This document shows, one piece after another, positions 1 to 64,000 of a DNA stretch of 64,000 nucleotides. Location of the stretch: IMG/VR virus record IMGVR_UViG_2617271113_000004, positions 127,053 to 191,052 of that record; one strand, written 5' to 3'. The stretch comes from a virus (taxonomy: Duplodnaviria; Caudoviricetes). Each line of letters begins with the position of its first letter. Position 1 is the first letter of the stretch. A program made the position numbers and the translations under genes. The notes below the pieces were generated by a model. It ran no database searches and had not been told where the DNA came from. It saw only the letters and a program-made list of their open reading frames with translations.

Positions 1-85
1 TGCATTACGTAAAAAGAAATGAAATACCCTCAAAACTTTAGGGAGAATATTTATGAAATTTGCTGGGTAAAAGGAGATTTTTAAT

Positions 86-544
86 ATGTCAAATGAAATA
101 CGTTTTTATTCTCGGAGTAAAAAATACTTTGAATTTAGTAATTTTAGCAATAATGGATTTACAATTCACAATGAATTTACAGGCAACTTATTTTATCCAA
201 CTGTAGAGCATTACTTTCAATCTCTTAAGTTTCTTGATCACTCATACTCTGAAAAAGTACGTACTGCCTCTACTCCAGGAGAAGCTAAAAGACTAGGTAA
301 ATCTCGTCAATATCCTATTCGTAATGATTGGGATGATACTCGTTTATATGTAATGATGACGGCAGTTGAAGCTAAATTTTCACAAAACCCTGAGCTAGAG
401 AAAATGTTAGTAGACACAGGCGATGCAGTACTTATTGAGGATTCTCCTTATGATTACTTTTGGGGAGCAGGAAAAAATAATACTGGTCAGAACATGCTCG
501 GAAAATTATTAATGAATTATAGAGATAAACTGAATAGGTTATGA
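86..544 (+). CDS. NADAR family protein (YbiA-like glycohydrolase)
   Basis: FSNF, YPTVEHYFQ, KFSQNPEL, EDSPYDYFWG, GQNMLGKLLM motifs. Confidence 0.93.
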   Translation: MSNEIRFYSRSKKYFEFSNFSNNGFTIHNEFTGNLFYPTVEHYFQSLKFLDHSYSEKVRTASTPGEAKRLGKSRQYPIRNDWDDTRLYVMMTAVEAKFSQNPELEKMLVDTGDAVLIEDSPYDYFWGAGKNNTGQNMLGKLLMNYRDKLNRL

Positions 545-547
545 GCT

Positions 548-841
548 ATGAGTAGTATACGTATCAACAGTTCTGATCAATATTATAAAGGCATTTTGCT
601 TAATTGCATTTCACGTCGCTCATATAAAATGAATAAAGCTAAACGTTTTACTATTAATCATACCAATCAAAATGTATGGATACCTAATAAGCATTTACTT
701 AATGATGGAACTATAAAGTATGGTGAAAATATAGACTATGTATTTCGTAAGGCTCAAAGGCAATTAGAAATAGCTGGTTACACTGGACCAATAGTTGGTA
801 TTAAAAGAAGCACTTTAACAACACATGGGATTAATAAATAG
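548..841 (+). CDS. hypothetical protein
   Basis: 97-aa ORF directly after NADAR. Confidence 0.6.
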   Translation: MSSIRINSSDQYYKGILLNCISRRSYKMNKAKRFTINHTNQNVWIPNKHLLNDGTIKYGENIDYVFRKAQRQLEIAGYTGPIVGIKRSTLTTHGINK

Positions 842-980
842 TTTAAACGAACAGGAAGGATTTTTTTATGTGCTTAGTTTGTAGTGGAGTAATTAATTAT
901 TTATGATTACTACTCTAATTCAAGACTGAAATTGACGATAAATAATAAACTATAAAACTTTCATAGGAGGGTTATCCTAC

Positions 981-1445
981 ATGATGTTCACATCGATTAG
1001 AGCAAAAATGTTTGTAAAAGATGAGTATCAACCACTTATTGATAGATTAATGAATAACTCTGAAATTATGCAATGGAGCCAGTTACATTCAACTCTTCCT
1101 TTTGTTCAGCAATATGCGAAAGTACCACGTTCTGGACATATTCCGTTTGGAGCTCTGACATATGCCCCTTCTGAATGGGGAGTGTATGATAAGACGCATG
1201 GATTTAATGTTCATGTCATGTATGAACCCTCCTTTGAGAGACTTACTGGATTATGGACATTCCAATGCAGTTTAAGAGATAAAGCTAATACAATCGATCA
1301 ATTTATGGATTTAATTGTTAATAATATTGTTGATCAGATTATTCATTTGGAAACAAAGTATGAAGGTGATAATTATAGCAATATCTATAATTTTGTAAAT
1401 AATTCCGTTCGTATCACACATCATAAGGCTATTGATCAGTTATGA
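981..1445 (+). CDS. hypothetical protein
   Basis: 154-aa ORF, AGGAGG RBS. Confidence 0.7.
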   Translation: MMFTSIRAKMFVKDEYQPLIDRLMNNSEIMQWSQLHSTLPFVQQYAKVPRSGHIPFGALTYAPSEWGVYDKTHGFNVHVMYEPSFERLTGLWTFQCSLRDKANTIDQFMDLIVNNIVDQIIHLETKYEGDNYSNIYNFVNNSVRITHHKAIDQL

Positions 1446-1617
1446 GAGGAGCTATGATATGTCCGATAATCGTGAGGCTGTTTTCTATGACTTATTAAAT
1501 AAGTATGAAATACTTCTTGGTGCTCAAGGTTGGTCTGATCCAGAAATACAGGCAGAACTGAACAAGTTGTCTGCTGATTTTAAGGCTAATTTGTCTATGA
1601 AGGATGATTCAACATGA
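1432..1617 (+). CDS. hypothetical protein (start may be 1459)
   Basis: short ORF overlapping both neighbours, GAGGAG before second Met. Confidence 0.5.
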   Translation: MISYERSYDMSDNREAVFYDLLNKYEILLGAQGWSDPEIQAELNKLSADFKANLSMKDDST

Positions 1618-2090
1618 CCAATATTTCACCTATGAATGATCTTTTAATCGGTCACCTGTATCACTCCCCTATTTGGAAAGAACTATTGGAAAATAAGAAA
1701 ATTCATTTTGATTTTAGGCTTACACATATGTATGTTTATAAGCGCAGCAATCATAGCTTATATATAGCTGAATTCCATAATGCCTTTACATACTTCGGAG
1801 AATATACAAAAGAAACAATCCTGAAATTCCAACAAAGAGATCCGTTAGATCACCTTCCTATCACCTATGAGGAGTTATGTCATAGTCATGGATTCTATAA
1901 ATTAGCAGAAACAAATGATTATGCAGCATTCTCAAATGATAGCCTTAGTGACTATCCTTCGGATCTCTATATATTTGAGATAGTAGATGTCCGAGAATAT
2001 AGATTTTATACCAAGGATATCTCCCCTACTTGCATCCAAGAATTTTTGGATTTTGATATCAATCTAAACAAACTATCTAATATTAAATAA
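1614..2090 (+). CDS. hypothetical protein
   Basis: 158-aa ORF, ATGA overlap. Confidence 0.6.
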   Translation: MTNISPMNDLLIGHLYHSPIWKELLENKKIHFDFRLTHMYVYKRSNHSLYIAEFHNAFTYFGEYTKETILKFQQRDPLDHLPITYEELCHSHGFYKLAETNDYAAFSNDSLSDYPSDLYIFEIVDVREYRFYTKDISPTCIQEFLDFDINLNKLSNIK

Positions 2091-2103
2091 AAGGAGCTAT
2101 ACT

Positions 2104-2190
2104 ATGAAATGTGCTGTTTGTAGTAACTATCGTGAGATTCAGTTTGAAAATGAAAACATTACATGCCCTGTGTGTGAAGATTATGTATAG
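2104..2190 (+). CDS. 28-aa mini zinc-finger peptide (not in ORF track)
   Basis: AAGGAG RBS; MKCAVCSNYREIQFENENITCPVCEDYV, two CxxC. Confidence 0.6.
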   Translation: MKCAVCSNYREIQFENENITCPVCEDYV

Positions 2191-2211
2191 GTAATTAAAG
2201 GAGGTATTCAT

Positions 2212-2685
2212 ATGCTACATGTAGTTCAAGGAGACCTATTAGAGAGTGATTGTACGGTTATCGCACATCAGTGTAACTGCTTTAATACTATGGGAGCCGG
2301 TATAGCTAAACAAATTAAGAATAAATATCCCTTGGCCTATGTCATGGATCAACAAGCCCCCTACTCACCTATGGATAGACTCGGTGAAGTAACTTTTGCT
2401 TTTTATGACTCCCCTCCCCTACTTATATTCAATCTCTATGGACAATATTCTTATGGGAAAGGACGTCATACTGATTATAATGCTTTATCTAACTCTATAA
2501 GTAAGATGATGCGTACCATACAGTCTATGCCAGAGCATGTCAGACAGGAATTTCCTTTTGTAAAGGTCGGAGTCCCCTATGGTTTAGGCTCTGGTTTAGC
2601 TGGTGGATATTGGAATAAAGTAAAACTAATCCTTGATTATTACTCTGAAGAGTTCAAGATAGATATATTTGCTTATAAACTATAG
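2212..2685 (+). CDS. macrodomain protein (Appr-1-p processing family)
   Basis: GDLL, IAHQCNC..MGAGIA, PYGLGSGLAGG motifs. Confidence 0.92.
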   Translation: MLHVVQGDLLESDCTVIAHQCNCFNTMGAGIAKQIKNKYPLAYVMDQQAPYSPMDRLGEVTFAFYDSPPLLIFNLYGQYSYGKGRHTDYNALSNSISKMMRTIQSMPEHVRQEFPFVKVGVPYGLGSGLAGGYWNKVKLILDYYSEEFKIDIFAYKL

Positions 2686-2762
2686 TTTTATTTCATAATT
2701 TAATTATTTTTTAAGGAAATATTTTTATATTTATTACTTTTATATGGAAATAAAACAAAATA

Positions 2763-2797
2763 AAAACAGTAAATTAGGAAATAATCTACTGTTTTTT
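2763..2797. terminator. probable terminator between convergent genes
   Basis: AAAACAGTA...TACTGTTTTTT inverted repeat. Confidence 0.55.
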
Positions 2798-2807
2798 AAT
2801 GAAATCA

Positions 2808-3428
2808 TTATTTATTTTTAAATGGATTCTTTGAAAAGATCTTTTTGTAAGCTGGTAGATTCATATATTCGTGCATTAATTTTCTTGTCTCTCGCTGTTC
2901 TTCCATGAATTGATCCAGCTTCTTAATACGTCTTTCCTCAATATCATCTATAGTAGCTGCCATTTCTCTAGATACATTCTCTGATATTTCAGCTGATAAT
3001 TCTTTCGAAATGTCATCGGTTGCTTTATGAATAATCTGTTGCATGAAGGATTGGAATTCGGGGTTCTCTAACATGTGTTGCATATCTATCTCAGATAGCT
3101 CCATCTTATGTTTAGGTACTTCTGGAACCTGACCCTTCTGACGACACTCCAGATCTTCATTTTCTAATATTACGTATGCAAGATCCGTTGTTGTTGTCTT
3201 TCTGCCATACCTACTTTTAGCATCTCGCATAAACTCAAAGATCTTTAAGTCAGACTCATAGAATATGCGTTCATCCCTATGATTTCGCTCTAAGTAGTGT
3301 ACATGTAGCTCTTCAAGCTTATCTGACCAGCCTCTTAGCGTTGGAGCTGGTACTTCAATTCGTTTCGCAGCATCGCCCAGCGTGACAAATTCAACGTCCA
3401 TGGCCATAGCATCACACACTCCTCTCAT
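2808..3428 (-). CDS. MerR-like HTH plus coiled-coil protein (RacA/plasmid Par-like architecture)
   Basis: LGDAAKRIEVPAPTLRGWS HTH, R.F..DL wing, C-terminal coiled coil. Confidence 0.75.
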   Translation of the reverse strand: MRGVCDAMAMDVEFVTLGDAAKRIEVPAPTLRGWSDKLEELHVHYLERNHRDERIFYESDLKIFEFMRDAKSRYGRKTTTTDLAYVILENEDLECRQKGQVPEVPKHKMELSEIDMQHMLENPEFQSFMQQIIHKATDDISKELSAEISENVSREMAATIDDIEERRIKKLDQFMEEQRETRKLMHEYMNLPAYKKIFSKNPFKNK

Positions 3429-3465
3429 ATAGCTCTATTAAAACACATACCGAGCTTATATGAAA

Positions 3466-3874
3466 GTCGTTCTACTTCATAATTCATAGATGATTAACAT
3501 ATAACTCATTGTTCACTATTGAACATACTTACAATTTATCTATCAGTTAATTCGCCTTATGTAATATCTAATAGCTCAAATCCTATTTAATAATTCGTTC
3601 TATGTAAGATGTCAACCTATGAATTATTCCATAGATTATGAAGTAGTTACCTGATAGATCGAGCTATTTCATAACTAATAATTAATAGTCTATTCAATAG
3701 TTAGCTATATATCATATTTAATAACTCGAACTCTGAGATAATCTATTAATAACCTATTCCCCAAGTCGTTCTATGTCATATTTAATAGAATGTAGTCTAT
3801 GAGTGATATCGCTCTATCTCATAACTGATAGTTCATTGCCTATGAAGTTGGCTGCTCTATCTAATAACTAATAG
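3466..3874. repeat. degenerate ~21-bp repeat array, consensus about GCTCTATCTCATAACTAATAG
   Basis: copies near 3466, 3661, 3703, 3765, 3811, 3854 in the divergent intergenic region. Confidence 0.65.
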
Positions 3875-3943
3875 ATGCCTATCGGCTAGTTATGAGAAAA
3901 CTATTTATAATCTCTTAAAAACAGAGTAGGGGAGGTCAATATT

Positions 3944-4444
3944 TTGAGTAAAACTGATTTTGATAAATTACGTATTGATATGTGGGTATCCGGAACTGCT
4001 GATAAAGAAGGAAATGGGGGTTATAGTGCTTTATTATATTCTCAAATTAACCAAACTCCATTTAAGAAAACAATAGGGGGGTACGCTACTGATACAACGA
4101 TTACTCGTATGACATTAAAAGCAATTGTAGAAGGTTTAACTTGTATTAAATCTAAATCCTTTATTCATATCTATACGTCATTGCCACAGATATCAGTTGG
4201 TTTAAATAAAAATATGTATGTATGGGAGAGAAATGACTGGAGAAGAAAAGACGGTCAATTTCTAAAGCATGCTGATCTATGGCAGCAAGTCTTTGAATTA
4301 CTAGATGAGAAATCATTAAGTTATAGAGTAAAACTTGAACGTCCATTTCCTAGTCAAGACAATCATCTTTATGTAATACACATGGCAAGTAAATATACCA
4401 TGCAAGCTAAAAAGCATTTGCATGAAGTTGCTGTTTCATCTTAG
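3944..4444 (+). CDS. RNase HI-like protein, catalytic carboxylates missing
   Basis: GGY, TT.TRM.L, W..NDW.RKDG, K.ADLWQ fold motifs; D10/E48/D70 positions are S/T/S. Confidence 0.85.
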   Translation: MSKTDFDKLRIDMWVSGTADKEGNGGYSALLYSQINQTPFKKTIGGYATDTTITRMTLKAIVEGLTCIKSKSFIHIYTSLPQISVGLNKNMYVWERNDWRRKDGQFLKHADLWQQVFELLDEKSLSYRVKLERPFPSQDNHLYVIHMASKYTMQAKKHLHEVAVSS

Positions 4445-4462
4445 TAAAGGAGTGAACCTGTT

Positions 4463-4810
4463 ATGGAATATTTGGAACATAGTAGACAGACATATTCAAA
4501 AAAGAAAAGCCTATCGGCTAGCTTTAGGGTAAATTTACTGATCTATGTCATAGCCATATTAGTTGTTCTTACATTTGCTTTATTAATACGTAATGTACTT
4601 CCAAGTGATTACAAAGTTGAATATATCGAATACACAATGTCTAAAGGTGACAATATTACACATGCCATTGAATCCATTAATCAGAAGTATGATGGTCCTT
4701 ATGATATGAGAGATCTCATATATATGGTAGTGGAAAAGAACAATCTTGATTCTCATAAGGTTTATCCAGGTAAAACATACCTTATTCCAAAATTATTAGC
4801 TTCTCACTGA
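4463..4810 (+). CDS. TM plus LysM protein (YneA-like)
   Basis: hydrophobic helix, YTMSKGD...NNL...VYPGK..LIP. Confidence 0.75.
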   Translation: MEYLEHSRQTYSKKKSLSASFRVNLLIYVIAILVVLTFALLIRNVLPSDYKVEYIEYTMSKGDNITHAIESINQKYDGPYDMRDLIYMVVEKNNLDSHKVYPGKTYLIPKLLASH

Positions 4811-4826
4811 TAGGGGAGAGTCTATA

Positions 4827-4937
4827 ATGAAAAATGATAAGAACCATCCGTGGGATGATATTCCTTTAATAAAAGTTCTCTCTGGACTTTTCATATGTGG
4901 AGTAATATTTGGAGTGTTAATGATACCGTTCTTATAA
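4827..4937 (+). CDS. 36-aa membrane peptide (not in ORF track)
   Basis: GGGGAG RBS; MKNDKNHPWDDIPLIKVLSGLFICGVIFGVLMIPFL. Confidence 0.55.
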   Translation: MKNDKNHPWDDIPLIKVLSGLFICGVIFGVLMIPFL

Positions 4938-5081
4938 TTGCTAGTTGTAAATAGGATTATCTGTTGATGATCCTATGAAGGAGCTCGCAACTCCATTTCT
5001 CATAGTAATGATTTCTTCTTTGTGATGACTCAGTTAGAGTCTTTTTTATTAGAAAAATTTATATACAGAAAGGTGATAGCT

Positions 5082-5321
5082 ATGTCTATAGTTTTTAATT
5101 CGAAACAGGAACTTACTAATCATCTAGAAAAATTTACATTAGAAGAACAGAAAACAGAGCTAGAATTTATGATTTCTAAAATTGAAGAAGAGGTAGAAAT
5201 AGCTTTAATCCAAAACAACAATGAATTAGCAATATGGAAAATGTCAATCGAGCTTCTTATTGAAGACGTGTTGAAGGAAGTAGAAAATAAATTAATCATT
5301 AACTACTCGTTGAATGTATGA
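5082..5321 (+). CDS. hypothetical protein
   Basis: AAAGGTGA RBS before ATG 5082. Confidence 0.6.
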   Translation: MSIVFNSKQELTNHLEKFTLEEQKTELEFMISKIEEEVEIALIQNNNELAIWKMSIELLIEDVLKEVENKLIINYSLNV

Positions 5322-5437
5322 TCTATGCAACATTATTTATTCTTATATGTATGTCAGGGAAATTAATTTTTTTGCCATTCCTTTTAATATTGCATGCGTT
5401 AGAAGGATGGTTTAATAAGAGAAAGGGGAGCTAAATT

Positions 5438-5659
5438 ATGTCTAGAACTGTTCAAACAACCTGTAACAACTGTGGTACGGAAATTACATTGGATTTTGGA
5501 AATGCAACTTATGAAGAAGCTTTAGTCCTTATAGATAAAATGGATAAGTCTAATCGTGAATGCCCTGGTTGGCATGTAGAAATTGGTGGTTGGAAAAAGC
5601 GATGGAACTTAGATGCAGCCGTTAAAAGTGCTTATGCTAATGAAGAGAGAGGTAAATAA
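5438..5659 (+). CDS. small Cys-containing hypothetical protein
   Basis: CNNC and CPGWH, GGGGAG RBS. Confidence 0.65.
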   Translation: MSRTVQTTCNNCGTEITLDFGNATYEEALVLIDKMDKSNRECPGWHVEIGGWKKRWNLDAAVKSAYANEERGK

Positions 5660-5679
5660 TTTAAATTAAAAATCAGGAG

Positions 5680-6597
5680 ATGATATATATGTCAGCAATT
5701 TTAAATCAAATCAAAGAATCTGTTAAAAAAGGTGTAGAAGTTAATATTCAAGGAATTGTTCAGTATGGAAAATATCCTGTATCTGTGAAAGACATTACAA
5801 ATAGTGTTACAAGTGGTTGGGAACTTACGTATCGTATAGAAAAATCGCAATTTAATGGAAAAGCATTTAACAAGCATGAACGCTTCTCCGAGCTTAAAAT
5901 GACTTCATTTAGTAATTTATACACCATGATTCAACAAGTTTATTCTCAATTCAAGCAAGGAGTTAATGTAGAAAAAAGAAATGACGGATCTAATTTCGCA
6001 GTTTATCAGCCTAATGATTCGCTTTGGTTTACTGTTAGGGACAAAAAGAACTCTGTAGCAATTACAGTTACTATTACTGATGATAACTCACCGTTTCATA
6101 TGTTAAGTGTCACTTTTGTTATTACTGCTTCAAATCAAAACGGACAACCATATATGATAGGGTATGACTCTCAATATGACCATAACACAGATACTTATAC
6201 CGAACTTTTAAATGCATCTATGCTCCCAAATAAACATGCATATGTGCCAGTTACTCGCAAAGATAACATAGGTACAATTAAGGCTGCTGGAGTAGTTAAT
6301 AATGAAGGTTTAGTAGAAATCGATTATGATCAAACAGAAGTGGTATATTTACAGAAAGTATTAAATGAAAGAAGATTATTAGCTGGTATATATGAAAAAG
6401 CTATTTTAGAGATTGTTTTAGATAAATCAAATGAATATTTTACTGCAAACTCTCAAGCACAGCAACCAATGAATGGCTTTAATCAATCATCAATGCCCCA
6501 TATGCAAAATGCCTTTCATGCACCACAAACAAATCAAGGTCTGAATTCGAATCCCTTTAATCCAGCTTTAAATTTAGATAATACTCCAGTATTCTAG
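5680..6597 (+). CDS. hypothetical protein with N/Q/P-rich tail
   Basis: 305-aa ORF, low-complexity C-terminus. Confidence 0.75.
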   Translation: MIYMSAILNQIKESVKKGVEVNIQGIVQYGKYPVSVKDITNSVTSGWELTYRIEKSQFNGKAFNKHERFSELKMTSFSNLYTMIQQVYSQFKQGVNVEKRNDGSNFAVYQPNDSLWFTVRDKKNSVAITVTITDDNSPFHMLSVTFVITASNQNGQPYMIGYDSQYDHNTDTYTELLNASMLPNKHAYVPVTRKDNIGTIKAAGVVNNEGLVEIDYDQTEVVYLQKVLNERRLLAGIYEKAILEIVLDKSNEYFTANSQAQQPMNGFNQSSMPHMQNAFHAPQTNQGLNSNPFNPALNLDNTPVF

Positions 6598-6749
6598 AAA
6601 ATCTAATTACAGAGGGTTTCAGCGCTCTCTGTAATGCTTTTCATGATAACCTTTAAAATAATCCTCATTTTTTCTTCATTTTTTGATTGTTTTCTATAAT
6701 TATCTGTTATACTATTGTTATACATAAGTAAAATGAAGGGAGAAATCCT

Positions 6750-8603
6750 ATGATTCAAGTTCGGAAGCAATATGGGAATATATATGTCCGTATTCTTGAT
6801 ACAATGGAAACTTTTGATTTCACCTTAGATAAGATACGTGATATTCCTCAACGCTCCTTTAAGCAAGATACAGGGGAGTGGATGTTTCCCCAAGAAAAAA
6901 TAGAGGACTTACTTCGGCTCTTTGAAAACCAAATAGTATGGATGCAACCTTTAAAAGATATTGTTAAGGATCTTCCTGTTAAAGATACGCTAGTACAAAA
7001 ACATCTTAATTGGGAAAATGATGATGATTTTAAACATTGGAAGATGAAGCCTTATGGATATCAAAAGGTAGGTGCACACTTTCTTGCGGATCGTGGTCAA
7101 GCAGCTATCTTTGATGGAGTAGGTTTGGGTAAGACATTGCAAGTATTAGGTGCCTCTCAGATTTTATTTAATAAAGGCCTTGCGAAAAGAGCACTTATCA
7201 TCACACTAAATAGTATTAAACGTCAGTGGGCAAAAGAAGTAGATAAATTTATGGGTGAAGAAGCTATTGCTGTATATGGCACAGAGTCTAAACGGCAAAA
7301 GCTAATTAAAGGCTTTGCAAAAAGAGATGATATACGTTTCTTAGTAATTAATTATGAAATGCTGAGAAGTAAAAAGTATCTGAACCTAATAAAATCCATT
7401 GATTTTGATATTGTTGCATTAGATGAAGCTCAGAAGATAAAAACTGGTGTAACAGATAAGATGCTCGATATGAAGCCTTCTCAGAATGCATTAGGGACAT
7501 TCGAGTTAAAAACGATTCCATATCGCTTTATTGCTACTGCAACACCAATACAATCAAAGGCGGAAGAAATATGGAGCTTATACTATTTCTTAAATGAATT
7601 TATTTTGGGCCCTTGGGAAGAATTTCGTGAACGATACTGTAAATATCACCCAAGATATGGCATTAGTGATTATTTTAACCAGGGTGAGTTATATTATCGA
7701 ATTGCACCATACTTTATTAGAAGAACCAAAGAAATGCCTGAGATACAACAGCAACTACCGAAAGTAAAGCATGATCATATTTTCTTGGAGACAACCAAAG
7801 AACAAGAACAAATAGAATCTTACTTATTAGATAAGATTGAACAGTTGAAGGAGGAGTCCAAAAAGGTAGGCTTTGATGGGAAAGTTATCAATGGTCAATT
7901 GATGAATTCAGAACAGGCAAAAGAATATTATGACGGACTTATTCAAGGTTACACATCTTTCTTATTGATGTCAGCTGATGCACCTGAGCTGTTCCAAATG
8001 TCAGAATCCCAACTTGCTGCAGGATTATTAAAAGACTTAAGTATACCCGATAATAAAATAAAACGTTCGCCTAAGTTAGAACATTTAATTGGATTTTATA
8101 ATCAATTAATGAATGATGAACCTAACTCAAAGATTGTAGTCTTCACTCGCTTTGAACGGATGGCACGATTAATCCACCAGAACATTCCTGGTTCATTGCT
8201 TTATACAGGGAAGCTGTCTGAGCGAGACAAAGAATACGCCAAAGAACAATTTGTAAATAATCCAAATAGCAAAGTTATAGTACTTACCGACGCAGGAAGT
8301 ACAGGAATGAATTTACAAGTAGCCAATTACTTAGTAAATTATGACTTACCTTGGGATCCAACATTGATAGAACAACGGAATGGGCGTATTGATCGTACAG
8401 GTAATCCTAATGCGAATATCACAATACAGTATTACGTGATGGGCGATTCATATGAAGAGCATTTACTCGAGCTTCTTAATCGTAAAGCTGACTTAGCCAG
8501 TTCGGTATTAGAAGGCGGAAAAATGAAACGAGCCTCACAAGATTTTAACAAGCTCGCAATGGAGCGCATGCTTAAGCGAAAGCAGAAGAGAGTTAAAACT
8601 TAA
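6750..8603 (+). CDS. SNF2-family helicase/ATPase
   Basis: GLGKT, DEAQ, TATP, GMNLQ, DLPWDP, QRNGRIDR. Confidence 0.93.
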   Translation: MIQVRKQYGNIYVRILDTMETFDFTLDKIRDIPQRSFKQDTGEWMFPQEKIEDLLRLFENQIVWMQPLKDIVKDLPVKDTLVQKHLNWENDDDFKHWKMKPYGYQKVGAHFLADRGQAAIFDGVGLGKTLQVLGASQILFNKGLAKRALIITLNSIKRQWAKEVDKFMGEEAIAVYGTESKRQKLIKGFAKRDDIRFLVINYEMLRSKKYLNLIKSIDFDIVALDEAQKIKTGVTDKMLDMKPSQNALGTFELKTIPYRFIATATPIQSKAEEIWSLYYFLNEFILGPWEEFRERYCKYHPRYGISDYFNQGELYYRIAPYFIRRTKEMPEIQQQLPKVKHDHIFLETTKEQEQIESYLLDKIEQLKEESKKVGFDGKVINGQLMNSEQAKEYYDGLIQGYTSFLLMSADAPELFQMSESQLAAGLLKDLSIPDNKIKRSPKLEHLIGFYNQLMNDEPNSKIVVFTRFERMARLIHQNIPGSLLYTGKLSERDKEYAKEQFVNNPNSKVIVLTDAGSTGMNLQVANYLVNYDLPWDPTLIEQRNGRIDRTGNPNANITIQYYVMGDSYEEHLLELLNRKADLASSVLEGGKMKRASQDFNKLAMERMLKRKQKRVKT

Positions 8604-8604
8604 A

Positions 8605-8630
8605 GGGGAGACAGTATATACTGTTTCCCT
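8605..8630 (+). terminator. hairpin after SNF2 gene
   Basis: GGGGAGACAGTA-TA-TACTGTTTCCCT. Confidence 0.5.
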
Positions 8631-8660
8631 ATATAAACTTATCATAGGGGAGAAAATAAC

Positions 8661-9305
8661 ATGGTTAAATTCGGAATTAAAGACTTTGAAACAACATTAC
8701 CTAACTGGGCAAAACATCATAAAACAGTGAGTCTTCAAGTGCAAAGAAAATATAAAGACAATGATGAAATAATTAATGCTAATGATTCCGCTATTAATAA
8801 AATTATTCAAGATGAACCTTCTATTCTTAAAGAGAAACACGAAAGATTGTTTAACTTTAAAACAGGTAAAGAAAGAGAAGTTATTGATTATTATTTACCC
8901 ATAGAAAATAAAGAATATATTACGCCTAACTTTGACTATTATTCTACCGGAGCTATTAATTCAAAAGAATTAGCAAAAGTACGATTAACTTTTTTGATAG
9001 AAGAACATACACTAAAATTAGAGCATCATATTCATACGGAAGGTCCTCATTCAATGAATTTTGGACAACTTCTAGCAGGTAGCTTTGGAGGAGTTTCCGA
9101 CTTTATCGAAGACATTGCTGTTAAATCAGAATCATTAAAGGAAAATGGCATTGTTATTAGTGAAGACAAAAGATACTATAATGTTGTGCTTGTATCTGAT
9201 AATGGCAATTTCTTCAATTCTGATATTGCACATGATGAATTAGTACAATCACTTGTTGGCATAGAAATATTTGAATTTGATCAAGAACATAAAAACAATA
9301 TGTAA
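8661..9305 (+). CDS. hypothetical protein
   Basis: 214-aa ORF, GGGGAG RBS. Confidence 0.7.
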   Translation: MVKFGIKDFETTLPNWAKHHKTVSLQVQRKYKDNDEIINANDSAINKIIQDEPSILKEKHERLFNFKTGKEREVIDYYLPIENKEYITPNFDYYSTGAINSKELAKVRLTFLIEEHTLKLEHHIHTEGPHSMNFGQLLAGSFGGVSDFIEDIAVKSESLKENGIVISEDKRYYNVVLVSDNGNFFNSDIAHDELVQSLVGIEIFEFDQEHKNNM

Positions 9306-9315
9306 TGCACTACAT
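9300..9315. promoter_or_regulatory. TGTAATGCATTACA-type palindrome upstream of ThiF operon
   Basis: ATGTAATGCACTACAT. Confidence 0.55.
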
Positions 9316-9420
9316 TTGGGGGAACATATAGAATATCTTTATGAAGAAGATGACTACAGTACACTATATGATCTTACTAATGGTAAGATTGTGGCTGTAA
9401 AGTAAAATTTATAGGAAGTA

Positions 9421-10248
9421 GTGATTTTAATGTATTATCCAACGATTGATATAATTCATAGCTTTAATATTGGATATTCCTTTCAACCATTCTTTAATAT
9501 TGTTCAAGTCGGAGCAGGTGGAAACGGTGGTTATTTAGCACAACGTTTATCTAAGCTGTTATATGCATTAAATAGTAATAGAACCTTAAATTTTAGTTAT
9601 AAAATTACTGATGGTGATTCAGTAGAAGAAGGGAACTTACAACGGCAACCATTTATTGAGCAGGACTTGGATAGTCCAAAGGCTGAGATACTTGCTAAAC
9701 GTTATAGTAATGCCTATCAAATACCTATTTATTATAAAAACGACTATATTTTTTCCGTAGATGATGTTCATCAATTATTTGATCAGGAATACTCATTAAA
9801 TCGTCAGCTTTACATTCTTGTTGGTTGCGTTGATAATAACGCTACTCGTCAGATCATGCATGAATACTTTAATAGGTGTAGAAATATTGTTTATATCGAT
9901 AGTGGCATTGATGCTGTTGATGTAAATGGATCTAAGGAAAGTGGGTATTCTGGGCAAGTTGTTTGTGGAGTCCGGTTAAAAGATAAAGAATTACTTTCCC
10001 CTGTAGGAGGTATTTACCCTGATATATTAGCCGATAAAGAATCTCATCTTCCTACACAAGCATGTGGAGAACAAATGGTTTATTATCCGCAACGGATGCA
10101 AACTAATGAGATGGCCGCCATTATTATGAGTGGATATCTTAATACGATTCTATCTGATAATGAAATTGTATCGCATTACACAAACTTTAATGCAAGAAAT
10201 AATTTAGTTTCTCCCAATTATATTAAGAAGGGGCAGCTTGCTATATGA
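9421..10248 (+). CDS. ThiF/E1-like adenylyltransferase (PRTRC-type)
   Basis: VGAGGNGG, DGD.VE..NLQRQ, KAE, GCVDN, IDSG, candidate active Cys in QACGE. Confidence 0.92.
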   Translation: MILMYYPTIDIIHSFNIGYSFQPFFNIVQVGAGGNGGYLAQRLSKLLYALNSNRTLNFSYKITDGDSVEEGNLQRQPFIEQDLDSPKAEILAKRYSNAYQIPIYYKNDYIFSVDDVHQLFDQEYSLNRQLYILVGCVDNNATRQIMHEYFNRCRNIVYIDSGIDAVDVNGSKESGYSGQVVCGVRLKDKELLSPVGGIYPDILADKESHLPTQACGEQMVYYPQRMQTNEMAAIIMSGYLNTILSDNEIVSHYTNFNARNNLVSPNYIKKGQLAI

Positions 10249-10568
10249 ATTTTAAATTAGATACTTTTATTGATCGATTAGATCAAAAGGAATCATTACC
10301 TTTTGATCAAGTAAAAATGCATGAGAGACTAATTTTAATTGATGAGCATATCGATAATCATGAAGTAATCACTGAAGATTTTTTAGATTTCTTCACCGCA
10401 GAAGAGTTAGAATGGTACTATAATTTTATTGAATATTGGCCATCTATAGAGGCAGAGATTGAACCAGAAGATTATGATCATGAAATGATGCAGTATTCCC
10501 AAACAATTGAATTAATTAATGAGATTTCAGATATGAAAGGCATTCAAAAAGAGGTGACTTTTATATGA
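10245..10568 (+). CDS. acidic hypothetical protein in ThiF operon
   Basis: translationally coupled ORF, D/E-rich. Confidence 0.65.
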   Translation: MNFKLDTFIDRLDQKESLPFDQVKMHERLILIDEHIDNHEVITEDFLDFFTAEELEWYYNFIEYWPSIEAEIEPEDYDHEMMQYSQTIELINEISDMKGIQKEVTFI

Positions 10569-10975
10569 TTTCAGAAGAATATCGCATGGAATTAATGGAT
10601 ATAACACAAGTTATCCAAATGAGCAAACTTATGAAAGAAAGATCGTTTGAAATACCTTATATCAATTACAGAGAAGCATGTTCACCAATTATATTAGATC
10701 ATTATCTTGGACAATTTTTAGACAGATATCCTGTATTTTCACTAAGCTCAGAGCAAGATGGATATTTCTATAATATTTACCTTAAACTCAATAATAAATA
10801 TAAAGATACTGACTTTATTAAATCAGTTACTCATGCCATAGAAGGTGCTATGGCAGAGCATTTATCTGGTAGCTTGGACATTGATTATGACAACATAACT
10901 ATCTCTTTAGAAGGTTCACTATCTTGCTTTTTCATATTAAATAACATAGTAGAAGAAATAGAAACAATGTTATAA
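10565..10975 (+). CDS. hypothetical protein in ThiF operon
   Basis: coupled ORF, GAGGTGA RBS. Confidence 0.65.
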   Translation: MISEEYRMELMDITQVIQMSKLMKERSFEIPYINYREACSPIILDHYLGQFLDRYPVFSLSSEQDGYFYNIYLKLNNKYKDTDFIKSVTHAIEGAMAEHLSGSLDIDYDNITISLEGSLSCFFILNNIVEEIETML

Positions 10976-10989
10976 AGGAGGGGAGAATT

Positions 10990-11664
10990 ATAGAAACCAC
11001 AATTGTTCTAAACGAGCACAAACCTGCTAAGGTAACATTCCAAAAAAATGGTGCAACTTATGAGAAATATTTAAATATGCAAGATCTTCTACAACAAATG
11101 ATAGCCTCACTAAGTGTAGAAGATGATAAATTTAAGGAGAAATCTACACCAATTACTATTTCACCATCCTTACCAACGAACACAGTGAAATACTCTAAAT
11201 TAAGTGATGGAACAGATATTATATTCCTTGTTCATCCAGAGTGTAATGTAGATGTTAAATATCATCAATCTACTTTTATAGAAGTTCCAATACCTAATTT
11301 GGTTTTTTGTTTCATGGTTAGAAATCACCGCTTGGTAGCTAAACACGTACTTTGCTATAAAGATCGATTCTTACGAGATGATTCTCAATTGTATTATTTT
11401 CCATTTTCTAATGTTTTTTCTGATGGGAGTATGTGTTATCACACCAATATAGAAATAAAGGATCTCGTTCAATTACAGACATTCCCTTTAACATGGTTAA
11501 GTGAACCATTTAATGATCACTTGTATTATCAAAGCAATAGCAATTTTAATTTGCCCTTACGAGAATTATTAGAAAAGACACAGGGGGGATCTTTTGACTA
11601 TACAATGTTAAAGAAAAAATCAATTGATTTTAATACATGGAGTTCAAAATTAATTAATTACTAA
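10990..11664 (+). CDS. prokaryotic E2 family D protein (ATA start at 10990 or ATG at 11077)
   Basis: LYYFPFSNVFSDGSMC motif; strong RBS precedes in-frame ATA. Confidence 0.8.
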   Translation: METTIVLNEHKPAKVTFQKNGATYEKYLNMQDLLQQMIASLSVEDDKFKEKSTPITISPSLPTNTVKYSKLSDGTDIIFLVHPECNVDVKYHQSTFIEVPIPNLVFCFMVRNHRLVAKHVLCYKDRFLRDDSQLYYFPFSNVFSDGSMCYHTNIEIKDLVQLQTFPLTWLSEPFNDHLYYQSNSNFNLPLRELLEKTQGGSFDYTMLKKKSIDFNTWSSKLINY

Positions 11665-11686
11665 TATATCAAGGAGGAATATAAAT

Positions 11687-12121
11687 ATGTCTTCATTAGA
11701 GTTTGATAAAGAAAAAGAACAGCAGCCTACATTTGGGACTAACTTAGATCAAGAGGAACCAAAGGAGCCTGAACAAGCAGAAATTCCTGAAGAAGAGCCT
11801 GAAAAGAAACCAAAAGAAAATTTAGAAGAGAATGGGCAATTTTCATTATTTGAGGAGCCTAAGCAAGAAAAGAAAGCACCTAAGAAGCCTAGTACTGCAC
11901 CTAAGAAGAAATCTAAACCATCTCAAAAAGTTGGAATGGAATACACGGTTTATTATGCTGGACATCAAGTTCCAGTACCAGAAGAAGATATGACAATGGA
12001 TACTGTGCGGAGTTATTTAGAGACAGATTTTCCTGAGTTATCTAAGGATCGCACTGAAATGCTAATTGATGAGAAAAATAAACAAATAGTACCTGTTGTA
12101 AAAGGTGCCAAGAAAGGATAA
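11687..12121 (+). CDS. ubiquitin-like protein (PRTRC protein C-like) with disordered N-terminus
   Basis: YAG..VP.P..MT.D.VR.YL...FPEL, C-terminal GAKKG; QFSLF in N-terminal part. Confidence 0.75.
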   Translation: MSSLEFDKEKEQQPTFGTNLDQEEPKEPEQAEIPEEEPEKKPKENLEENGQFSLFEEPKQEKKAPKKPSTAPKKKSKPSQKVGMEYTVYYAGHQVPVPEEDMTMDTVRSYLETDFPELSKDRTEMLIDEKNKQIVPVVKGAKKG

Positions 12122-12126
12122 ATAAT

Positions 12127-12948
12127 ATGTTCGAAATACCAAAAATTCAGTTGCCGACACCAGAAGAAGCAGTTCAAATTCGAAAAGATAAATATAAATC
12201 TGCAAGTGAGTGTTTAGAAAACATGTCTTATTGGTTGCCTAAAGTGGAAGCATCATCCGCTAGAGATGTATCTTCTTTACAAATCCCTTTTACTAAGACT
12301 ATCACCCTTAACTTAGAAACATATGAATGGCTATTAAGTGATAATTATACACAAGAAACTATTCAAGAATTTAATCAATCGATAATTGAAGATCTAGGTG
12401 ATTTCCTAATTGATCAAAAGCTTTTTATTAAAACAGGAAACTTTAGCAATAAGTTTCAATTCAAAAATACGGTTGTATCAGATCGAGAAAAACTAGGAAA
12501 ACAGTTTCTTAACATCTATTATGACGCTATGTGTTTTGGTGTTCCTGATTCGAACGAAATTGTCATTAGAGAGTACATCGAAGATAAAGAAGATAGACCT
12601 ACAATTTATTCTGGTATGCCACTACATACCGAGTTCCGAGTTTTTTATGATTTCGATATTGACGAACCTATTGGTATCTCAAATTACTGGCATCCTGATG
12701 AAATGTTAGAATGGTTATCTGAACCTGACTTAACATCTTATAAAAGTATTAAAGATACAATTGTATCTGATTTTAACAAATACAAGAAGAATGTTGTTTT
12801 ACAAGTATCTATTTTAATGCAAGGCGTTACAAGTCTAAAAGGAAAATGGTCAATAGACGTGATGAAAAATGGAGAAGATTTTTGGATTATTGATATGGCA
12901 CGTATGGAACGAAGTGCATTAGTCAATAAAATGGAATCATTAACTTAA
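12127..12948 (+). CDS. ATP-grasp fold protein (R2K/Cdc123-like)
   Basis: LFIKT...S.K, IVIREYI, EFRVF, WSIDV...FWIIDM. Confidence 0.7.
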   Translation: MFEIPKIQLPTPEEAVQIRKDKYKSASECLENMSYWLPKVEASSARDVSSLQIPFTKTITLNLETYEWLLSDNYTQETIQEFNQSIIEDLGDFLIDQKLFIKTGNFSNKFQFKNTVVSDREKLGKQFLNIYYDAMCFGVPDSNEIVIREYIEDKEDRPTIYSGMPLHTEFRVFYDFDIDEPIGISNYWHPDEMLEWLSEPDLTSYKSIKDTIVSDFNKYKKNVVLQVSILMQGVTSLKGKWSIDVMKNGEDFWIIDMARMERSALVNKMESLT

Positions 12949-12953
12949 CAGTT

Positions 12954-13280
12954 GTGGAATATATTTTACTAGATTTAACAGGACGTGATCAGATGGTGAA
13001 GGAAATAAAATATACCAAAAATAAGGAAATAATTGAATTAGCAAATCAAGATAGAAAAGCCTTATTAAATCAAGTTTATCAACATTATAAAGGTGCATTA
13101 TATATTGTAGACAGTGTAGCTCGTCATACAGAAACTGGTGAGCAAATGGTTGTATATAGAAGTTTAGATACAGGACAACAATGGGTGCGGCCTAAGGATA
13201 TGTTCTTAGATATAATACAAAAAGAAGAAGGATATACATTTAGATTTACTAAATTTCAAATAGGAGATTTTCTAAGATGA
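12954..13280 (+). CDS. DUF1653 protein
   Basis: YQHYKG..Y, ARHTETGE.MVVY, WVRP..MF. Confidence 0.85.
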   Translation: MEYILLDLTGRDQMVKEIKYTKNKEIIELANQDRKALLNQVYQHYKGALYIVDSVARHTETGEQMVVYRSLDTGQQWVRPKDMFLDIIQKEEGYTFRFTKFQIGDFLR

Positions 13281-13603
13281 ATGTTTGCGTTGAATGTCCG
13301 TATTGCGGCTATGAAAATGATATGACCGATGATCTAATTGAACTTAATGGCAATGAGTTTGACACTGAATGTGTAGAGTGCAAAGAAGAATTTGAGGTGT
13401 ATGTTGAGTTTGATCCATCTTTTACAGTCTCGAAGATTGTCTTTGAAAAGTGTCAGCAATGTGGGAGTGAAACACGTGACATATGCAAAAGAGGTAGTAT
13501 ATTTCCTTATCCAAGTCACTTAAAAGATAAAGTATGTAGGCAGTGTTATCGTATTGCGGTTATTGAATATTTCAGAGATTACCATAAAGGAGTGGAAGAT
13601 TAA
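13277..13603 (+). CDS. multi-CxxC zinc-finger protein
   Basis: CPYC, CVEC, CQQC, CRQC. Confidence 0.75.
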   Translation: MNVCVECPYCGYENDMTDDLIELNGNEFDTECVECKEEFEVYVEFDPSFTVSKIVFEKCQQCGSETRDICKRGSIFPYPSHLKDKVCRQCYRIAVIEYFRDYHKGVED

Positions 13604-13605
13604 TA

Positions 13606-13839
13606 ATGGAACTATTACAAGCTCAAGAATGTCCATATTGTGGTTATGAAACTGAAGATGCTTTATCAAATTGGGAGCCAGATTCTGAAGAAGAAGTAGA
13701 ATGCGATAGTTGTAGAAAAACATATATATCATAACCACAATTTCGATTTGAAGGATGGTTAATAGAGAAACAATGCGATAAGTGTGGAGAATGGACAGAT
13801 GATGGTATGGAACTATGTGATTGTGATGAGGAGGACTAA
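13606..13839 (+). pseudogene. zinc-finger gene resembling 13277..13603 with in-frame TAA at 13732-13734
   Basis: MELLQAQECPYCGYE...CDSCRKTYIS*PQFRFEGWLIEKQCDKCGEW...EED in one frame. Confidence 0.7.
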
Positions 13840-13841
13840 TA

Positions 13842-14030
13842 TTGGTTCTATCAAATATAAGGTGCGACAATTGCGGAAGGCCATACAGCGAAGCTAAAGA
13901 TCATATAACTGGTGGCGAACTCTGTGAAACAGAATGGGCTTGTTGCATTGAATGTTATGACGAAATGGTCGAAAAAGGGTGCTGTTTTGAAGAGCTAGGC
14001 GATGGGAACTACAGGGAGCAAAAATATTAG
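13842..14030 (+). CDS. small Cys-rich protein
   Basis: GAGGAGG RBS, TTG start, CDNC and CIEC. Confidence 0.6.
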   Translation: MVLSNIRCDNCGRPYSEAKDHITGGELCETEWACCIECYDEMVEKGCCFEELGDGNYREQKY

Positions 14031-14062
14031 GGGAGCCCAATTCACATTTTGGAGGTCTAGGA

Positions 14063-14410
14063 ATGGATAACAGAAAGATAGATCAATTAGTAGCTGAAAA
14101 GGTTATGGGATGGAAAGTCTTTGAGTATAAGAATATTAATACTACTGTAATTGATGACGGAGAGTTCCTTGTGGAAATAGAAGAATTCAAACCATCTGAA
14201 CGAATAGAAGATGCTTGGAATGTTGTTGAGAAAATAGGTAAAGATTTCACGATGAACACAGTTAATGAGTACGACATCCATGTTAAAGCTGGAAAACTAG
14301 AATTAATAGGTCAATATCACTGCAATATCAATGGATTTCATGTATACGACAAGTCAGCACCACTAGCAATATGCAAAGCAGCACTAAAAACAGTAGGTGT
14401 GGAGGTATAA
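14063..14410 (+). CDS. phage ABA-sandwich domain protein
   Basis: ID.LVAEKVMGW, PS..IEDAW.VVEK, APLAICKAAL. Confidence 0.8.
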   Translation: MDNRKIDQLVAEKVMGWKVFEYKNINTTVIDDGEFLVEIEEFKPSERIEDAWNVVEKIGKDFTMNTVNEYDIHVKAGKLELIGQYHCNINGFHVYDKSAPLAICKAALKTVGVEV

Positions 14411-14412
14411 GG

Positions 14413-15045
14413 ATGGATGAACAGTTAGAAAGACTAAAAGCACAAAATGAGTACACGATAAATCAATTATGCAAAGGGCAAGCAACCATAAGCTCAATTG
14501 ATCCTTCTGACTTTAAATTGCTTATTCAACAAGCAGAACGTGTGAAAAAAACAGTAAAAAGAAACAAAGAACTGGAGTATGCTTCAAAGTATAACGGAGA
14601 ACTGAATGAGTTTTTGCAAAAGAGAAAGTTACCTCTAAACACACTGGGTAGGCATGTTGTTGACGTTGTTATGGACTATGTGCAGGAGTTGGAGGAAGAA
14701 AGCAAGCAAATGAATAAACATCAGTTTGAATTAAGAAAAGATGCAAAAGAGTGGTGGATCACTGCTTCTAAATTTCAAGAAGAAAATGAAGCATTAGAAT
14801 CAGAAATCAAACGCTACAAAGAACGTGTAAAAGAATTAGAGCAGGAACTAGAGGACGCTACAACAGATGCACAAATAGCTGATGACAATTATTACTTTGC
14901 TAAACGCTACGAAAAGGCTTTAGAGTTTGCAGTAGACGAACTGTACTATGCCCACCTTACTGGAGATGTCGGGCATAAAGATGCTTCTATTAAAAGAGTT
15001 ATGGATAGATCAGAAGAAGCATTGAAAGGAGAAACCAATGGATAA
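14413..15045 (+). CDS. phage-like coiled-coil protein, modular paralog 1
   Basis: GGAGG RBS; LIQQAERV, RYEKALE, ALKGE shared with next genes. Confidence 0.7.
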   Translation: MDEQLERLKAQNEYTINQLCKGQATISSIDPSDFKLLIQQAERVKKTVKRNKELEYASKYNGELNEFLQKRKLPLNTLGRHVVDVVMDYVQELEEESKQMNKHQFELRKDAKEWWITASKFQEENEALESEIKRYKERVKELEQELEDATTDAQIADDNYYFAKRYEKALEFAVDELYYAHLTGDVGHKDASIKRVMDRSEEALKGETNG

Positions 15046-15373
15046 ACGGTTGGAAGAGATAATTGCAGTTGTGAATTCGCAAAGTCGTTCAACAAGAGAG
15101 TTATCTCATAACGACATGAATTGGCTTATCCAACGAGCAAAACGTGAGGAGAAATTAGACAAACTATCCGAGGAACTCAATCATGATTTATTCAGTGAAC
15201 GAATGGAGAAAGACAAATATCAATATAGGTCTGAAATTCAAAAAGAAAGAATTAAAGAGTTAGAACAGGCTATAGAAAAAGCAATAGGCGGATGTAGATA
15301 TACCAAACCGGAAGTAGCTTACATCTTATCTCAAGCATTGAAAGGAGAAGCCAATGGATAAACGGTTGGAAGA
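15017..15373 (+). repeat. 41-bp direct repeat pair at gene junctions (15017-15057, 15333-15373)
   Basis: AAGCATTGAAAGGAGAA(A/G)CCAATGGATAAACGGTTGGAAGA, one mismatch. Confidence 0.92.
15038..15361 (+). CDS. phage-like coiled-coil protein, modular paralog 2
   Basis: MDKRLEEI...WLIQRA...ALKGEANG. Confidence 0.7.
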   Translation: MDKRLEEIIAVVNSQSRSTRELSHNDMNWLIQRAKREEKLDKLSEELNHDLFSERMEKDKYQYRSEIQKERIKELEQAIEKAIGGCRYTKPEVAYILSQALKGEANG

Positions 15374-15815
15374 AATAAAAAATAATGCAATTGTAGATAA
15401 GGTTCATTTCAAATATATCAATAATTCGGAAGGGTATTGGGGAATAACATACACACTAATTGATGATGATATGCGGTGGCTTGTAGATCAAGCAGAACGT
15501 GTGCAGGAATTGGAGAAAGATAATAAAAGATTAAAAGATTTAAATAGTAACAATTTACCTGTTATGAGGTCAATGCATGAGAAAACAGAACGCTACAAAC
15601 AGGCTTTGGAAAACATATTAGAAATAGAAAATGATGAAGAATTTAATCCATATGCATATATGGCACTTGAAATAATGGAGGAAGTACGTAAGGCATTATA
15701 CGAATGCTCTGATTGCAACGGAACGGGATATGACCATTCAAGAAATATACCCGATCACATGACACCTTGTTTTAAATGTAGAGGATACGGAACATTGAAA
15801 GGAGTAGAGGGATGA
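15354..15815 (+). CDS. phage-like coiled-coil protein, paralog 3, with DnaJ-type Zn motifs
   Basis: MDKRLEEI, WLVDQAERV, CSDCNGTG, CFKCRGYG. Confidence 0.7.
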   Translation: MDKRLEEIKNNAIVDKVHFKYINNSEGYWGITYTLIDDDMRWLVDQAERVQELEKDNKRLKDLNSNNLPVMRSMHEKTERYKQALENILEIENDEEFNPYAYMALEIMEEVRKALYECSDCNGTGYDHSRNIPDHMTPCFKCRGYGTLKGVEG

Positions 15816-16003
15816 GTAAAGACATGTTCATAATCACTGGAATGATCGATGAAATTAACGAAAAAGCAAGGAAGTTAGACAGGGAATTATGGAAGGCAGA
15901 AGATGAAGATAACGTAGACTTTGAAAAATTAGAAGAATTGGCAAGTGAGATTGAAGATGCATCAAATAATTTGATTTCTGAACTAGATAGCGAATTAGTA
16001 TAA
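15812..16003 (+). CDS. small acidic hypothetical protein
   Basis: coupled ORF. Confidence 0.55.
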   Translation: MSKDMFIITGMIDEINEKARKLDRELWKAEDEDNVDFEKLEELASEIEDASNNLISELDSELV

Positions 16004-16044
16004 ACCAATCCTCCCTTAATGGGAGATAAAGGAGGAAATGGACA

Positions 16045-16431
16045 ATGTGTAAACACGGGTCTGAAAAATACGTGTGGGTCAACGATAAGAAGAAGGCTGT
16101 CCCTATAGACGCTTGTATAGCTAATGAAATACGTATGATTAATCGTCATGGAGTAGTTACTCTAGCATGCTGTTGCGGTCATGGAAAAGCCGGGCAAATT
16201 GTTGAGTATGAAAATGCATTCGGTAAGTGGAAAGAGCATGCACAACCTCCTACAGGACTTATACGAGAGGAAAGTGTAAAAATCGCAAAGGCATTAGGGT
16301 ACATTCCTTATCCGTACTATTATGCTGATGGTTTTAGTGGCGGAGTTTGGCAAATGCAACTCAAAACAGGATGTATTACAGAAGATGATGTAAATAAATA
16401 CCATGAATTAACCAAGGAGGAAATGGAATGA
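16045..16431 (+). CDS. phage-like protein with CCGHG motif
   Basis: IDACIA, CCCGHG; AGGAGG RBS. Confidence 0.7.
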   Translation: MCKHGSEKYVWVNDKKKAVPIDACIANEIRMINRHGVVTLACCCGHGKAGQIVEYENAFGKWKEHAQPPTGLIREESVKIAKALGYIPYPYYYADGFSGGVWQMQLKTGCITEDDVNKYHELTKEEME

Positions 16432-16655
16432 TTACATCCTCTAGCAGAGGTCATTACATTTACTTTGACGGTCTACATTGGCGCTATATGAATGGCGATC
16501 TAGATGATGGTAGTAGAAGTTGCAAGAAATGCGGAAAAATGCCAACTGCAGAAGGATTCGATGCTTGTCTTGGATATATTGAGGAAGCAACAAGCGCATG
16601 TTGTGGCCATGGGATAGAAAAGCCTTATGTAGTGTATGGAGACAAAATGAAATAA
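16428..16655 (+). CDS. small phage-like protein with CCGHG motif
   Basis: CKKCG, DACLG, ACCGHG. Confidence 0.7.
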   Translation: MITSSSRGHYIYFDGLHWRYMNGDLDDGSRSCKKCGKMPTAEGFDACLGYIEEATSACCGHGIEKPYVVYGDKMK

Positions 16656-16712
16656 ATAATTTCTATAGGTAGTGTCCCTAAAAATAAATACAAGATCGGA
16701 GGTTAAGCTCAA

Positions 16713-16991
16713 TTGATTGATTCTGTTAAAGTAACATGTTGTACCTGTAAGAAAGAACTTATATCAGAATCACCATATGCAGATCAAAGAGAAGATAATT
16801 ATTGTGATGAATGTCGTGGAGTGCGCTTGAAATTTATTAAAGAAAGAGCATTCACCGTTATACAAAATAAAGAGTACTTACCAAAAGAATATGCAAATAT
16901 ATTAATTGATGAAATTTTTCGTTTAGAAGAAATAAACCTAGCGTTACGAATAAACAGTGGCATTACAAAAGAAGGAGAGATTACGTTATGA
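16713..16991 (+). CDS. hypothetical zinc-binding protein
   Basis: GGAGG RBS, CCTC and CDEC. Confidence 0.6.
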   Translation: MIDSVKVTCCTCKKELISESPYADQREDNYCDECRGVRLKFIKERAFTVIQNKEYLPKEYANILIDEIFRLEEINLALRINSGITKEGEITL

Positions 16992-17569
16992 TAAAAGGGT
17001 TAGATACAATTAGCTTTCATGATTTAGTTAAGAGTGACCAAGAACATGTTCTTGAAGTGATAAATGCTTTTGTAAGTCGACTTGAAGATATTTCAGGTAT
17101 AGATATGTCACATTTATCAAAGCAAATGCTTAATGAATATGAAGAATTTAAAAAATCTAATATTGATAATAAGGAAACAAAAAATAATATAGAACCAATA
17201 GAGAAGAAAACTACCAATGAACATCCTTTCACGATATATAATGTCTTTCATGAATTAAAAATTAATGAAACTGCTAAAGGGAAAAATAGCGGAGTTAACA
17301 TTATTAAAAACTTAGATGGAGAATATGTTGATGTAAATGGCAGTCCAATACGAATGACTTCAGTCGTCATGAATGATGTGTATTATATTAAAAAAGAACC
17401 TACATTCAAGCTTGTAGAACTAGAAACAGCAATCGAAGCATTCAATCAAGGAAAAGAAATTATGATTGATTATGAACAATCGTATGTTATATCAAAAGAA
17501 GATCCTCACGTCATTATTCCATTTGCGGCATTTGTGGACGGTGCTTGGTATGTAAAGGGGGATATATAA
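16988..17569 (+). CDS. hypothetical protein
   Basis: 193-aa coupled ORF. Confidence 0.65.
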   Translation: MIKGLDTISFHDLVKSDQEHVLEVINAFVSRLEDISGIDMSHLSKQMLNEYEEFKKSNIDNKETKNNIEPIEKKTTNEHPFTIYNVFHELKINETAKGKNSGVNIIKNLDGEYVDVNGSPIRMTSVVMNDVYYIKKEPTFKLVELETAIEAFNQGKEIMIDYEQSYVISKEDPHVIIPFAAFVDGAWYVKGDI

Positions 17570-18526
17570 TTGAAAGTAAAACTGTTTACTCATACTGATT
17601 TGGATGGAGTTAGCTGCGCCTTACTAGCAAAACTTACTTTTGAAGCTATTGATATTGTTTATTGTGATTATCATGATGTAGATGATTCTATACAAGACTT
17701 TATCCTATCGGATAATTTACTGCAATTTGATCGAGTTTTCATTACAGATATTAATGTTAATGAAGCAACAGCAGAGATGATCGAGGCTTTAGATCTATCG
17801 AATAAATTTCAATTATTGGATCATCATTCCTCTGCAGACTGGCTTAATAAATATGAGTGGGCATTAGTTAACGAATACTATAGTGATATAACTCAAACTT
17901 GTGGAACATCTATGTTATATGACTATATTCATAATTCTAATGATTTGTTTTATCAGCTACTTGCTTCTTGTAATCAAAAGATCATTGAACAGTACATTGA
18001 ACTTGTGCGAAGATATGATACATGGGAATGGCAAACTATCTTTAACGATTATGAAGCTAAATCACTAAATGATTTATTTTATATCTATGGCAGAGATCGA
18101 TTTATAAGTAAATTCATGGATAAATTAAGGTTAACGAATGTCTTTGATTTTAGTGATAATGAGAAAATGATCCTGGATCTGGAACAAGATAAAATACAAA
18201 ATTACATTAATAAAATGGAAGATACTATAGCTCCTTTTCCTATCGGAAAATTCAAAGGAGGATTCCTCTTTGCTGAACAATATATTTCTGAGTTAGGAAA
18301 TGCATTACACCAGAGAAATCCATTTTATGACTTTATTGCAATTATTAATTTGCCTAGTAGAAAAGTGAGTTATCGAACGATCCATAATCACATTGATTTA
18401 GGGAAAGATATTGCATCACATTTTGGAGGAGGAGGTAGAGCTAAGACTGCTGGCAGTGAACTGAGTGACTCAATTATGACTCGTTTAATGGAAGCTATCT
18501 TACAAACTTCTGATTCAACTAATTAA
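17570..18526 (+). CDS. DHH/DHHA1 phosphoesterase (NrnB-like)
   Basis: THTDLDG, ITDI, LDHH, GGGG(R)..AG. Confidence 0.88.
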   Translation: MKVKLFTHTDLDGVSCALLAKLTFEAIDIVYCDYHDVDDSIQDFILSDNLLQFDRVFITDINVNEATAEMIEALDLSNKFQLLDHHSSADWLNKYEWALVNEYYSDITQTCGTSMLYDYIHNSNDLFYQLLASCNQKIIEQYIELVRRYDTWEWQTIFNDYEAKSLNDLFYIYGRDRFISKFMDKLRLTNVFDFSDNEKMILDLEQDKIQNYINKMEDTIAPFPIGKFKGGFLFAEQYISELGNALHQRNPFYDFIAIINLPSRKVSYRTIHNHIDLGKDIASHFGGGGRAKTAGSELSDSIMTRLMEAILQTSDSTN

Positions 18527-18541
18527 TAAAGGAATGATAAT

Positions 18542-19396
18542 ATGAAGAAAGAAAGGCTATATAATATAGAAGAATATCATTGCTTAGATATTATATCTTT
18601 ATATTCCAATATTAATGCCCATGCTAAAGCAATAAACGGCTTACCACAGAATCATTCGGAAGTATTCAACAAAAGAGGTTGGATGCTTCCTTTTTTATTT
18701 TCCTATGATACTCTCCTTTGGAAAAGATGGGATTATTGGTTTGAAATTATTGAAAAGGGTACTATCGATGGTAGTGGTCCAATCCCCCAAATCAAGTGGG
18801 CAAATACAGGAAGTAATGAAGTGCAAGAAACTAGTAAAATGTTACAACACTGCTTAAACCATTATGAAGCTAATATAGATAACTTTGCAGATTGGTTGAT
18901 TTGGGGATTATCAATCAATAAAGAAACAAATATAAATCACATCTCCCAAAACCTGAATGAACATTATTATAGAGCATTTGATTTATTTCTTGTTTTAAAA
19001 TATCCAACTGATTACCTTAGTCACATACTCACAGAAGAGACCGGAAAAGGTTACAAGAGTGGATTAGGATATTATCCAACACCATTTAGTATTTCTGAAA
19101 TGATGGTTAAGATGTCCTTTAGTGATGACAAAAGCTACAAAACAGAAACTGTTAATGATCCATGTATAGGTTGTGGTGCCATGCTATTACCTGCCTCAAA
19201 CTATACATTAAGAGGGTATGGGCAAGATATTAGTAAGATAGCAATTTCTTTAGCTACTATCCAGATGTATTGGTACGCTCCTTGGTATGCATTCCATCCA
19301 AATAATTTAAAAGGATTTAATGATTTCAAAGATATCATAATGATCAATTCTAACAATAAAAAACAAAAAGAAGGTCAATATGCTTTCAATCTTTAA
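18542..19396 (+). CDS. N6-adenine methyltransferase-like protein lacking motif IV
   Basis: YYPTP, DPCIGCGAML; no NPP(F/Y). Confidence 0.7.
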   Translation: MKKERLYNIEEYHCLDIISLYSNINAHAKAINGLPQNHSEVFNKRGWMLPFLFSYDTLLWKRWDYWFEIIEKGTIDGSGPIPQIKWANTGSNEVQETSKMLQHCLNHYEANIDNFADWLIWGLSINKETNINHISQNLNEHYYRAFDLFLVLKYPTDYLSHILTEETGKGYKSGLGYYPTPFSISEMMVKMSFSDDKSYKTETVNDPCIGCGAMLLPASNYTLRGYGQDISKIAISLATIQMYWYAPWYAFHPNNLKGFNDFKDIIMINSNNKKQKEGQYAFNL

Positions 19397-19587
19397 AAGA
19401 GGTGTTCTTGTGCAATTATTTATGACTGAATTAGATTACCATTATTTCAAATTAGGTTGTTTTTGCATAGGTTATATAAATAAACCATCAAGCGATAATC
19501 ATGTACGAAAAATAAATATACTAAAAGAAGAAGTTATTCAAGATTTAGGAGAGCGCAGATTGCTACTGAAAAAGTCTTGCTAATAAT

Positions 19588-19649
19588 TGTAATGCATTTC
19601 ATTTTTATTATTGTAATGCCTTGCATAAACTTAGGGAAAGTGATAACAT
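19588..19649 (+). promoter_or_regulatory. sigma-A-like promoter overlapped by two palindrome copies
   Basis: TGTAATGCATTTCA 19588, TGTAATGCCTTGCA 19612; TTGCAT-17-TAACAT. Confidence 0.6.
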
Positions 19650-19657
19650 AAGGTAAG

Positions 19658-20374
19658 ATGCAGGGGGAACACAAAGGAGTTTATTTAATGAAGAAATTCA
19701 GAGGAAAAACGATCATTGTATCCGCTATTGCATTCTCATTGCTTTTAGTGACTTCATATCAGTTCTATTCTTATATTTTGAACCATAATCAATTGAAAAT
19801 AGAACATAAGGATATTCAAAATAAGAATAAAGAACAGAAAAAAATTATTCATCAATTACAAACTGAAAACGAAGAAAAGTCTTCCAAAATCGAACAGCAT
19901 AAGTCAACGATTGAAGACAAAAATAAAGTAATTGATGAACAGGAACAAAAAATTGAAGAACTAAAAGAGAAAAGAAACAAACTACAAGAAGAGCTTCAAG
20001 TAAAGCGAGATTCAGTAGAGCAAACTAGTCAGCTAACTACACTTGTTAAAACTACTTCAACAAATGGTGGTTGGAAAGATTTTAAAGCTACCTATTATGA
20101 CGCTAATTATCAATCCACTGGAAAATATCCAGGAGATACCGGATATGGTAAAACAGCGAGTGGAAGGACAGTAACTGAAGGAGTAACGATTGCTGTAGAT
20201 CCTGATGTGATTCCATTAGGTTCTTGGGTTTTAGTTAAGTATCCTGATGGAAGAGTGGAAAAAAGAAGAGCTGATGATACTGGATCTGCTATTAATGGGA
20301 ATAAAATAGATATCTATGTTCCTAAAGCTACACTTTCTAGTGGAAAGCATAATGTGAAAGTAAAAATATTGTAA
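19658..20374 (+). CDS. membrane-anchored coiled-coil plus 3D-domain cell-wall protein
   Basis: TM, coiled coil, G.TASG, IAVDP..IPLGS, A.DTG.AI.GNKID.Y. Confidence 0.9.
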   Translation: MQGEHKGVYLMKKFRGKTIIVSAIAFSLLLVTSYQFYSYILNHNQLKIEHKDIQNKNKEQKKIIHQLQTENEEKSSKIEQHKSTIEDKNKVIDEQEQKIEELKEKRNKLQEELQVKRDSVEQTSQLTTLVKTTSTNGGWKDFKATYYDANYQSTGKYPGDTGYGKTASGRTVTEGVTIAVDPDVIPLGSWVLVKYPDGRVEKRRADDTGSAINGNKIDIYVPKATLSSGKHNVKVKIL

Positions 20375-20388
20375 GGGGGACGATTCTT

Positions 20389-20637
20389 TTGCAGGGAGAA
20401 GACAATTTTGATTTTATAAGCGAGGTTCTACCAGAAGGTAATCAACAGAAACAATTCGAAAATGAAGAAACAACTACAAAAGTAACAGAAGCCGATTATA
20501 TTACTACTTCATATCTCCTTACTAATGTAATTATGAACATTCTTATTGAAAGAGGAATCACAACACAGAAAGAAATAAATGGAATATTGAAAGAGGTTCA
20601 TGCCGATTTTCAAGATAAAAGGAGGGGGTTATCATAA
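20389..20637 (+). CDS. hypothetical protein
   Basis: GGGGGA RBS, TTG start. Confidence 0.6.
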   Translation: MQGEDNFDFISEVLPEGNQQKQFENEETTTKVTEADYITTSYLLTNVIMNILIERGITTQKEINGILKEVHADFQDKRRGLS

Positions 20638-21002
20638 ATTTATTTGATGAAATTAGAAATAATTCTACCCATTTCTCGGAACAGATTAAGATGGAGTCTA
20701 AACATTTAGATGAGGTGACAATCGCAGGTGAAATTCTCTCTGTTATTTCACCAACTTCCGAAAATATGAAATACCTTTCATCTCATTATATATTAGAAAT
20801 TGATGATAAAGTGGGATCCATATTTGTTTACGTTTCATCACTCATGAAAAATCATTATCCATTTTTAGAATCAAATCAGTTTGTTTCCTTAAAGGGATAT
20901 GTAAATGTATTGTATCGGAAAATTGGTGAAGAAAATCATAAAGAATGCTCTATTGTAGCTTATGAAGCTAAAGATATTCGGCTGCAGGAGCTTTCAAGTT
21001 GA
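20634..21002 (+). CDS. OB-fold-like protein (ATA start at 20634 or ATG at 20691)
   Basis: VTIAGEI, LEIDD..GSI.V, V.LKG.V resemble the DnaE-type OB fold. Confidence 0.55.
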   Translation: MNLFDEIRNNSTHFSEQIKMESKHLDEVTIAGEILSVISPTSENMKYLSSHYILEIDDKVGSIFVYVSSLMKNHYPFLESNQFVSLKGYVNVLYRKIGEENHKECSIVAYEAKDIRLQELSS

Positions 21003-21181
21003 GAAATGTATTAGTCTTTCCTGATAATTATGAGTTAGACTTCACTTATCCTTCAGACAGAACTCTTGAAGAAGGAACAAGACTTTATGTACGAATGTCA
21101 GATAGCACTACCAATTTAGTTGAAATAACTAATATTTCTCAGCAAGAAAGTGCTATTTACTATTATTTAATACTAATCTAA
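20999..21181 (+). CDS. hypothetical protein
   Basis: AGGAG RBS, TTG start. Confidence 0.55.
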   Translation: MRNVLVFPDNYELDFTYPSDRTLEEGTRLYVRMSDSTTNLVEITNISQQESAIYYYLILI

Positions 21182-21243
21182 ACCGCCTGTCGGCTTATTT
21201 AGTAGAAATTATAAAAAATGAAAATTCGAGAGGAGAATGAATA

Positions 21244-21963
21244 ATGAACAACAATTTTAACGGTGGTTTTAACCCTGGACAACAACAAGGATTCCCTCCA
21301 CAACCTAACGGGAACTTCAATCCTAATCAAAACATGAACGGAGGAAATCAAGGAGGTAATTCTGGATCAAATTCCAATAAGCCTTCATATAATAAATTTG
21401 TTGTTTTAGCAAATTTAACAAAAGATCCTGAAGGTAAAACAGTGAATAATAGCAAAGTTGCTTCATCAAGCATCGCAGTTAATCATCCAAACAATCAAAC
21501 TGATTTCTGGGATATTGAAGTATGGGTAAATCAAGGAAATAGTTCCGGTACACATGATTTCCTATTAGATTATTGTAAGAAAGGTCGTCAGCTGCTAATT
21601 GAAGGAGAACCTTACCTCAAACGTCGTAAAAGACAAATAAACGGTCAAGATGTATTAGATCAAAACGGAAAAGGTGTTTATGATTACTATCCAACAATTA
21701 AAGTAACTAATCTTACTGGACTTGCTGGTGGTCAGTCAAATAATAATAACAATAGTAATCAAGGTAATCAGCAACAAGGGCAGCAGAACAATTTTAATCA
21801 ACAAGCACCACAGCCAAATGGTGGTTTTAATCCACAGCAACAGCAAGGAGGATTTGCTCCACAAGGGAACTTTGGTGCCCCACAAGGTGCTCCAGGAATG
21901 CAACAAGGGGCTCCAAACGGACAAGGTTTTGGTCCTCCAAGTGGACAATTCATTCAAAGATAG
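21244..21963 (+). CDS. ssb: single-stranded DNA-binding protein with G/N/Q-rich tails
   Basis: NK.V..NLTKDPE, IAVN, TDF..I.VW, KKG.Q..IEG. Confidence 0.88.
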   Translation: MNNNFNGGFNPGQQQGFPPQPNGNFNPNQNMNGGNQGGNSGSNSNKPSYNKFVVLANLTKDPEGKTVNNSKVASSSIAVNHPNNQTDFWDIEVWVNQGNSSGTHDFLLDYCKKGRQLLIEGEPYLKRRKRQINGQDVLDQNGKGVYDYYPTIKVTNLTGLAGGQSNNNNNSNQGNQQQGQQNNFNQQAPQPNGGFNPQQQQGGFAPQGNFGAPQGAPGMQQGAPNGQGFGPPSGQFIQR

Positions 21964-21971
21964 GATGATTA

Positions 21972-22334
21972 ATGATGTCTCGTAAGAAGCCTAAAATTTT
22001 ATATGCCTTTCATCGTTTTATGGAAGGCATATTCTCTTATTATTTAGATAAAGGTATGGCTAAAAACAATGCAAAGTTGCGCATGTACAAAGAGACATAT
22101 GAAACATGTCTAGATTTTGCAAAAAAGGAAAAAGACATACCTGACCATGCTTTAATTGCAACCATGCAACACGCATCTCGTCATTTAAATCAACGTGGTA
22201 TAAGTTTGTCTGAAACTCTTAAAAAAGATCCCTCCAATTCCAATAAAGAAGAGATTAGAATAGCTCTTCATTCAATCAAGAAAGTAAAAGATGCTGCTGA
22301 CGAATTTATTACTACATACAGAGGTGAAAGTTAA
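21972..22334 (+). CDS. hypothetical protein
   Basis: ORF coupled to recA. Confidence 0.65.
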   Translation: MMSRKKPKILYAFHRFMEGIFSYYLDKGMAKNNAKLRMYKETYETCLDFAKKEKDIPDHALIATMQHASRHLNQRGISLSETLKKDPSNSNKEEIRIALHSIKKVKDAADEFITTYRGES

Positions 22335-23425
22335 TGTCAAAATTCAAACAAACATTAAATAAAAAACTTGGTGATGGTACCGTTTTTTCATTTGGGGATA
22401 GTGAAACATTAAGAATTCAACCAGTACCTACCGGAATCCCGAGTTTAGATTATGCATTAGGTATAGGCGGTTTTCCCTTAGGTCGTATTGTAGAAATTTA
22501 TGGTCCTGAGTCTTCTGGCAAAACAACAGTAGCACTTCAAACTATTGCAAAATATCAAGAGTTAGCAAAGAATCCAGATCATCCTTTCTCTAAAAAGAAA
22601 GAGGTTCTCTACATTGATGCTGAAAATGCTCTAGATCCAGTTCATGTTGAGAATATTGGAGTAGATGTTTCTGATGAAACTGGCATGCTTATTAATCAAC
22701 CTGATTATGGGGAGCAAGCATTCGATACTATGGAGACCGCAATTCACTCTGGTGAAGTAGGTTTGATCGTAGTGGATTCTGTAGCTAACTTAGTCCCTAA
22801 AAAGGAATTAGAAGGAAGTAATGAGGATCAACAAATGGGATTACTAGCACGGATTATGTCTAAAGGTCTTCGTAAAATTACAGGACCTGCTAGAGAGAAC
22901 AACACATTAATTATCTTTATTAATCAAATACGTGAAAAAGTTGGAGTGATGTATGGTAATCCCGAAACGACTCCTGGAGGACGATCTTTACGTTTCTATG
23001 CTTCTGTGAGGATGCATATTAATAAAAAGGAAATTAAAAAAGGTGATGTGGTTTTAGGACATACCATGAACTTTAACATTAAGAAAAATAAAGTAGCACG
23101 ACCATTTACAAAGTCAGAGGTAGATTATTATTATGACACTTTATTTGATATGACCAAGGATATTATGAATGTTGCAATGGGAATGGGTATTATAAACCGA
23201 GCAGGGGCTTATTATTATTATGGACAAGATAGTAAAAAACCTTATAAAGATGATATGGGGAATGAACTCAAATGGATGGGAAAAGATTCGGTAGAACTAG
23301 CCTTAAAACAAAGCCCAGCTTTATTTAAATATACAAATGATATTGTGCAGGGTAGAATTCCAAAGGATGCACAATTCGTAGATGAAGAACCACAAGAAGA
23401 ACCTCCTGAAGAATTATTAGTATAA
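22334..23425 (+). CDS. recA: recombinase RecA
   Basis: GRIVEIYGPESSGKTT, IVVDSVA, INQIREKVGVMYGNPETTPGG, KNKVA.PF. Confidence 0.97.
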   Translation: MSKFKQTLNKKLGDGTVFSFGDSETLRIQPVPTGIPSLDYALGIGGFPLGRIVEIYGPESSGKTTVALQTIAKYQELAKNPDHPFSKKKEVLYIDAENALDPVHVENIGVDVSDETGMLINQPDYGEQAFDTMETAIHSGEVGLIVVDSVANLVPKKELEGSNEDQQMGLLARIMSKGLRKITGPARENNTLIIFINQIREKVGVMYGNPETTPGGRSLRFYASVRMHINKKEIKKGDVVLGHTMNFNIKKNKVARPFTKSEVDYYYDTLFDMTKDIMNVAMGMGIINRAGAYYYYGQDSKKPYKDDMGNELKWMGKDSVELALKQSPALFKYTNDIVQGRIPKDAQFVDEEPQEEPPEELLV

Positions 23426-23445
23426 TGATGAGGGAGTGAATAGAT

Positions 23446-24069
23446 ATGAAAGATGAAATACCTTTTGACATGAATGATGTTGATCCTATTTATTTTAATC
23501 CTAAATATTATGATTATGAACCTAGCTATACGACGCTGCATAATGGCACTAGTCACTTTCATTTAAGAACATCTATCTTAACATGTGAAACTTGTGGCAT
23601 GTATCTTTCAAATGAACCCTTACCATTAAATAATATGAATGCCACTTTAATGATTATTGGAGAATCACCAACTGATGTTCAATTTGAAACAAGTAACGGT
23701 GAAATACTAGCCACAGCATTGAAACAAGTACATGTGAATTTTGATGATATCTACTTAACAGCTGCGAGAAAATCAGTTGAGACTCAGAGGGTTTGTGACC
23801 ATCATTTGTCTAGTGAATTAATTGTTGTTCATCCTCTTATGATCATCGCTTTAGGTTATGAAGTGGGCGCAGCGATTACAGATCATGTACAAGCACCTGG
23901 ACAGGGTTTTACTCTTTCCAACGGCTCTGATTTATTGGTTACAAATAGCTTATCTGAGATATTGCAAAGTCCTTCACTTTACCAGCCATTCATCAATCAT
24001 TTACAGATAGCATGCAACCAGTGGGAAATACGTAAACAACAAAGGAGCTTAAGTTATGAAAGAGTATAA
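23446..24069 (+). CDS. family-4 uracil-DNA glycosylase-like protein, degenerate
   Basis: CETC, LMIIGESP, P..IIALG; conserved Asn and HP motif absent. Confidence 0.7.
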   Translation: MKDEIPFDMNDVDPIYFNPKYYDYEPSYTTLHNGTSHFHLRTSILTCETCGMYLSNEPLPLNNMNATLMIIGESPTDVQFETSNGEILATALKQVHVNFDDIYLTAARKSVETQRVCDHHLSSELIVVHPLMIIALGYEVGAAITDHVQAPGQGFTLSNGSDLLVTNSLSEILQSPSLYQPFINHLQIACNQWEIRKQQRSLSYERV

Positions 24070-24238
24070 GTTATCACAAGTAGCAAAAATGTTAAATGTT
24101 CATAGAGACACTATTTTGTATTGGGAAGAAAATAAAATGATTCCTAAACCTAGAAGAAATCCAAAAAATAATTATAGAACTTATAATGAAAAAGAGATAA
24201 AATTAATTAGTGACATTCGAGGAGTTAAAATAAGTTAA
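24056..24238 (+). CDS. MerR-type HTH protein
   Basis: LSQVAKMLNVHRDTILYWE..P.R...NNYR.Y. Confidence 0.88.
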   Translation: MKEYKLSQVAKMLNVHRDTILYWEENKMIPKPRRNPKNNYRTYNEKEIKLISDIRGVKIS

Positions 24239-24328
24239 AATTCAAATGATCTCACGTAAGTTTAAGGCCTCTCCGTATGAATGACTCATTTGAAATTTGA
24301 TATCCTTTTAACCTCTATATGAAATGCT

Positions 24329-24358
24329 TTTACAAATGTAAAGATGTAATGTATTATA
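24329..24358 (+). promoter_or_regulatory. sigma-A-like promoter overlapped by palindrome variant
   Basis: TTTACA-17-TATTAT; TGTAATGTATTATA at 24345. Confidence 0.55.
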
Positions 24359-24408
24359 AAACAAGATATGAGGTATTGTAATGTCATCATATAGAAAGGG
24401 GTATTTAT

Positions 24409-24969
24409 ATGGCTGAAAAAGAGGCTTTTTTAAAGAATCTAAGTAAGAGTGAATTAAAGGTTCACGATTATATTAAGGAAAAATCTGCTCAATCTGATGG
24501 ACGCTTTCAACAATCTATGAGTAAAATTGGAGACGCCTTAGGGATTAGTGAAGCTACTGTACATCGTGCGGTTAGACGCTTAAAAAAAGATGGCATTATC
24601 GGTATTATTCCTTCTCAAGAAAAGGCAGAGTCTAATCATATTGTTTACTATGGTGTCCCAGATGAAGAGGAGCAAGTAAATACCATCATTTCAATGGCTA
24701 GTGATCTTTCAAGCAGTATTAATCGTTTTCAAACTTTAATGGAAGTCAAAGATCAAACGATTCGTACAATGGAAAAAGAGCGTGACAGATTAATTAAACA
24801 AGTAGAAGAGCAGCAGACAGAATTAGAAAATTACAAACAAGTTGCTGAAAAGATGACACAAATTGTTGCCTCTTACGAAAAAGGTATGCCTGTTTTTAGT
24901 GACTCTAAAATCATTGGCTATACCGAACTTGATGACGGAAGTAGTGCTTTAATTTTCAAGGAAAAATAA
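24409..24969 (+). CDS. winged-HTH plus coiled-coil protein
   Basis: IGDALGISEATVHRAVRRLKKDGII. Confidence 0.8.
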   Translation: MAEKEAFLKNLSKSELKVHDYIKEKSAQSDGRFQQSMSKIGDALGISEATVHRAVRRLKKDGIIGIIPSQEKAESNHIVYYGVPDEEEQVNTIISMASDLSSSINRFQTLMEVKDQTIRTMEKERDRLIKQVEEQQTELENYKQVAEKMTQIVASYEKGMPVFSDSKIIGYTELDDGSSALIFKEK

Positions 24970-24975
24970 GAAAGG

Positions 24976-25233
24976 TTGTGTCTTTTAAATATGCAACTGA
25001 TTGATTCAATAAATTTAAACGAGAAAGCAGAAACGATTGCAGACCAGGTTTTTTTCATGATATCAAATATGGAATATCACTCTTCAAAGAATGATATTCC
25101 TGAGTTTCTGGATCACCTTAAAGAAGAATTAAGAGAAGACCCTCTTCTTTATCCAATGATATTAACAAGTCTTGAGCGCATTTTTCAAGATAAATTAAAC
25201 CAGTTGTGTGATAAAGCAATAAAACACTCGTAA
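24976..25233 (+). CDS. hypothetical protein
   Basis: ORF in operon context. Confidence 0.55.
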   Translation: MCLLNMQLIDSINLNEKAETIADQVFFMISNMEYHSSKNDIPEFLDHLKEELREDPLLYPMILTSLERIFQDKLNQLCDKAIKHS

Positions 25234-25267
25234 TGAGTCTAAATTGATTTTTCAGGGGGTGTATTGA

Positions 25268-25750
25268 ATGGTATTACACAGATTGCTTTTAGAAGACATC
25301 AATGAATGGGAAAGAATATGCGAGAAACTCAATGAACAAAACAATAACCTTAAAGTTCCCTTAGAAAACAATACCACTACTCTACATCAATTTAATATGG
25401 ATTTAAGTGATTTATTCACCGAGGTTAATTACTACTTTGGTAAAGCAAGAAGAAATAAAGATGCTATTTCAAGAATAATTGAGAATGTGCTAAAGGATCT
25501 ATATAAAGGTCAAAATGATTTAGCAAGAAAGGCAGCTGGAATTCAACTAGCACAAAGATATCCTGTTCCAGATACAGCAAAACCTTATTACCCGGAGGAT
25601 TTTGTGAATTTATTTGAACTTGAAGACCAAATAAATGCTTATTACTATGCATTAGATGCTGCCTTAAAATCTTTAAATCATAAGGCGAGTGCTAAAATCA
25701 CCAATAACTCAATACTTAATATTGAAAGGTCATTACTCCCAAGTAGTTAA
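25268..25750 (+). CDS. hypothetical protein
   Basis: 160-aa ORF with RBS. Confidence 0.65.
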   Translation: MVLHRLLLEDINEWERICEKLNEQNNNLKVPLENNTTTLHQFNMDLSDLFTEVNYYFGKARRNKDAISRIIENVLKDLYKGQNDLARKAAGIQLAQRYPVPDTAKPYYPEDFVNLFELEDQINAYYYALDAALKSLNHKASAKITNNSILNIERSLLPSS

Positions 25751-25762
25751 AGGAGTTACATT

Positions 25763-26296
25763 ATGAGTGAATGTAGGTTTATAACCGAATGTGCAAATGC
25801 GAATAAATCTTGCTATAAATGCTTTGATTATAATATGTATAGTTCAAAAAAAGAAAGAGTACCTCTACGTGCAAGGTCTCTCACAAATAAACAGAAGAAA
25901 AGTGGGATTGACTTTGAAAATAGAGGAACTAAACAATATAATTCTGCAATTAAGCAATCAAAAGATGCAGCTCGTAGACAAATTGCATCTGGTGCTTTGC
26001 ATTTTGCACTAGGAGATATGATAACTGAAGAAGATCTAACTGCATCTTTAGCGGAATTCAAAGAAAGGGGATCTAAAGATGCTAAGGGATCCAAACAGAT
26101 TACCATCAAAAAAGAGTGGCTTGATGGTATTAAAGAAGAAGCCCACAATATGGGGAAAGATTATTATTATCTTCCTTTTAGTTTTAAAGGAAGTGATACG
26201 GATTATGTTGCAATGGAGTATGAAATGTTACTTTCTTATGTACAAACTATCCAAATGCTTGTTGAGCAAAATAAGATTCTTCAAGAAAGGGGATAG
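25763..26296 (+). CDS. PD-(D/E)xK nuclease, Holliday junction resolvase-like
   Basis: G..FE, SGA, GD, AEFK, TIKKEWL. Confidence 0.7.
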   Translation: MSECRFITECANANKSCYKCFDYNMYSSKKERVPLRARSLTNKQKKSGIDFENRGTKQYNSAIKQSKDAARRQIASGALHFALGDMITEEDLTASLAEFKERGSKDAKGSKQITIKKEWLDGIKEEAHNMGKDYYYLPFSFKGSDTDYVAMEYEMLLSYVQTIQMLVEQNKILQERG

Positions 26297-26303
26297 AACT
26301 GTC

Positions 26304-26381
26304 ATGAAATCGAAAGGTACGCAAAGACGAATAACAGCCATAAGAAAACGAAAAGGTTTATCACACACTAAAACAAGTTAA
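26304..26381 (+). CDS. 25-aa basic peptide
   Basis: GGGGGA RBS; MKSKGTQRRITAIRKRKGLSHTKTS. Confidence 0.35.
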   Translation: MKSKGTQRRITAIRKRKGLSHTKTS

Positions 26382-26429
26382 AAGCCTGTCGGCTTGTTTA
26401 TTGATGTATAAATAAGGGGGATTGAGAAA

Positions 26430-27119
26430 ATGAGTGCTGCATTACAAGAAGCTTTAAATTATGAAGCAAAAGAAGCTGTTCATTCCATTCAAGATATGAT
26501 GGAAGGTATGCTTCAAAACGTAAAAGATAATGATGGCTATGTTAGAGAAGAATTGGATGAAATGACAATTCGAAAAATGATGCTTGCGAAACACTATTTG
26601 AAACAAGATATTGAAAAAATGAAAGAGATGAAAAAAGCTATCGTTAAAGAGTGGGACCAACGAATTAATAAGAAGAATGACGACATTGCAGCTATTGATT
26701 CTATAATAGATAATTTCGTTAAGCACCAAAATAACGGGAAAAAATTATCGTTCGATATTGGCACAGCTTCTCTAAGAAGAAATAATCATAAGGTCACAAT
26801 GGAAGACGAAAATAAAGCCAAAGCCTATTTTCAGAATAATGGAGTATTACAGGAAGTATTAAAAGAACCTTCAATTGATGTGACACGTGCTCAAAATTAT
26901 TTCATGATTCAATTCGAACAGCATGTTAAATCACTTGCAGAAGCAACCATTAATCAGGAAATTCAAATGAGTGAGAAAAAGAAAATCACAAAAAAACGTG
27001 AAAAGGAAATCCTTCAGGAAACAATTGATAGAGAACTTCCTAATTTACAGCAAAACTTACCTGAAGGGTTCAAGTTAATTATGCCTGAAGAAAAAGTAAC
27101 CACAAGATTTAATATTTAG
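26430..27119 (+). CDS. Mu Gam/Gp157-like DNA end-binding protein
   Basis: long helical region then KKLSFDIGTASLRR. Confidence 0.6.
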   Translation: MSAALQEALNYEAKEAVHSIQDMMEGMLQNVKDNDGYVREELDEMTIRKMMLAKHYLKQDIEKMKEMKKAIVKEWDQRINKKNDDIAAIDSIIDNFVKHQNNGKKLSFDIGTASLRRNNHKVTMEDENKAKAYFQNNGVLQEVLKEPSIDVTRAQNYFMIQFEQHVKSLAEATINQEIQMSEKKKITKKREKEILQETIDRELPNLQQNLPEGFKLIMPEEKVTTRFNI

Positions 27120-27198
27120 TAGATAATCCCATCAACCTCGTATATAATAGTTGGTGGGATTTTTTTCCTACATATATCATAAAAGGGGGATTATTGTA

Positions 27199-27834
27199 AT
27201 GAAATTTTTCAAGAACAAAAAAGTATGGGTGACTTTAGGCGTATTAATCGCAATCATTCTTGTTTATAGTATTGGAAATAATGGTGCTAAAGTAGCTCTG
27301 GGAGAGTCTAAGGTTAATCACGAAGAGTTAACAGCTAAAATTGATGATAGCAAGAATCAATTGGCTGATATCAAAGAAGAAATTGAGTCACAAGATGGGA
27401 GACTTTCTGAAAAGAAAAAAGAAGTCGATGAAGTACTTGAATTAGTTGAGAATAAAGAAAGGCTGCAAAAAGAGTTTGAAGATCTTGAAAATGATGTCTC
27501 CGACAAGAAAATTGAAGTTGAAACATTAGCAACTGATATTGAGAACAAGCAAAATGAATTGGATGATATTTCGAATGTAATTCAGGAGAAAGAGGAAGAG
27601 CCAATTGAACTATCTGCTGGTCAGTATTTTGTTGGTACAGATATTCCTGCAGGTCGCTACCGAGCTACAAATGTAGGTCGTGGATCAAATTTCTTTGTTT
27701 ATGACGTAGATGGGAATGTATTAGTAAACACTATATTAGGAGATGGCCATGGTGATGGAGATTATGTCTTCTTCACAGAAATGACGGATGTAATTGAATC
27801 ACATGCGAAGGTAAAGCTTATACCTGTTGAATAA
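27199..27834 (+). CDS. membrane-anchored coiled-coil surface protein
   Basis: TM, coiled coil, LSAGQY.VG.DIPAG.Y domain. Confidence 0.75.
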   Translation: MKFFKNKKVWVTLGVLIAIILVYSIGNNGAKVALGESKVNHEELTAKIDDSKNQLADIKEEIESQDGRLSEKKKEVDEVLELVENKERLQKEFEDLENDVSDKKIEVETLATDIENKQNELDDISNVIQEKEEEPIELSAGQYFVGTDIPAGRYRATNVGRGSNFFVYDVDGNVLVNTILGDGHGDGDYVFFTEMTDVIESHAKVKLIPVE

Positions 27835-27856
27835 ACATAATATCTAATCTTTTTAA

Positions 27857-27893
27857 AGGCGTGCTCTTATTTTTTTAAGAATACGCTTTTTTT
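27857..27893 (+). terminator. rho-independent terminator
   Basis: GGCGTGCTCTTA...TAAGAATACGCT then T-run. Confidence 0.65.
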
Positions 27894-27931
27894 CTATTGC
27901 TTTTCCCCAAGTTTTACTTTACAATATAAAA

Positions 27932-27964
27932 AGAAAGGCATTACAAATATAGTAATGCATTACA
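27932..27964. promoter_or_regulatory. palindrome plus half-site upstream of radical SAM/AAA operon
   Basis: GGCATTACA and AGTAATGCATTACA. Confidence 0.65.
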
Positions 27965-27999
27965 AAATATTATAACTAGGGTAAAAAGGAGCTAATATA

Positions 28000-28857
28000 A
28001 TGAATGATATCTTACGATTCATTGGTGTTACAAAAGATGCTCTGACAGCTGGTCCTGGTAAGCGATTAGAGCTATTTACAAAAGGGTGTATACGAGGAGT
28101 GGTTAGCCCATGCGAGGGATGTTTTAACAGCATTACTTGGTCATTTGAAGGGAAATATAAAACATATCGTATTCAAGAATTAGTTGATATGATATCTAAA
28201 GATGCATGGAATAGACAAGTTACTTTCTGTGGAGGTGAGCCGATACTTCAAGCTAGAACTCTAACAGAAGTAGCAAAGCAATTAAAGAAGATAGATCCAA
28301 CATTTCATTTTGTCATGTATACTATGTATAAATTAGATGTCCTCATGAAGTATGGGTTGAACTTCACATGGGTGAAAGAGAAGCATGAGCAAGCAATGCT
28401 TAAACAGCTAATGGATTATTCATCTTCTTACGATATACAAGCGTTTGATGAAGATCACAATCCTACAAGAGTAAAATATACAATTTTAACTCCAGAAGAT
28501 GTAAAAGAGCTTATGCGTTACATTGATATTATCGTAGATGGAGAATATAAGCATGAACTTCGCCTAACTACAGCAGAATATATGCATGATGGTGGTTTTA
28601 TCGGTTCTTCGAATCAACGTGTTATCTATGGTCCAAATACCATGAGACAATATGATATTTATAAAAATTTAGGAGAAAATTATGATTTAATTTTTCATTA
28701 CTCTGATGAATACATGAAAATATATGAATCCAATCATCACTGTAAGAGCTGTGGTAAGTCTATAAAAGCTGAAGATAGTTACTGCACTCAACTTTGTGAA
28801 GCAAGATATACACAAAGAAAGGAAAACATGAAATTAATTAGTAATGAGGGGGTATGA
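28000..28857 (+). CDS. NrdG-like radical SAM activase with C-terminal Zn ribbon
   Basis: GPG.R, Cx7Cx2C, GGEP, DIIVDG, GSSNQR, CKSC..C..LC. Confidence 0.82.
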   Translation: MNDILRFIGVTKDALTAGPGKRLELFTKGCIRGVVSPCEGCFNSITWSFEGKYKTYRIQELVDMISKDAWNRQVTFCGGEPILQARTLTEVAKQLKKIDPTFHFVMYTMYKLDVLMKYGLNFTWVKEKHEQAMLKQLMDYSSSYDIQAFDEDHNPTRVKYTILTPEDVKELMRYIDIIVDGEYKHELRLTTAEYMHDGGFIGSSNQRVIYGPNTMRQYDIYKNLGENYDLIFHYSDEYMKIYESNHHCKSCGKSIKAEDSYCTQLCEARYTQRKENMKLISNEGV

Positions 28858-28860
28858 AGC

Positions 28861-29721
28861 ATGGACATTGAAATAACAAGTTTTGATCCATCTAGAGTAA
28901 ATTTATTAAATGTTTCATCGGAATATGTTTTTAATCTGCCAGCAAAAGAAGAATTACGTATTGAATTTACTTTAGAATATATTCATGATGCTATGATTCA
29001 GTTAAAAGCAGTTCAAAAAGATCTAGATGTAACATCTTGCTACAACTTTCCAGAAAAAGAATTTTATAATATATTATCGGAGTCATTTTATAGCTCCAGA
29101 AATAGTAAAAAATCACATTTGTTTTCTGATCATGCTATTTTTAAGTATGCCAAGAATAAATTGATGGATGATATTATTCTATGTATGAATCAAAATAACA
29201 CTTCTGATTATCTGCTCGGATTTAGTTCCTCTATTCATATGCAAAAGGGGTTAGGATTGGTACAGAATCAAACGAAGGAAGAAATTGCAACCTTTGAGGA
29301 TCTATTCCTTTCCTTAGAGGATAATGGTCATCCTAAAGTTGAATTCAATCATATTATAACTCTTAATGGATCCATTGAGTGGCTAGTTAATTCTAATCAT
29401 TCGTTTATATTCTTTGATTTAGAAAGAAATCAGTTGCTAACTTTTAATAATTTTCATGATTCAAATGCTGATAATTCAAATTTAGAAGTTACTGATTTCT
29501 CTGTAACAAGAGAACCGTTTCCACAGAATCATAATAGATATCGTTTTATTAAAGAGCAGCAAGAGGAAAAGAGCATGATCCTGGGTCTAGATTTAAATAA
29601 TCCACTAAACCATAGCAAATACTTAGAATTTAAGAATAAACGTATCAACATAATTTCAAATTTTAAAGACAAAATGCGAAAAGAAGAAATTTACAATGAG
29701 TTTGCTGATATTGAATTATAA
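28861..29721 (+). CDS. hypothetical protein
   Basis: 286-aa ORF in operon. Confidence 0.7.
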   Translation: MDIEITSFDPSRVNLLNVSSEYVFNLPAKEELRIEFTLEYIHDAMIQLKAVQKDLDVTSCYNFPEKEFYNILSESFYSSRNSKKSHLFSDHAIFKYAKNKLMDDIILCMNQNNTSDYLLGFSSSIHMQKGLGLVQNQTKEEIATFEDLFLSLEDNGHPKVEFNHIITLNGSIEWLVNSNHSFIFFDLERNQLLTFNNFHDSNADNSNLEVTDFSVTREPFPQNHNRYRFIKEQQEEKSMILGLDLNNPLNHSKYLEFKNKRINIISNFKDKMRKEEIYNEFADIEL

Positions 29722-29735
29722 AAGGGGGAACTAAT

Positions 29736-31361
29736 ATGCATACAACAAATGAATTAAGTGGTATAGACGAAATCAATATGCTAATTAGCGCAAGAAGAAA
29801 GGCCATTCTAATTGAAACTTATGAAGAGCAACGAGTTCAAAAAGATTTAAAAGAAATCATTACAAATAGACAAATGGGAGCGGTAACTTGGTCCATTACA
29901 GGTGGTGGTTTTGACTTAATAGAAGAAACTAAAAGTGAAAAATTTAACTTTTCGGACCCAATTAAGCTTATGAATGCAATTAAAAATTCTGAAGAACAGA
30001 ATGTATTTATCTTGAAAGACTTTCACGATATTTGGACAAATTATCAAGCTAAGCGTGCTTTAAGGGATGTATTAGAAAAAAATGATGAAGTATATAAGCC
30101 AATTATTTTTTTGTCTCCATTCATAAGTATACCTGCAGAGTTGGAAAAATTAATTACAACAGTTCGTTATGAACTTCCAAGCAGAGCACAAGTTATCGAG
30201 CAGCTTGAAGGTTTGAATAACTTTTTAATTACTAACGACTTGCCTGTTGCTGAGGGACGAGAACGTGAGGCAATTATTCACTCACTAGTAGGTATGACAA
30301 AAACTGAAATTAATAATGTGTTGAAGAAATCTGTATCTAAGCATAAAAAAATTTCGCTCGAAGAAATTACCGCTGAAAAAGAGCAGGTTATTCGTAAAAC
30401 TGGTTTGTTGGAATACATTACAAAACTAGGAGATATGAAAAATGTTGGTGGAATGGATATCTTTAAAGACTGGATATCTGACGCATACTATGCATTTGCT
30501 CCTGAAGCAAGAGAGTATAATATTGATCCTGCCAGAGGGGTTATAATGGCCGGGTTCCCTGGGTCAGGTAAGAGTCTAAGTGCAAAGTCATTAGCAAATT
30601 CATGGAACTTACCTTTACTTAAAATGAATATGAGCCAAATTATGGACTCAAAGGTTGGTCAATCTGAAAAGAATATTGATCGTGCCCTTAAACTTGCAGA
30701 AGACGTTTCTCCATGTGTTTTATGGATTGATGAGTTAGAAAAAGGCTTAAGTGGAATTAGCTCATCAGATAAAAGTGATTCAGGAACACTTTCAAGAGTG
30801 GTACAATCTCTTTTAACTTGGCTTTCAGATAAAGTAGCACCTGTATTTGTTGTAGCAACAGCAAATGACATTACAAATCTCCCTCCCGAGTTAACAAGAG
30901 CAGGACGATTTGATGAAATTTTCTTTGTTTCTATTCCTTCTCCAGAAGAGAGGAAAGATATTCTATCCATTCATTTAAAGAAGCGTGGATATGAAATTTC
31001 GGAACAAGCTGAACTTGCAATAAATGAATTTCCAGACTACACCCTAGCTGAAATAGCAGAAGAAATGGATGGTTTTACAGGAGCAGAAATTGAGCAAGTT
31101 GTTGCTGAAGCAGGAAGACGTGCTTATGCAGAATATAAAAAGGAAATTCGTGATATGCATTACATGACAAAAGATGATTTAATTTCTCAAGCAGCTAAAA
31201 CAATTCCTATGAGCAGGAGAAATAATGAAGTTCTCTATAATCTTCGAGAATGGGCAAAAGAAGCTGCAAAATGCGCTTCATCTTTTGAACACGACATCAT
31301 TCATCATAAAAATGGAACAAATAAAAACAAAATCATTGAATTTGATGATATTGAAATTTAA
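29736..31361 (+). CDS. Ycf46-like AAA+ ATPase
   Basis: LKDFH N-domain, GFPGSGKS, LWIDE, VATAN, LPPELTRAGRFD, LREWA. Confidence 0.92.
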   Translation: MHTTNELSGIDEINMLISARRKAILIETYEEQRVQKDLKEIITNRQMGAVTWSITGGGFDLIEETKSEKFNFSDPIKLMNAIKNSEEQNVFILKDFHDIWTNYQAKRALRDVLEKNDEVYKPIIFLSPFISIPAELEKLITTVRYELPSRAQVIEQLEGLNNFLITNDLPVAEGREREAIIHSLVGMTKTEINNVLKKSVSKHKKISLEEITAEKEQVIRKTGLLEYITKLGDMKNVGGMDIFKDWISDAYYAFAPEAREYNIDPARGVIMAGFPGSGKSLSAKSLANSWNLPLLKMNMSQIMDSKVGQSEKNIDRALKLAEDVSPCVLWIDELEKGLSGISSSDKSDSGTLSRVVQSLLTWLSDKVAPVFVVATANDITNLPPELTRAGRFDEIFFVSIPSPEERKDILSIHLKKRGYEISEQAELAINEFPDYTLAEIAEEMDGFTGAEIEQVVAEAGRRAYAEYKKEIRDMHYMTKDDLISQAAKTIPMSRRNNEVLYNLREWAKEAAKCASSFEHDIIHHKNGTNKNKIIEFDDIEI

Positions 31362-31364
31362 GAG

Positions 31365-31763
31365 GTGAGTGTCATGTCGTTTAACCCAAAAGAAGAAAAG
31401 ATGAGAATATACGAAATGCTCTCAGAGGCTTCTGTAGAGAATTATAATTATTCTAAGAATGAACTGTTTTATCAGTCTATAGACTTTGCACTTAGTGAAT
31501 ACAAAGAATTAGCATTAGCGTTCGATAGTTTTTTTAAATCCATTGATCACTTGATCATTTTCAGAGAAATGATGGAATCAAATTTAAAAACAGACACAGC
31601 TAATCAACTAAAAAATTTAAAAATGCTCATTGAGAAGAATTACGATCAGCGTGAGTTAGAAAAGATGCCAACTTCTGTATATAATCAAGTCTTAGATGTT
31701 CAGAAGCAGCGAGCTGATTTACTTAAAAAAGTAGCTCAAACATATCTAAGTGCAAAGAAATAA
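31365..31763 (+). CDS. hypothetical protein
   Basis: ORF in operon. Confidence 0.65.
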   Translation: MSVMSFNPKEEKMRIYEMLSEASVENYNYSKNELFYQSIDFALSEYKELALAFDSFFKSIDHLIIFREMMESNLKTDTANQLKNLKMLIEKNYDQRELEKMPTSVYNQVLDVQKQRADLLKKVAQTYLSAKK

Positions 31764-31826
31764 TTCGAAATAAGTAGCATTAAGCTCTTATTATAAATTT
31801 TATTTTAATTAAGGAGGAATACATTT

Positions 31827-32219
31827 ATGAGTCATTTTGCAACTTATGAATGCAAGGTATCTAATTTAGATTTTATTAAGGCAGGGTTACAAGAAATGGG
31901 ACTTTCTTTTAAAGAAAATACCACAATTAAAGATTGGTATGGTCAAGCACGTCATTCCAAACTAGCCGTAGTAAGTGAAGATGGGAGGTTGCTTCCTCTT
32001 GGTTGGGTAGAAAATCAAGAGACAAAAACTCTAGAATTACAAGCAGACTGGTTTAAAGTTCCTTTCTCTGAAAAAGATTTCACTAATAGAATTTCCCAAC
32101 ACCACTCTAAATATCAAGTATTTCAGGCATGTCAAGAAAATCGTTGGGACTATAATATGAGTGATCTTACTATGAATGAAAATGGAGAATTTGAATTAGT
32201 TGCAACCCAATTTAATTGA
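31827..32219 (+). CDS. DUF1257 (Ycf35-like) protein
   Basis: MSHF start, L..MG, L.ADW; typical Ycf46 partner. Confidence 0.8.
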   Translation: MSHFATYECKVSNLDFIKAGLQEMGLSFKENTTIKDWYGQARHSKLAVVSEDGRLLPLGWVENQETKTLELQADWFKVPFSEKDFTNRISQHHSKYQVFQACQENRWDYNMSDLTMNENGEFELVATQFN

Positions 32220-32277
32220 TTGAATATTGAGCGGTGTAATGCCGCTCATACATATTCAAAACAGGGAGAGTAATAAA

Positions 32278-32559
32278 ATGCTTTTAACGTTTATTTTATT
32301 TACCAGCATTGCATCAATAGCAACTATTGCTCCAGTGTATAAAATTCGTAAACTTTTAGCACGTCTATTTTATATTCCGATTATTGGATGGATTTTCAGT
32401 ATTAGTTATGGTTTAGCAGTAAGTTGGGTTCTGTTAACAATCTTTTCATTTTCTTCAAGTACTGCTGGATTATCTAACTTAACAGCTACTTTAATTTTTT
32501 CAGGTTGGCTGTACTTTGAACATAAAAAACTAACTAATAAGCGTAGTAAATTAGCTTAA
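32278..32559 (+). CDS. small membrane protein
   Basis: GGGAG RBS; three hydrophobic segments. Confidence 0.65.
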   Translation: MLLTFILFTSIASIATIAPVYKIRKLLARLFYIPIIGWIFSISYGLAVSWVLLTIFSFSSSTAGLSNLTATLIFSGWLYFEHKKLTNKRSKLA

Positions 32560-32576
32560 TTTAAAGGAGAATAATC

Positions 32577-32996
32577 ATGGAAGGAAGTCCGATTTTATAC
32601 TATGCTTCAAAAGCATATGAGTACAATCACGGAAAAGAACAATTAGTGAAAGATAGAGGAGAAGATATTACAAATTCAAACGGAATTGTAATGCATTTTT
32701 CTCAGGAACATTTAAGTATGATCAATAAAGAACTTAAAGAACTTCATAACCTAAGAACTAATACTTTATCCATAAAGGCACCAAATCTTATTATATTTAT
32801 GGAGGGTGGCGTCATTCAGGATATAAAATCTGATAAATATACAAATGTAGTTGTAGTAGATGCAGATATAGATGACATTCCTACAGAAGAACTTACTTCT
32901 ATCGATAATGAAGAGTCCTATGTTTACCGTCCTTTGAGTACAGATGACATTAATCCGGAATTTGTTAATCAAATTCTTAGACAAGCAAATATCTAA
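32577..32996 (+). CDS. hypothetical protein
   Basis: EGGVIQ.I...VVVVD.D motif, RBS. Confidence 0.65.
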   Translation: MEGSPILYYASKAYEYNHGKEQLVKDRGEDITNSNGIVMHFSQEHLSMINKELKELHNLRTNTLSIKAPNLIIFMEGGVIQDIKSDKYTNVVVVDADIDDIPTEELTSIDNEESYVYRPLSTDDINPEFVNQILRQANI

Positions 32997-33152
32997 TTTT
33001 ATGGGAGATACTACATGTTTTACATGAAATTTGAACCAAAAGTGATGTAGAAGCTATCTTAGCTTATGCCAAAGAATGGGACAAAGCTGACCGCCCAACA
33101 CTATTAGAGGAAACAGACTTTTTCCAAATTAAATAAAAAAGGAGACGATTAG

Positions 33153-33359
33153 ATGTCACAACATAAAGTGAAATTTATAATAGCACCAGGTGGAGAAATT
33201 AATATGGAAGTATTGAATGGTGAAGGTGAATCTTGTGTGGAAGCAACAAAAGATTTAGAAGTATCATTAGCTAATGCTGGTAGCAAGACAGATGAAGGTA
33301 AGAAGCCTGAGTATTATGAAGGCGGCGGGGGTATATCTGTATTTAATGATTTAAACTAG
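33153..33359 (+). CDS. DUF2997 protein
   Basis: F.I..G.I.MEV....G.SC..AT..LE..L...KPEYY. Confidence 0.82.
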   Translation: MSQHKVKFIIAPGGEINMEVLNGEGESCVEATKDLEVSLANAGSKTDEGKKPEYYEGGGGISVFNDLN

Positions 33360-33364
33360 GAGGA

Positions 33365-33799
33365 ATGAAAATGCAGCTTGATAACTTCGAAAAATCTGTA
33401 GAAGAGTTTAGAGAGAAAGTTATTCCTAAAATTTTTAAAGCAGATCTATTGCCTGGGTATACTAGAGCAACATTAACTCAGATTGAAAAACACATTGTGC
33501 GTATTTCTAAAAAAGAAGTATCTGAGAATATTACAACCCTTTTATTTGCTTATGGAGTTATTTATGCACAAACCTTATCGAAAACAATTAAAGGAGCTCG
33601 ATGGGATTATAAGTCAATTAGTCTTGAAACCCTTCGGGTGCGTTTGCCCATAAAAGATAATAACGGTGACTCTATTTCTGTATTGCCTATTAAGAGAGTT
33701 ATAGAGCTATACAAAACCAAAGATTTAAAATTAAAGGGTCTCGTCAAACAATATGATGAGATAAGTAATGTTAATACCTTGCAAAAATCTAAAAAGTAA
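33365..33799 (+). CDS. hypothetical protein
   Basis: 144-aa ORF, RBS. Confidence 0.6.
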   Translation: MKMQLDNFEKSVEEFREKVIPKIFKADLLPGYTRATLTQIEKHIVRISKKEVSENITTLLFAYGVIYAQTLSKTIKGARWDYKSISLETLRVRLPIKDNNGDSISVLPIKRVIELYKTKDLKLKGLVKQYDEISNVNTLQKSKK

Positions 33800-33814
33800 A
33801 AAAGGGGAAAAGAA

Positions 33815-34138
33815 ATGCAAAACTTAAACACACAAGAAAAAATATATGTAAATTCAGAAATTGAAAAAAGAGGTAAAAGCATCCTACTAAGTTATTTGCT
33901 ACTAATATTTTTGGGACCCTTAGGTATTCATCGTTTTTACTTAGGTCGAGTAGGAACTGCAATAACATTGTTGTCGCTATTTTTAATTGGTCTAATAACT
34001 TCTTGGTTGTTAATAGGTTTTATTCCATTAGCTGTTGTAGGGGTATGGATTCTCGTTGATTTATTCTTAGTGCCTGGTATTGTCCGTACATTAAATGAAA
34101 AATTAGAACAACAAATTATAAAAGAACTAAAAGGTTAG
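33815..34138 (+). CDS. TM2 domain membrane protein
   Basis: KS...YLL..FLG.LGIHRFYLG, W..VDLF..P. Confidence 0.9.
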   Translation: MQNLNTQEKIYVNSEIEKRGKSILLSYLLLIFLGPLGIHRFYLGRVGTAITLLSLFLIGLITSWLLIGFIPLAVVGVWILVDLFLVPGIVRTLNEKLEQQIIKELKG

Positions 34139-34286
34139 TGAATAGGGATCCAGGCTATCTGGAGTTCCCTATTGGGTAAATAAGTTTTCTTGTTTATCCA
34201 ATAGGGAATGGTTGACTTTTGCTCTTTCAAACTAACCCTACAAATAGTAAGAAAGAGTAGCAGAAACAACTGCTAGAACAAATATA

Positions 34287-34406
34287 GCAATAGTGACGGA
34301 ATAAGTAGACGTTAGGCACTCCCTTAATGAGGCTCGCTAAGGTGAAAGGAAGAAGCTTGGGTTGGATGACCTTCACCATGTAAGGTGTAAATCCTTACCT
34401 ATTGCA
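34287..34406 (+). ncRNA. tRNA-like RNA (class II/Leu-like D arm, enlarged variable arm, atypical T loop)
   Basis: acceptor GCAATAG/CTATTGC+A; D arm ACG-GAATAAGTAGA-CGT; T arm GTAAGG-TGTAAAT-CCTTAC. Confidence 0.65.
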
Positions 34407-34431
34407 ATTTAAAAAAGGAGGGAATAGATGG

Positions 34432-34689
34432 GTGGATCATTCTTTTAGCCATACATTTTATTATTGCTTTAAAAAAGAGTTGAAAATGGCTATTGATCAT
34501 CAAACAGAACAGCCCTGTGACTGTTTCGGGCAAGTAACCATCAATTGTGATGAGCAAATACCTGAAGATAAGCTACAACTATGGCATAAATTTAAACTGC
34601 CACTTCACAGACTTGATTTAACAATGGAAGATCTTAAGCATGTAATACCAATCTCAAAAGAAGAGTATGAAAACAATCAGTTATTTTGA
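34432..34689 (+). CDS. hypothetical protein
   Basis: GGAGGG RBS, in-frame GTG; ends NQLF. Confidence 0.55.
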   Translation: MDHSFSHTFYYCFKKELKMAIDHQTEQPCDCFGQVTINCDEQIPEDKLQLWHKFKLPLHRLDLTMEDLKHVIPISKEEYENNQLF

Positions 34690-34710
34690 CAAATAGCTCT
34701 ATTTATTTAG

Positions 34711-34792
34711 AGCGTAGAGCTGAAAAATAATATATAAAAGGATGGTGAAACACCCCTGACACCGGTAGTTTCAGCATATTCAGCTCTACGCT
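34711..34792 (+). promoter_or_regulatory. structured leader upstream of thyX-like gene
   Basis: perfect 14-bp IR AGCGTAGAGCTGAA/TTCAGCTCTACGCT enclosing smaller hairpins. Confidence 0.5.
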
Positions 34793-34818
34793 GTAAGTTT
34801 AATAAGCTACATAGGAGG

Positions 34819-36441
34819 ATGGAAATGTCTAACACAAAAGAAAAGCAAACAGAAGAAACGTCTGAAGAAGTAAAAACAAATAAGGAGAAAAGTTCAGATG
34901 GGAAAAACAAATCATCAAAGCAAACTACTATTAGTGCAAAGAAAAACTCCAAAACGAGCACTAAAGAACAGAAACAACGAGACCTATCACCTTTCATTAG
35001 CAACGTGGATGGAAACGTTTATGCCATTACGAACTTACCAGAAGAATTTATTGCAACACTATTCGCATGGGTATCCCGTTCACCTAAATCATTCAAGGAA
35101 AATTTAAGCAAGGCATTAGATGAATTTCAAATCGAGGCATCTACTCACGATATTTTTAAAGGGCTAAATAAGAAAGCGAAAGATTTCCATGAAAAATGGA
35201 CAGTTGGTTATGGACACTCCTCAGTTGCAGAACACGCTGTAGCGCACGTTGGCATTGAAAAAGTATCTCGGTTAATTAGTGCGGAGTTAGAATTAAGTAA
35301 CACATTCTATAGTATTACGGAATACAGTCAACGCTATCAAAAGCCACAAAGAGGGGATTGGTATAATCCATTTGAAAAAAGTTCAGAACTGCATACTGAC
35401 TTCGAGGACTATATGAACGAGTCTTACGATGCATTCGAAACTCTCATTAAAGGTGTTTATAACCATTTAAAGAAGAAAGATAAAGACCTGCTATCTCCTC
35501 AATCAGGAAAACAATCTGATAATGAAAAATTAAAGTTGGCTTTTGAAGATGCAAGATATGTATTACCACTTGCTATGTATACACAGTTAGGTATGAGTGC
35601 AAATGGGAGAGCATGGAGGGATGGTCTGGCCACATTAGAAACCAGCAATTACCCCGAATCATTAAAACTGAAGAATGATCTAAAAACAGAAATTTCTAAA
35701 GTGTTGCCAGTTCTTTTAAAATATGCTGATGCATCGCCTTATCAACTTGGAGTTAAAAAACATATACAACAAACTTACCAGGATATTATTACTCCAGTAT
35801 CTCATGAACCTGAAGTAAGTCTTACTGGTTTAATTGACACAGAGGATTCATTGATTAAGGAAATTCTAACTACTCACTATGTTCAACATTCCTGTGTCCC
35901 TTATTCTGTAGCAGTTGGACGTGTTCTGGAAATGACTGGTGAGCAAAGAATAAAAGCCATGAAAGGCATTTTATTTAGAATGACTCACTTTGATAATCCT
36001 CCAGAAGCATTTAAAAGAGTCAAATATAACGCTGATTTGTTAGTTTCAGAGGCGAACTGGCATCAATTGCTTCGTCATAATCGTAAATCAAATTTTATTT
36101 ATAGTGATCCGACACCAATACATGGATTCATAATACCCCCCAGAATTAAGGAAGCAGGGTTATCCTATATTTTAGAGGGTATGCACAAGAAATCAATGGA
36201 GATCTTTCATAAGGTTCATGAGTCTGATATCAATAATAAGTCTCTAGCCGACTATGCTGTTTTAAACGCCCATAAAAGGCGAGTATTAGCTAATTTTGAT
36301 TTATGGGAGGCTTACCACCTTATTAATCTTAGAACCTCTGAGGAAGCACAATGGGATATTAAGCGTACGTTTAATACATTATATAACTTGATTGAACAAT
36401 ACCATCCTACCTTAATTAGTGCTGCAAAAAGAAGAAAATAA
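34819..36441 (+). CDS. thyX: FAD-dependent thymidylate synthase-like protein, tandem ThyX domains
   Basis: GH.SVAEH, SR, E.SQRY, ARYVLP, QLLRH.R, LR....AQW.I. Confidence 0.78.
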   Translation: MEMSNTKEKQTEETSEEVKTNKEKSSDGKNKSSKQTTISAKKNSKTSTKEQKQRDLSPFISNVDGNVYAITNLPEEFIATLFAWVSRSPKSFKENLSKALDEFQIEASTHDIFKGLNKKAKDFHEKWTVGYGHSSVAEHAVAHVGIEKVSRLISAELELSNTFYSITEYSQRYQKPQRGDWYNPFEKSSELHTDFEDYMNESYDAFETLIKGVYNHLKKKDKDLLSPQSGKQSDNEKLKLAFEDARYVLPLAMYTQLGMSANGRAWRDGLATLETSNYPESLKLKNDLKTEISKVLPVLLKYADASPYQLGVKKHIQQTYQDIITPVSHEPEVSLTGLIDTEDSLIKEILTTHYVQHSCVPYSVAVGRVLEMTGEQRIKAMKGILFRMTHFDNPPEAFKRVKYNADLLVSEANWHQLLRHNRKSNFIYSDPTPIHGFIIPPRIKEAGLSYILEGMHKKSMEIFHKVHESDINNKSLADYAVLNAHKRRVLANFDLWEAYHLINLRTSEEAQWDIKRTFNTLYNLIEQYHPTLISAAKRRK

Positions 36442-36489
36442 AAAAGCCTGATTACCCCTCAGGCTTCTTAGCATAAAGGAGTTTTTTTT

Positions 36490-36837
36490 ATGAAAAAAAG
36501 GGAAGTAAAAGTTGGCCAAATATTGTTTGTAGCTTCTAATATCGCTTTTAGCACTTCTAAGCCAAGTTTAAGCAATTATGTAGTTACAAAAGTTAACACT
36601 AGAAGTTTTTATGCCCATCCTACTGATGGAGATCACATTGTTAGATTTGATAAAAGGACAATGAGATCAACCTCTCATTCCTTTGAGGTGCATCAAGCAT
36701 ATTTTAGTGAAAAAGAATATAGAGATCTAGTTGATCTGTACGAAAAGAAGAATTCTTTAAGAAAAGAAATCATCGAATCAGTAAAAGACTTAGAACTAAA
36801 TAAGCTAGAAGAGATTACAGCAATCATTCAAAAATAA
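36490..36837 (+). CDS. hypothetical protein
   Basis: AAGGAG RBS. Confidence 0.65.
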   Translation: MKKREVKVGQILFVASNIAFSTSKPSLSNYVVTKVNTRSFYAHPTDGDHIVRFDKRTMRSTSHSFEVHQAYFSEKEYRDLVDLYEKKNSLRKEIIESVKDLELNKLEEITAIIQK

Positions 36838-36851
36838 AAGGAGCGGATATC

Positions 36852-37190
36852 TTGAATGAAATGAAGTTAGACCAAGTTAGTACTTATATTGATAATCTAG
36901 TCCCTAATTTACCAAGAAAAAATGGTAAGTTAGAAAGTCATATTCATTATCATTCGAATATGCGTGCAATGATTCACGATTTAATAGCAGAATCAAGAAA
37001 CAACGAATATCAAAAGAAACAAATTGCTTTATATGAACTAACATTTATGAAATTAGATGCATTAGTTGATCATTGTCGGTATTCACCAGATGGGAAAGTT
37101 AATTCTGAATGGATAACAGATCAAGTATGCAATTTATTATCTGAGGCAGAACAAAATATTGATATATTAAGGGAGTATAAATATGAGTAG
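36852..37190 (+). CDS. hypothetical protein
   Basis: AGGAG RBS, TTG start. Confidence 0.6.
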   Translation: MNEMKLDQVSTYIDNLVPNLPRKNGKLESHIHYHSNMRAMIHDLIAESRNNEYQKKQIALYELTFMKLDALVDHCRYSPDGKVNSEWITDQVCNLLSEAEQNIDILREYKYE

Positions 37191-37809
37191 TAGTTCATTA
37201 TGGACAATAGATAACAATTTTAATGGAAATGAATATGAAGATTTTTCTAATTCATGGTTGGTATCACCAATGGTTTGGGATGTTTTATTTGAAAAATACC
37301 TTCCTCATAAGGTTCAAGGTCCATTTGGAAGGCAACGCTATATGACAGCTATTAATTTTGATCCGTCTATATTTGAGGAACTTAATAAACTAGCTTGTAA
37401 TAGTGACATTAAGGAGGATAAAATCTTATGGATATTAACAAATGAACAGGTATTCCATAGTAAAGATAAACAACTTGTATCCTCATGTTTAAAAAACTTT
37501 CTTAATGTTAATTTTGAGTTAACTTCTGATTTTGGCGATCATATTCATGATAGATTCAATGAAGTAGCTGAATCAATTCTTAGCATTGATGAAAATGATC
37601 ACCCTTATTTTGTTTTCAAAGGAACGTCGGTTGATGACAATGTAGAACGATGGTTTGAGACATATGACGAAGAAAGTGATGAATATATAAATGCATCTTT
37701 TGATAAGTTTAATGAAATCGTAACTGGCTTTGTTTTTATAGAAAATGACTCTGAAATCAGGTTTTTAAATAATTTAGATTACTTTAAACAAAAGAAAGAG
37801 GAGGCTTGA
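37183..37809 (+). CDS. hypothetical protein
   Basis: 208-aa coupled ORF. Confidence 0.7.
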   Translation: MSSSSLWTIDNNFNGNEYEDFSNSWLVSPMVWDVLFEKYLPHKVQGPFGRQRYMTAINFDPSIFEELNKLACNSDIKEDKILWILTNEQVFHSKDKQLVSSCLKNFLNVNFELTSDFGDHIHDRFNEVAESILSIDENDHPYFVFKGTSVDDNVERWFETYDEESDEYINASFDKFNEIVTGFVFIENDSEIRFLNNLDYFKQKKEEA

Positions 37810-37810
37810 A

Positions 37811-38188
37811 ATGAATGAATGGCTCTCTTTAGGTGAGATGATAGATTGCTTAAAGTCTAATGATTATGCTGAAGATGAAGAAAAAGAGTGGGTTGTCAGA
37901 TGGGTTGATGAGAAATTAGTGTTTACATTTCTTAACAATAAAGGAGGACGACAAACACTATATTTAAATGATTTAAAGAAAAAATGGAGAGTCATTAGAA
38001 CCTATGTAACGTACGAAGAAGCTTTCAAAGCACATATGCAACAAAAGAAAACCATTACTTATCATCATAATGGTAACTTAAAGTACACATTCAAGCATGA
38101 GCTTGAACCAGGGCAATTTAAAGAAATCTACTATGACAGTATTAATTTACATGAGATGTTAAGCAAAAAATGGACAATTGATGATTAA
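37811..38188 (+). CDS. hypothetical protein
   Basis: GAGGAGG RBS. Confidence 0.65.
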   Translation: MNEWLSLGEMIDCLKSNDYAEDEEKEWVVRWVDEKLVFTFLNNKGGRQTLYLNDLKKKWRVIRTYVTYEEAFKAHMQQKKTITYHHNGNLKYTFKHELEPGQFKEIYYDSINLHEMLSKKWTIDD

Positions 38189-38220
38189 AGATTAAATAAA
38201 ATATTTAGGGAGGTATATAG

Positions 38221-38850
38221 ATGAAGGATCTCACGATTTCTATCTCCGAGGAACAAGAAAAATTTCTTAAACAATTTGCTTCAAAACAGTATTCAGGGGC
38301 TGATGATAATCTTATTACTGCTGATCCTTTTCATGCGGTAGAAACGAAGCAATATAAATACATTCCATATAGCTCGGATATTACTGAATTTTATGAAGAT
38401 TTACCACTTGTATTTACTTCTGATGATGAGTATGACGCATGGTTTGAAGATGAAACTGAATTAATTAGGGATTGGTATGATTCTCGTGGAGAGGATTGCC
38501 CAATAGAGATAAAATCATTCTCTGAAGTTGATGGGGAAGAAATACTTACGGCTGATGGACAGGAAAAATTGATTATAGATTATGATGATTATTTTGAAGC
38601 TTATGATATAGAACTTCGAGCAATTGCATGGAAAGATTACGAATGGAAATATGTTGCATCCTTCTTTATTTTAGATGAAGCTAAGCGTTATATGAAATAC
38701 CAATCACATAACTTATGTGAACCAAGAACATATACCTGGCATCCAGGTTATCAAAATCAAGGTGACTTTGTACCTTTCAGAAACCTTCTCATGAAAATAG
38801 GAACCCAATTAAACAACGAAGAGGTGACTAATAATGAAAGCAGCAGCTGA
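38221..38850 (+). CDS. acidic phage-like hypothetical protein
   Basis: DN..TADP, HNL..PR.Y motifs; GGAGG RBS. Confidence 0.65.
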   Translation: MKDLTISISEEQEKFLKQFASKQYSGADDNLITADPFHAVETKQYKYIPYSSDITEFYEDLPLVFTSDDEYDAWFEDETELIRDWYDSRGEDCPIEIKSFSEVDGEEILTADGQEKLIIDYDDYFEAYDIELRAIAWKDYEWKYVASFFILDEAKRYMKYQSHNLCEPRTYTWHPGYQNQGDFVPFRNLLMKIGTQLNNEEVTNNESSS

Positions 38851-40834
38851 AGGCATTAATATTTTTCAAGTGGCAGGGATGTTAGCTGAATTAAATAAAG
38901 AGCAAAGAGAAGCTGCCACTACCATTAATGGAAGGATATTAGTAATAGCTGGTGCCGGGTCTGGTAAGACCAAGACACTTACTACAAGAATAGCTAACAT
39001 GATTGCAAATCAAGTGAAACCTTACAATATATTTTGTGCAACGTTTACTAATAAAGCTGCCAGAGAAATGAAAGAAAGATTAAGTAAAATTATTGGTGAA
39101 GACAATACAGATAAGGTATGGATGGGAACATTTCATAGCCTGTGTGTACGTATCCTGCGAAAGCATGCTCACCTTCTTGGTTACGAGCAGAAAGAGAATA
39201 GATGTAATTTTGTAATTTATGACTCTTACGATGTATTAAAACTTATAGAACGTATTTATAAAACGATGAATATCGATGGGAAATATAAGCCAGGACTGGC
39301 TATGAACTATATCGACAATGCTAAAAATAATTTATGGACTACCGAATATTGTTTGTATAATAATGCTGATTCTGAAACACAAGAAGCTATGGCAAGAGTT
39401 TATCATCGGTATCAAGAAATTATGAAAGAATCTAATGCTATGGATTTTGGAGACTTAATCATGAACGTCGTTACTATATTAGAAGAACATCCTGAAGCAG
39501 CAGACTATTGGCAATCAAAATTTCATTATGTCATGTCTGATGAATATCAAGACACTAATCCAGCTCAATTCGCTCTATTATGTAAGCTTGCAGAACCTCA
39601 TATGAATATTTTTGCTGTTGGTGATCCTGATCAATCAATATATCGGTTTCGTGGATCAGATATAAATATTATTATGGATTTTGAAAGGCATTTCTCTCCT
39701 TGTGAGATTATTAAATTGGAAGAGAATTATCGTTCTACAAACGTTGTTGTTCAAGCTGGTAATTCACTTATCTCAAATAATCCAGCCCCTTATGACAAAG
39801 TTTTACGATCAAATAAAGAAGAAGGAGATAAGATTGAGATCATTGAACTAGCTACAGAGTTTACAGAAGCAGCCTATGTAGCTAGTAAAATTAAACATAT
39901 GGTTTTAGCGGAGAACTACAATTGGAGCGATTTCGCTATTCTTTATCGGGCAGGATTTCAATCAATGCCATTTGAACAGTTGTTTGTCCATAATTTTATT
40001 CCTTTCAAAGTAATAGGTGGCACTTCATTTTTTGAAAGAGAAGAGATAAAAGATGCTTCTTCTTACTTGAGAATTATATTTAATCGTAGAGATGATGCAG
40101 CTATGTTAAGAGTTTTAAACAAGCCTACTCGTGGTATTGGAAAAACGTCTCAAGATGCAGTTGAAGATTATGCCAACAATCACTCCATAAGTATTTATAA
40201 AGCTTTAAAATCGGTTGATAATATTGATTCAATAAAAAAATCTGCAGCCGGAAAGATTAAAAGTTTCCTGTCTACACTCAATCATTTAGAAGAAAAATCA
40301 CAATCCAACATGGGGCTTTCTAAATACGTGCGTTACGTACTTGAACAAACTGGAATTTTTATCATGTATCGAAAACGTGCTGAAAAAGAGAAAGATGGTC
40401 ATGAGCGGTTAGAAAATCTAGAAGAGTTTATTAATCTTATTGATCATTACGAGAAGAAAAACCCAAATAAACCTTTGGATGAGTTCTTACAGGAAATGTC
40501 TTTAATTACTGATTATCAAAAAGATGGAGAAGATACAACCAATGTTGTCAAGATGATGACAATGCATGGGTCCAAAGGGTTGGAGTTCCCTGTAGTTTTT
40601 AATGTTGGTTGGAATGAAAAGATATTTCCTTCTTGGAGAAGTAGTTCAGAAGTTGAATTGGAGGAAGAAAGAAGATTAGCTTACGTTGGAATTACAAGGG
40701 CTGAAGAAAAACTATTTATATCTTATTCTAATCAGCGTTCACGTCCTGATGGTAAAGGGATTCAATCTTATGATGCTTCTCGGTTTATTGATGAAATATC
40801 AGAAGATATTAGAACAAAATCAGAAATATTGTAA
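38834..40834 (+). CDS. pcrA: UvrD/PcrA superfamily 1 helicase
   Basis: AGAGSGKT, TFTNKAA, DEYQD, VGDPDQSIY.FRG, NYRS, TMH.SKGLEF, YVGITRA. Confidence 0.95.
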   Translation: MKAAAEGINIFQVAGMLAELNKEQREAATTINGRILVIAGAGSGKTKTLTTRIANMIANQVKPYNIFCATFTNKAAREMKERLSKIIGEDNTDKVWMGTFHSLCVRILRKHAHLLGYEQKENRCNFVIYDSYDVLKLIERIYKTMNIDGKYKPGLAMNYIDNAKNNLWTTEYCLYNNADSETQEAMARVYHRYQEIMKESNAMDFGDLIMNVVTILEEHPEAADYWQSKFHYVMSDEYQDTNPAQFALLCKLAEPHMNIFAVGDPDQSIYRFRGSDINIIMDFERHFSPCEIIKLEENYRSTNVVVQAGNSLISNNPAPYDKVLRSNKEEGDKIEIIELATEFTEAAYVASKIKHMVLAENYNWSDFAILYRAGFQSMPFEQLFVHNFIPFKVIGGTSFFEREEIKDASSYLRIIFNRRDDAAMLRVLNKPTRGIGKTSQDAVEDYANNHSISIYKALKSVDNIDSIKKSAAGKIKSFLSTLNHLEEKSQSNMGLSKYVRYVLEQTGIFIMYRKRAEKEKDGHERLENLEEFINLIDHYEKKNPNKPLDEFLQEMSLITDYQKDGEDTTNVVKMMTMHGSKGLEFPVVFNVGWNEKIFPSWRSSSEVELEEERRLAYVGITRAEEKLFISYSNQRSRPDGKGIQSYDASRFIDEISEDIRTKSEIL

Positions 40835-40861
40835 TGTATTAAGTCTCTTTTTGGAACATAC

Positions 40862-40892
40862 TTGACTATATGCACTTATACGTGTGTATAAT
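40862..40892 (+). promoter_or_regulatory. sigma-A promoter with 19-bp spacer and imperfect dyad
   Basis: TTGACT-19-TATAAT with TG extension. Confidence 0.5.
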
Positions 40893-40927
40893 AAGTAAGA
40901 GTTTCTATTATAGAGAGGAGAATATAT

Positions 40928-41911
40928 ATGCCTAAGACAACAAACAGGGTGGATCGCTCTCAGGTATATGATGAAGTATATAAAATACTAGAATCTGCAC
41001 CAGGTAATGAAAAAGAAATCTCAGCCTCTGAATTGGCCGATATCTTTGATGTGCAAGCTGCAACAATGGATTATCATCTAAAAAAACTTGTAGAAAATGG
41101 AGAATTATTGTTATCAGATAAAAGAGGGCGTTACAATCGAAAGATTTATAAACTTCCTACAGATAGTTCTAAAAACAAGTCAGATGATAGTACTAACTTT
41201 TCAAGTAAAATGGATCAATATAAAAGCATGCTTCAAAACAAGTTAAAAAATAAATCATTTACTTCTAATCTTGATAAAGAGAAGAAAGAAGATAAAACAA
41301 CTGTTGAAGATGAATCAAATGATATTGAGAACCAAGTAGATTATGGTACAAATAAGGTTGTTCCAATTAGAGAAGAAGATGAAAAGCAAGAAGAATCATT
41401 AGATGAAAATTACATCGATTATTATGATAACTCGAATTATAATGATGATGTATCCTTGGATGCTAAAATCGAAAACTTTTTATATCAATCTCGAAATGTA
41501 CCAACTGCTGAAAAGCTTTTAAATCAACAAGATAGAGAAGTTTTATCAGTAATGAACGAAAGTATTCAACAGCATATTATCTATTTAAAAGATCTCTCTG
41601 AACAGTTGTCTACCGTTCAAAACAAAGAGCTTATACAACAGCTTATCGATGAACGTAATGATTATTTAAAAGAAAAAGATCAAATGCAAAATGAAATTGA
41701 TATACTACGCAATCAACTAGAACATCAAAAAGGAAACTTTGATTTAGATCCAAAACGTATACGTTTAATCCAGCAAAACCTATTTAATGTTTTAGATACG
41801 TATTTAGACCAACCAAATCATACACTTGCTCTAGGTAGAAAAGAGTTTAGAAAAGCAATGACTACCCAGATCAATGATGCATTCCGGTATATTCTAAACT
41901 TAGAGAAATAA
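40928..41911 (+). CDS. winged-HTH plus coiled-coil protein
   Basis: SASELADIF....TMDYHLKKLVENG. Confidence 0.78.
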   Translation: MPKTTNRVDRSQVYDEVYKILESAPGNEKEISASELADIFDVQAATMDYHLKKLVENGELLLSDKRGRYNRKIYKLPTDSSKNKSDDSTNFSSKMDQYKSMLQNKLKNKSFTSNLDKEKKEDKTTVEDESNDIENQVDYGTNKVVPIREEDEKQEESLDENYIDYYDNSNYNDDVSLDAKIENFLYQSRNVPTAEKLLNQQDREVLSVMNESIQQHIIYLKDLSEQLSTVQNKELIQQLIDERNDYLKEKDQMQNEIDILRNQLEHQKGNFDLDPKRIRLIQQNLFNVLDTYLDQPNHTLALGRKEFRKAMTTQINDAFRYILNLEK

Positions 41912-41963
41912 AATTCATAAGCCTATCGGCTTTTTATGGGATAAAAATGGAGGTGTTTATTCT

Positions 41964-43319
41964 GTGAAACGACATTATCCCACGGAATTTCTAGATCAAT
42001 TACAACAACAAGCAAATCTTGTAGAGATAATTTCATCTTATACGCAAGTAGAAAAGATGGGAAAAAATTACTTGGCTCAATGTCCATTTCATGATGATCA
42101 CACACCGAGTCTTCAAATTAACCCAGAGACAAATACATTTTATTGCCATGCTTGTGCTGCCGGCTCAAAAAACCACAGTGAAGTTAAAGCATGTAATGCT
42201 ATTGGTTTTATTCAACATATAGAAAAGATACCTTTTCCAGAGGCAGTGGAGAAATTAGCGCTTATAGTTGGTTTATCACTGCCCAACTTATCTCCCCAGC
42301 AACAAGCTGAATTAGAGAGACGTTCAGAATGGCTTGAATTAATGTCAAAAGTAGGTGAAACTTTTCACCATAACTTAAAAAACAATCAAAATTCTCTTCA
42401 GTATCTTGGAAACAGAGGAATAACTCATTTAGATATTGATATATGGAAACTAGGGTATTGCGGAGATGAAACACATCAAAATTTTGCTAATTTAAGGAAT
42501 CGTATTGTCTTCCCACTTTTTGATTACAATGGTGATATTGTATCTTTTACGGGAAGAGTGCCTTTTTCCACTATATTGCTTAAACAGTTAAATGAAAAAG
42601 CAAAAGAGAAAAACCAGAAAACACAACCGAAATATAAGGATACTCATGGCGTAAATAAAGGGGATCATTTATTTGGCATGCATATTGCTAAAGAATATAT
42701 ACGCCAATCAAGAATTGCTATTATTGTTGAAGGTTGGACCGATGTTATTTCCCTGCACCGCCACGGTGCTAAAAATGCTGTTTCTACGATGGGGGTAGCT
42801 TTGACTCAGAATCAGATCAATTTATTAAAAAGAGCTGGTGCAAAGCAAGTAATTCTAATGAGAGATGGAGATGCTGCAGGGATACTTGCAACAGAAAGAG
42901 ATCACAAATTATTACTTGATCATGATATCAAATGTTTTATTTACCCTTTAGAAAATGGAATGGATCCAGACAACTTATGTTTATCCTTTGGTTACTATAA
43001 TGAGAACTTGTTAAAACAAATCTATCGTTTTATGCAACCAATCGAGCAATATAAAATAGCAAAAATATATAAAGAAACGCAAGATGATATTTTATATCAT
43101 TATGGAATTATTAATCAGACACAAGAAGATCGTTTAGAAAAAGTATTAGATGTTTTGATAACCATTAATGATCCAGTAGAATTGGATATTTATATTCGTC
43201 AATTATCTAATTTACTTTTGATCTCGTATGATGCCATCAAAGATAAGATACGTTATAGAAGAGAAAAGGAATCACAACAGCAAGCAAAAAGTATAAATCC
43301 AGCTTTTACGCCTGCTTAA
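41964..43319 (+). CDS. dnaG: DNA primase
   Basis: CPFHDD..PS, CHAC, RIVFP, F.GR, PKY, VEG..DV, DGD.AG, DPD. Confidence 0.93.
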   Translation: MKRHYPTEFLDQLQQQANLVEIISSYTQVEKMGKNYLAQCPFHDDHTPSLQINPETNTFYCHACAAGSKNHSEVKACNAIGFIQHIEKIPFPEAVEKLALIVGLSLPNLSPQQQAELERRSEWLELMSKVGETFHHNLKNNQNSLQYLGNRGITHLDIDIWKLGYCGDETHQNFANLRNRIVFPLFDYNGDIVSFTGRVPFSTILLKQLNEKAKEKNQKTQPKYKDTHGVNKGDHLFGMHIAKEYIRQSRIAIIVEGWTDVISLHRHGAKNAVSTMGVALTQNQINLLKRAGAKQVILMRDGDAAGILATERDHKLLLDHDIKCFIYPLENGMDPDNLCLSFGYYNENLLKQIYRFMQPIEQYKIAKIYKETQDDILYHYGIINQTQEDRLEKVLDVLITINDPVELDIYIRQLSNLLLISYDAIKDKIRYRREKESQQQAKSINPAFTPA

Positions 43320-43334
43320 AGAGAGGTCAGAGAT

Positions 43335-43835
43335 ATGAGCAATTATTTACATGCAACATTATATTTTCCACTATCTAAATTAGATAAGGAAGTTAATCAT
43401 TTAATATCTAAACTGAATTCAGGTCTTATTTACAAACAATTGGAACATCTTGATATCGTTAAGGTCCAAGATCCATATGCAATAAATGGTGAATTTCTAG
43501 ACCTTGAATATTTGCTTGTTAAAAAAGATATTCCGTTTGACCGATACACAGAGGATATTCATCCGGAGGATCCCGAAGCAATAACAAAAATCGTTTTCTA
43601 TAGATCAGAAAGTTCTTATACCTCATTTGAAGTCCTTACAAATAAAGTACCGTCAGTTTCTACAAAAGAACTGTACGATTTGATGAAATCATATGCAAAC
43701 AAAAGGATTACAAATGGTGATCTTTTAATAAGAATTTCCGAACTAATTGAAAGTAATGATCCCCTATTGGTTTCAAAAATAAAACCTTTAGTAGACTACA
43801 AAAAGGAGGACATTGATCATGGGGAACTGGAATAA
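43335..43835 (+). CDS. hypothetical protein
   Basis: GAGG RBS. Confidence 0.65.
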   Translation: MSNYLHATLYFPLSKLDKEVNHLISKLNSGLIYKQLEHLDIVKVQDPYAINGEFLDLEYLLVKKDIPFDRYTEDIHPEDPEAITKIVFYRSESSYTSFEVLTNKVPSVSTKELYDLMKSYANKRITNGDLLIRISELIESNDPLLVSKIKPLVDYKKEDIDHGELE

Positions 43836-44475
43836 TAACTTGGATAATTATGAAAGGGTTAAAGAAAGAAAATTACGTTTAATAAAGGATTATCCAAATA
43901 GTGTTATTATGCCTATATTTCTTTCTGATACTTCATTTGCTTTTAATTACGCTCTTATTGGTGCATTAATATGGACAGATAAAAAAGTATTTGAAGAGTT
44001 ATCTGCTGAGTCTCTAAATACTATATCAGAACTTTCTAAGGCTGCTACACCTCAAAATGCTGGTATCATTATGACTAATATAGCAATTGCATCAAAAGCA
44101 AGTTCAAGTGGTTATTCTTTATCAATCGCTGGAGGAAAGGGTGCAGATAAAGCTTCATGGGTGGAAAATGCAGAGGAATCAGCCGTTGGTCGTGCCCTAG
44201 ATAATTTAGGTTATCATTCCAACGCACCATCTAGAGAAGAAATGGAGAAAGTAGCTTACACAGAAGATGCCTTAAATAGTAGACAGGCTGCAGTAATGGA
44301 ACTTGATAACTTAATGTCACAATTGATTAATAAAGGATACGATCCAGCTTACATTCAACAACAGTGTTCACAAATAGCCGGTCGTCAAATAAACAATTTC
44401 TCAGATCTGTCAAATGATCAAATGGCCCATGTTAAGAATATATTTCTAAACTACTTACAACAAAATGCAGGATAA
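43813..44475 (+). CDS. putative single-strand annealing protein (Rad52/Sak-like)
   Basis: Y..V.ER and ENAE.SAVGRAL.NLG motifs. Confidence 0.55.
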   Translation: MIMGNWNNNLDNYERVKERKLRLIKDYPNSVIMPIFLSDTSFAFNYALIGALIWTDKKVFEELSAESLNTISELSKAATPQNAGIIMTNIAIASKASSSGYSLSIAGGKGADKASWVENAEESAVGRALDNLGYHSNAPSREEMEKVAYTEDALNSRQAAVMELDNLMSQLINKGYDPAYIQQQCSQIAGRQINNFSDLSNDQMAHVKNIFLNYLQQNAG

Positions 44476-44559
44476 ATCCTTAAGAAATATTTCATCATAA
44501 AAATTGCAATCCTTCTAGAATCTATGATTAAATGGTAAATAATAAGAGGAGGAGTTAGC

Positions 44560-44994
44560 ATGGGTGCAAAAGATCTATTAAGACAATCTCATATGACTGG
44601 TAAGGTACAAGTTCCAGAAAAGAAAGAGCCTAAAGAAGAAAATGTCGAGATGGAACTACCAACAAAAGAAGAAACTGTTGAACCTAAAAAGACAAAGCCT
44701 AAAAAACAAACACCTTCTAGTGGAATGTATCAAGTAAAAAGAGATGATGTTGATCTAGCTGAGTATGGTGTCAAACCAGATATCACTAACTTTCAATTAT
44801 ATAATTATGAGTTAAGCGAATTTCTTACGTCTTTTAGTAAGCAAAATAAAAAACATGGTGGTAATCCCATAACTAAATCCCAACTAATGGAGACTATTTT
44901 AGGTTTTGCTTTTTATGATATGGAATTAAAGCCAGAGGGGTTTGAAAACCCTCAAGATTTATTAGCACATTTACAAGAAAAGATTAAAAAATAA
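44560..44994 (+). CDS. small protein, possible ribbon-helix-helix/ParG-like
   Basis: disordered N-half, then NFQLY and two helices with KSQLMETIL. Confidence 0.45.
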   Translation: MGAKDLLRQSHMTGKVQVPEKKEPKEENVEMELPTKEETVEPKKTKPKKQTPSSGMYQVKRDDVDLAEYGVKPDITNFQLYNYELSEFLTSFSKQNKKHGGNPITKSQLMETILGFAFYDMELKPEGFENPQDLLAHLQEKIKK

Positions 44995-45064
44995 ACAATA
45001 TAATGCAAAAATAAGAGCGATTTGCTCAATCAATATACGCAAATCGCTTTATTCATGATATAAT

Positions 45065-45080
45065 ATGTAATGCATTACAT
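45065..45080. promoter_or_regulatory. perfect 16-bp palindrome
   Basis: ATGTAATGCATTACAT next to the RBS of 45098. Confidence 0.7.
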
Positions 45081-45097
45081 TCAGGAGTGAATACATT

Positions 45098-45496
45098 ATG
45101 GAACTAGTCACAGCATATCTGTATATGACTTCCCCCATACCATCTGAAAATATATCTGCAAAAAGCTTTTATAAACTAAAAGAGAACAACTGGTATCAGG
45201 ACAATAGAGGATCACAGAAGTTTCAAATTTTGAATAAACGTTTCAAGATAGATCAAAACTGGTATAAAGTTGGAATACGCTTTGAAAGGAGTCAAGATAA
45301 CTATGTATTAAATACACCAATTCCTTTCTTTATTACAGAGGCAGAAACAGATAATGGGCAAGTATTTACAGATAAAGTCGTGCATCATGGAAGAAAAGTA
45401 AAACACACACTTGGCTACCTGCATAAAGGTATACCAATTGAATTAATTGATGCTGTTATTCAAGATTTGAAAGAGCATCTAATCTACACTAATTAA
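45098..45496 (+). CDS. hypothetical protein
   Basis: AGGAG RBS. Confidence 0.65.
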   Translation: MELVTAYLYMTSPIPSENISAKSFYKLKENNWYQDNRGSQKFQILNKRFKIDQNWYKVGIRFERSQDNYVLNTPIPFFITEAETDNGQVFTDKVVHHGRKVKHTLGYLHKGIPIELIDAVIQDLKEHLIYTN

Positions 45497-45512
45497 AAAG
45501 GGGAGGATATCT

Positions 45513-46778
45513 ATGTACAAAAGCTATTATTTGAACGATCCTATAAGTGAATATGCGATGAAAATTTTATCCATGTATCTAAACTTTCCTGAAGATCAAC
45601 CAATAACAGCTGTTGATTTTAGAGCAAGAGATGGGAAATTAATTGAAAAATTAACAAGCAAACATAAGGGGCCAAAGCATCTATACGCTGTTGAAAAAGA
45701 CTCTTACTTTACTTCACAAATGAGACAAAGTGAAAAGTATGAAAAAGTATCAACATCACATTATAAATCGGAAGCCCGTATATCAAAAGAAGCATTCTCG
45801 TTAGCAATTATTGATCCAATTATATCTAATGTTGTACAAAGTGAATTATTTGATGCAGTTGATACATTTGTAGAGCCTGATTTTGAAAAAGAAGAAAGAG
45901 AAAGACTCCAGAAAGCTGAATCTTATAATAATATTGGTTTTGATTTTAATACTGTAGATGTAACTGAAGAAGAACAAGAAAAGGCTAAAGAAGATTTTGA
46001 AAAGAAATTAGAAAAATCCATAAAGAATAGGCGTCTTGCTTTTAGAAGAGCACTACGTGAACAAGAGAAAAAGATTTCTCTAGAAAGAAGCGATAATTTC
46101 TTATTAGCAAAAGCAACTGAACACCTTATGCCTGGTGGTGTTCTGGTAATGATTACACCTAAAGAAATGATTGATACAGCAGTAACCTTAAGACTTGGGA
46201 ATCAATTTGAAGATATTCGAATACTTCGTTTAGAAGAAGATGAGTACTTAGATAAACGAAAGTGTATTATTTTAGCTAAGAAAAAGAAAGAAAAAAGTTT
46301 ACAAGACCGTACCATAGGTTATTCTCTAGCAGAAACAAAGCTAACTCCCTTTTCGCAGCTTAAAGAAATTGCACCACAAGCTGAAGGCATATATTTTGTG
46401 CCAACACAGAGCAATGATGCAGTTGAATTATTTAGAGTAGGACCATTAACTTCAGGTGAAGTATTGGAAGCCGTTCAAAAGTCTTCTTTGTTAGATACTT
46501 ATAAAGAAAGTTATTCACAAGTATTAACGGACCCTAACCCTGTAGCTCCGACTCCACTTCATAAAGGTCACATTATGTTATTACTTACAAGTGGATTCCT
46601 AAATGGTTACATTGGAAAAGGCGTAAACCAACACCTTGTAAAAGGGAATGCTATTAAGATGACCAGAGAAAGTCGTGAAACGGATGATGATGGTGTCGAA
46701 ACAATAAAAGAACGGGAATACTATCACATTTCAGTAAAGTACTTAAATAACAAAGGTGAATTTCACAAGTTAATGTAA
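45513..46778 (+). CDS. DUF6094-type methyltransferase-like protein, degenerate
   Basis: AVE, L.PGGVLV.I.P, PLH.GH..LLL.SG..NG, HLVKG; motifs I/IV replaced by DFRARDG/IIDPII. Confidence 0.7.
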   Translation: MYKSYYLNDPISEYAMKILSMYLNFPEDQPITAVDFRARDGKLIEKLTSKHKGPKHLYAVEKDSYFTSQMRQSEKYEKVSTSHYKSEARISKEAFSLAIIDPIISNVVQSELFDAVDTFVEPDFEKEERERLQKAESYNNIGFDFNTVDVTEEEQEKAKEDFEKKLEKSIKNRRLAFRRALREQEKKISLERSDNFLLAKATEHLMPGGVLVMITPKEMIDTAVTLRLGNQFEDIRILRLEEDEYLDKRKCIILAKKKKEKSLQDRTIGYSLAETKLTPFSQLKEIAPQAEGIYFVPTQSNDAVELFRVGPLTSGEVLEAVQKSSLLDTYKESYSQVLTDPNPVAPTPLHKGHIMLLLTSGFLNGYIGKGVNQHLVKGNAIKMTRESRETDDDGVETIKEREYYHISVKYLNNKGEFHKLM

Positions 46779-46797
46779 TCAGGGAGGAGAGGAAATA

Positions 46798-47427
46798 GTG
46801 AAATTAAATAAATTATTCTCAGTTCAAAAAGAATACAATGATCAAGTAAAAAAAGAGCATAGCCTACAAAATCAGAACTTATTGTCACAAGAAATTTTAG
46901 CATTACAGGTTAAGGTGGGGCAATCCGCTAATGAATGGCGTGGGTTTAAGTTTTGGAGTGAGGATAGGGCGCCAAGAACGGAATACATTTGTAAGGTATG
47001 TGAAGGTAGTGAAGAAATATCAAGAGAAACAGCAATCGGTCACCCCGAAGATGGTTATGATGTTTTCGAAGTGGATGTGAATTGTCCATTATGTGAGGAT
47101 GTTGAAAAAGATAAAAACCCACTACTAGAAGAATACGTAGACTGCCTAAGTTTTATTTTGAGTATTGGGTTATACGATCCCCGTTATAAAAGAGCAGATA
47201 TCACACCTAGAAAAATGGATAGTGTATTGGATCAGTTTATATATATAGGCAATAAAATAGGGGATTTTGCTTGTTATAGAACTAGAGGCAACTATCAGCA
47301 ATTGATTAATTACTTCCTTGGTTTGGGTAGAATGTTACAATTCACAGACGATCAAATTGAAGAAGCTTATTTGTGTAAATTTGATACAAAAAATCATAAA
47401 AGCAATGCTGAGTTAAAAAATATATAA
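46798..47427 (+). CDS. dimeric dUTPase-like protein with CxxC insertion
   Basis: LALQV, ANEWR.FK.WS, LEEYVDCL.F.LSIG. Confidence 0.8.
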   Translation: MKLNKLFSVQKEYNDQVKKEHSLQNQNLLSQEILALQVKVGQSANEWRGFKFWSEDRAPRTEYICKVCEGSEEISRETAIGHPEDGYDVFEVDVNCPLCEDVEKDKNPLLEEYVDCLSFILSIGLYDPRYKRADITPRKMDSVLDQFIYIGNKIGDFACYRTRGNYQQLINYFLGLGRMLQFTDDQIEEAYLCKFDTKNHKSNAELKNI

Positions 47428-47438
47428 GGAGGTAGAGT

Positions 47439-50400
47439 ATGGCTACATTTCATTCAGATGAGATATATAAGCTTGAAGTTTATAATGGAAGAGCTGGCGG
47501 AGACAGAGACGTATTTGTTGATCTATTAATAACTTCACAGGCTAGAAGTAAAGAAATTTACTTAGCAAGTATTAGTGGATCTGATAATGATGTGAAGCAA
47601 GTCTCTTGGCTGTTCCAAGAAGGCAAGAAAACTGGTCGTTTTAGAAGAGCAGAAGGTAATGTGTTTGAAGATGATCATATAAAAAGGAATATTTTCACAC
47701 ATGCAAAGAAGAATCAGTACACAGAACATAAAACAAAGCTTGGTGATGTATCACAAACACTATTAGTTTCAAAAAGCATCAATCCTAAAACGAAAGAAAG
47801 ACAAGATTGGCAAATGGATGAGGATAGACGTAATCCTACTATTAATAGAATGATTCCTGATGATTTAGCTGAATTAGTCATAGCCTGGGATGGTGATGTT
47901 GAAACACAGATATATAAGGTTTTAAATGATCGTTATGGAACGCCAATGATTGAAGAATGGAAAGACTTTATTGTTGAATCATTGATTGATGAAGGGTATT
48001 ACAAACCATTGGAAGTTTATACATTTGGTATAGAGAACCCTGTTGAAGCTGGATTAATTAAAGTAACCGAGAGGCAATTAGAGAGTATTATCTCAGAAGG
48101 AATTACATCATATGAGTTAGATTTTGCTTTATTAGAAGACCCCACACAGGAAGATGTTTTGTCCGGTTTAAATTCAATTGATGATTATTTAAGTCACTTT
48201 GCTGGAGATCTGGCAGAATGCATTCAAGAAAATATTGAATTGCGTTTCGATCCTAAGAAAGATAAGCACCATCCAGCATTCAAAGATGTAAACCTGACTG
48301 CTAATGAGCATGGACTGACAGGCTTGTTTCCACCACAAGCTGACACTGTTATGGGAGTAGCAAATACACTTAAAGAAGATAATTATGCTTTTGTCATAGG
48401 TGAAATGGGTGCGGGAAAAACTCCAATAGGAATGGTTTCCCCTTATTTAGCACAAGCTGTATCTAGTCGTGACGGGAGCGTTAAACCGTATCGCTCATTA
48501 GTCTTTTCTCCTAGCATTATGGTTGAGAAGTGGAAGCGAGAGATTAAAGAACGTATTCCTAATTGTGAAGTACACGAAATCTCCCATTGGCAAGATGTAT
48601 TACAGCTAAAGAATAAGCCTTATCGACCAACTAAAATTGAATATTATGTAATGAACAGCGATTTACCGAAATACACGTATCCAATGGAACCAGTTAAGGA
48701 TTGGCGCTACTCAAATGAAGATGCAAAGGCATATTGGTCAAGATATAAAGAAGATATGCACTTAAATGGGCAAACAAAAATGAACCGCCCTAAATTACGT
48801 TTTAAGAAAGATATTATTCATAATTATGTAACTGGTCATGATACAGCGACTTATAAATCGACTGAAACAGCCTTTCATTGCCCTAAATGTGGTGGAAAAC
48901 TAGAAGAAAAGAAGGACACTTCAGCAGGACCTCATTTCTTTGAACAACGTACTGGTCGTAAATGGGCAACAAAGATTAAGAAAGATACTAATTATGTTTG
49001 TAAAAACACCGTTCAAACAAAGTACTTACCTAAAGAAGAGATAATTGATCCAAGTAAACGGGAACAAGAATGTGGTTTTGTATTATGGCAGCCAGAAAAG
49101 CTAGAGGCCGGTTCAAAGAAAAGAAAGGTTTCTCCAGCTTGGGCAATTAATAAGTTCTTACGTAGAGGCTTCTTTAAATATCTTATTGCGGATGAAGTTC
49201 ATGAGTATAAATCTGGTGACTCTACAACTGCTCAAGCTTTTGGACAACTCATTAATCATACCGAGAAACAGATATTGCTAACTGGTACATTAATGGGTGG
49301 AATGGCTAGCGACATATTCTACTTACTTGCACGTCTAGATCCAAAGCGTTTATTGAAAGAAAGTATCACTTACAAAGACGAAGCTTTATTTACACAACGT
49401 TATGGTGTATTTGAAAAGAAATCAAAGAATCGTGAAAATGGCAGAAGACAAACCAGTTCTAATAAGAAGCCAGGGATATCACCACACTTATTTCCTGTTT
49501 ATCTTATGAGAAACTGTGCCTTCTTAGAATTAAGCGACTTAGGTTATGCATTACCTCCTTATCAGGAGATTCCAGTATTTGTTGAAATGCATCCTCAGCA
49601 AGCAAGACATTACAAGAAATTAGAAGAAGAATTAGGAAATCAGATGAGAAGTAATGCGTTCTTGGGTGGAATGAAATATGTTTCAACATACATTAATACC
49701 ATGAATCAGTATTCAGATCTTCCTTTCAACTTTAATGATATTAATAGCTATGATGAAAATGGAAATTCAGTTACTTTAGCTACACCTTATTCATTTAATC
49801 CTGATGAGTTTAACCCACCTAAGTTTGATCGAATGCTAATGGATATAGATGAAGAATTATTTAATCAAGAAAAGAAGAGAAAGTGCCTTATCTATGTAAA
49901 ATATACTGGCTCTAACTCATATAATCAAGCGGATACGTATCTTTACAATAAGTTAAAACATCTTGGATACAACGTTGGTATACTTCGCTCATCAGGTTCC
50001 TATGACGGGATTAAAATGCCAAAGCGATCTAAAGATCGAGAGCAATGGCTAAAAGACCAGATGAAACAACATGATTGGGATATTCTTATTACAAATCCGA
50101 AACTAGTTAAGGTTGGTTTAGACTTATTGGATTTCCCTAATATTATGTATTATCAAATGGATTACAGTACCTATGATTACATGCAGTCATCAAGAAGATC
50201 TTGGAGGATTAAACAAACGGAAGATGTGAAAGTATTTACGTATTCTTACCGTAATTCTATTCAAGATCAAGTACTTGAGCATGTTGCAACAAAAATAGAT
50301 GCAGCAATGGCAATGCAAGGGAAGTTCAGTGAAGAAGGTCTACGTTCAATGGCTGATTCTAATGATGGTGTTCATTCTCTAGCTAAGAAATTGTTGGATG

Positions 50401-50738
50401 AAGGAACGCTAGATAACGTTGAAACTATTCATGAACGATTCCAACGACTTAATCAATCATACGAAGAACTTCAAACTGCAAATTATGAAGATTACGACCA
50501 TTATGAAGTGAATCCAATTGAAGGCGGTATGGAAACCGTTAAGCAAATTGCTCAAGGTCTGATTAAAGAATTCGAAGAAAAGGTTTCTTCTGGCACTGCT
50601 ACAGTAGAAGATCTAGCTGCATATATGGAGAAATTCGATGAAATGATGCAAGTTGTAGATGATGCAAAAGCTTATAATAAAGGTAAAAAGAAGAAAGAAA
50701 AAGTAGTAGAAGGACAAGTAGCCCTAGCATTGTTCTAG
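47439..50738 (+). CDS. large SNF2-related helicase (DUF6094-associated type)
   Basis: GEMGAGKT, IADEVH, LTGT, GLDL, QSSRRSWRI; internal CPKC. Confidence 0.88.
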   Translation: MATFHSDEIYKLEVYNGRAGGDRDVFVDLLITSQARSKEIYLASISGSDNDVKQVSWLFQEGKKTGRFRRAEGNVFEDDHIKRNIFTHAKKNQYTEHKTKLGDVSQTLLVSKSINPKTKERQDWQMDEDRRNPTINRMIPDDLAELVIAWDGDVETQIYKVLNDRYGTPMIEEWKDFIVESLIDEGYYKPLEVYTFGIENPVEAGLIKVTERQLESIISEGITSYELDFALLEDPTQEDVLSGLNSIDDYLSHFAGDLAECIQENIELRFDPKKDKHHPAFKDVNLTANEHGLTGLFPPQADTVMGVANTLKEDNYAFVIGEMGAGKTPIGMVSPYLAQAVSSRDGSVKPYRSLVFSPSIMVEKWKREIKERIPNCEVHEISHWQDVLQLKNKPYRPTKIEYYVMNSDLPKYTYPMEPVKDWRYSNEDAKAYWSRYKEDMHLNGQTKMNRPKLRFKKDIIHNYVTGHDTATYKSTETAFHCPKCGGKLEEKKDTSAGPHFFEQRTGRKWATKIKKDTNYVCKNTVQTKYLPKEEIIDPSKREQECGFVLWQPEKLEAGSKKRKVSPAWAINKFLRRGFFKYLIADEVHEYKSGDSTTAQAFGQLINHTEKQILLTGTLMGGMASDIFYLLARLDPKRLLKESITYKDEALFTQRYGVFEKKSKNRENGRRQTSSNKKPGISPHLFPVYLMRNCAFLELSDLGYALPPYQEIPVFVEMHPQQARHYKKLEEELGNQMRSNAFLGGMKYVSTYINTMNQYSDLPFNFNDINSYDENGNSVTLATPYSFNPDEFNPPKFDRMLMDIDEELFNQEKKRKCLIYVKYTGSNSYNQADTYLYNKLKHLGYNVGILRSSGSYDGIKMPKRSKDREQWLKDQMKQHDWDILITNPKLVKVGLDLLDFPNIMYYQMDYSTYDYMQSSRRSWRIKQTEDVKVFTYSYRNSIQDQVLEHVATKIDAAMAMQGKFSEEGLRSMADSNDGVHSLAKKLLDEGTLDNVETIHERFQRLNQSYEELQTANYEDYDHYEVNPIEGGMETVKQIAQGLIKEFEEKVSSGTATVEDLAAYMEKFDEMMQVVDDAKAYNKGKKKKEKVVEGQVALALF

Positions 50739-50768
50739 GGTTACTTCCTAAAAACTACTATATAGGAG

Positions 50769-50966
50769 GTGTGGAAGATGATAAGCATTTCACTAAAAGA
50801 AGTTCTTAATATTATTTTTATGGTATTTATTATATATATAGTTATTTGCATTTTATGGCAAAACGCAGAATTATTGATATATGGTGAAAGAACTTATAGA
50901 GTTCTTGATGATATAGTTGCTTTAATACTATCTTTTTCATTAACCTTTAATTTTTTTGATTTATAA
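50769..50966 (+). CDS. small membrane protein
   Basis: two hydrophobic segments, AGGAGG RBS. Confidence 0.6.
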   Translation: MWKMISISLKEVLNIIFMVFIIYIVICILWQNAELLIYGERTYRVLDDIVALILSFSLTFNFFDL

Positions 50967-50977
50967 AGGAGTTTATT

Positions 50978-51247
50978 ATGAAACAAATTACAGAATGTTT
51001 GGATCGAGCATTCCAGAATAAACGACCACTAAAAAAGAAATGGGTAGCATTTTTGGAATGGCAGCAAGATGTTCAGCGACCATATTTGTATCTTTATCAT
51101 TATCATCATTTAATATTAATTTATGACCCAATTAGTTACTACTCGCTGTATGAATGGCATGAAAAGAAATCTGACTATAGAGGTTTATTAGCTGCCAAGA
51201 AATATTTGAATGAGAGGCATTACAATGACAAAGTCCCAAGTAAATAA
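50978..51247 (+). CDS. hypothetical protein
   Basis: AAGGAG RBS. Confidence 0.6.
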   Translation: MKQITECLDRAFQNKRPLKKKWVAFLEWQQDVQRPYLYLYHYHHLILIYDPISYYSLYEWHEKKSDYRGLLAAKKYLNERHYNDKVPSK

Positions 51248-51491
51248 AAATGTAACGAATATGTCTAATTATGAGCTGCTTAATTTTGGCTCTGAAATAA
51301 GTTCTTACAATGAGCTTATTCAAAATGAGTGGTTTAAACGACATCAAATGAATTTCCCTTATATGTTGGACGTTGATAATCGTATCGTACACGGTGTTAT
51401 TAAAGAGGTAATTCCAGATGAAAATTGCGATAGATTGATTTTAGAACAAGCTAATAAAATTAGGAGTGATAAGTATGACAACAGCTGTTGA
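51210..51491 (+). CDS. hypothetical protein
   Basis: overlapping ORF in operon. Confidence 0.5.
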   Translation: MRGITMTKSQVNKNVTNMSNYELLNFGSEISSYNELIQNEWFKRHQMNFPYMLDVDNRIVHGVIKEVIPDENCDRLILEQANKIRSDKYDNSC

Positions 51492-52746
51492 AGAAATAGT
51501 TGAGCTAAACAATGAAGTAGAAGAAAGTTTACAAACTCATGTTGAGGTTCAAATTAAAAAAGATGTAATGCAAAACATCATTAAACGTGTAGAACGCTCT
51601 AAAGAAAAGAAAGGTGTAGTGCCTATAAAGCAGGGGATATATCTTCACTTTGGAGAAGATCAAATTACAGCACGTGCTCTAAATAATGATTATTCAACTC
51701 AAGTAATTGTTAAAAAAACAAAAGATAACTATACATTTTTAGAGGGAGCTTCTGGTGGTGCCGTATTCATGGATCCCAAACTGTCATCTATGGTAAATAG
51801 CATGCCGAGAAAAAACATTAAACTATCGATTCATGCAAGTAATGCTGTAATAAGTGCTGGGCGTACATCCTTTGAACTTAAAACATTGGATTCTCTTGAA
51901 TTCCCACAATTCATGGACAATATTGAAGGTCCAGAAGTCAAACTACATTCTGATGTATTAAAACGTATGTATGTTAAAACCACTTTTGCTGCATCAACCT
52001 TAGAAACTAGACCAGCATTAACAGGTGTGCAACATAAAGTTAAAGATAAACGATTTTCCCTAGCAGCTACCGATTCTTATCGTTTAGCGACAATTACCCA
52101 AGAGCTAGACGAAGAAGTTGAAGAAATTAATACCGTTATTCCTGCTCCAGCTTTAAGTGAAATTCAGAAGCAATTAGATGACAGTGTATCTCAAGTTTCC
52201 ATTCGTTTCTCTAAATCATCAGTAGCTTATTCATTTGATAATGGTACTACAATCATATCTCGTGTGATCGATAGTCCTTATCCGGATATCTCAAAACTAA
52301 TACCAGATCAATTTACAACTGAAATTCAATTTAGAGTAGATGAAATTCGAGAACTTGTAAAACGTGCAATGCTTGTTGATCAAGAAAATTCTGTGCAGCT
52401 TCTTGTTAAGGCAGAAGCTCTACAAGCACGTTTCATCTCTAGAGAGTCAGAGAAAGCTGGTTTTGTAGAGGATATATCACCAACTGAAGGGGAAGGAAAG
52501 GATGTAAAGTTAGGTCTTAATATTCGGTATTTGTTAGATACTTTAAATCATCATTCACCTAATTCCCTTATCAAAATGCAATTTGTAAGCAATTCAAGAC
52601 CAATTATCATACGTCTAGTTGATGGTGATCAAGACAATTTAGATTTAGTACTTCCAGTAAAGTTAGCTGGTAACGATAATCCAGAAGATGTTGTAATTGA
52701 GGATTTTCGAGGGGATATTCAAATCAAAATAGAGGATGGAGAATAG
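51466..52746 (+). CDS. dnaN: DNA polymerase III beta clamp
   Basis: EFP, FAAS..ETRP.LTGV, ATDS.RLA, SR.ID..YPD...LIP, N..YLLD.L, LVLPV. Confidence 0.93.
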   Translation: MISMTTAVEEIVELNNEVEESLQTHVEVQIKKDVMQNIIKRVERSKEKKGVVPIKQGIYLHFGEDQITARALNNDYSTQVIVKKTKDNYTFLEGASGGAVFMDPKLSSMVNSMPRKNIKLSIHASNAVISAGRTSFELKTLDSLEFPQFMDNIEGPEVKLHSDVLKRMYVKTTFAASTLETRPALTGVQHKVKDKRFSLAATDSYRLATITQELDEEVEEINTVIPAPALSEIQKQLDDSVSQVSIRFSKSSVAYSFDNGTTIISRVIDSPYPDISKLIPDQFTTEIQFRVDEIRELVKRAMLVDQENSVQLLVKAEALQARFISRESEKAGFVEDISPTEGEGKDVKLGLNIRYLLDTLNHHSPNSLIKMQFVSNSRPIIIRLVDGDQDNLDLVLPVKLAGNDNPEDVVIEDFRGDIQIKIEDGE

Positions 52747-52750
52747 TCAC

Positions 52751-52785
52751 ATAGTGAAACGTGTGATTTATGCACGTTTCACTAT
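52751..52785. terminator. long hairpin after dnaN
   Basis: ATAGTGAAACGTGT...GCACGTTTCACTAT. Confidence 0.6.
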
Positions 52786-52806
52786 ATATTGATGGGAGTG
52801 AATTAA

Positions 52807-53247
52807 GTGAACATTAATCCTGAAATCGACTGGAATTCCGAGGAATTAAAATGTGTTTGTGGAACTATAATTGATGTTTCAAATATAATTGATGAGTGTT
52901 CAGAGCGATTAGATACATTTAATCCTATTTCTTCTTTAAATAAAGAAGTGATTTGCAGTTGTGGAAGATCATATAACGTAGATTTAAGACTAAAGATTAA
53001 CATTGATGTTGAATCATCCGTTAGTTTAACTCATGATATCCAATATTATGATAAAAATGACAAAGTAATAATGCCAGGATTTTTTGAAGAGTTGCAATGT
53101 GAAGATGAAGTTAATCTTTGGGACGGAGAATACATCTATGATAATAAAGTGTATCGAGTAGTAGATGGCAAGGTATTTTATATATTGTCTGCTGAAACAG
53201 ATGAGAACCAAATGAATATATTTCAGTTGGAAGAGGTGCCTGTATAA
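52807..53247 (+). CDS. hypothetical zinc-binding protein
   Basis: CVCG, CSCG; C-terminal QMNIF. Confidence 0.65.
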   Translation: MNINPEIDWNSEELKCVCGTIIDVSNIIDECSERLDTFNPISSLNKEVICSCGRSYNVDLRLKINIDVESSVSLTHDIQYYDKNDKVIMPGFFEELQCEDEVNLWDGEYIYDNKVYRVVDGKVFYILSAETDENQMNIFQLEEVPV

Positions 53248-53474
53248 TGGGCATGACAATTGATAAAGCTATCTTTATTACAAACGTGTTTGCTGATTTT
53301 CATCCAAAATTACACACAGAACTTTGGCAGCAATTTGAACACGAGGTAAGCAAAAAAGAGAGATCTGGTATCTATGGAGTAGAAAATATGGCATATATTA
53401 GCTGGCTTAAAAAGAAAGAAAACCCAGAGTTTTTATCCTTTATGCATAAGCAAATAAATGTAAAATCATTTTAA
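53247..53474 (+). CDS. hypothetical protein
   Basis: coupled ORF. Confidence 0.6.
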   Translation: MGMTIDKAIFITNVFADFHPKLHTELWQQFEHEVSKKERSGIYGVENMAYISWLKKKENPEFLSFMHKQINVKSF

Positions 53475-53482
53475 GCAAGGGT

Positions 53483-53815
53483 GTGTTCCTACTGAAATCG
53501 AAAAAATTATCTTATCTAACTGAAATGGCAATGGAAATGATCATCGAGAGAGTAGAACAAAATATGCATAACAAATATGAAGAACATAACTTTATTATAG
53601 ACATCCCTTATGAGTTTGAACAAATTAAAGATGAGTTTGTGTCTGTTTATTTGTTCGATCTAAACGTTGAAGAGTTAGGCTATGCAAATCAAGAACTTCT
53701 TATAGAGGACATACTTGATAATATTAATGAAGAACATACTAAATTTAAGATGCTTCAAACCTCCATTTATAATTATGCTGAAGAGATGGACCTTTATAGG
53801 CGTAAAGGGTATTAA
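53483..53815 (+). CDS. hypothetical protein
   Basis: acidic 110-aa ORF. Confidence 0.55.
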   Translation: MFLLKSKKLSYLTEMAMEMIIERVEQNMHNKYEEHNFIIDIPYEFEQIKDEFVSVYLFDLNVEELGYANQELLIEDILDNINEEHTKFKMLQTSIYNYAEEMDLYRRKGY

Positions 53816-53929
53816 TTGCTTTTCGATCATTAAGGTTTTAAAATTTAATTATTAAGGAATACTTATATTGAGATAGAAATAATTCGACTTAATGTTGAAA
53901 AATTCCTATCTTAAGCATATAATAAAAGT

Positions 53930-54071
53930 AACAACATACAATAATAAAAGACGCTAGTGCTGTAACACTAACGTCTAAGTGGTAGCTATACCGCAAGATA
54001 GATAGCGGTGGCACATGAGAAAGAAAAGTAATCTACTTCCTACATGGGTGTGCAGGGTGGATTACTTTTTT
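53930..54071 (+). ncRNA. putative type I antitoxin sRNA
   Basis: TTGAAA-17-TATAAT at 53895-53923; hairpins; terminator AAAAGTAATCTAC...GTGGATTACTTTTTT overlapping toxin 3' end. Confidence 0.65.
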
Positions 54072-54148
54072 GTGTTTGCATTGATTATCGCTACAATTAA
54101 AGTACCGAACGTGAAAATCACGATTAAATGGTCTGTAGTAATAATCAT
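54062..54148 (-). CDS. putative holin-like type I toxin, 28 aa (not in ORF track)
   Basis: MIITTDHLIVIFTFGTLIVAIINANTKK; AAGGGGGTGA RBS. Confidence 0.8.
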   Translation of the reverse strand: MIITTDHLIVIFTFGTLIVAIINANTKK

Positions 54149-54248
54149 GTGATCACCCCCTTCCCTAGAGAACATGCTCTAGGAGGCGAGTGCCACATAC
54201 CACCCTGCATATATAACTACCTATCAATCATTATAGCATAAATTTCCA

Positions 54249-54292
54249 TTGTATAGAAGTTGTTATTTGGATATAATAAGAACAAACGTTCT
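54249..54292 (+). promoter_or_regulatory. sigma-A promoter with LexA (Cheo) box
   Basis: TTGTAT-17-TATAAT; AGAACAAACGTTCT at 54279-54292. Confidence 0.85.
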
Positions 54293-54300
54293 TATTCGGA

Positions 54301-55557
54301 GTGATTAAAATGGATTATTCAACTTATCCTCGCAACAATATATTGTGCATTGATATGCGTTCTTTCTATGCATCAGTGGAAGCTGTTAAATTAGGTTTAG
54401 ACCCAATGACAACTATGCTTGCAGTAGTTGGTGATCCTAATAGGTCCGGGAGTATAGTGTTAGCTGCGTCTCCAGCATTGAAAAAGAAGCATGGTATAAG
54501 TAATGTTAGTCGTTATTTTGAATTACCGAATGATCCAGAGATACACATAGTTAAGGCTCATATGGCTGATTATATAAATGTTTCAATGAATATAACACGT
54601 TTACTTAATAAATATGCACCACTAGAAGCCATACACCAGTATTCAGTGGATGAAGTATGGGTTACTGTTAATGGTTTAGAAAAGCTATTCGGTACTCCTT
54701 TGGAAATTGCAAACATGATTAAAGAGGATATCTTAGATAACTTTGGTATCACATGTTCAATAGGTATAGGCGATAATAAATTTTTAGCTAAAGTTGTAAT
54801 GGATCTACACGCAAAGAAAGTTGGAATTGCTGAATGTAGGTATGAAGATGTTCAAGACAAATTATGGCCATTCCCGATTGAAGATATCTGGGGGATTGGA
54901 AATAGAATGAAACGCAATTTAAATCGAATGGGTATTGTAACATTAGGTCAGATTGCAAGGTATGATTTAAAAAGTTTAAAAAAAAGATTCGGAGTCATGG
55001 GAGAACAGTTGTATTGGCACTCATGGGGAATTGATTTAAGTCCTGTTATTGGAAACTTTACGCAATCGGAGCAGAAAAGTTTCGGACACGGTATAACTTT
55101 ACTAAGAGATTATTCAGCAAATGAAATAGGTACGGTTATCCTAGATTTATGTGAAGAAGCATGTAGAAGAGCAAGAGAATCGAAAGTAGCAGGCAGAACA
55201 ATACATCTTAGCATTGGATATGCAAGAGAAATTGGTGGAGGTTTTTCAAGATCAATTACTGTTGACTACACAAATGTCACAATAGATATGTATAAAGAGT
55301 GTATGAATTTATTCCATAAGTTTTATGATGGTCATAGCAATATAAGAAGGGTTAGTGTATCTATAACCAACTTAATGTCTGTAGACAGTATTCAATTGAA
55401 TCTATTTGAGGATACTGCTAAGAAAAATGATATCGGTAATGTTATGGATCAGATTCGCAGTAAATATGGATCAACAGCTATATTGAGGGCTAGTAGTTAT
55501 ACAGATGCAGGGATCACTATAGATAGAAGTAAGAAAATAGGTGGTCATTATGCATAA
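54301..55557 (+). CDS. Y-family DNA polymerase (UvrX/YqjW-like)
   Basis: CIDMRSFYASVE, YSVDE, LAK, WGIG, QLNLF, D.IR.KYG. Confidence 0.95.
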   Translation: MIKMDYSTYPRNNILCIDMRSFYASVEAVKLGLDPMTTMLAVVGDPNRSGSIVLAASPALKKKHGISNVSRYFELPNDPEIHIVKAHMADYINVSMNITRLLNKYAPLEAIHQYSVDEVWVTVNGLEKLFGTPLEIANMIKEDILDNFGITCSIGIGDNKFLAKVVMDLHAKKVGIAECRYEDVQDKLWPFPIEDIWGIGNRMKRNLNRMGIVTLGQIARYDLKSLKKRFGVMGEQLYWHSWGIDLSPVIGNFTQSEQKSFGHGITLLRDYSANEIGTVILDLCEEACRRARESKVAGRTIHLSIGYAREIGGGFSRSITVDYTNVTIDMYKECMNLFHKFYDGHSNIRRVSVSITNLMSVDSIQLNLFEDTAKKNDIGNVMDQIRSKYGSTAILRASSYTDAGITIDRSKKIGGHYA

Positions 55558-55562
55558 GTAAG

Positions 55563-55593
55563 AGAACACTCTTTAATTAAGAGTGTTCTTTTT
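55563..55593 (+). terminator. rho-independent terminator
   Basis: AGAACACTCTT-TAATT-AAGAGTGTTCT then T-run. Confidence 0.75.
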
Positions 55594-55747
55594 ATTAGTC
55601 ATATTTTTTTTATTACGACATAATATTTAATAAAGCAAACAAATTTCTTTAAATGAGACTTTAATAAACATTTAGAGACATATAAAACATATAAAACATT
55701 TCGGATCAGCAAATCCCTTGTCACACAAGGAGTTGATATGTCGAAAT

Positions 55748-56354
55748 ATCACAGATTGTGGTTTTAATATCACGGATTGGGTTATTATCATCACAAAAAA
55801 GGTTTTAACTATCACAGATTGAATTCCAATAATCACAGATTGGGTTATAAACTATCACAGAAAAGGTAAAAACCATCACAGATTGGGTGCATCCATCACA
55901 TTTTGTGGGCTTATCTCTTAAATATAGGTAATAAATCCCATTATGAAAGCATTTTATTATCACAGATCGTGGGTAAAGGAGTAAAATCACTTCTCTTTTG
56001 TAGCTAACTATCACACATTGGGTGTTTATCTGTTAAAAATAACCCAATCTGTGATAGTTATTTATTTATCCATCACACATTGTGGGTCAAGAGTAACTCA
56101 ATCTGTGATAGTTTGCCTTAATACATAGAATTTTAACCCAATGTGTGATAGTTAATCTCAAAATTTATCCTCACAAGCACCCGAAGTGTGATATTAACCT
56201 ATAATTATCCATCACAACCCACAATCTGTGATGGTTTCATGTAATTTATCCCTCACATACACCCAAAGTGTGATAGTTAGAGTTGATTTTATTATCACAA
56301 CCCACAAAGTGTGATAGATAGGACGAATTACTATCACAGCCCACAATCTGTGAT
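55748..56354. repeat. iteron-type replication origin
   Basis: ATCACAGATTG(G/T)G repeats at ~21-bp spacing, then inverted and palindromic ATCACA-N10/11-TGTGAT units upstream of rep. Confidence 0.9.
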
Positions 56355-56431
56355 ACTTTGCTGAATCTATTGATAAGCAATTTTTATTATGAAATAATAA
56401 AAACTAATAAAATAAACGGGAACGTGATTAT

Positions 56432-57577
56432 ATGACTGAGCCAATTAAAAAAGATATAGAGAAAAAAATACAAGTCTATCAGTCGAATGATTTAGTAGAG
56501 GCAATATATGAGGATGATCTAACGGCAACGGAACACAAAATAATTCGATATGCAGCTGGTAAAATTGTTAAGTCACCGGAACACTTTCCAAATGTCTCCT
56601 TTACCGTATCCGAATTTGTTAATGCTGCAGGATTATCAGGAAATAGTTATTACTCAAGGGTAAACAAAATTGCAGGTGAGCTTACAAAGAAACGAATTAT
56701 GATAAAAACGGAATCAGAAGTTGGGTGGTTCCCCTGGTTTAAAGGTATTGTCTATCGAGGTGGCATGGTACATATTCAGTTTAACGAGGTTATTGAACCC
56801 TATCTAATAAATTTAACTGAGCGTGGACGGTATACCAAATATGATTTTCCTACTATTGGAGAGATGCAAAGTCCTTATACTATTCGCTTGTTTGAACTTT
56901 TACAACAGTATGCCAAGATTGGAAGGCGAACTTTTAAATTGGACAAGTTAAAGGAGCATTTAGGAGTAGGGGATAAATATAAACAGTATGGCCATTTTAA
57001 ATCAAGAGTTTTGCTAAAAGCACAGGAAGAACTCAAAGATATAAATGTACTTACATTTGAATTCGAAGAAGTTAAACATGGTCGAAAAGTAGATCAAATA
57101 GAATTTGATATAAAAATTACTGATACGATACCTATGGACGAGAATGTGAAAGAAGATGAAATTAAAAATTTCCTTAAAGAAGCTCGACCATTACTAAAAG
57201 AATATGGATACGATATTCCTAATCGAGTAATAAAAACTTGGACAATTTATGGAATAGATGAACTAAAATATGTTCTCCAAGATATTTATGCTAAAAATAG
57301 GAGTATATCACGGATAGATGCATACATAACTACAATATTAAAATCTCGAAAAAATGAATTTGAGAAATCAACAAGACATCTAAATGCTGATAATTATTTA
57401 ACCAAAAAGCGTATCATGGAATTTATAGAACAACAAAAAACATCAGAAGTACTCCCTAGTTGGTGGGTTCATAAAAACTTCATTGATCAAATGGAAAGTT
57501 ATGACTATACGGAAGAAGAAGCGACTACAATATGGGAGAAAAACAGTGATCATATTATGCAAGCTACAAAATTATAG
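56432..57577 (+). CDS. Rep_3 family replication initiator
   Basis: QSN.LVEA, LT..E.KI, F...I.PYL..L, S.YTIRL.ELL.Q, FK.RVL..A..EL, GRKV..I.F. Confidence 0.92.
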   Translation: MTEPIKKDIEKKIQVYQSNDLVEAIYEDDLTATEHKIIRYAAGKIVKSPEHFPNVSFTVSEFVNAAGLSGNSYYSRVNKIAGELTKKRIMIKTESEVGWFPWFKGIVYRGGMVHIQFNEVIEPYLINLTERGRYTKYDFPTIGEMQSPYTIRLFELLQQYAKIGRRTFKLDKLKEHLGVGDKYKQYGHFKSRVLLKAQEELKDINVLTFEFEEVKHGRKVDQIEFDIKITDTIPMDENVKEDEIKNFLKEARPLLKEYGYDIPNRVIKTWTIYGIDELKYVLQDIYAKNRSISRIDAYITTILKSRKNEFEKSTRHLNADNYLTKKRIMEFIEQQKTSEVLPSWWVHKNFIDQMESYDYTEEEATTIWEKNSDHIMQATKL

Positions 57578-57601
57578 CAGACAGCTTATCGGCTGTCTGC
57601 T
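57576..57601. terminator. bidirectional hairpin between rep and recombinase
   Basis: AGCAGACAGCT-TATC-GGCTGTCTGCT. Confidence 0.7.
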
Positions 57602-58659
57602 TTATTAATGGATTGTTCTATCTGCTTGTTTGAAATATAAGTATAGATCATTGTTGTTTCCAGATTCGCATGATTTAGAATTGTTTTTAAAGTTGCTAAA
57701 TCTTTATTTACTTTATAGTAATTCGTTGCAAAACTATGTCTTAGTTTATGTAAAGTTAATGAAGATTTTCCGAAAGCATCTGCATAGTGATTAATCATAA
57801 GTTGTGCAGCTCGAACAGTTAAACGATTTGCTAGACCACCATTTCCGGTTTTTCTAGATAAAAAGAAAGCTTTATTACTTCGGCTAACTTTATAACGATC
57901 GTCACGAATTTCTAAATATCTTTTCATATCTTCTGCTGCAACATTACTGAAGGAAACAACATCCCCCGAATCACCTTTACGAGTAATATCTACTTGGTTA
58001 TTATTCCAGTCTATTGTATCTACATTAACACTTAATGCTTCACTGATTCGTAATCCGGATCCAAGCATAAAACTAATTAACGCTAAATCACGTTCCCTGT
58101 TATATAGGTAGGAACTGTGTTTTCTTTTCTGATTCTTTTCCAATAAATAGTTTCCATAATCCTCACGGATAAAGTTTCGAAATGCACTGATTTCATCATC
58201 TAAAAGAATTTTGTTTGCAATCTTTTCTGCTTTTTTCTTATTTGAGAGTTTCTCTTTTCTAATATTTACTTTGACCATTACGTTTCGATGTAAATATGGA
58301 TAACCTTCTTCATCTTCAGCAACTTGTGACAAATAGTGAAAAAGAGAACGCAATGAGTTCAATCTTCTTGCTATAGTATCAACTCGATTATTGTTTCTCA
58401 TGCAATACCTTTCAAAAGATATTATATTTTGCATTGTTAACTTTTCTAAAGTATAAATATCAATTTCTGTCATTGGGCCTGGATGTATTCCTTCATTAAC
58501 TATCCAATCAAAAAATTTATAATAATCCCTAACATAATTATATAGTGTGTTCGCACTTGCATCTATTCGATAATCAATATATTCATTAATGAACCAAGGT
58601 AAGTCATTTAAATGTTTATCTACACGAGTCATAATATTTTGTTTTTGTTCTGGCGTCAT
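57586..58659 (-). CDS. XerS-like tyrosine recombinase
   Basis: GLRISE, RKG, HKLRHSFAT, L.H....T..Y. Confidence 0.93.
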   Translation of the reverse strand: MTPEQKQNIMTRVDKHLNDLPWFINEYIDYRIDASANTLYNYVRDYYKFFDWIVNEGIHPGPMTEIDIYTLEKLTMQNIISFERYCMRNNNRVDTIARRLNSLRSLFHYLSQVAEDEEGYPYLHRNVMVKVNIRKEKLSNKKKAEKIANKILLDDEISAFRNFIREDYGNYLLEKNQKRKHSSYLYNRERDLALISFMLGSGLRISEALSVNVDTIDWNNNQVDITRKGDSGDVVSFSNVAAEDMKRYLEIRDDRYKVSRSNKAFFLSRKTGNGGLANRLTVRAAQLMINHYADAFGKSSLTLHKLRHSFATNYYKVNKDLATLKTILNHANLETTMIYTYISNKQIEQSINKADSR

Positions 58660-58945
58660 TAGTTAACATCTCCTTGAACAAAATCGTATAGTATATATCT
58701 TATCACATTCATCTCTCATAAGTTTAGTGAAAAATCACAGATTGTGTGTCGATTTGAATTTTGCAATGAAATGGAGCAACACCCACAAAAAATAAATTCA
58801 TTTCAACTGACAGCCCTATTTGAAAAATTCTAATAATTATTTCTTAACCTCGAACACACCTCGGACTATTTTTATAAATTACTTGTTATACATTTCTGTG
58901 AAAAATCTACTATATAACAAGTTCAAAGATAGGGAGGGGATAGAT

Positions 58946-59023
58946 ATGATGGATATAGCTGTTAACTTTAATGTAAATTTAGATGTCTTAAGTATGTTAG
59001 TTCTGTTGTTTATTTATAAGTAA
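58946..59023 (+). CDS. possible 25-aa hydrophobic peptide
   Basis: GGGAGGGG RBS; MMDIAVNFNVNLDVLSMLVLLFIYK. Confidence 0.3.
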   Translation: MMDIAVNFNVNLDVLSMLVLLFIYK

Positions 59024-59119
59024 CAGATGAAATTAGAGATGAAAGGGGAGATGCAAATATAAAAACTACGTATAACACTAGGAAAATCATAAATTAAGAA
59101 AGACTATGCAGCTAAGAAG

Positions 59120-59133
59120 AGAACACATGTTCA
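59120..59133. promoter_or_regulatory. LexA (Cheo) box
   Basis: AGAACACATGTTCA. Confidence 0.6.
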
Positions 59134-59153
59134 CTTAGTTGCTTATTTTTCCT

Positions 59154-59187
59154 TAAACTACGTATAAGATTAGTTATACGTAGTTTT
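59154..59187. other. tyrosine-recombinase crossover site, loxP-like 13-8-13
   Basis: TAAACTACGTATA-AGATTAGT-TATACGTAGTTTT; extra half-site at 59062-59075. Confidence 0.75.
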
Positions 59188-59260
59188 CATGAGTTATATA
59201 GTATATATAAAGTATAATAAGATTTATGCCGATAAAAAAGGGGAGAGGAGAGTGATTACT

Positions 59261-60004
59261 ATGTATTTATTTTCTGCCACTGCTACTAACTTTGTAGATA
59301 CTTTTACGTGGCGAGAAATTGTAATGTTAACTTCAGTAGTAGTAACATTAATCATTGGAATTTTTAACTTGATTTTGACATCTAGAAATAAAAGAAAAGA
59401 ACAGTATATAAATGCTGTTACTACTCAACGTGTAAAGTGGATGGCTAAATTGAGGGAATTATCATCCGATTATATTGCACAAACAACTATCCACGATCAC
59501 AAAATTGTACTTGATTATGATTTAGAGGCAAAAACTGTGTATTTAGATCATGTAAATAAATTAAATTCAGAAATAAAGTTGCATTTAAATTATAAAGGAG
59601 AACTTGACCAAAAAATTATCTCTATTATGGATGATATAAGAGATACACTCTTCGAGTATTATGACGTAATCGAGTATATGAAGATGAGTGACGAGGAAAG
59701 AGGAATGAAACTCAAAGAACTGGCTGATAAATCTGTAATTGAAAAAGAACCAGTTATTCAACCAAAATTTTTAGAAAGTCTTTTTACACAAGGTCTTCAT
59801 ATTTATCAAAAGAAGATTGAAGATAACGAGCCCTATGTTACACCTTATAGTGTTCTAGACGATTTATTTAAAGAAAGGTACGGTCTTAGTGGTCAAAGGC
59901 TATTGTTAAATAAGGTAGATAAATTTACTAATTTATTAAGAATCTACTTAAAAGAAGAATGGGAATCTGTAAAACAAGAAGCTGAAAAAGGGAGAATAAA
60001 GTAG
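59261..60004 (+). CDS. hypothetical protein with N-terminal TM helix
   Basis: GAGGAG RBS, hydrophobic segment, R..W...LR motif. Confidence 0.7.
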   Translation: MYLFSATATNFVDTFTWREIVMLTSVVVTLIIGIFNLILTSRNKRKEQYINAVTTQRVKWMAKLRELSSDYIAQTTIHDHKIVLDYDLEAKTVYLDHVNKLNSEIKLHLNYKGELDQKIISIMDDIRDTLFEYYDVIEYMKMSDEERGMKLKELADKSVIEKEPVIQPKFLESLFTQGLHIYQKKIEDNEPYVTPYSVLDDLFKERYGLSGQRLLLNKVDKFTNLLRIYLKEEWESVKQEAEKGRIK

Positions 60005-60090
60005 GAGTGGTTCAATATATTGAGGTATCATCAGTTGAATCAACAATATGTTACAATGGAAATATATACTAAATCACAAGGGGTGTAAAA

Positions 60091-61602
60091 ATGCCAAAGC
60101 ATTTAACACAATATGATATACTAATATCTTGTCCAGGCGATGTTAAACAAGAATTAGAAATTATAGAGAAAGCATTAAAGAAATTTAATGAACAGATAGG
60201 AAAAATTTACAATATTCATTTAAATACAGTACATTGGTCGAAAGACGCATTTCCTCAACTTGGGGGGAAACCTCAATCCCTTCTAAATACACAAATTGTT
60301 AAAGATTCTGACGCAGCTATAGCAGTATTTTGGACTAGATTTGGAACCCCTACTGATGATTACGATTCAGGAACGGAAGAAGAAATTGAGGTCTTAGTTA
60401 ACAGTAATAAGCAAGTTTTCTTATATTTTAGTAATTGTGATGTTAACCCTAAAGAATTTGAACCTGAACAGTATAAGAAAGTGCAAGACTTCAAGGAGAA
60501 ATCTTCTATTATTGGATTGTATAATACTTATGATAGTATAGAGGAATTTGAAGAAAAGCTACTTTCACATTTAGGTCTTTACTTTATAAAAAAAGACGCA
60601 GAAGACAAACAAATAATCAGCATAGATAAAAATCATCTTTCCGTTGTTGGAGTAAGAAATGGTAAAACAAACAAAATTCCTGAACTCTATAAATCAAGTT
60701 TTTTAGCTTGGGAACAATTAGAAGAAACCAAGCAAGATATAATGTCTGACTTTCAAAAAATTAAATCAATAAATCTTGTGTTTTCTGAAGACTTACAATT
60801 AAAAATTAAGAGTGAATTTAGTCTTATTGAAAAAACAACAGTTGTAATAGATGATAAAGTTAAATCTCGAATTAGAGACTTTGCTAAACAATATGATATT
60901 AAGATTAATTCTGGTTTTTTTGACTTAGGAAATCTAGAACAGAAAAAAGAATTATGGGTTCCTCCTACGCCTTATACAACAAATAGATCACAATATAGTT
61001 TAGTTGGTTCAGATGATGAAAAAGATAAATATAACCTAATTATTAAATTGTATAATTCTATATCCTTTTATACTCAATTTAGGGCTTTAACAGAAAAAGT
61101 TGAGTCGAAGTATCGTCTTGAATTAGCAATAGAAAATTCTGGAGAATCTTTTGATGAGGATATTGATGTTAAGCTTTTTATGGAAGAAGGTAAATTTTGT
61201 TTTATTAAAGATATTCCTATACCAGGGGATCAAATTATTGAACATATATACGAAGATTTGCCAAAAACAATACTAGAACCGACTAAATCCGCATCTATTA
61301 AAGAATATGACTATAGTTTTACATTTTCATCTACTACTATCCCAGGCCTGAATCATGGAAAAGATCACTTTATTAACGAATATACTGAGAATCTTGATTC
61401 TTATTATATATATGAGACATTTAATGAAGAAGGAGAAGATATTATTACTTTTAATCAGGGATATCTAAAAGCCAAGGGTAAAGTCCATTTTCCGTCAGTG
61501 TTATTATTTAACGAGATTCCAAATTACATTCGATATGAGATATCCTCTAAACATTCATCTGATATTATCAAGGGAAGTGTAGAATTAGAAGTAAATGAAT
61601 AA
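60091..61602 (+). CDS. DUF4062-like (TIR-like fold) N-terminal domain protein
   Basis: ILISCPGDV..E, PQ..LN, FWTRFGTPT, SGTEEE. Confidence 0.75.
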   Translation: MPKHLTQYDILISCPGDVKQELEIIEKALKKFNEQIGKIYNIHLNTVHWSKDAFPQLGGKPQSLLNTQIVKDSDAAIAVFWTRFGTPTDDYDSGTEEEIEVLVNSNKQVFLYFSNCDVNPKEFEPEQYKKVQDFKEKSSIIGLYNTYDSIEEFEEKLLSHLGLYFIKKDAEDKQIISIDKNHLSVVGVRNGKTNKIPELYKSSFLAWEQLEETKQDIMSDFQKIKSINLVFSEDLQLKIKSEFSLIEKTTVVIDDKVKSRIRDFAKQYDIKINSGFFDLGNLEQKKELWVPPTPYTTNRSQYSLVGSDDEKDKYNLIIKLYNSISFYTQFRALTEKVESKYRLELAIENSGESFDEDIDVKLFMEEGKFCFIKDIPIPGDQIIEHIYEDLPKTILEPTKSASIKEYDYSFTFSSTTIPGLNHGKDHFINEYTENLDSYYIYETFNEEGEDIITFNQGYLKAKGKVHFPSVLLFNEIPNYIRYEISSKHSSDIIKGSVELEVNE

Positions 61603-61723
61603 TGATTTAGACAAAAATGGATTTTTTTGATATATTTAAATTTAAACTTATTCCTTTTGAAAAGGTTGCATATACTAATATCTAAGAGGTGATGTTGGTA
61701 TGTGTAAGAAGGGAGATAAAAAA

Positions 61724-61942
61724 ATGTCTTCAACTACTGCAAGACGTTTTACTAACCCGTCTAAATCTCGATCTGCTAAAAAGGTACGAGAAGATCTTGA
61801 AGAACGCAAATTAAGAGCTATATCAAAATCAATTGATATTTCAAAATTAAAAAATCAAGAAGTGTTACCCGTTGATAAATATGGCAATGTGGAAATTTCT
61901 CCTGATCATCCTCATTATAAATATTGGACGGAGGATGACTAA
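61724..61942 (+). CDS. putative antitoxin
   Basis: GGGAG RBS; small ORF coupled to MazF-like gene. Confidence 0.55.
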   Translation: MSSTTARRFTNPSKSRSAKKVREDLEERKLRAISKSIDISKLKNQEVLPVDKYGNVEISPDHPHYKYWTEDD

Positions 61943-62253
61943 TGAAGCCAGGTTATATATATAAGTTAAATTTTCCTTATGAAGAAAGACAGGGTGCAAA
62001 AAAGCGCCCTGTCTTAATTATTGTAATATCAGATGATAATGACCAAGCTCTTGGTCTAAAAATAACGGGAACTGAAAGATATAATCGCATACCTATAAAA
62101 AATAGTCCTGATTCAGGTTTAGTTAAAGATTCTCACGTGCAAATAGATAGATATCAATTATTTTATAATGTACAAAAAACTGAGATTGGTAGACTGAGTG
62201 CTTATGATTTTAAAAGAGTAGTAAACGCATTTCAAGAATTTCACGATTTGTAA
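61942..62253 (+). CDS. PemK/MazF-like toxin
   Basis: G.IY...FPY....KKRPVLI, KIT, GL...S.V, IG.LS. Confidence 0.82.
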   Translation: MKPGYIYKLNFPYEERQGAKKRPVLIIVISDDNDQALGLKITGTERYNRIPIKNSPDSGLVKDSHVQIDRYQLFYNVQKTEIGRLSAYDFKRVVNAFQEFHDL

Positions 62254-62880
62254 TTGGATTTAAGGATGATGATGAAAAGAACCCCAAGGAGGGTACGTAT
62301 GGATACACAAACTCTAAATAAATTAAATGAAATTACATCTGTTGGTAAATGGAGAGATGTTGAAGGTTATCCTAATTATATGGTAAACACAGATGGCGAG
62401 GTACTAAATAAAACTAATGGTAAAAAATTAACACATCACATTAACAATGGAGGGTATAAGTTTGTTCGTTTAAGAACTAATGGTAAACCTAAACAGCTGT
62501 TAGTTCATCGACTGGTCGCAATAGCATTTATACCTAATCATGATAATAAGCCAATTGTTAACCATAAAGATTCTAATCGAGGTAATCCAAAAAAAAGTAA
62601 TTTAGAATGGGCTACTCATAAAGAGAACTCTGAACATATGGTTGATAATTTTGGTAGTACTAATCAAACTATGACAATTTTGATGGATAAGATGGGGGAT
62701 GAGATATGTATTTTTCCATCCAAAAAACGATGCTTAAAATACATATATAAACAATTTCGCATTAAATATGGATACCATGAGGATGAGGCGATAGTTTGTG
62801 TGGATATAGAACCATACACTGAGTTATCTCCTATATCAAGAGACGGAAGAGTAGCAAGACTATTTAAGCTTAACTTTTAA
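62254..62880 (+). CDS. NUMOD4-HNH endonuclease (start probably 62299)
   Basis: WR.V.GY..Y.V...G.V, VHRLVA.AF, VNHKD.N..N...NLEW.T..EN. Confidence 0.9.
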   Translation: MDLRMMMKRTPRRVRMDTQTLNKLNEITSVGKWRDVEGYPNYMVNTDGEVLNKTNGKKLTHHINNGGYKFVRLRTNGKPKQLLVHRLVAIAFIPNHDNKPIVNHKDSNRGNPKKSNLEWATHKENSEHMVDNFGSTNQTMTILMDKMGDEICIFPSKKRCLKYIYKQFRIKYGYHEDEAIVCVDIEPYTELSPISRDGRVARLFKLNF

Positions 62881-62946
62881 GTAAAAAAAGCTGTTACTAA
62901 ATAACTAATTCTATTTTTTTAATAATCACAATATAACTAAAGTATA

Positions 62947-62973
62947 AAAGGGGAGCTAAATAGCTTCCCTTTA
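62947..62973. terminator. bidirectional terminator
   Basis: AAAGGGGAGCTA-AA-TAGCTTCCCTTT. Confidence 0.65.
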
Positions 62974-63059
62974 TTACTAGGTCAGCAACAACGAAGGAAA
63001 TGAAGAAAACTGGAAAGTACAGTGTCGTAAATAAATAAAAATTAATCATGCTGCTTTAT

Positions 63060-63398
63060 TTAATAATCACATGATCTTTCCTTGCATTCCTCTTTTCTCT
63101 CTGGAAAATCCTTTTTCTCTGCTAAACTATTTACAATATAATTTTCGGGGTCAATACTGACAGAAAATCCAGCCTCACCATTCACTGTTCCACGAATCAT
63201 TAAACCTCCCATAGGATCACTTGTATCATCACTAAATTCAACTTTATTTATATTTTCGTAATTATTTTTCAAGTAACTTTCGACTGTATCTTTAGCTCTA
63301 TCAATAGCTTTTTCATCATAATTTTGGTTAGTTGAATTCACATTACACCCAACAAGTACTATGCTGACAATTATAAAAAGCACAAGATATTTCCACAT
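63060..63398 (-). CDS. DUF1433-like lipoprotein
   Basis: lipobox LVGC, YLKNNY, PMGGLMIRGTVNG. Confidence 0.78.
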   Translation of the reverse strand: MWKYLVLFIIVSIVLVGCNVNSTNQNYDEKAIDRAKDTVESYLKNNYENINKVEFSDDTSDPMGGLMIRGTVNGEAGFSVSIDPENYIVNSLAEKKDFPERKEECKERSCDY

Positions 63399-63415
63399 TC
63401 TGAATACCGTCCTAT

Positions 63416-63775
63416 TTAATAATCACAACTTTTTTCTTTGCATTCTTCTTTCCGTTCAGGGAAATCTTTACCTTTACCAATACTTCCTACATTAAATTGA
63501 TTTTCAGCTTCTATATCAATATCAATGGAAAAATTAGCTTTGTTGTTACCATTCACAGTACCACGAATCATCAATCCCCCCATAGGATTACTATAATCTT
63601 CATTAAATTCTATGGAGTTAATGTTTTTAAAGTTGTTCTTAAGATAACTCTCAGCAGTATTTTTAGCTTTTTTAATAGTTTCATCATCAAAATCACTTTT
63701 ATTAGAGTTCACAATACATCCTCCTAATAGTATAATAAATGCAATAGTAATTATAAAAAAAGTGAATTTTTTCAT
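63416..63775 (-). CDS. DUF1433-like lipoprotein, paralog
   Basis: lipobox LGGC, PMGGLMIRGTVNG, shared KDFPERKEECKE.SCDY tail. Confidence 0.78.
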   Translation of the reverse strand: MKKFTFFIITIAFIILLGGCIVNSNKSDFDDETIKKAKNTAESYLKNNFKNINSIEFNEDYSNPMGGLMIRGTVNGNNKANFSIDIDIEAENQFNVGSIGKGKDFPERKEECKEKSCDY

Positions 63776-63832
63776 GTTATTCACATCCTTAACGACATAA
63801 AAATAAAATATATAGATAAAGGTGGAAAGGTA

Positions 63833-64000
63833 ATGCAAGATCACGTAATAACAGATAAAACTGCTTCTAAAATTTCAGAACAAACTTATGATGAAATTTT
63901 AGAAGTAGAAGTTGAATTTCCTAACAGACTGGAAGTCTGGAAAAACATCGAAACCATCAAAGATAAAGATACCGGCCTTCATGGCTATGTTCTACAGAAC
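63833..64000 (+). CDS. 5' part of a probable lipase-like toxin (runs off window)
   Basis: open frame MQDHVITDK...DKDTGLHGYVLQN. Confidence 0.45.
   Translation, partial: MQDHVITDKTASKISEQTYDEILEVEVEFPNRLEVWKNIETIKDKDTGLHGYVLQN

Follow-up and report, generated by a model that had tools for sequence, protein, structure and literature searches.

Organization of the ubiquitin-like cassette

The window (the whole 64,000-nucleotide stretch of DNA that was analysed) carries a cassette of five genes on the plus strand, in the order E1, ORF107, ORF136, E2 and Ubl. The first gene (9421..10248, +) encodes a ThiF-family adenylating enzyme, which matches PF00899 (E 2.2e-8; 34 bits, over the cut-off of 28.1) and the PRTRC_ThiF model TIGR03736 (E 2.2e-17; 63 bits, under the cut-off of 144.75), and which also gives weak ThiF and MoeB-type matches. 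Its adenylation site is intact, since the GxGGxG motif, D64, D66, R75, Q76, K87, D138 and C215 are invariant in 14/14 sequences. A rhodanese domain was absent from E1, both in the domain search and in the alignment of relatives. Judging from this alignment, the true start is probably ATG 9430, as in the relatives. ORF107 (10245..10568, +), a conserved small accessory protein of 107 aa, overlaps the E1 stop by 4 bases. It has phmmer matches in two relatives' loci (L001 and L003), and in hhalign it aligns with the ~110-aa ORFs that 10 relatives carry two genes ahead of E2 (probability 92.9, E 3.8e-7). ORF136 (10565..10975, +), a fast-diverging accessory protein of 136 aa, overlaps ORF107 by 4 bases and was recognized by its position just before E2. 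This position is held by an ORF of 136–250 aa at every locus read, and the similarity of ORF136 to these positional counterparts is weak (hhalign probability 15). Neither ORF107 nor ORF136 matched a family in Pfam, NCBIfam or PADLOC.

The E2 gene (10987..11664, +; first ATG at 11077) encodes a Prok-E2 family D protein with a catalytic Cys (PF14460, E 2e-7; 31.3 bits, over the cut-off of 25), which scores 18 bits against TIGR03737 (PRTRC_B), where the cut-off is 131. The cysteine, Cys120, is invariant in 14/14 aligned relatives and in 19/19 sequences of a second alignment, and overall E2 identity across divergent cassettes drops to ~20%. Upstream of ATG 11077 the E2 frame stays open and ~30 further residues align with the relatives; the likely start, as read from the DNA, is ATT 10987 or ATA 10990, following GGAGG at 10977–10981. 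In the AF2 model of E2 (pLDDT 83) a beta-meander leads to the Cys loop, and helices follow. A Foldseek search of the PDB with this model produced nothing at E<=0.001, and its 50 best hits included no E2. The last gene (11687..12121, +) encodes the Ubl, which ends in ...GAKKG followed directly by the stop codon. At least 90% of aligned relatives share the terminal G144. The original prediction of a ThiF/E1, two small ORFs, a family D E2 with its Cys and a Ubl with a free Gly is thus borne out, both for the ORFs and for their families.

The cassette lies in a phage-plasmid replication and repair module

The 191,052-base record is a myovirus-like phage-plasmid with Rep3, integrase, tail sheath and terminase genes. 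The host of this ~191 kb element belongs to the Bacillaceae, and the element is a giant phage-plasmid of a Bacillus relative. Jumbo phage-plasmids of this kind in Bacillales are the pBtic235-like elements. The cassette is placed inside the DNA replication and repair module of the phage-plasmid, not in a defence island. An SNF2-family helicase with SNF2-rel_dom and Helicase_C domains (6750..8603, +) precedes it, and is a syntenic neighbour also found upstream of the cassette in two relatives' loci (L003 and L004); other loci have an SNF2 helicase as a neighbour, or else a DinG-like helicase together with YdjM. RecA, SSB, UvrD and UDG genes are located nearby, and the SSB encoded by the element lacks an acidic tip. 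PAPS-reductase genes are found near some of the relatives' cassettes.

Further along the window are a classic-clade AAA+ ATPase (29736–31361), which has a counterpart in L001, a second SNF2 protein (47439–50738), and an element-encoded beta sliding clamp, DnaN (51466..52746, +), which is a candidate partner of the Ubl. DnaN has all three DnaN Pfam domains and can be aligned over its whole length with 4tr6, the B. subtilis clamp (E 7.6e-43), a likeness of sequence that is silent on motif binding. A Y-family polymerase (54301..55557, +) with IMS, IMS_C and IMS_HHH domains follows, and a motif scan located QLNLF at its residues 365–369 (55393–55407, +). Just before its start is a perfect GAAC-N4-GTTC palindrome, GAACAAACGTTC (54280–54291). 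The window contains two such sites where 0.71 are expected, and 11/100 shuffles reach two. The same element had been predicted to encode DnaN, an SOS-controlled Y-family polymerase and two SNF2 proteins, and these context genes were all found, as was the palindrome.

A JAB-less and ParB-less relative of the 6d/PRTRC type

The triad of E2, Ubl (with or without a fused JAB) and E1, together with an ORF107-like gene, is conserved at 17 genome, 8 viral and 9 metagenome loci. Across all 191,052 bases of the record, the JAB family PF14464 had no match at E<=1, which extends to the full element the original statement that the window has no JAB peptidase. The PRTRC_A model TIGR03735 likewise gave no match in the record, a profile that was equally silent in every control genome, and the sole match to PF01398 was a sub-threshold one of 14 bits inside a 1468-aa ORF of the tail region. 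For ParB_N (PF02195) the 191 kb record yielded nothing at E<=0.01, with the control positive in 11/14 genomes. Lacking a JAB, the system has no known removal route, which fits conjugation, yet is unusual for the family. On its domain content the cassette is best classified as a JAB-less, ParB-less variant of the uncharacterised '6d'/PRTRC-like type of Ubl conjugation system. The label 'PRTRC-type' given to it beforehand holds in so far as this is an E1/E2/Ubl operon of the PRTRC/6d kind, and fails in that the ParB-related protein and PRTRC_A/JAB are absent; NCBIfam PRTRC models score here far under their cut-offs.

The 6d class was described by comparative genomics (Iyer et al., 2006; Table 1, row 6d; PMC1779556). 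As far as the available text of that paper goes, the features in common are a small beta-grasp Ubl that stands alone and ends in Gly, an E1 of the ThiF type with a single domain, a family D E2 whose Cys is conserved, small accessory proteins that diverge fast, and a location on plasmids or mobile elements, including those of B. cereus and B. thuringiensis. Unlike the 6d systems in that text, the present cassette has neither a JAB/PRTRC_A nor a ParB-related gene; its Ubl is made ready-processed, and its gene order is rearranged with E1 first. It also has a long disordered Ubl tail with a clamp-binding-like motif, whereas none is mentioned in the available portion of PMC1779556, in which the word 'clamp' occurs only as an author name.

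The cassette also shares with Bil (BilABCD), Bub and CBASS Cap2/Cap3 a bacterial E1/E2/Ubl machinery that works without an E3, as these systems are presented in the accessible parts of their descriptions. There, the E2 or the Ubl is credited with targeting, and the Bub and Bil Ubls have diverse N-terminal regions, disordered ones included (PMC11601596, PMC11601603). The same parts mention no clamp for Bil or Bub ('clamp' has 0 occurrences in the text available for PMC11601603). The protein families differ, however: PADLOC gave weak matches of E1 to Cap2-type E1–E2 models (best E 2.8e-5) and no match for E2 or Ubl, and the present cassette sits in a replication module instead of a defence island.

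The Ubl consists of a disordered tail and a beta-grasp core

The Ubl can be divided into a disordered tail (residues 1–80) and a beta-grasp core (residues 81–144) that ends in the free C-terminal Gly. In the AF2 model, residues 81–140 form a beta-beta-alpha-beta-beta fold (pLDDT 92–96), and residues 1–80 have no secondary structure, with block-mean pLDDT of 49–74. Foldseek found no significant match for this model in the PDB. The match to the Prok_Ub family PF14454 is weak (E 0.019; 15.2 bits, under the cut-off of 25), and among 110 relatives of the Ubl Prok_Ub matches were obtained for 13/110 and PRTRC_C matches for 5/110. A fused JAB/PRTRC_A was present in 29–31/110, and in these fusions the JAB peptidase is joined directly after the Ubl Gly. 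One relative's Ubl is annotated by NCBI as 'MoaD/ThiS family protein'.

The tail contains QFSLF, a clamp-binding-like short linear motif, at residues 51–55 (11837..11851, +), so that both the coordinates and the agreement with the clamp consensus claimed for the N-terminus of the Ubl are confirmed. Between the motif and the core the sequence reads as a basic linker rich in Lys and Pro (11855..11926, +). Across the family, the K+R fraction between the last motif and the core is 0.21 (n=116), and the tails are acidic ahead of the motif, with a net charge of −0.18 per residue.

The QFSLF motif is conserved beyond chance

Strict matches to the clamp motif number 3 in the record, and ~1.3 are expected by chance in its ~60,000 ORF residues. 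Because of this expectation the single occurrence of QFSLF is not significant, and the weight of the case for the motif is carried, as far as the sequences indicate, by its conservation and not by its occurrence. The motif is kept in 9/9 close homologs, where Q51 and F55 are invariant, and at least 90% of a set of 43 sequences retain F55. For a more distant sample we took the best 150 of the 50%-identity representatives of a profile search, which supplied 145 tails of at least 15 aa. The pattern Q[LFIVMY]x[LMIF]F occurs in 36/145 of these tails, and in 0/150 of the core or C-terminal parts of the representatives. Shuffled tails average 0.5 such matches and never exceed 4, so that the enrichment is ~70-fold. 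The shorter pattern [DSNEAT][LIM]F is present in 117/145 tails, compared with 21 in shuffles. As a control the Q-type motif was reversed, and was found in 0/145 tails; similarly, forward [DSN][LIM]F occurs in 106/145 and reversed F[LIM][DSN] in 7/145. The conservation of QxxLF across Ubl homologs that had been proposed as a check is therefore evident both among close and among distant relatives.

Aligned on the first [LIM]F (n=124), the tails have Q at position −4 in 42 cases, L (29), F (16), M (8) or I (7) at −3, D (60), S (22) or N (16) at −2, and L (104) at −1. The family consensus is thus Q-L-[D/S]-L-F around a nearly universal L-F, and the commonest pentapeptide is QLDLF, seen 8 times. 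In 73/117 tails the first motif falls inside the first 20 residues, a near-terminal placement that is typical of terminal clamp motifs. Q is present in only about a quarter of the tails; many have the extended forms DLFG[EN]P[IV] and DLFSYFGG, and those of the B. cereus group have 3–5 copies of DLF, NLF, DPF or NPF. These extended and repeated forms go beyond the known clamp motif, and could point to another partner. On the evidence of the alignments the motif is under selection and not a product of chance, and its conservation in the Ubl tail is the new point of this analysis.

Element-encoded DnaN is frequent but not obligatory

The original prediction proposed co-occurrence with dnaN as a further check, and this was answered in part. 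DnaN is encoded on the contig of the cassette in 11/17 genome contigs, namely in all 11 contigs of at least 94 kb, and the 6 contigs without it are all of 86 kb or less. In a Moorellaceae contig dnaN is located two genes upstream of E2, and in Alicyclobacillus sp. TC p1 it is ~1.4 kb upstream of the cassette. However, among complete cassette plasmids DnaN is present in 7/11 and absent from 4/11, and among viral records with the cassette it is present in 2/5 and absent from 3/5, two of them rated 100% complete. At the metagenome loci, where the sequence covered extends at most 10 kb to either side of the Ubl match, DnaN was found in 0/9. An element-encoded DnaN is hence frequent, not obligatory, and its co-occurrence with the cassette may merely reflect the shared ancestry of large self-replicating phage-plasmids. 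The motif accompanies the cassette at every locus, with or without an element DnaN, and DnaN-less plasmids retain it (e.g. QLDLF in Cytobacillus); therefore, if the motif does address a clamp, that of the host must be enough.

Discussion

The pentapeptide QL[SD]LF is the clamp-binding motif of bacterial polymerases, MutS/MutL, Hda and others; the consensus is said to go back to Dalrymple et al. in 2001. The family consensus of the Ubl tails is identical to it, the pentapeptide lies here too in a disordered terminal region, and the Y-family polymerase of the same element has a QLNLF of its own. The present case differs in that the motif is on a Ubl modifier and in that many family members have no Q, or have repeats or extensions. 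We know of no clamp-binding motif described on a ubiquitin-like modifier, and none appears in the literature searched. From the sequence comparisons, we consider the chances about even that the Ubl motif is a genuine beta-clamp-binding motif, which would dock the Ubl on sliding clamps, with conjugation taking place at the clamp or providing a clamp handle.

We envisage the following pathway. E1 would adenylate the C-terminal Gly, which is exposed from the outset, and load the Ubl onto Cys215, from where it would be handed on to the E2 Cys and attached by E2 to target lysines. The Ubl is bipartite: the C-terminal beta-grasp would serve the chemistry, and the N-terminal disordered tail of ~80 residues contains an acidic stretch, Q-[LF]-[SD]-L-F and then a Lys/Pro-rich stretch. 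Through the motif the Ubl, whether free or thioester-linked to E2, would dock on DNA-loaded host clamps, and also on element clamps where these are present, so that the Ubl would supply the targeting that is done by an E3 elsewhere. The protein modified would then be the clamp itself or one that works at it; alternatively, a tagged protein could gain a clamp handle. A more specific version, which we put forward tentatively, is that the motif docks E2~Ubl on beta clamps without an E3, that the clamp or a protein in its other pocket is tagged, and that the tag plugs or re-programmes the clamp, as a prokaryotic counterpart of PCNA modification. Here the basic linker of ~25 residues would tether the tag beside the clamp pocket, and the phage-plasmid, relying on its own divergent DnaN, could exchange one polymerase for another or halt replication of the host.

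The most probable alternative is that the motif binds parts of the system itself (E1, E2, ORF107, ORF136 or the relatives' JAB) or the beta-grasp of another Ubl, in a SIM- or LIR-like manner, and thereby drives activation, chain formation or self-inhibition. We regard this as a real but clearly less probable explanation than clamp binding. It would account for the constant association of motif and cassette irrespective of DnaN, the acidic stretch ahead of the motif and the [FY]-D-L-F forms, which resemble aromatic-x-x-aliphatic cores, and the conserved flanks DLFG[EN]P[IV] and DLFSYFGG suggest an interface larger than a clamp pocket needs. However, the tail is not docked on its own core in the AF2 monomer, where block-mean pLDDT around the motif is ~49–56, and the Q at −4 and D/S at −2 are specific to clamp motifs. 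Moreover, the motif is near-constant across cassettes whose E2 proteins have diverged widely, which is more easily explained by a universally conserved partner.

Another possibility, and a rather improbable one in our judgement, is that the motif recruits some other conserved host protein, such as an SSB-tail-reader-type partner, a recombination or repair protein, or an AAA+ unfoldase for which the tail would be a Pup-like handle. The D-[LP]-F repeats in an acidic context in the B. cereus-group tails agree with such a role, as do the AAA+ ATPase in the window with its counterpart in L001 and the RecA, SSB, UvrD and UDG genes nearby. SSB-tip recognition, however, requires a free C-terminal Phe, and the motif is N-terminal or internal, never C-terminal; the preference for Q, L and [DS] is unexpected for those partners, and the tip of the element's SSB is not acidic.

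A sulfur-carrier or adenylation pathway of the ThiS/MoaD–ThiF kind, without protein conjugation, is very unlikely. The MoaD/ThiS label on one relative, the weak ThiF and MoeB-type matches of E1 and the PAPS-reductase genes close to some cassettes are in its favour, but the cassettes always include an E2 whose Cys is invariant, a JAB is fused right behind the Ubl Gly in many relatives, and the cassette has no thiamine or molybdopterin genes and an E1 without a rhodanese domain. That QFSLF is a functionless chance match in a low-complexity tail, as the number of strict matches expected in the record might suggest, is hardly credible and is contradicted by the family analysis, given the conservation of the motif within an otherwise unalignable tail, its enrichment over shuffles and the empty reversed control.

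In the literature searched no target or role was found for the 6d/PRTRC class, and a conserved motif on the modifier turns this missing target into a single sharp and cheaply testable hypothesis. If the motif does bind the clamp, a targeting signal can reside on the ubiquitin-like modifier itself, bacterial Ubl conjugation would be tied to the replisome rather than to antiphage defence, and the system would be an independent parallel to the modification of PCNA in eukaryotes, as well as showing how Bacillales jumbo phage-plasmids manage replication. Should the self-targeting version be true, it would assign the first target to the 6d/PRTRC class. A motif that binds something else would still be a handle for finding the partner.

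The resemblance to eukaryotic ubiquitination and SUMOylation of PCNA (RAD6/RAD18, Ubc9/Siz1) and to PIP-box and PIP-degron proteins is a conceptual parallel only, in which a ubiquitin-like modifier meets a sliding clamp. The enzymes have no homology beyond the superfamily, clamp modification here is hypothetical, and in eukaryotes it is the E3 or the substrate that bears the clamp-binding element, and not the modifier. A RAD6-like role in translesion synthesis is likewise an idea, drawn by analogy. Paenibacillus-type tails with Q-x-D-L-F-S-Y-F fit the PIP-box pattern Qxx[LIM]xx[FY][FY]. A second conserved patch, LEF[DE]KE, is located at the extreme N-terminus of the Ubl (11696..11716, +); its residues L4, E5, F6 and E9 are invariant in 9/9 close homologs, and further Bacillales representatives have Ubl proteins with similar ME[FL]E starts.

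Organization of the cassette

Five tightly packed genes on the plus strand of the window (9421-12121) encode an E1, two small ORFs, an E2 and a ubiquitin-like protein (Ubl). The original prediction described this cassette accurately, including the GAKKG end of the Ubl and the QFSLF stretch at residues 51-55 (11837-11851). The E1 (9421-10248, plus strand), whose true start is probably the ATG at 9430, belongs to the ThiF family (PF00899, E 2.2e-8); its nearest NCBIfam model is PRTRC_ThiF (E 2.2e-17), yet the match lies far under the cut-off of that model. The protein is intact and retains its catalytic cysteine, and in an alignment of 14 sequences the nucleotide-binding glycines, D64, D66, R75, Q76, K87, D138 and Cys215 are invariant. 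The start of ORF107 (10245-10568, plus strand) overlaps the E1 stop, and that of ORF136 (10565-10975, plus strand) overlaps the ORF107 stop. Searches of Pfam, NCBIfam and PADLOC gave no family match for either small ORF, and Protein Atlas returned nothing usable for them. ORF107 is homologous to the ~110-aa ORFs of related cassettes (hhalign probability 92.9, E 3.8e-7); ORF136 has position alone in common with their 136-250 aa ORFs. Members of the ORF107 family (window and L004-L019, the latter being loci of relatives) have a conserved aromatic pair at the C-terminus, ..FF or ..FY, the window copy reading ..TFI; this end may be another terminal docking motif.

The E2 belongs to Prok-E2 family D (PF14460, E 2e-7, over the cut-off) and is likewise intact, its catalytic cysteine being invariant in 14/14 and 19/19 sequences of two alignments. 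On the plus strand, the gene runs from a first ATG at 11077 to 11664. However, the frame is open 5' of this ATG, and ~30 added residues align with the N-termini of relatives. A GGAGG sequence (10977-10981) lies ahead of ATT 10987 and ATA 10990, one of which is probably the non-canonical translation start; gene calling from ATG alone thus yields a truncated protein.

The Ubl (11687-12121, plus strand) has 144 residues and ends in a free Gly, GAKKG being followed directly by the stop. In an AF2 model built from a 43-sequence alignment, residues 1-80 are disordered, without secondary structure (block-mean pLDDT 49-74), and the beta-grasp core at residues 81-140 is modelled with confidence as a beta-beta-alpha-beta-beta unit (pLDDT 92-96). 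Foldseek found no significant match in the PDB for the Ubl core or the E2 model, so the fold assignments of both rest on sequence families and topology. PADLOC models recognised neither the E2 nor the Ubl.

The cassette lies in a phage-plasmid

The window makes up the final 64 kb of an IMG/VR record of 191,052 bases, which is listed as a provirus with a rated completeness of 97%. Outside the window the record encodes a tail sheath, large terminase, prohead protease and tail proteins. Within it lie a Rep3-type initiator, integrase, DnaG, UvrD, RecA, SSB, UDG, dUTPase and ThyX, together with two SNF2 proteins, the beta sliding clamp DnaN and a Y-family polymerase. The 25 PLSDB records with the nearest relatives of the Ubl are all plasmids entered as "non-mobilizable" and 124-256 kb in size; they come from Bacillus, Paenibacillus, Alicyclobacillus, Cytobacillus and Thermobacillus, and the 235 kb plasmid of B. 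thuringiensis israelensis is among them. Several of the same contigs are entered in IMG/VR as viral, and tblastn with the Ubl gave no match in the GenBank phage set. From the phage genes, the plasmid genes and these relatives, we therefore conclude that the element is a jumbo myovirus-like phage-plasmid, with the cassette inside its module for replication and repair. Among the named relatives, the best is an Oceanobacillus profundus contig of 194.7 kb, whose Ubl is 63% identical. Neighbours of the cassette include DNA enzymes: SNF2 is found in the window and at the related loci L003 and L004, and Paenibacillus has a DinG-like helicase together with YdjM.

Perfect GAAC-N4-GTTC palindromes occur at 54280-54291, 9 bases before the start of the Y-family polymerase, and at 59121-59132, before the ORF at 59189-60004. 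This count of 2 in the window compares with 0.71 expected and was reached by 11 of 100 shuffles. A classic-clade AAA+ ATPase (29736-31361; AAA and AAA_lid_3) lies 18 kb downstream of the cassette and has a counterpart near the cassette of a B. halotolerans plasmid; this ATPase could conceivably read a disordered tag.

A clamp-type motif is conserved in the tails of the Ubl family

A lone QFSLF carries little meaning, and it is conservation that carries the weight: in the ORFs of the record (~60,000 residues), ~1.3 strict clamp-type motifs are expected by chance and 3 are observed, another of which is a QLNLF close to the C-terminus of the Y-family polymerase. The original prediction had noted that this stretch matches the clamp-binding consensus, and we found the motif to be retained across the family. 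In nine close homologues (46-100% identity) the tail is otherwise variable, whereas Q51 and F55 are invariant in 9/9, the motif taking the forms QFSLF, QLALF, QLNMF and QLDLF. Among free-standing Ubls, in the 43-sequence alignment, F55 belongs to a small set of columns retained in 90% or more of the sequences.

To sample the family more widely, we searched 1.84 billion representatives with a profile from the nine homologues, which gave 182 proteins at E<=0.001. In 145 of the best 150, an N-tail of 15 or more residues precedes the beta-grasp core. The pattern Q[LFIVMY]x[LMIF]F is present in 36 of these 145 tails, against a mean of 0.5 and a maximum of 4 in composition-preserving shuffles; it is found in none of the 150 cores or C-terminal extensions, and the reversed Q-type pattern in none of the 145 tails. 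The looser [DSNEAT][LIM]F occurs in 117/145 tails compared with 21 in shuffles, and the narrower [DSN][LIM]F in 106/145, with its reverse, F[LIM][DSN], in 7/145. When the 124 tails having [LIM]F were aligned on that dipeptide, we observed Q in 42 at position -4; L in 29, F in 16, M in 8 and I in 7 at position -3; D in 60, S in 22 and N in 16 at position -2; and L in 104 at position -1. The resulting family consensus is Q-L-[D/S]-L-F, with QLDLF as the most frequent single form. The same consensus, with D or S favoured at the third place, was reportedly described by Dalrymple et al. in 2001 for the beta-clamp-binding pentapeptide. As judged from these alignments, the motif is under strong purifying selection and its consensus equals the clamp-binding motif.

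The first motif falls inside the first 20 residues in 73 of the 117 tails. The tail ahead of it is acidic (-0.18 net charge per residue), and the stretch from motif to core is Lys-rich (K+R fraction 0.21). A second conserved patch, LEF[DE]KE, is seen at the extreme N-terminus in the Bacillales clade (residues 4-10 of the window Ubl, 11696-11716), more distant members having ME[FL]E...

DnaN is common but not obligatory company

We next consider the element-encoded DnaN (51466-52746), the candidate partner of the tail. Its alignment to the B. subtilis clamp 4tr6 runs from end to end (E 7.6e-43), and the protein retains ATDS[YH]RLA and C-terminal LPV[KR] segments, which we take to line the peptide pocket of the clamp. 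Directly 3' of dnaN, a 146-aa ORF (52807-53247) without a Pfam family has QMNIF 7 residues from its C-terminus and may encode another clamp client.

Scoring genome contigs by PF02767, we found that DnaN shares a contig with the Ubl in 11 of 17 genomes; every contig of 94 kb or more (11 in all) was positive, and the six misses were contigs of 2.6-86 kb. DnaN was present in 7 of the 11 complete circular plasmids examined, the exceptions being B. velezensis pAD3, the 235 kb B. thuringiensis plasmid, a Cytobacillus plasmid and P. lautus pAZOPL1. By tblastn, DnaN was found on at least 5 further Ubl plasmids among the matches listed, bringing plasmid coverage to 11 plus these 5 of 25. Among IMG/VR records, 2 of the 5 examined have DnaN, and two with a completeness rating of 100% are without it. 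At metagenome loci, the fetched stretch (up to 10 kb each side of the Ubl match) held DnaN in 0/9 cases. The gene adjoins the cassette in two cases alone: two genes upstream of the E2 in a Moorellaceae contig, and ~1.4 kb upstream of the cassette in Alicyclobacillus sp. TC p1. As background, a DnaN-like gene (E<=1e-10) is carried by 245 of 72,556 plasmids. The predicted co-occurrence with dnaN thus held as a frequent association but not as an obligatory one. Because the elements are related and self-replicating, the association may be partly phylogenetic. Elements lacking DnaN keep the motif (for example, QLDLF in Cytobacillus); the cassette thus often travels with an element clamp but does not need one, and if the clamp is the partner, that of the host must suffice.

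Possible partners and targets of the tail

The conjugation pathway would start with adenylation of the Ubl by the E1 and formation of a thioester, from which the Ubl would move to the E2 and finally onto lysines. Through the motif in its tail, the Ubl would dock on sliding clamps, either by itself or as the E2~Ubl thioester, and the modifier itself would thereby supply the targeting that is elsewhere the task of an E3. Targets could be the clamp or proteins at the clamp; alternatively, a tagged protein could gain a clamp handle. We regard the chances as evenly balanced that the Ubl motif binds a clamp, and it is doubtful that the clamp or its clients are the conjugation target.

Several forms of the motif fit the pentapeptide less well. 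Q is present in only about a quarter of tails; several Bacillales have the extended form DLFG[EN]P[IVLM]; and elements of the B. cereus group have 3-5 copies of DLF, NLF, DPF or NPF. Paenibacillus tails contain DLFSYFGG, which matches the PIP-box pattern of eukaryotes when a Q precedes it; when other proteins of such phage-plasmids were searched for similar motifs, the Q-type counts of two contigs were near chance (13 observed vs 8.75 expected and 3 vs 6.3). It is possible that the extended and repeated forms are variants of one interaction, reflect multivalent binding to the dimeric clamp, or serve another partner. Such a partner might be a component of the cassette or another Ubl, a tentative reading that we rank below clamp binding; the identity of the family consensus with the clamp pentapeptide points to the clamp. 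Some other host protein is an unlikely partner. Here we considered mimicry of the SSB tail, whose acidic tip is the usual recruiter of SSB partners. This was demoted, as the element SSB (21244-21963), whose OB fold is flanked on either side by a long Q/N/G-rich tail, ends in ...GQFIQR and is without an acidic tip. A role in sulfur transfer alone is very improbable for a cassette in which the ThiF-family E1 is accompanied by an E2 with its cysteine, and a chance match is scarcely credible given the reversed and shuffled controls.

A JAB-less, ParB-less version of a known cassette type

The cassette type is the one that Iyer et al. 2006 (PMC1779556) list in their Table 1 as row 6d, and has been known from comparative genomics since then; what we describe is a JAB-less, ParB-less 6d version in phage-plasmids. 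The new and testable part is the family-wide clamp-binding-like motif on the modifier. In the literature searched, which covered neither supplements nor Burroughs et al. 2009/2011, we found no function for the cassette type and no link between its Ubl and the clamp. In the parts consulted of two further papers (PMC11601596, PMC11601603), Bil, Bub and CBASS are the characterised systems and other operon families are named as uncharacterised.

The lack of a JAB peptidase, first noted for the window, was confirmed by a search of the entire 191,052-base record, which also gave no match to ParB_N. The cassette is therefore not a full PRTRC cassette. Its Ubl is made ready-processed and, as far as is visible, there is no cognate peptidase that could take it off. 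In the tail region, outside the window, an ORF of 1468 aa (G000:C1:32121-36527, minus strand) matches JAB/MPN weakly (PF01398, 14 bits, E 0.005); it resembles the JAB domains of phage tail-assembly proteins and is probably unrelated to the cassette. ORF273 (12127-12948) begins 6 bases after the Ubl stop, at the position of the JAB in relatives, and is followed by a DUF1653 protein (12954-13280). We rejected ORF273 as a hidden JAB, since Pfam, NCBIfam and PADLOC offer no family for it and its BLASTP comparison with a Ubl-JAB fusion reached E 1.6, and as a cassette member, since it is only partly kept in L003 and missing from the related locus L001. Its 3' part has 78-84% DNA identity over 67-86 bases to SPbeta-like Staphylococcus phages and Lactococcus plasmids.

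Among the best 150 of the 182 profile matches, 55 Ubls stop exactly at the Gly, 34 have 1-15 added residues, 6 have 16-99, and 44 have at least 100, these being JAB fusions; 10 are partial matches and 1 ends otherwise. A domain scan of the window Ubl and 109 of these 150 (n=110; 7 members of P0010-P0125 that were short or odd were omitted, as was everything past P0125) gave Prok_Ub in 13 and PRTRC_C in 5, with Prok-JAB in 29 and PRTRC_A in 31 fused directly behind the Ubl, and a peripheral-subunit-binding domain (E3_binding, PF02817) in the tail of 6. In a GC-rich subfamily (P0036, P0042, P0050, P0071, P0091, P0093 and others) the order is a tail motif, [ED]-[DN]-[LF]-F-D-[LV]-[LM]-G-E, then the peripheral-subunit-binding domain, the Ubl and a fused JAB.

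The gene order in all loci read is the ~110-aa ORF, the 136-250 aa ORF, the E2, the Ubl (with or without JAB) and the E1, the E1 being shifted to the front in the window, L001 and L003. In P. lautus pAZOPL1 (L055) and the Paenibacillus sp. Cedars plasmid (L056), at locus 4875-7726, the annotated E1 has a length of just 408 bases, with a reverse-transcriptase gene behind it; this looks like a group II intron insertion into the E1.

What the first reader, a model, noticed from the sequence alone, without database searches (positions are those of the whole stretch)
34287..34406. Unannotated 120-nt tRNA-like RNA with non-canonical arms
Seen: 7-bp acceptor stem, tRNA-Leu-like D arm (GGAATAAGTAGAC, lacking the D-loop GG), a bulged stem closing a 7-nt loop CCTTAAT (centre TTA), a long extra helix GGTGAA(A)GG...CCTTCACC, a 6-bp T stem with loop TGTAAAT, and no encoded CCA. 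Every arm still pairs while invariant bases are changed. Inference: a maintained tRNA mimic (nuclease or synthetase decoy, RNase P/Z processing signal) rather than decay. The UUA loop centre would read UAA, but missing U33 argues against decoding.
Basis: partly seen in the sequence, partly recalled or inferred. Interest (0 to 1): 0.75.

Follow-up and report, generated by a model that had tools for sequence, protein, structure and literature searches.

The report
Degenerate tRNA-like RNA behind conserved leader
A 120-base cloverleaf that no tRNA finder accepts is the diverged copy of a tRNA-derived, non-decoding RNA element that sits behind a conserved structured leader in a small group of roughly 200-kb phage-plasmids of Bacillus relatives, and it most likely serves as a cutting or stabilising signal in a longer transcript.

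Summary
The cloverleaf at 34287-34406 (+) is there as described, but alone it is not beyond chance. Its fold is no more stable than shuffles (z -1.03), and ARAGORN and Rfam find nothing.

Its context makes it real. The window is the replication module of a 191-kb phage-like element. Relatives are a 194.7-kb Oceanobacillus profundus contig and ~200-kb Bacillus licheniformis, B. paralicheniformis and B. halotolerans plasmids. In each, the same spot between a DUF2997 gene and thyX holds:
- a long hairpin;
- an ~85-nt leader, single-copy where whole records were searched, whose two-part stem pairs in all six sequences, 4 of 11 pairs changed on both sides;
- a tRNA-like cloverleaf, some copies with canonical D and T arms.

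All copies have an oversized extra arm. The anticodon arm differs in every lineage.

For selection: between two Bacillus plasmids the tRNA-like part is 93.5% identical, against 40-81% in its flanks.

Against: the B. licheniformis copies lack 47 nt including the T arm, more distant relatives lack the leader and tRNA-like element, and a model built from relatives does not find the window's copy.

Best reading (about 40%): a non-decoding RNase P/RNase Z processing or stabilising handle. No expression data could be obtained.

The parts
34164..34209 (+). Long hairpin (20-bp stem, 6-nt loop) that ends a few bases before the leader. A hairpin of different sequence occupies the same place in every relative.
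   Evidence: 20 pairs. Counterparts appear in the L002 and L032 alignments. No T-run follows it, so it is not a typical intrinsic terminator.
34205..34288 (+). Conserved structured leader. It comprises an invariant GTTGACTTT; a two-part stem P1 (34221-34227 with 34252-34258, and 34231-34234 with 34245-34248) closing the loop ACCCTACAAA; a hairpin P2 (34259-34263 with 34270-34274); and an A-rich single-stranded tail that runs into the cloverleaf.
   Evidence: It is 82% identical over 89 nt to the O. profundus contig. In the 6-sequence alignment A4 mean column identity is 81%. P1 has 11 pairs, all paired in all 6 sequences, and 4 of them changed on both sides; the covariation score exceeds 500 of 500 shuffles. 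The covariance model R1 gives one significant hit in the whole 191-kb own record (89.1 bits; next best 19.8 bits, E 0.42) and one in the whole O. profundus contig (95.3 bits).
34287..34406 (+). The tRNA-like cloverleaf of the finding. Acceptor 34287-34293/34399-34405; D arm 34296-34312; anticodon-like arm 34315-34334 (loop 34322-34328); oversized extra arm 34341-34377; T arm 34380-34398 (6-bp stem); discriminator A at 34406; no CCA.
   Evidence: The T arm plus 3' acceptor strand matches the O. profundus element at 17 of 27 positions, reached by 2 of 2000 shuffles. The 5' half shows no significant similarity (1188 of 2000 shuffles). G-U pairs in the stems fit the + strand only.
34417..34689 (+). 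Shine-Dalgarno GGAGGG (34417-34422) and a small ORF (GTG 34432 to stop 34689, 85 aa) directly behind the cloverleaf. A weakly similar 78-aa ORF follows the element in the Bacillus plasmids. The ORF is absent in O. profundus.
   Evidence: BLASTP of the window ORF against L027 1967-2203 gives 24% identity and E 0.001 over nearly full length. No Pfam family matches.

Best explanation
The 120-nt element is the diverged copy, in this genome, of a tRNA-derived but non-decoding cloverleaf. It forms one unit with an upstream conserved structured leader. The unit sits in the transcribed spacer of the replication/nucleotide-metabolism module, between DUF2997 and thyX, in a small clade of ~190-205-kb Bacillaceae phage-plasmids.

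What is kept across lineages is the tRNA 'top half' plus the D arm: a 7-bp acceptor, U8, the D arm and the T arm abutting the acceptor. The anticodon arm is free to change and the extra arm is oversized.

Inferred mechanism:
1. The module is transcribed as part of a longer + strand RNA.
2. The host's tRNA end-processing enzymes read the cloverleaf as a pre-tRNA.
3. RNase P cuts at its first base. This releases the ~85-nt leader RNA with a defined 3' end.
4. RNase Z cuts after the discriminator, since the element is CCA-less. This sets the 5' end of the downstream small-ORF or thyX message.

Shown: the structure, synteny, homology, leader covariation and local conservation. Inferred: transcription, both cleavages and any effect on expression.
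For: (1) The same order recurs in three lineages: hairpin, leader, tRNA-like element, then an SD and small ORF (window, Bacillus plasmids) or the thyX 5' element (O. profundus). The three are the window, O. profundus L002, and the B. licheniformis / B. paralicheniformis / B. halotolerans plasmids.

(2) Relatives keep canonical tRNA motifs. B. halotolerans has a D arm GCTC-AATTGGCTA-GAGC and a T arm GCAGT-TTCGAAA-GCTGC. O. profundus has a T arm GCAGG-TTCAAAT-CCTGC. The Bacillus-type 5' part hits a genuine tRNA-Arg gene in 1 of 401 Bacillales genomes at E 1.6e-4.

(3) Homology of the ends. O. profundus against B. halotolerans: 18 of 29 positions at the 5' end (6 of 2000 shuffles as good) and 18 of 25 at the 3' end (0 of 2000). 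Window against O. profundus at the 3' end: 17 of 27 (2 of 2000).

(4) Acceptor stems differ at 5 of 7 pairs among lineages and still pair: 7/7, 6/7 and 7/7.

(5) Purifying selection in the one testable pair. B. paralicheniformis against B. halotolerans: tRNA-like part 116 of 124 identical (93.5%), leader 75.3%, upstream 81.4%, spacer to the start codon 40%, ORF start 70.9%.

(6) The anticodon arm is not conserved, so what is selected is the part that end-processing enzymes read.

(7) No + strand sigma-70-like promoter lies in the spacer in 3 of 3 lineages scanned, which fits read-through from upstream genes. All neighbouring genes are on the + strand.

(8) No CCA is encoded in any lineage. As I recall, B. 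subtilis RNase Z acts on CCA-less precursors; this was not checked here.

(9) There is precedent for non-canonical cloverleaves as RNase P/Z signals for mRNA ends: the plant mitochondrial t-elements (PMC1920247, abstract and passages read).
Against: - No expression or end-mapping data exist.
- The window's cloverleaf is not more stable than shuffles.
- Its T loop (TGTAAAT) and D loop lack the bases of the canonical elbow, and its acceptor plus T stack is 13 bp (7+6), not 12. Recognition by RNase P/Z is therefore uncertain for this very copy.
- The model R2, built from three relatives, does not find the window's element. The best window hit lies elsewhere (12.3 bits, E 0.65).
- The 5' half of the window element has no significant similarity to relatives.
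- The B. licheniformis copies lost 47 nt including the T arm and yet persist in at least 3 plasmids and 1 viral contig.
- The leader and tRNA-like element are not detected in the B. thuringiensis and Paenibacillus loci. One Paenibacillus has only 62 nt between DUF2997 and thyX.
- In O. profundus an 84-nt structured insert separates the leader from the cloverleaf, so 'leader 3' end = RNase P site' does not hold there.
Confidence: 0.4

Rival explanations
1. Decaying pseudo-tRNA. A real tRNA gene once stood behind the leader, and each lineage now carries a differently eroded relic with no function of its own. Only the leader is functional.
For: - ARAGORN calls none of the copies a tRNA: 0 genes in the window and in L002, L026-L034. 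Rfam reports no tRNA hit in the small-stretch scans at E<=10.
- The fold is not beyond shuffles.
- The B. licheniformis copies carry a 47-nt deletion, and the B. paralicheniformis T stem pairs at 3 of 5 positions.
- Window and O. profundus are not alignable by BLAST across the cloverleaf, while the leader is 82% identical.
- The module is absent from more distant relatives.
- The two genuine tRNAs of these genomes are conserved at 78-88%.
Against: - Genomes this diverged (65-77% nt identity in genes) should have erased a neutral relic. Yet acceptor, D, extra and T stems pair almost perfectly, with different sequences, in three lineages.
- The tRNA-like part is the most conserved stretch between two Bacillus plasmids: 93.5% against 40-81%.
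Confidence: 0.22
2. Trans-acting tRNA mimic. The processed cloverleaf is itself the product. It binds or titrates a host or phage factor that recognises the tRNA shape, such as a tRNA-targeting defence nuclease, CCA-adding enzyme, synthetase or EF-Tu.
For: - The tRNA top half and elbow motifs are kept in relatives.
- The tRNA-like part is strongly conserved between two Bacillus plasmids.
- There is precedent for tRNA-like non-coding RNAs that tRNA enzymes act on: bacterial YrlA (PMC4201824, abstract read).
Against: - The anticodon arm differs in all lineages, so anticodon nucleases and anticodon-reading synthetases are unlikely targets.
- The discriminator base differs: A, G and T.
- The window copy has lost the canonical elbow bases.
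- No partner gene is found in the element: no TROVE, RtcB or CCA-adding enzyme.
- The B. licheniformis copies lack the T arm.
Confidence: 0.18
3. Cis-acting 5' UTR structure. The uncut leader plus cloverleaf stays on the mRNA and protects it from 5' exonuclease, or tunes translation of the small ORF whose SD lies 10-20 nt downstream.
For: - A strong SD and a start codon lie directly after the element in the window and the Bacillus plasmids.
- The small ORFs are weakly similar, E 0.001.
- As I recall, stable 5' structures are known stabilisers in Bacillus; this was not checked here.
Against: - The O. profundus copy has no small ORF behind it.
- Nothing explains why a stabiliser should keep tRNA geometry, U8 and D/T motifs.
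- The spacer to the start codon is the least conserved part, at 40%.
Confidence: 0.15
4. A working, unusual tRNA: tRNA-Leu(UAA)-like, or a UAA suppressor with anticodon UUA.
For: - The D arm resembles tRNA-Leu at 13-14 of 19 positions.
- The loop holds CTTAA.
- A discriminator A and a long extra arm fit class II tRNAs.
- The genome is AT-rich, 30-36% GC.
Against: - C instead of U at position 33, a bulged anticodon stem, a 37-nt extra arm, a T loop lacking the conserved bases, and a 7+6 stack.
- It is not called by ARAGORN, nor at relaxed settings.
- The homologs have no 7-nt anticodon loop at all.
- Genes read normally with the standard code: 88 ORFs of 90 aa or more were listed in the window under table 11, most of them on the + strand. 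No suppressor is needed.
Confidence: 0.03

Closest known systems
t-elements of plant mitochondria (tRNA-like processing signals; PMC1920247, abstract and passages read)
   Same: Both are non-canonical cloverleaves embedded in longer transcripts next to protein genes. They keep the acceptor and T-arm features and are not used for decoding. The t-elements are proposed, and partly shown, to direct RNase P and RNase Z cuts that create mRNA 5' and 3' ends.
   Different: The t-elements are organellar and were found through the conserved T-arm motif, which the window's copy has lost. No cleavage is shown here. This element is tied to a conserved structured leader and occurs in bacterial phage-plasmids.
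tRNA-Other of Bacillus cereus (PMC3399842, abstract read)
   Same: [quoted passage not shown]
   Different: tRNA-Other is chromosomal, flanks a genomic island and is iron-regulated. No sequence comparison with tRNA-Other was made. It has no conserved leader of this kind.
Bacterial Y RNA YrlA (PMC4201824, abstract read)
   Same: Both have a tRNA-like domain with acceptor, D and T arms and a replaced anticodon region. YrlA is a substrate of tRNA enzymes and is also found in phages.
   Different: YrlA is encoded next to Ro60 and binds it. This element has no TROVE gene (0 matches), no RtcB and no Rfam match.
Class II tRNAs, tRNA-Sec and allo-tRNAs (PMC5389517, search listing and abstract start only)
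   Same: Both have a long extra arm. The window's acceptor + T stack of 13 bp departs from the canonical 12, as tRNA-Sec does (recalled).
   Different: Here the split is 7+6. The abstract gives 8/4 and 9/3 for the allo-tRNAs; the tRNA-Sec splits are recalled only. There is no usable anticodon loop. The extra arm is far longer (27-63 nt from stem to stem), and no tRNA finder calls it.
MALAT1-mascRNA and phage T4 small stable RNAs C and D (both recalled, not looked up here)
   Same: In both, a tRNA-like structure is used as an RNase P/Z handle that defines the end of a neighbouring RNA, or a small tRNA-like RNA of unknown role sits in a phage.
   Different: No sequence or family relation is known, and the comparison rests on memory only.

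Membership tests
Canonical tRNA (ARAGORN; Rfam RF00005) | Recognised by tRNA gene finders or covariance models | tested here: not met
   ARAGORN finds 0 genes in the window. Relaxed ARAGORN settings give no tRNA spanning the element. Rfam gives 0 matches at gathering score and no tRNA among the 5 matches at E<=10 in 34100-34600.
Canonical tRNA (ARAGORN; Rfam RF00005) | 7-nt anticodon loop with U33 on a regular 5-bp stem | tested here: not met
   The loop is CCTTAAT with C at position 33. The stem is 3+3 bp with a bulged A. Homologs have 5-nt or 22-28-nt loops.
Canonical tRNA (ARAGORN; Rfam RF00005) | Elbow bases (D-loop GG; T loop TTCRANY) and a 7+5 acceptor/T stack | tested here: not met
   The window's D loop is GAATAAGTAGA with one G kept, its T loop is TGTAAAT and its T stem is 6 bp. 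These features are met in O. profundus and B. halotolerans.
Canonical tRNA (ARAGORN; Rfam RF00005) | CCA addition and aminoacylation | not testable with these tools
   No CCA is encoded. No RNA run was listed.
tmRNA | tRNA-like domain plus tag reading frame, recognised by ARAGORN or Rfam RF00023 | tested here: not met
   ARAGORN finds 0 tmRNAs. The only trace is an 18-nt local hit on the T arm of the O. profundus copy, at 10.5 bits against a gathering score of 47.
YrlA / bacterial Y RNA | Encoded near a Ro60 (TROVE) gene | tested here: not met
   PF05731 has 0 matches in the 191-kb record, and the control genomes ring. RtcB also has 0 matches.
YrlA / bacterial Y RNA | Match to an Rfam family (that Rfam holds a YrlA model is recalled, not checked) | tested here: not met
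   No Rfam family matches at gathering score in the window or in 7 related loci.
tRNA-like processing signal (t-element type) | Non-canonical cloverleaf with acceptor and T arm, inside a transcript next to a coding gene | tested here: met
   The arms are shown. The SD and ORF start 10-26 nt downstream. No + strand promoter is predicted in the spacer.
tRNA-like processing signal (t-element type) | Transcript ends coincide with the cloverleaf borders; cleavage by RNase P and RNase Z | not testable with these tools
   No sequencing run was listed for the stretch.
The leader + tRNA-like module of Bacillaceae phage-plasmids (defined here) | Conserved leader with two-part stem P1 directly upstream | tested here: met
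   R1 scores 89.1 bits at 34205-34288. P1 pairs in 6 of 6 sequences.
The leader + tRNA-like module of Bacillaceae phage-plasmids (defined here) | Sequence homology of the cloverleaf to the other members | tested here: inconclusive
   The 3' part is similar to O. profundus at 17 of 27 positions (2 of 2000 shuffles). The 5' part is not (1188 of 2000). The model R2 does not find it.

The most novel reading that the evidence does not exclude
A bacterial and phage counterpart of the plant-mitochondrial t-element or MALAT1-mascRNA arrangement. In this reading a tRNA-shaped handle is kept solely so that host RNase P and RNase Z cut a polycistronic phage-plasmid transcript. The cuts would release a conserved ~85-nt leader as a discrete small RNA with its own sequence-specific function and create the 5' end of the downstream message. 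The leader plus handle would then be a previously undescribed two-part RNA gene of ~200-kb Bacillaceae phage-plasmids.
Probability: 0.3. Interest if true: 0.65.

Novelty: new variant of a known kind. Interest (0 to 1): 0.45.

Why it matters
tRNA-shaped RNAs that do not decode are known from plant mitochondria, animal nuclei and a few bacteria. In phages they are mostly dismissed as pseudo-tRNAs.

Here the tRNA shape survives deep divergence while the anticodon arm drifts. It is also welded to a leader that is more conserved than the neighbouring proteins. Together these make a testable case that large temperate Bacillus elements use the host's tRNA-processing machinery to cut their own transcripts or to make a small RNA.

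The work also gives two unannotated, covariation-supported RNA motifs, the leader and the thyX 5' element, for a poorly studied group of ~200-kb phage-plasmids found in food and soil Bacillus strains.

If the element is only a relic, the result is still useful. It would show that a cloverleaf seen by eye, with unremarkable folding energy, needs comparative support.

Tried and rejected
- **Known RNA families.** The window and 7 related loci gave 0 matches at gathering score. Four small-stretch scans at E<=10 gave only noise: miRNA, snoRNA, lncRNA and similar.
- **More homologs.**
  - The exact-pattern scan of viral contigs for the T arm/acceptor found 0.
  - Scans for the leader and the thyX element found only the O. 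profundus contig.
  - The degenerate leader pattern added one B. licheniformis-type contig.
  - Genome contigs gave only O. profundus.
  - Metagenome contigs gave one hit that is unrelated beyond the 21-mer.
  - BLAST against 246 genomes of the O. profundus family found only that genome, plus two ~25-nt chance hits.
  - BLAST against 401 genomes of its order found only a hit to a genuine tRNA-Arg.
  - The 'phages' collection gave no DNA match.
  - 'plasmids' gave no match with the window or the O. profundus element as query.
- **Expression.** No RNA holder was listed, and no run at all was listed for 33800-35200.
- **Coding on the minus strand.** The 50-aa minus-strand ORF over the element has no similarity to the two minus-strand ORFs at the same place in O. 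profundus. No + strand ORF of 40 aa or more lies in 34139-34401.
- **Repeated promoter or regulatory box.** The leader gives one significant hit in each of the two whole records searched. No sigma-70-like promoter was found behind its TTGAC.
- **Ideas considered by eye and dropped.**
  - A triple-helix (ENE-like) reading of the leader's U-rich and A-rich runs: the U-rich stretch is directly continuous with stem P1.
  - A leader-loop ACCC to extra-arm GGGT pairing: 4 bp only, and absent from the B. halotolerans extra arm.
- **MAFFT alignment of the four cloverleaves.** It misaligned the window copy, so the arms were compared by script.
- **Earlier findings of this scan.** There is nothing for this genome or sequence.
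Full report
**1. Observation**

The arms are:
- a perfect 7-bp acceptor stem, GCAATAG/CTATTGC, followed by T at position 8;
- a 3-bp D stem with an 11-nt loop;
- a 3+3-bp stem with a bulged A that closes the loop CCTTAAT;
- an extra arm, GGTGAA(A)GG...CCTTCACC;
- a 6-bp T stem with the loop TGTAAAT that abuts the acceptor strand;
- a discriminator A and no CCA.

The D-arm region matches real Bacillales tRNA-Leu genes at 13 of 19 positions (UAA) and 14 of 19 (UAG).

Taken alone this is not beyond chance:
- The fold energy has z -1.03, and 27 of 200 shuffles fold at least as well. The other strand gives z -1.37.
- A loose tRNA 'top half' descriptor is met at 0.12% of places, both in random sequence (240 of 200,000) and in the genome (64 of 54,532).
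- A stricter descriptor found 7 hits in the genome against a mean of 4.2 in 20 shuffles. It did not include this element, because its T stem has 6 pairs.
- ARAGORN finds nothing in the window. Rfam finds nothing at gathering score and no tRNA at E<=10.

**2. Where it lies**

- The window is bases 127053-191052 of a 191,052-base virus record.
- The record has a large terminase (PF03237, over its cut-off) and a weak HK97-type capsid hit.
- It carries two genuine tRNAs, Pro and Asn, elsewhere.
- The window holds the replication module: helicases, DNA polymerase, a processivity factor, a recombinase, a primase and a replication initiator.
- Local gene order, all on the + strand:
  1. AAA ATPase
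  2. DUF1257
  3. DUF2997 (33153-33359)
  4. two small ORFs, the second with a TM2 domain (33815-34138)
  5. a 20-bp hairpin (34164-34209)
  6. a leader
  7. the cloverleaf
  8. an SD and an 85-aa ORF (34432-34689)
  9. a second structured element
  10. thyX (34819-36441)
  11. a ProQ-C-like protein
  12. a UvrD helicase
  13. a primase

**3. Relatives**

- One viral contig encodes a ThyX 55% identical. It is a 194,705-base contig titled Oceanobacillus profundus DSM 18246. It is collinear with the record over its whole length: 103 BLAST segments, mostly 65-77% identical.
- The plasmid collection holds 8 further relatives of 200-260 kb: B. licheniformis x3, B. paralicheniformis, B. halotolerans, B. 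thuringiensis and Paenibacillus x2.
- All 8 share the order AAA ATPase - DUF1257 - DUF2997 - [variable island] - thyX - helicase.
- The group therefore looks like phage-plasmids.
- No DNA match exists in the GenBank phage collection.

**4. The leader**

- The best-conserved non-coding stretch is not the cloverleaf. It is the ~85 nt before it, which is 82% identical over 89 nt to O. profundus.
- It is also recognisable in the B. licheniformis, B. paralicheniformis and B. halotolerans plasmids and in one more viral contig of the B. licheniformis type.
- In the 6-sequence alignment a two-part stem of 11 pairs is paired in all 6 sequences, with 4 pairs changed on both sides. A second hairpin is 83% paired. 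The covariation score exceeds all 500 shuffles and all slid controls.
- G-U pairs place the RNA on the + strand.
- A covariance model of the leader finds exactly one significant copy in the whole own record and one in the whole O. profundus contig. It finds none in the stretches fetched around thyX in B. thuringiensis and the two Paenibacillus plasmids.
- No sigma-70-like promoter is predicted on the + strand in this spacer in any of three lineages.

**5. The cloverleaf family**

A tRNA-like element follows the leader in every lineage.
- **O. profundus:** acceptor 6 of 7 pairs, TA at positions 8-9, a D arm with GG, a 5-bp stem with a 5-nt loop, a 6-bp extra arm enclosing 51 nt, a canonical T arm (TTCAAAT loop) and discriminator G.
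- **B. halotolerans:** acceptor 7 of 7, a canonical 4-bp D arm with GG, a 5-bp stem enclosing 22-28 nt, a 6-bp extra arm and a canonical T arm (TTCGAAA loop).
- **B. paralicheniformis:** the same, but its T stem pairs at only 3 of 5 positions.
- **B. licheniformis:** a 47-nt internal deletion removes the extra arm and the T arm.

None of these copies is called by ARAGORN or Rfam.

Evidence of tRNA origin and common descent:
- The Bacillus-type 5' part matches a genuine tRNA-Arg gene in 1 of 401 genomes at E 1.6e-4.
- The ends of the O. profundus and Bacillus elements are similar: 18 of 29 positions (6 of 2000 shuffles as good) and 18 of 25 (0 of 2000).
- The window's T arm plus 3' acceptor strand resembles that of O. 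profundus at 17 of 27 positions (2 of 2000 shuffles). Its 5' half does not.
- Two negative results count against this. A model built from the three relatives does not retrieve the window's copy, and BLAST does not align it.

I therefore read the window's element as a strongly diverged orthologue. That reading rests on place, architecture and the similarity of its 3' end.

**6. Selection or decay?**

For selection:
- The stems pair with different sequences in three lineages. Five of the 7 acceptor pairs differ between lineages.
- Between B. paralicheniformis and B. halotolerans the tRNA-like part is 93.5% identical (116 of 124). The leader is 75.3%, the upstream part 81.4%, the spacer to the start codon 40% and the ORF start 70.9%.

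For decay or dispensability:
- the B. licheniformis deletion;
- the weak B. paralicheniformis T stem;
- the altered elbow bases and 13-bp stack of the window's copy;
- the absence of the module from more distant relatives, one of which has only 62 nt between DUF2997 and thyX.

**7. What it is not**

- **Not a decoding tRNA.** It has C at position 33, the anticodon arm differs in every lineage, and genes read normally in the standard code.
- **Not a tmRNA**.
- **Not a Y RNA of the YrlA type.** The record has no TROVE, RtcB or CCA-adding enzyme gene.
- **Not coding.** No + strand ORF of 40 aa or more lies in 34139-34401, and the minus-strand ORFs are not conserved.

**8. Mechanism**

What is kept is the part of a tRNA that end-processing enzymes measure: the acceptor plus T-arm helix, U8 and the D arm. 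What is free is the part that decoding and most identity rules need. The element lies inside a + strand gene array without its own predicted promoter. It ends without CCA, and a ribosome-binding site follows within 10-20 nt.

The most economical reading is a tRNA-shaped processing handle. RNase P would cut at its first base, freeing the conserved leader RNA. RNase Z would cut after the discriminator, defining the downstream message. The upstream long hairpin could give the leader its 5' end.

All of these steps are inferred. Nothing on transcription or cleavage could be obtained, because no run was listed. I put this reading at about 0.4. The rivals are:
- a relic pseudo-tRNA (0.22);
- a trans-acting tRNA mimic (0.18);
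- an uncut 5' UTR stabiliser (0.15);
- a working odd tRNA (0.03).

**9. Comparison with what is known**

- **Functional parallel:** plant mitochondrial t-elements (PMC1920247, abstract and passages read).
- **Bacillaceae parallel:** the pseudo-tRNA tRNA-Other, which acts as a structural element in a larger RNA (PMC3399842, abstract read).
- **tRNA-mimic parallel:** YrlA (PMC4201824, abstract read). Membership fails for lack of Ro60.
- **Recalled only:** MALAT1-mascRNA, the phage T4 small stable RNAs, and the rule that B. subtilis RNase Z acts on CCA-less precursors.
- **Literature:** four full-text searches listed no paper describing this leader-cloverleaf module or these plasmids' RNAs. I saw only listings and abstract starts for the other papers. 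Supplementary files were not consulted.
- **Annotation:** the plasmid gene tables omit RNA genes, so I cannot say whether the original records annotate the spot.

**10. Verdict**

The element is a real, tRNA-derived, non-decoding member of a small undescribed RNA module in Bacillaceae phage-plasmids. The specific function is open, and the window's own copy is the most degenerate of the family.

It is a new variant of a known kind, the tRNA-like elements within larger transcripts. Interest is moderate.

Noticed in passing
window 34708-34795 (+); L002 ~2494-2584; L027 ~3652-3735; L028 ~3650-3733: A second conserved structured RNA element lies directly upstream of the thyX ribosome-binding site. 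It has a 16-bp outer stem with 6 pairs changed on both sides, and an invariant core, GGTGAA(A/G)CACCCCT, with a 6-bp inner stem. Rfam gives only noise (best 23.5 bits against a gathering score of 64). It is a candidate cis-regulatory element of phage-plasmid thyX. A weaker look-alike precedes the small ORF before thyX in B. thuringiensis.
   Followed up: partly
L002 2262-2345: In O. profundus an 84-nt insert separates the leader from the cloverleaf. It folds into a long irregular hairpin closed by an 8-bp stem (z -2.08; 7 of 200 shuffles fold as well). The window has no counterpart.
   Followed up: partly
window 34359-34371 (inside the extra arm): The loop of the extra arm holds GGGTTGGATGACC. 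MAFFT aligns it with the T arm of genuine tRNA-Leu genes, so it may be the relic of an older T arm. The flanking bases pair at only 2 of 5 positions.
   Followed up: no
L026 2745-3000 (B. thuringiensis plasmid NZ_CP097261): The 613-nt gap between DUF2997 and the next ORF contains a G+C-richer stretch of about 240 nt, followed by a long hairpin. It has no annotated gene, no Rfam match and no leader match. A different non-coding element may occupy the same slot.
   Followed up: no
whole record G000 and relatives: The record is classed as a provirus. Yet it is collinear end to end with a whole 194.7-kb contig and resembles 200-260-kb records deposited as circular or linear plasmids, so the group looks like extrachromosomal phage-plasmids. 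The island between the cloverleaf and thyX varies from 0 to about 10 small ORFs, including a small acid-soluble spore protein gene in B. halotolerans.
   Followed up: partly
window 36490-36837 (+): A protein with a phage ProQ C-terminal-like domain (PF24203, E 1.1e-13) is encoded just downstream of thyX. ProQ-type proteins bind structured RNAs (recalled), so it is a conceivable partner of the leader or cloverleaf. This was not tested.
   Followed up: no
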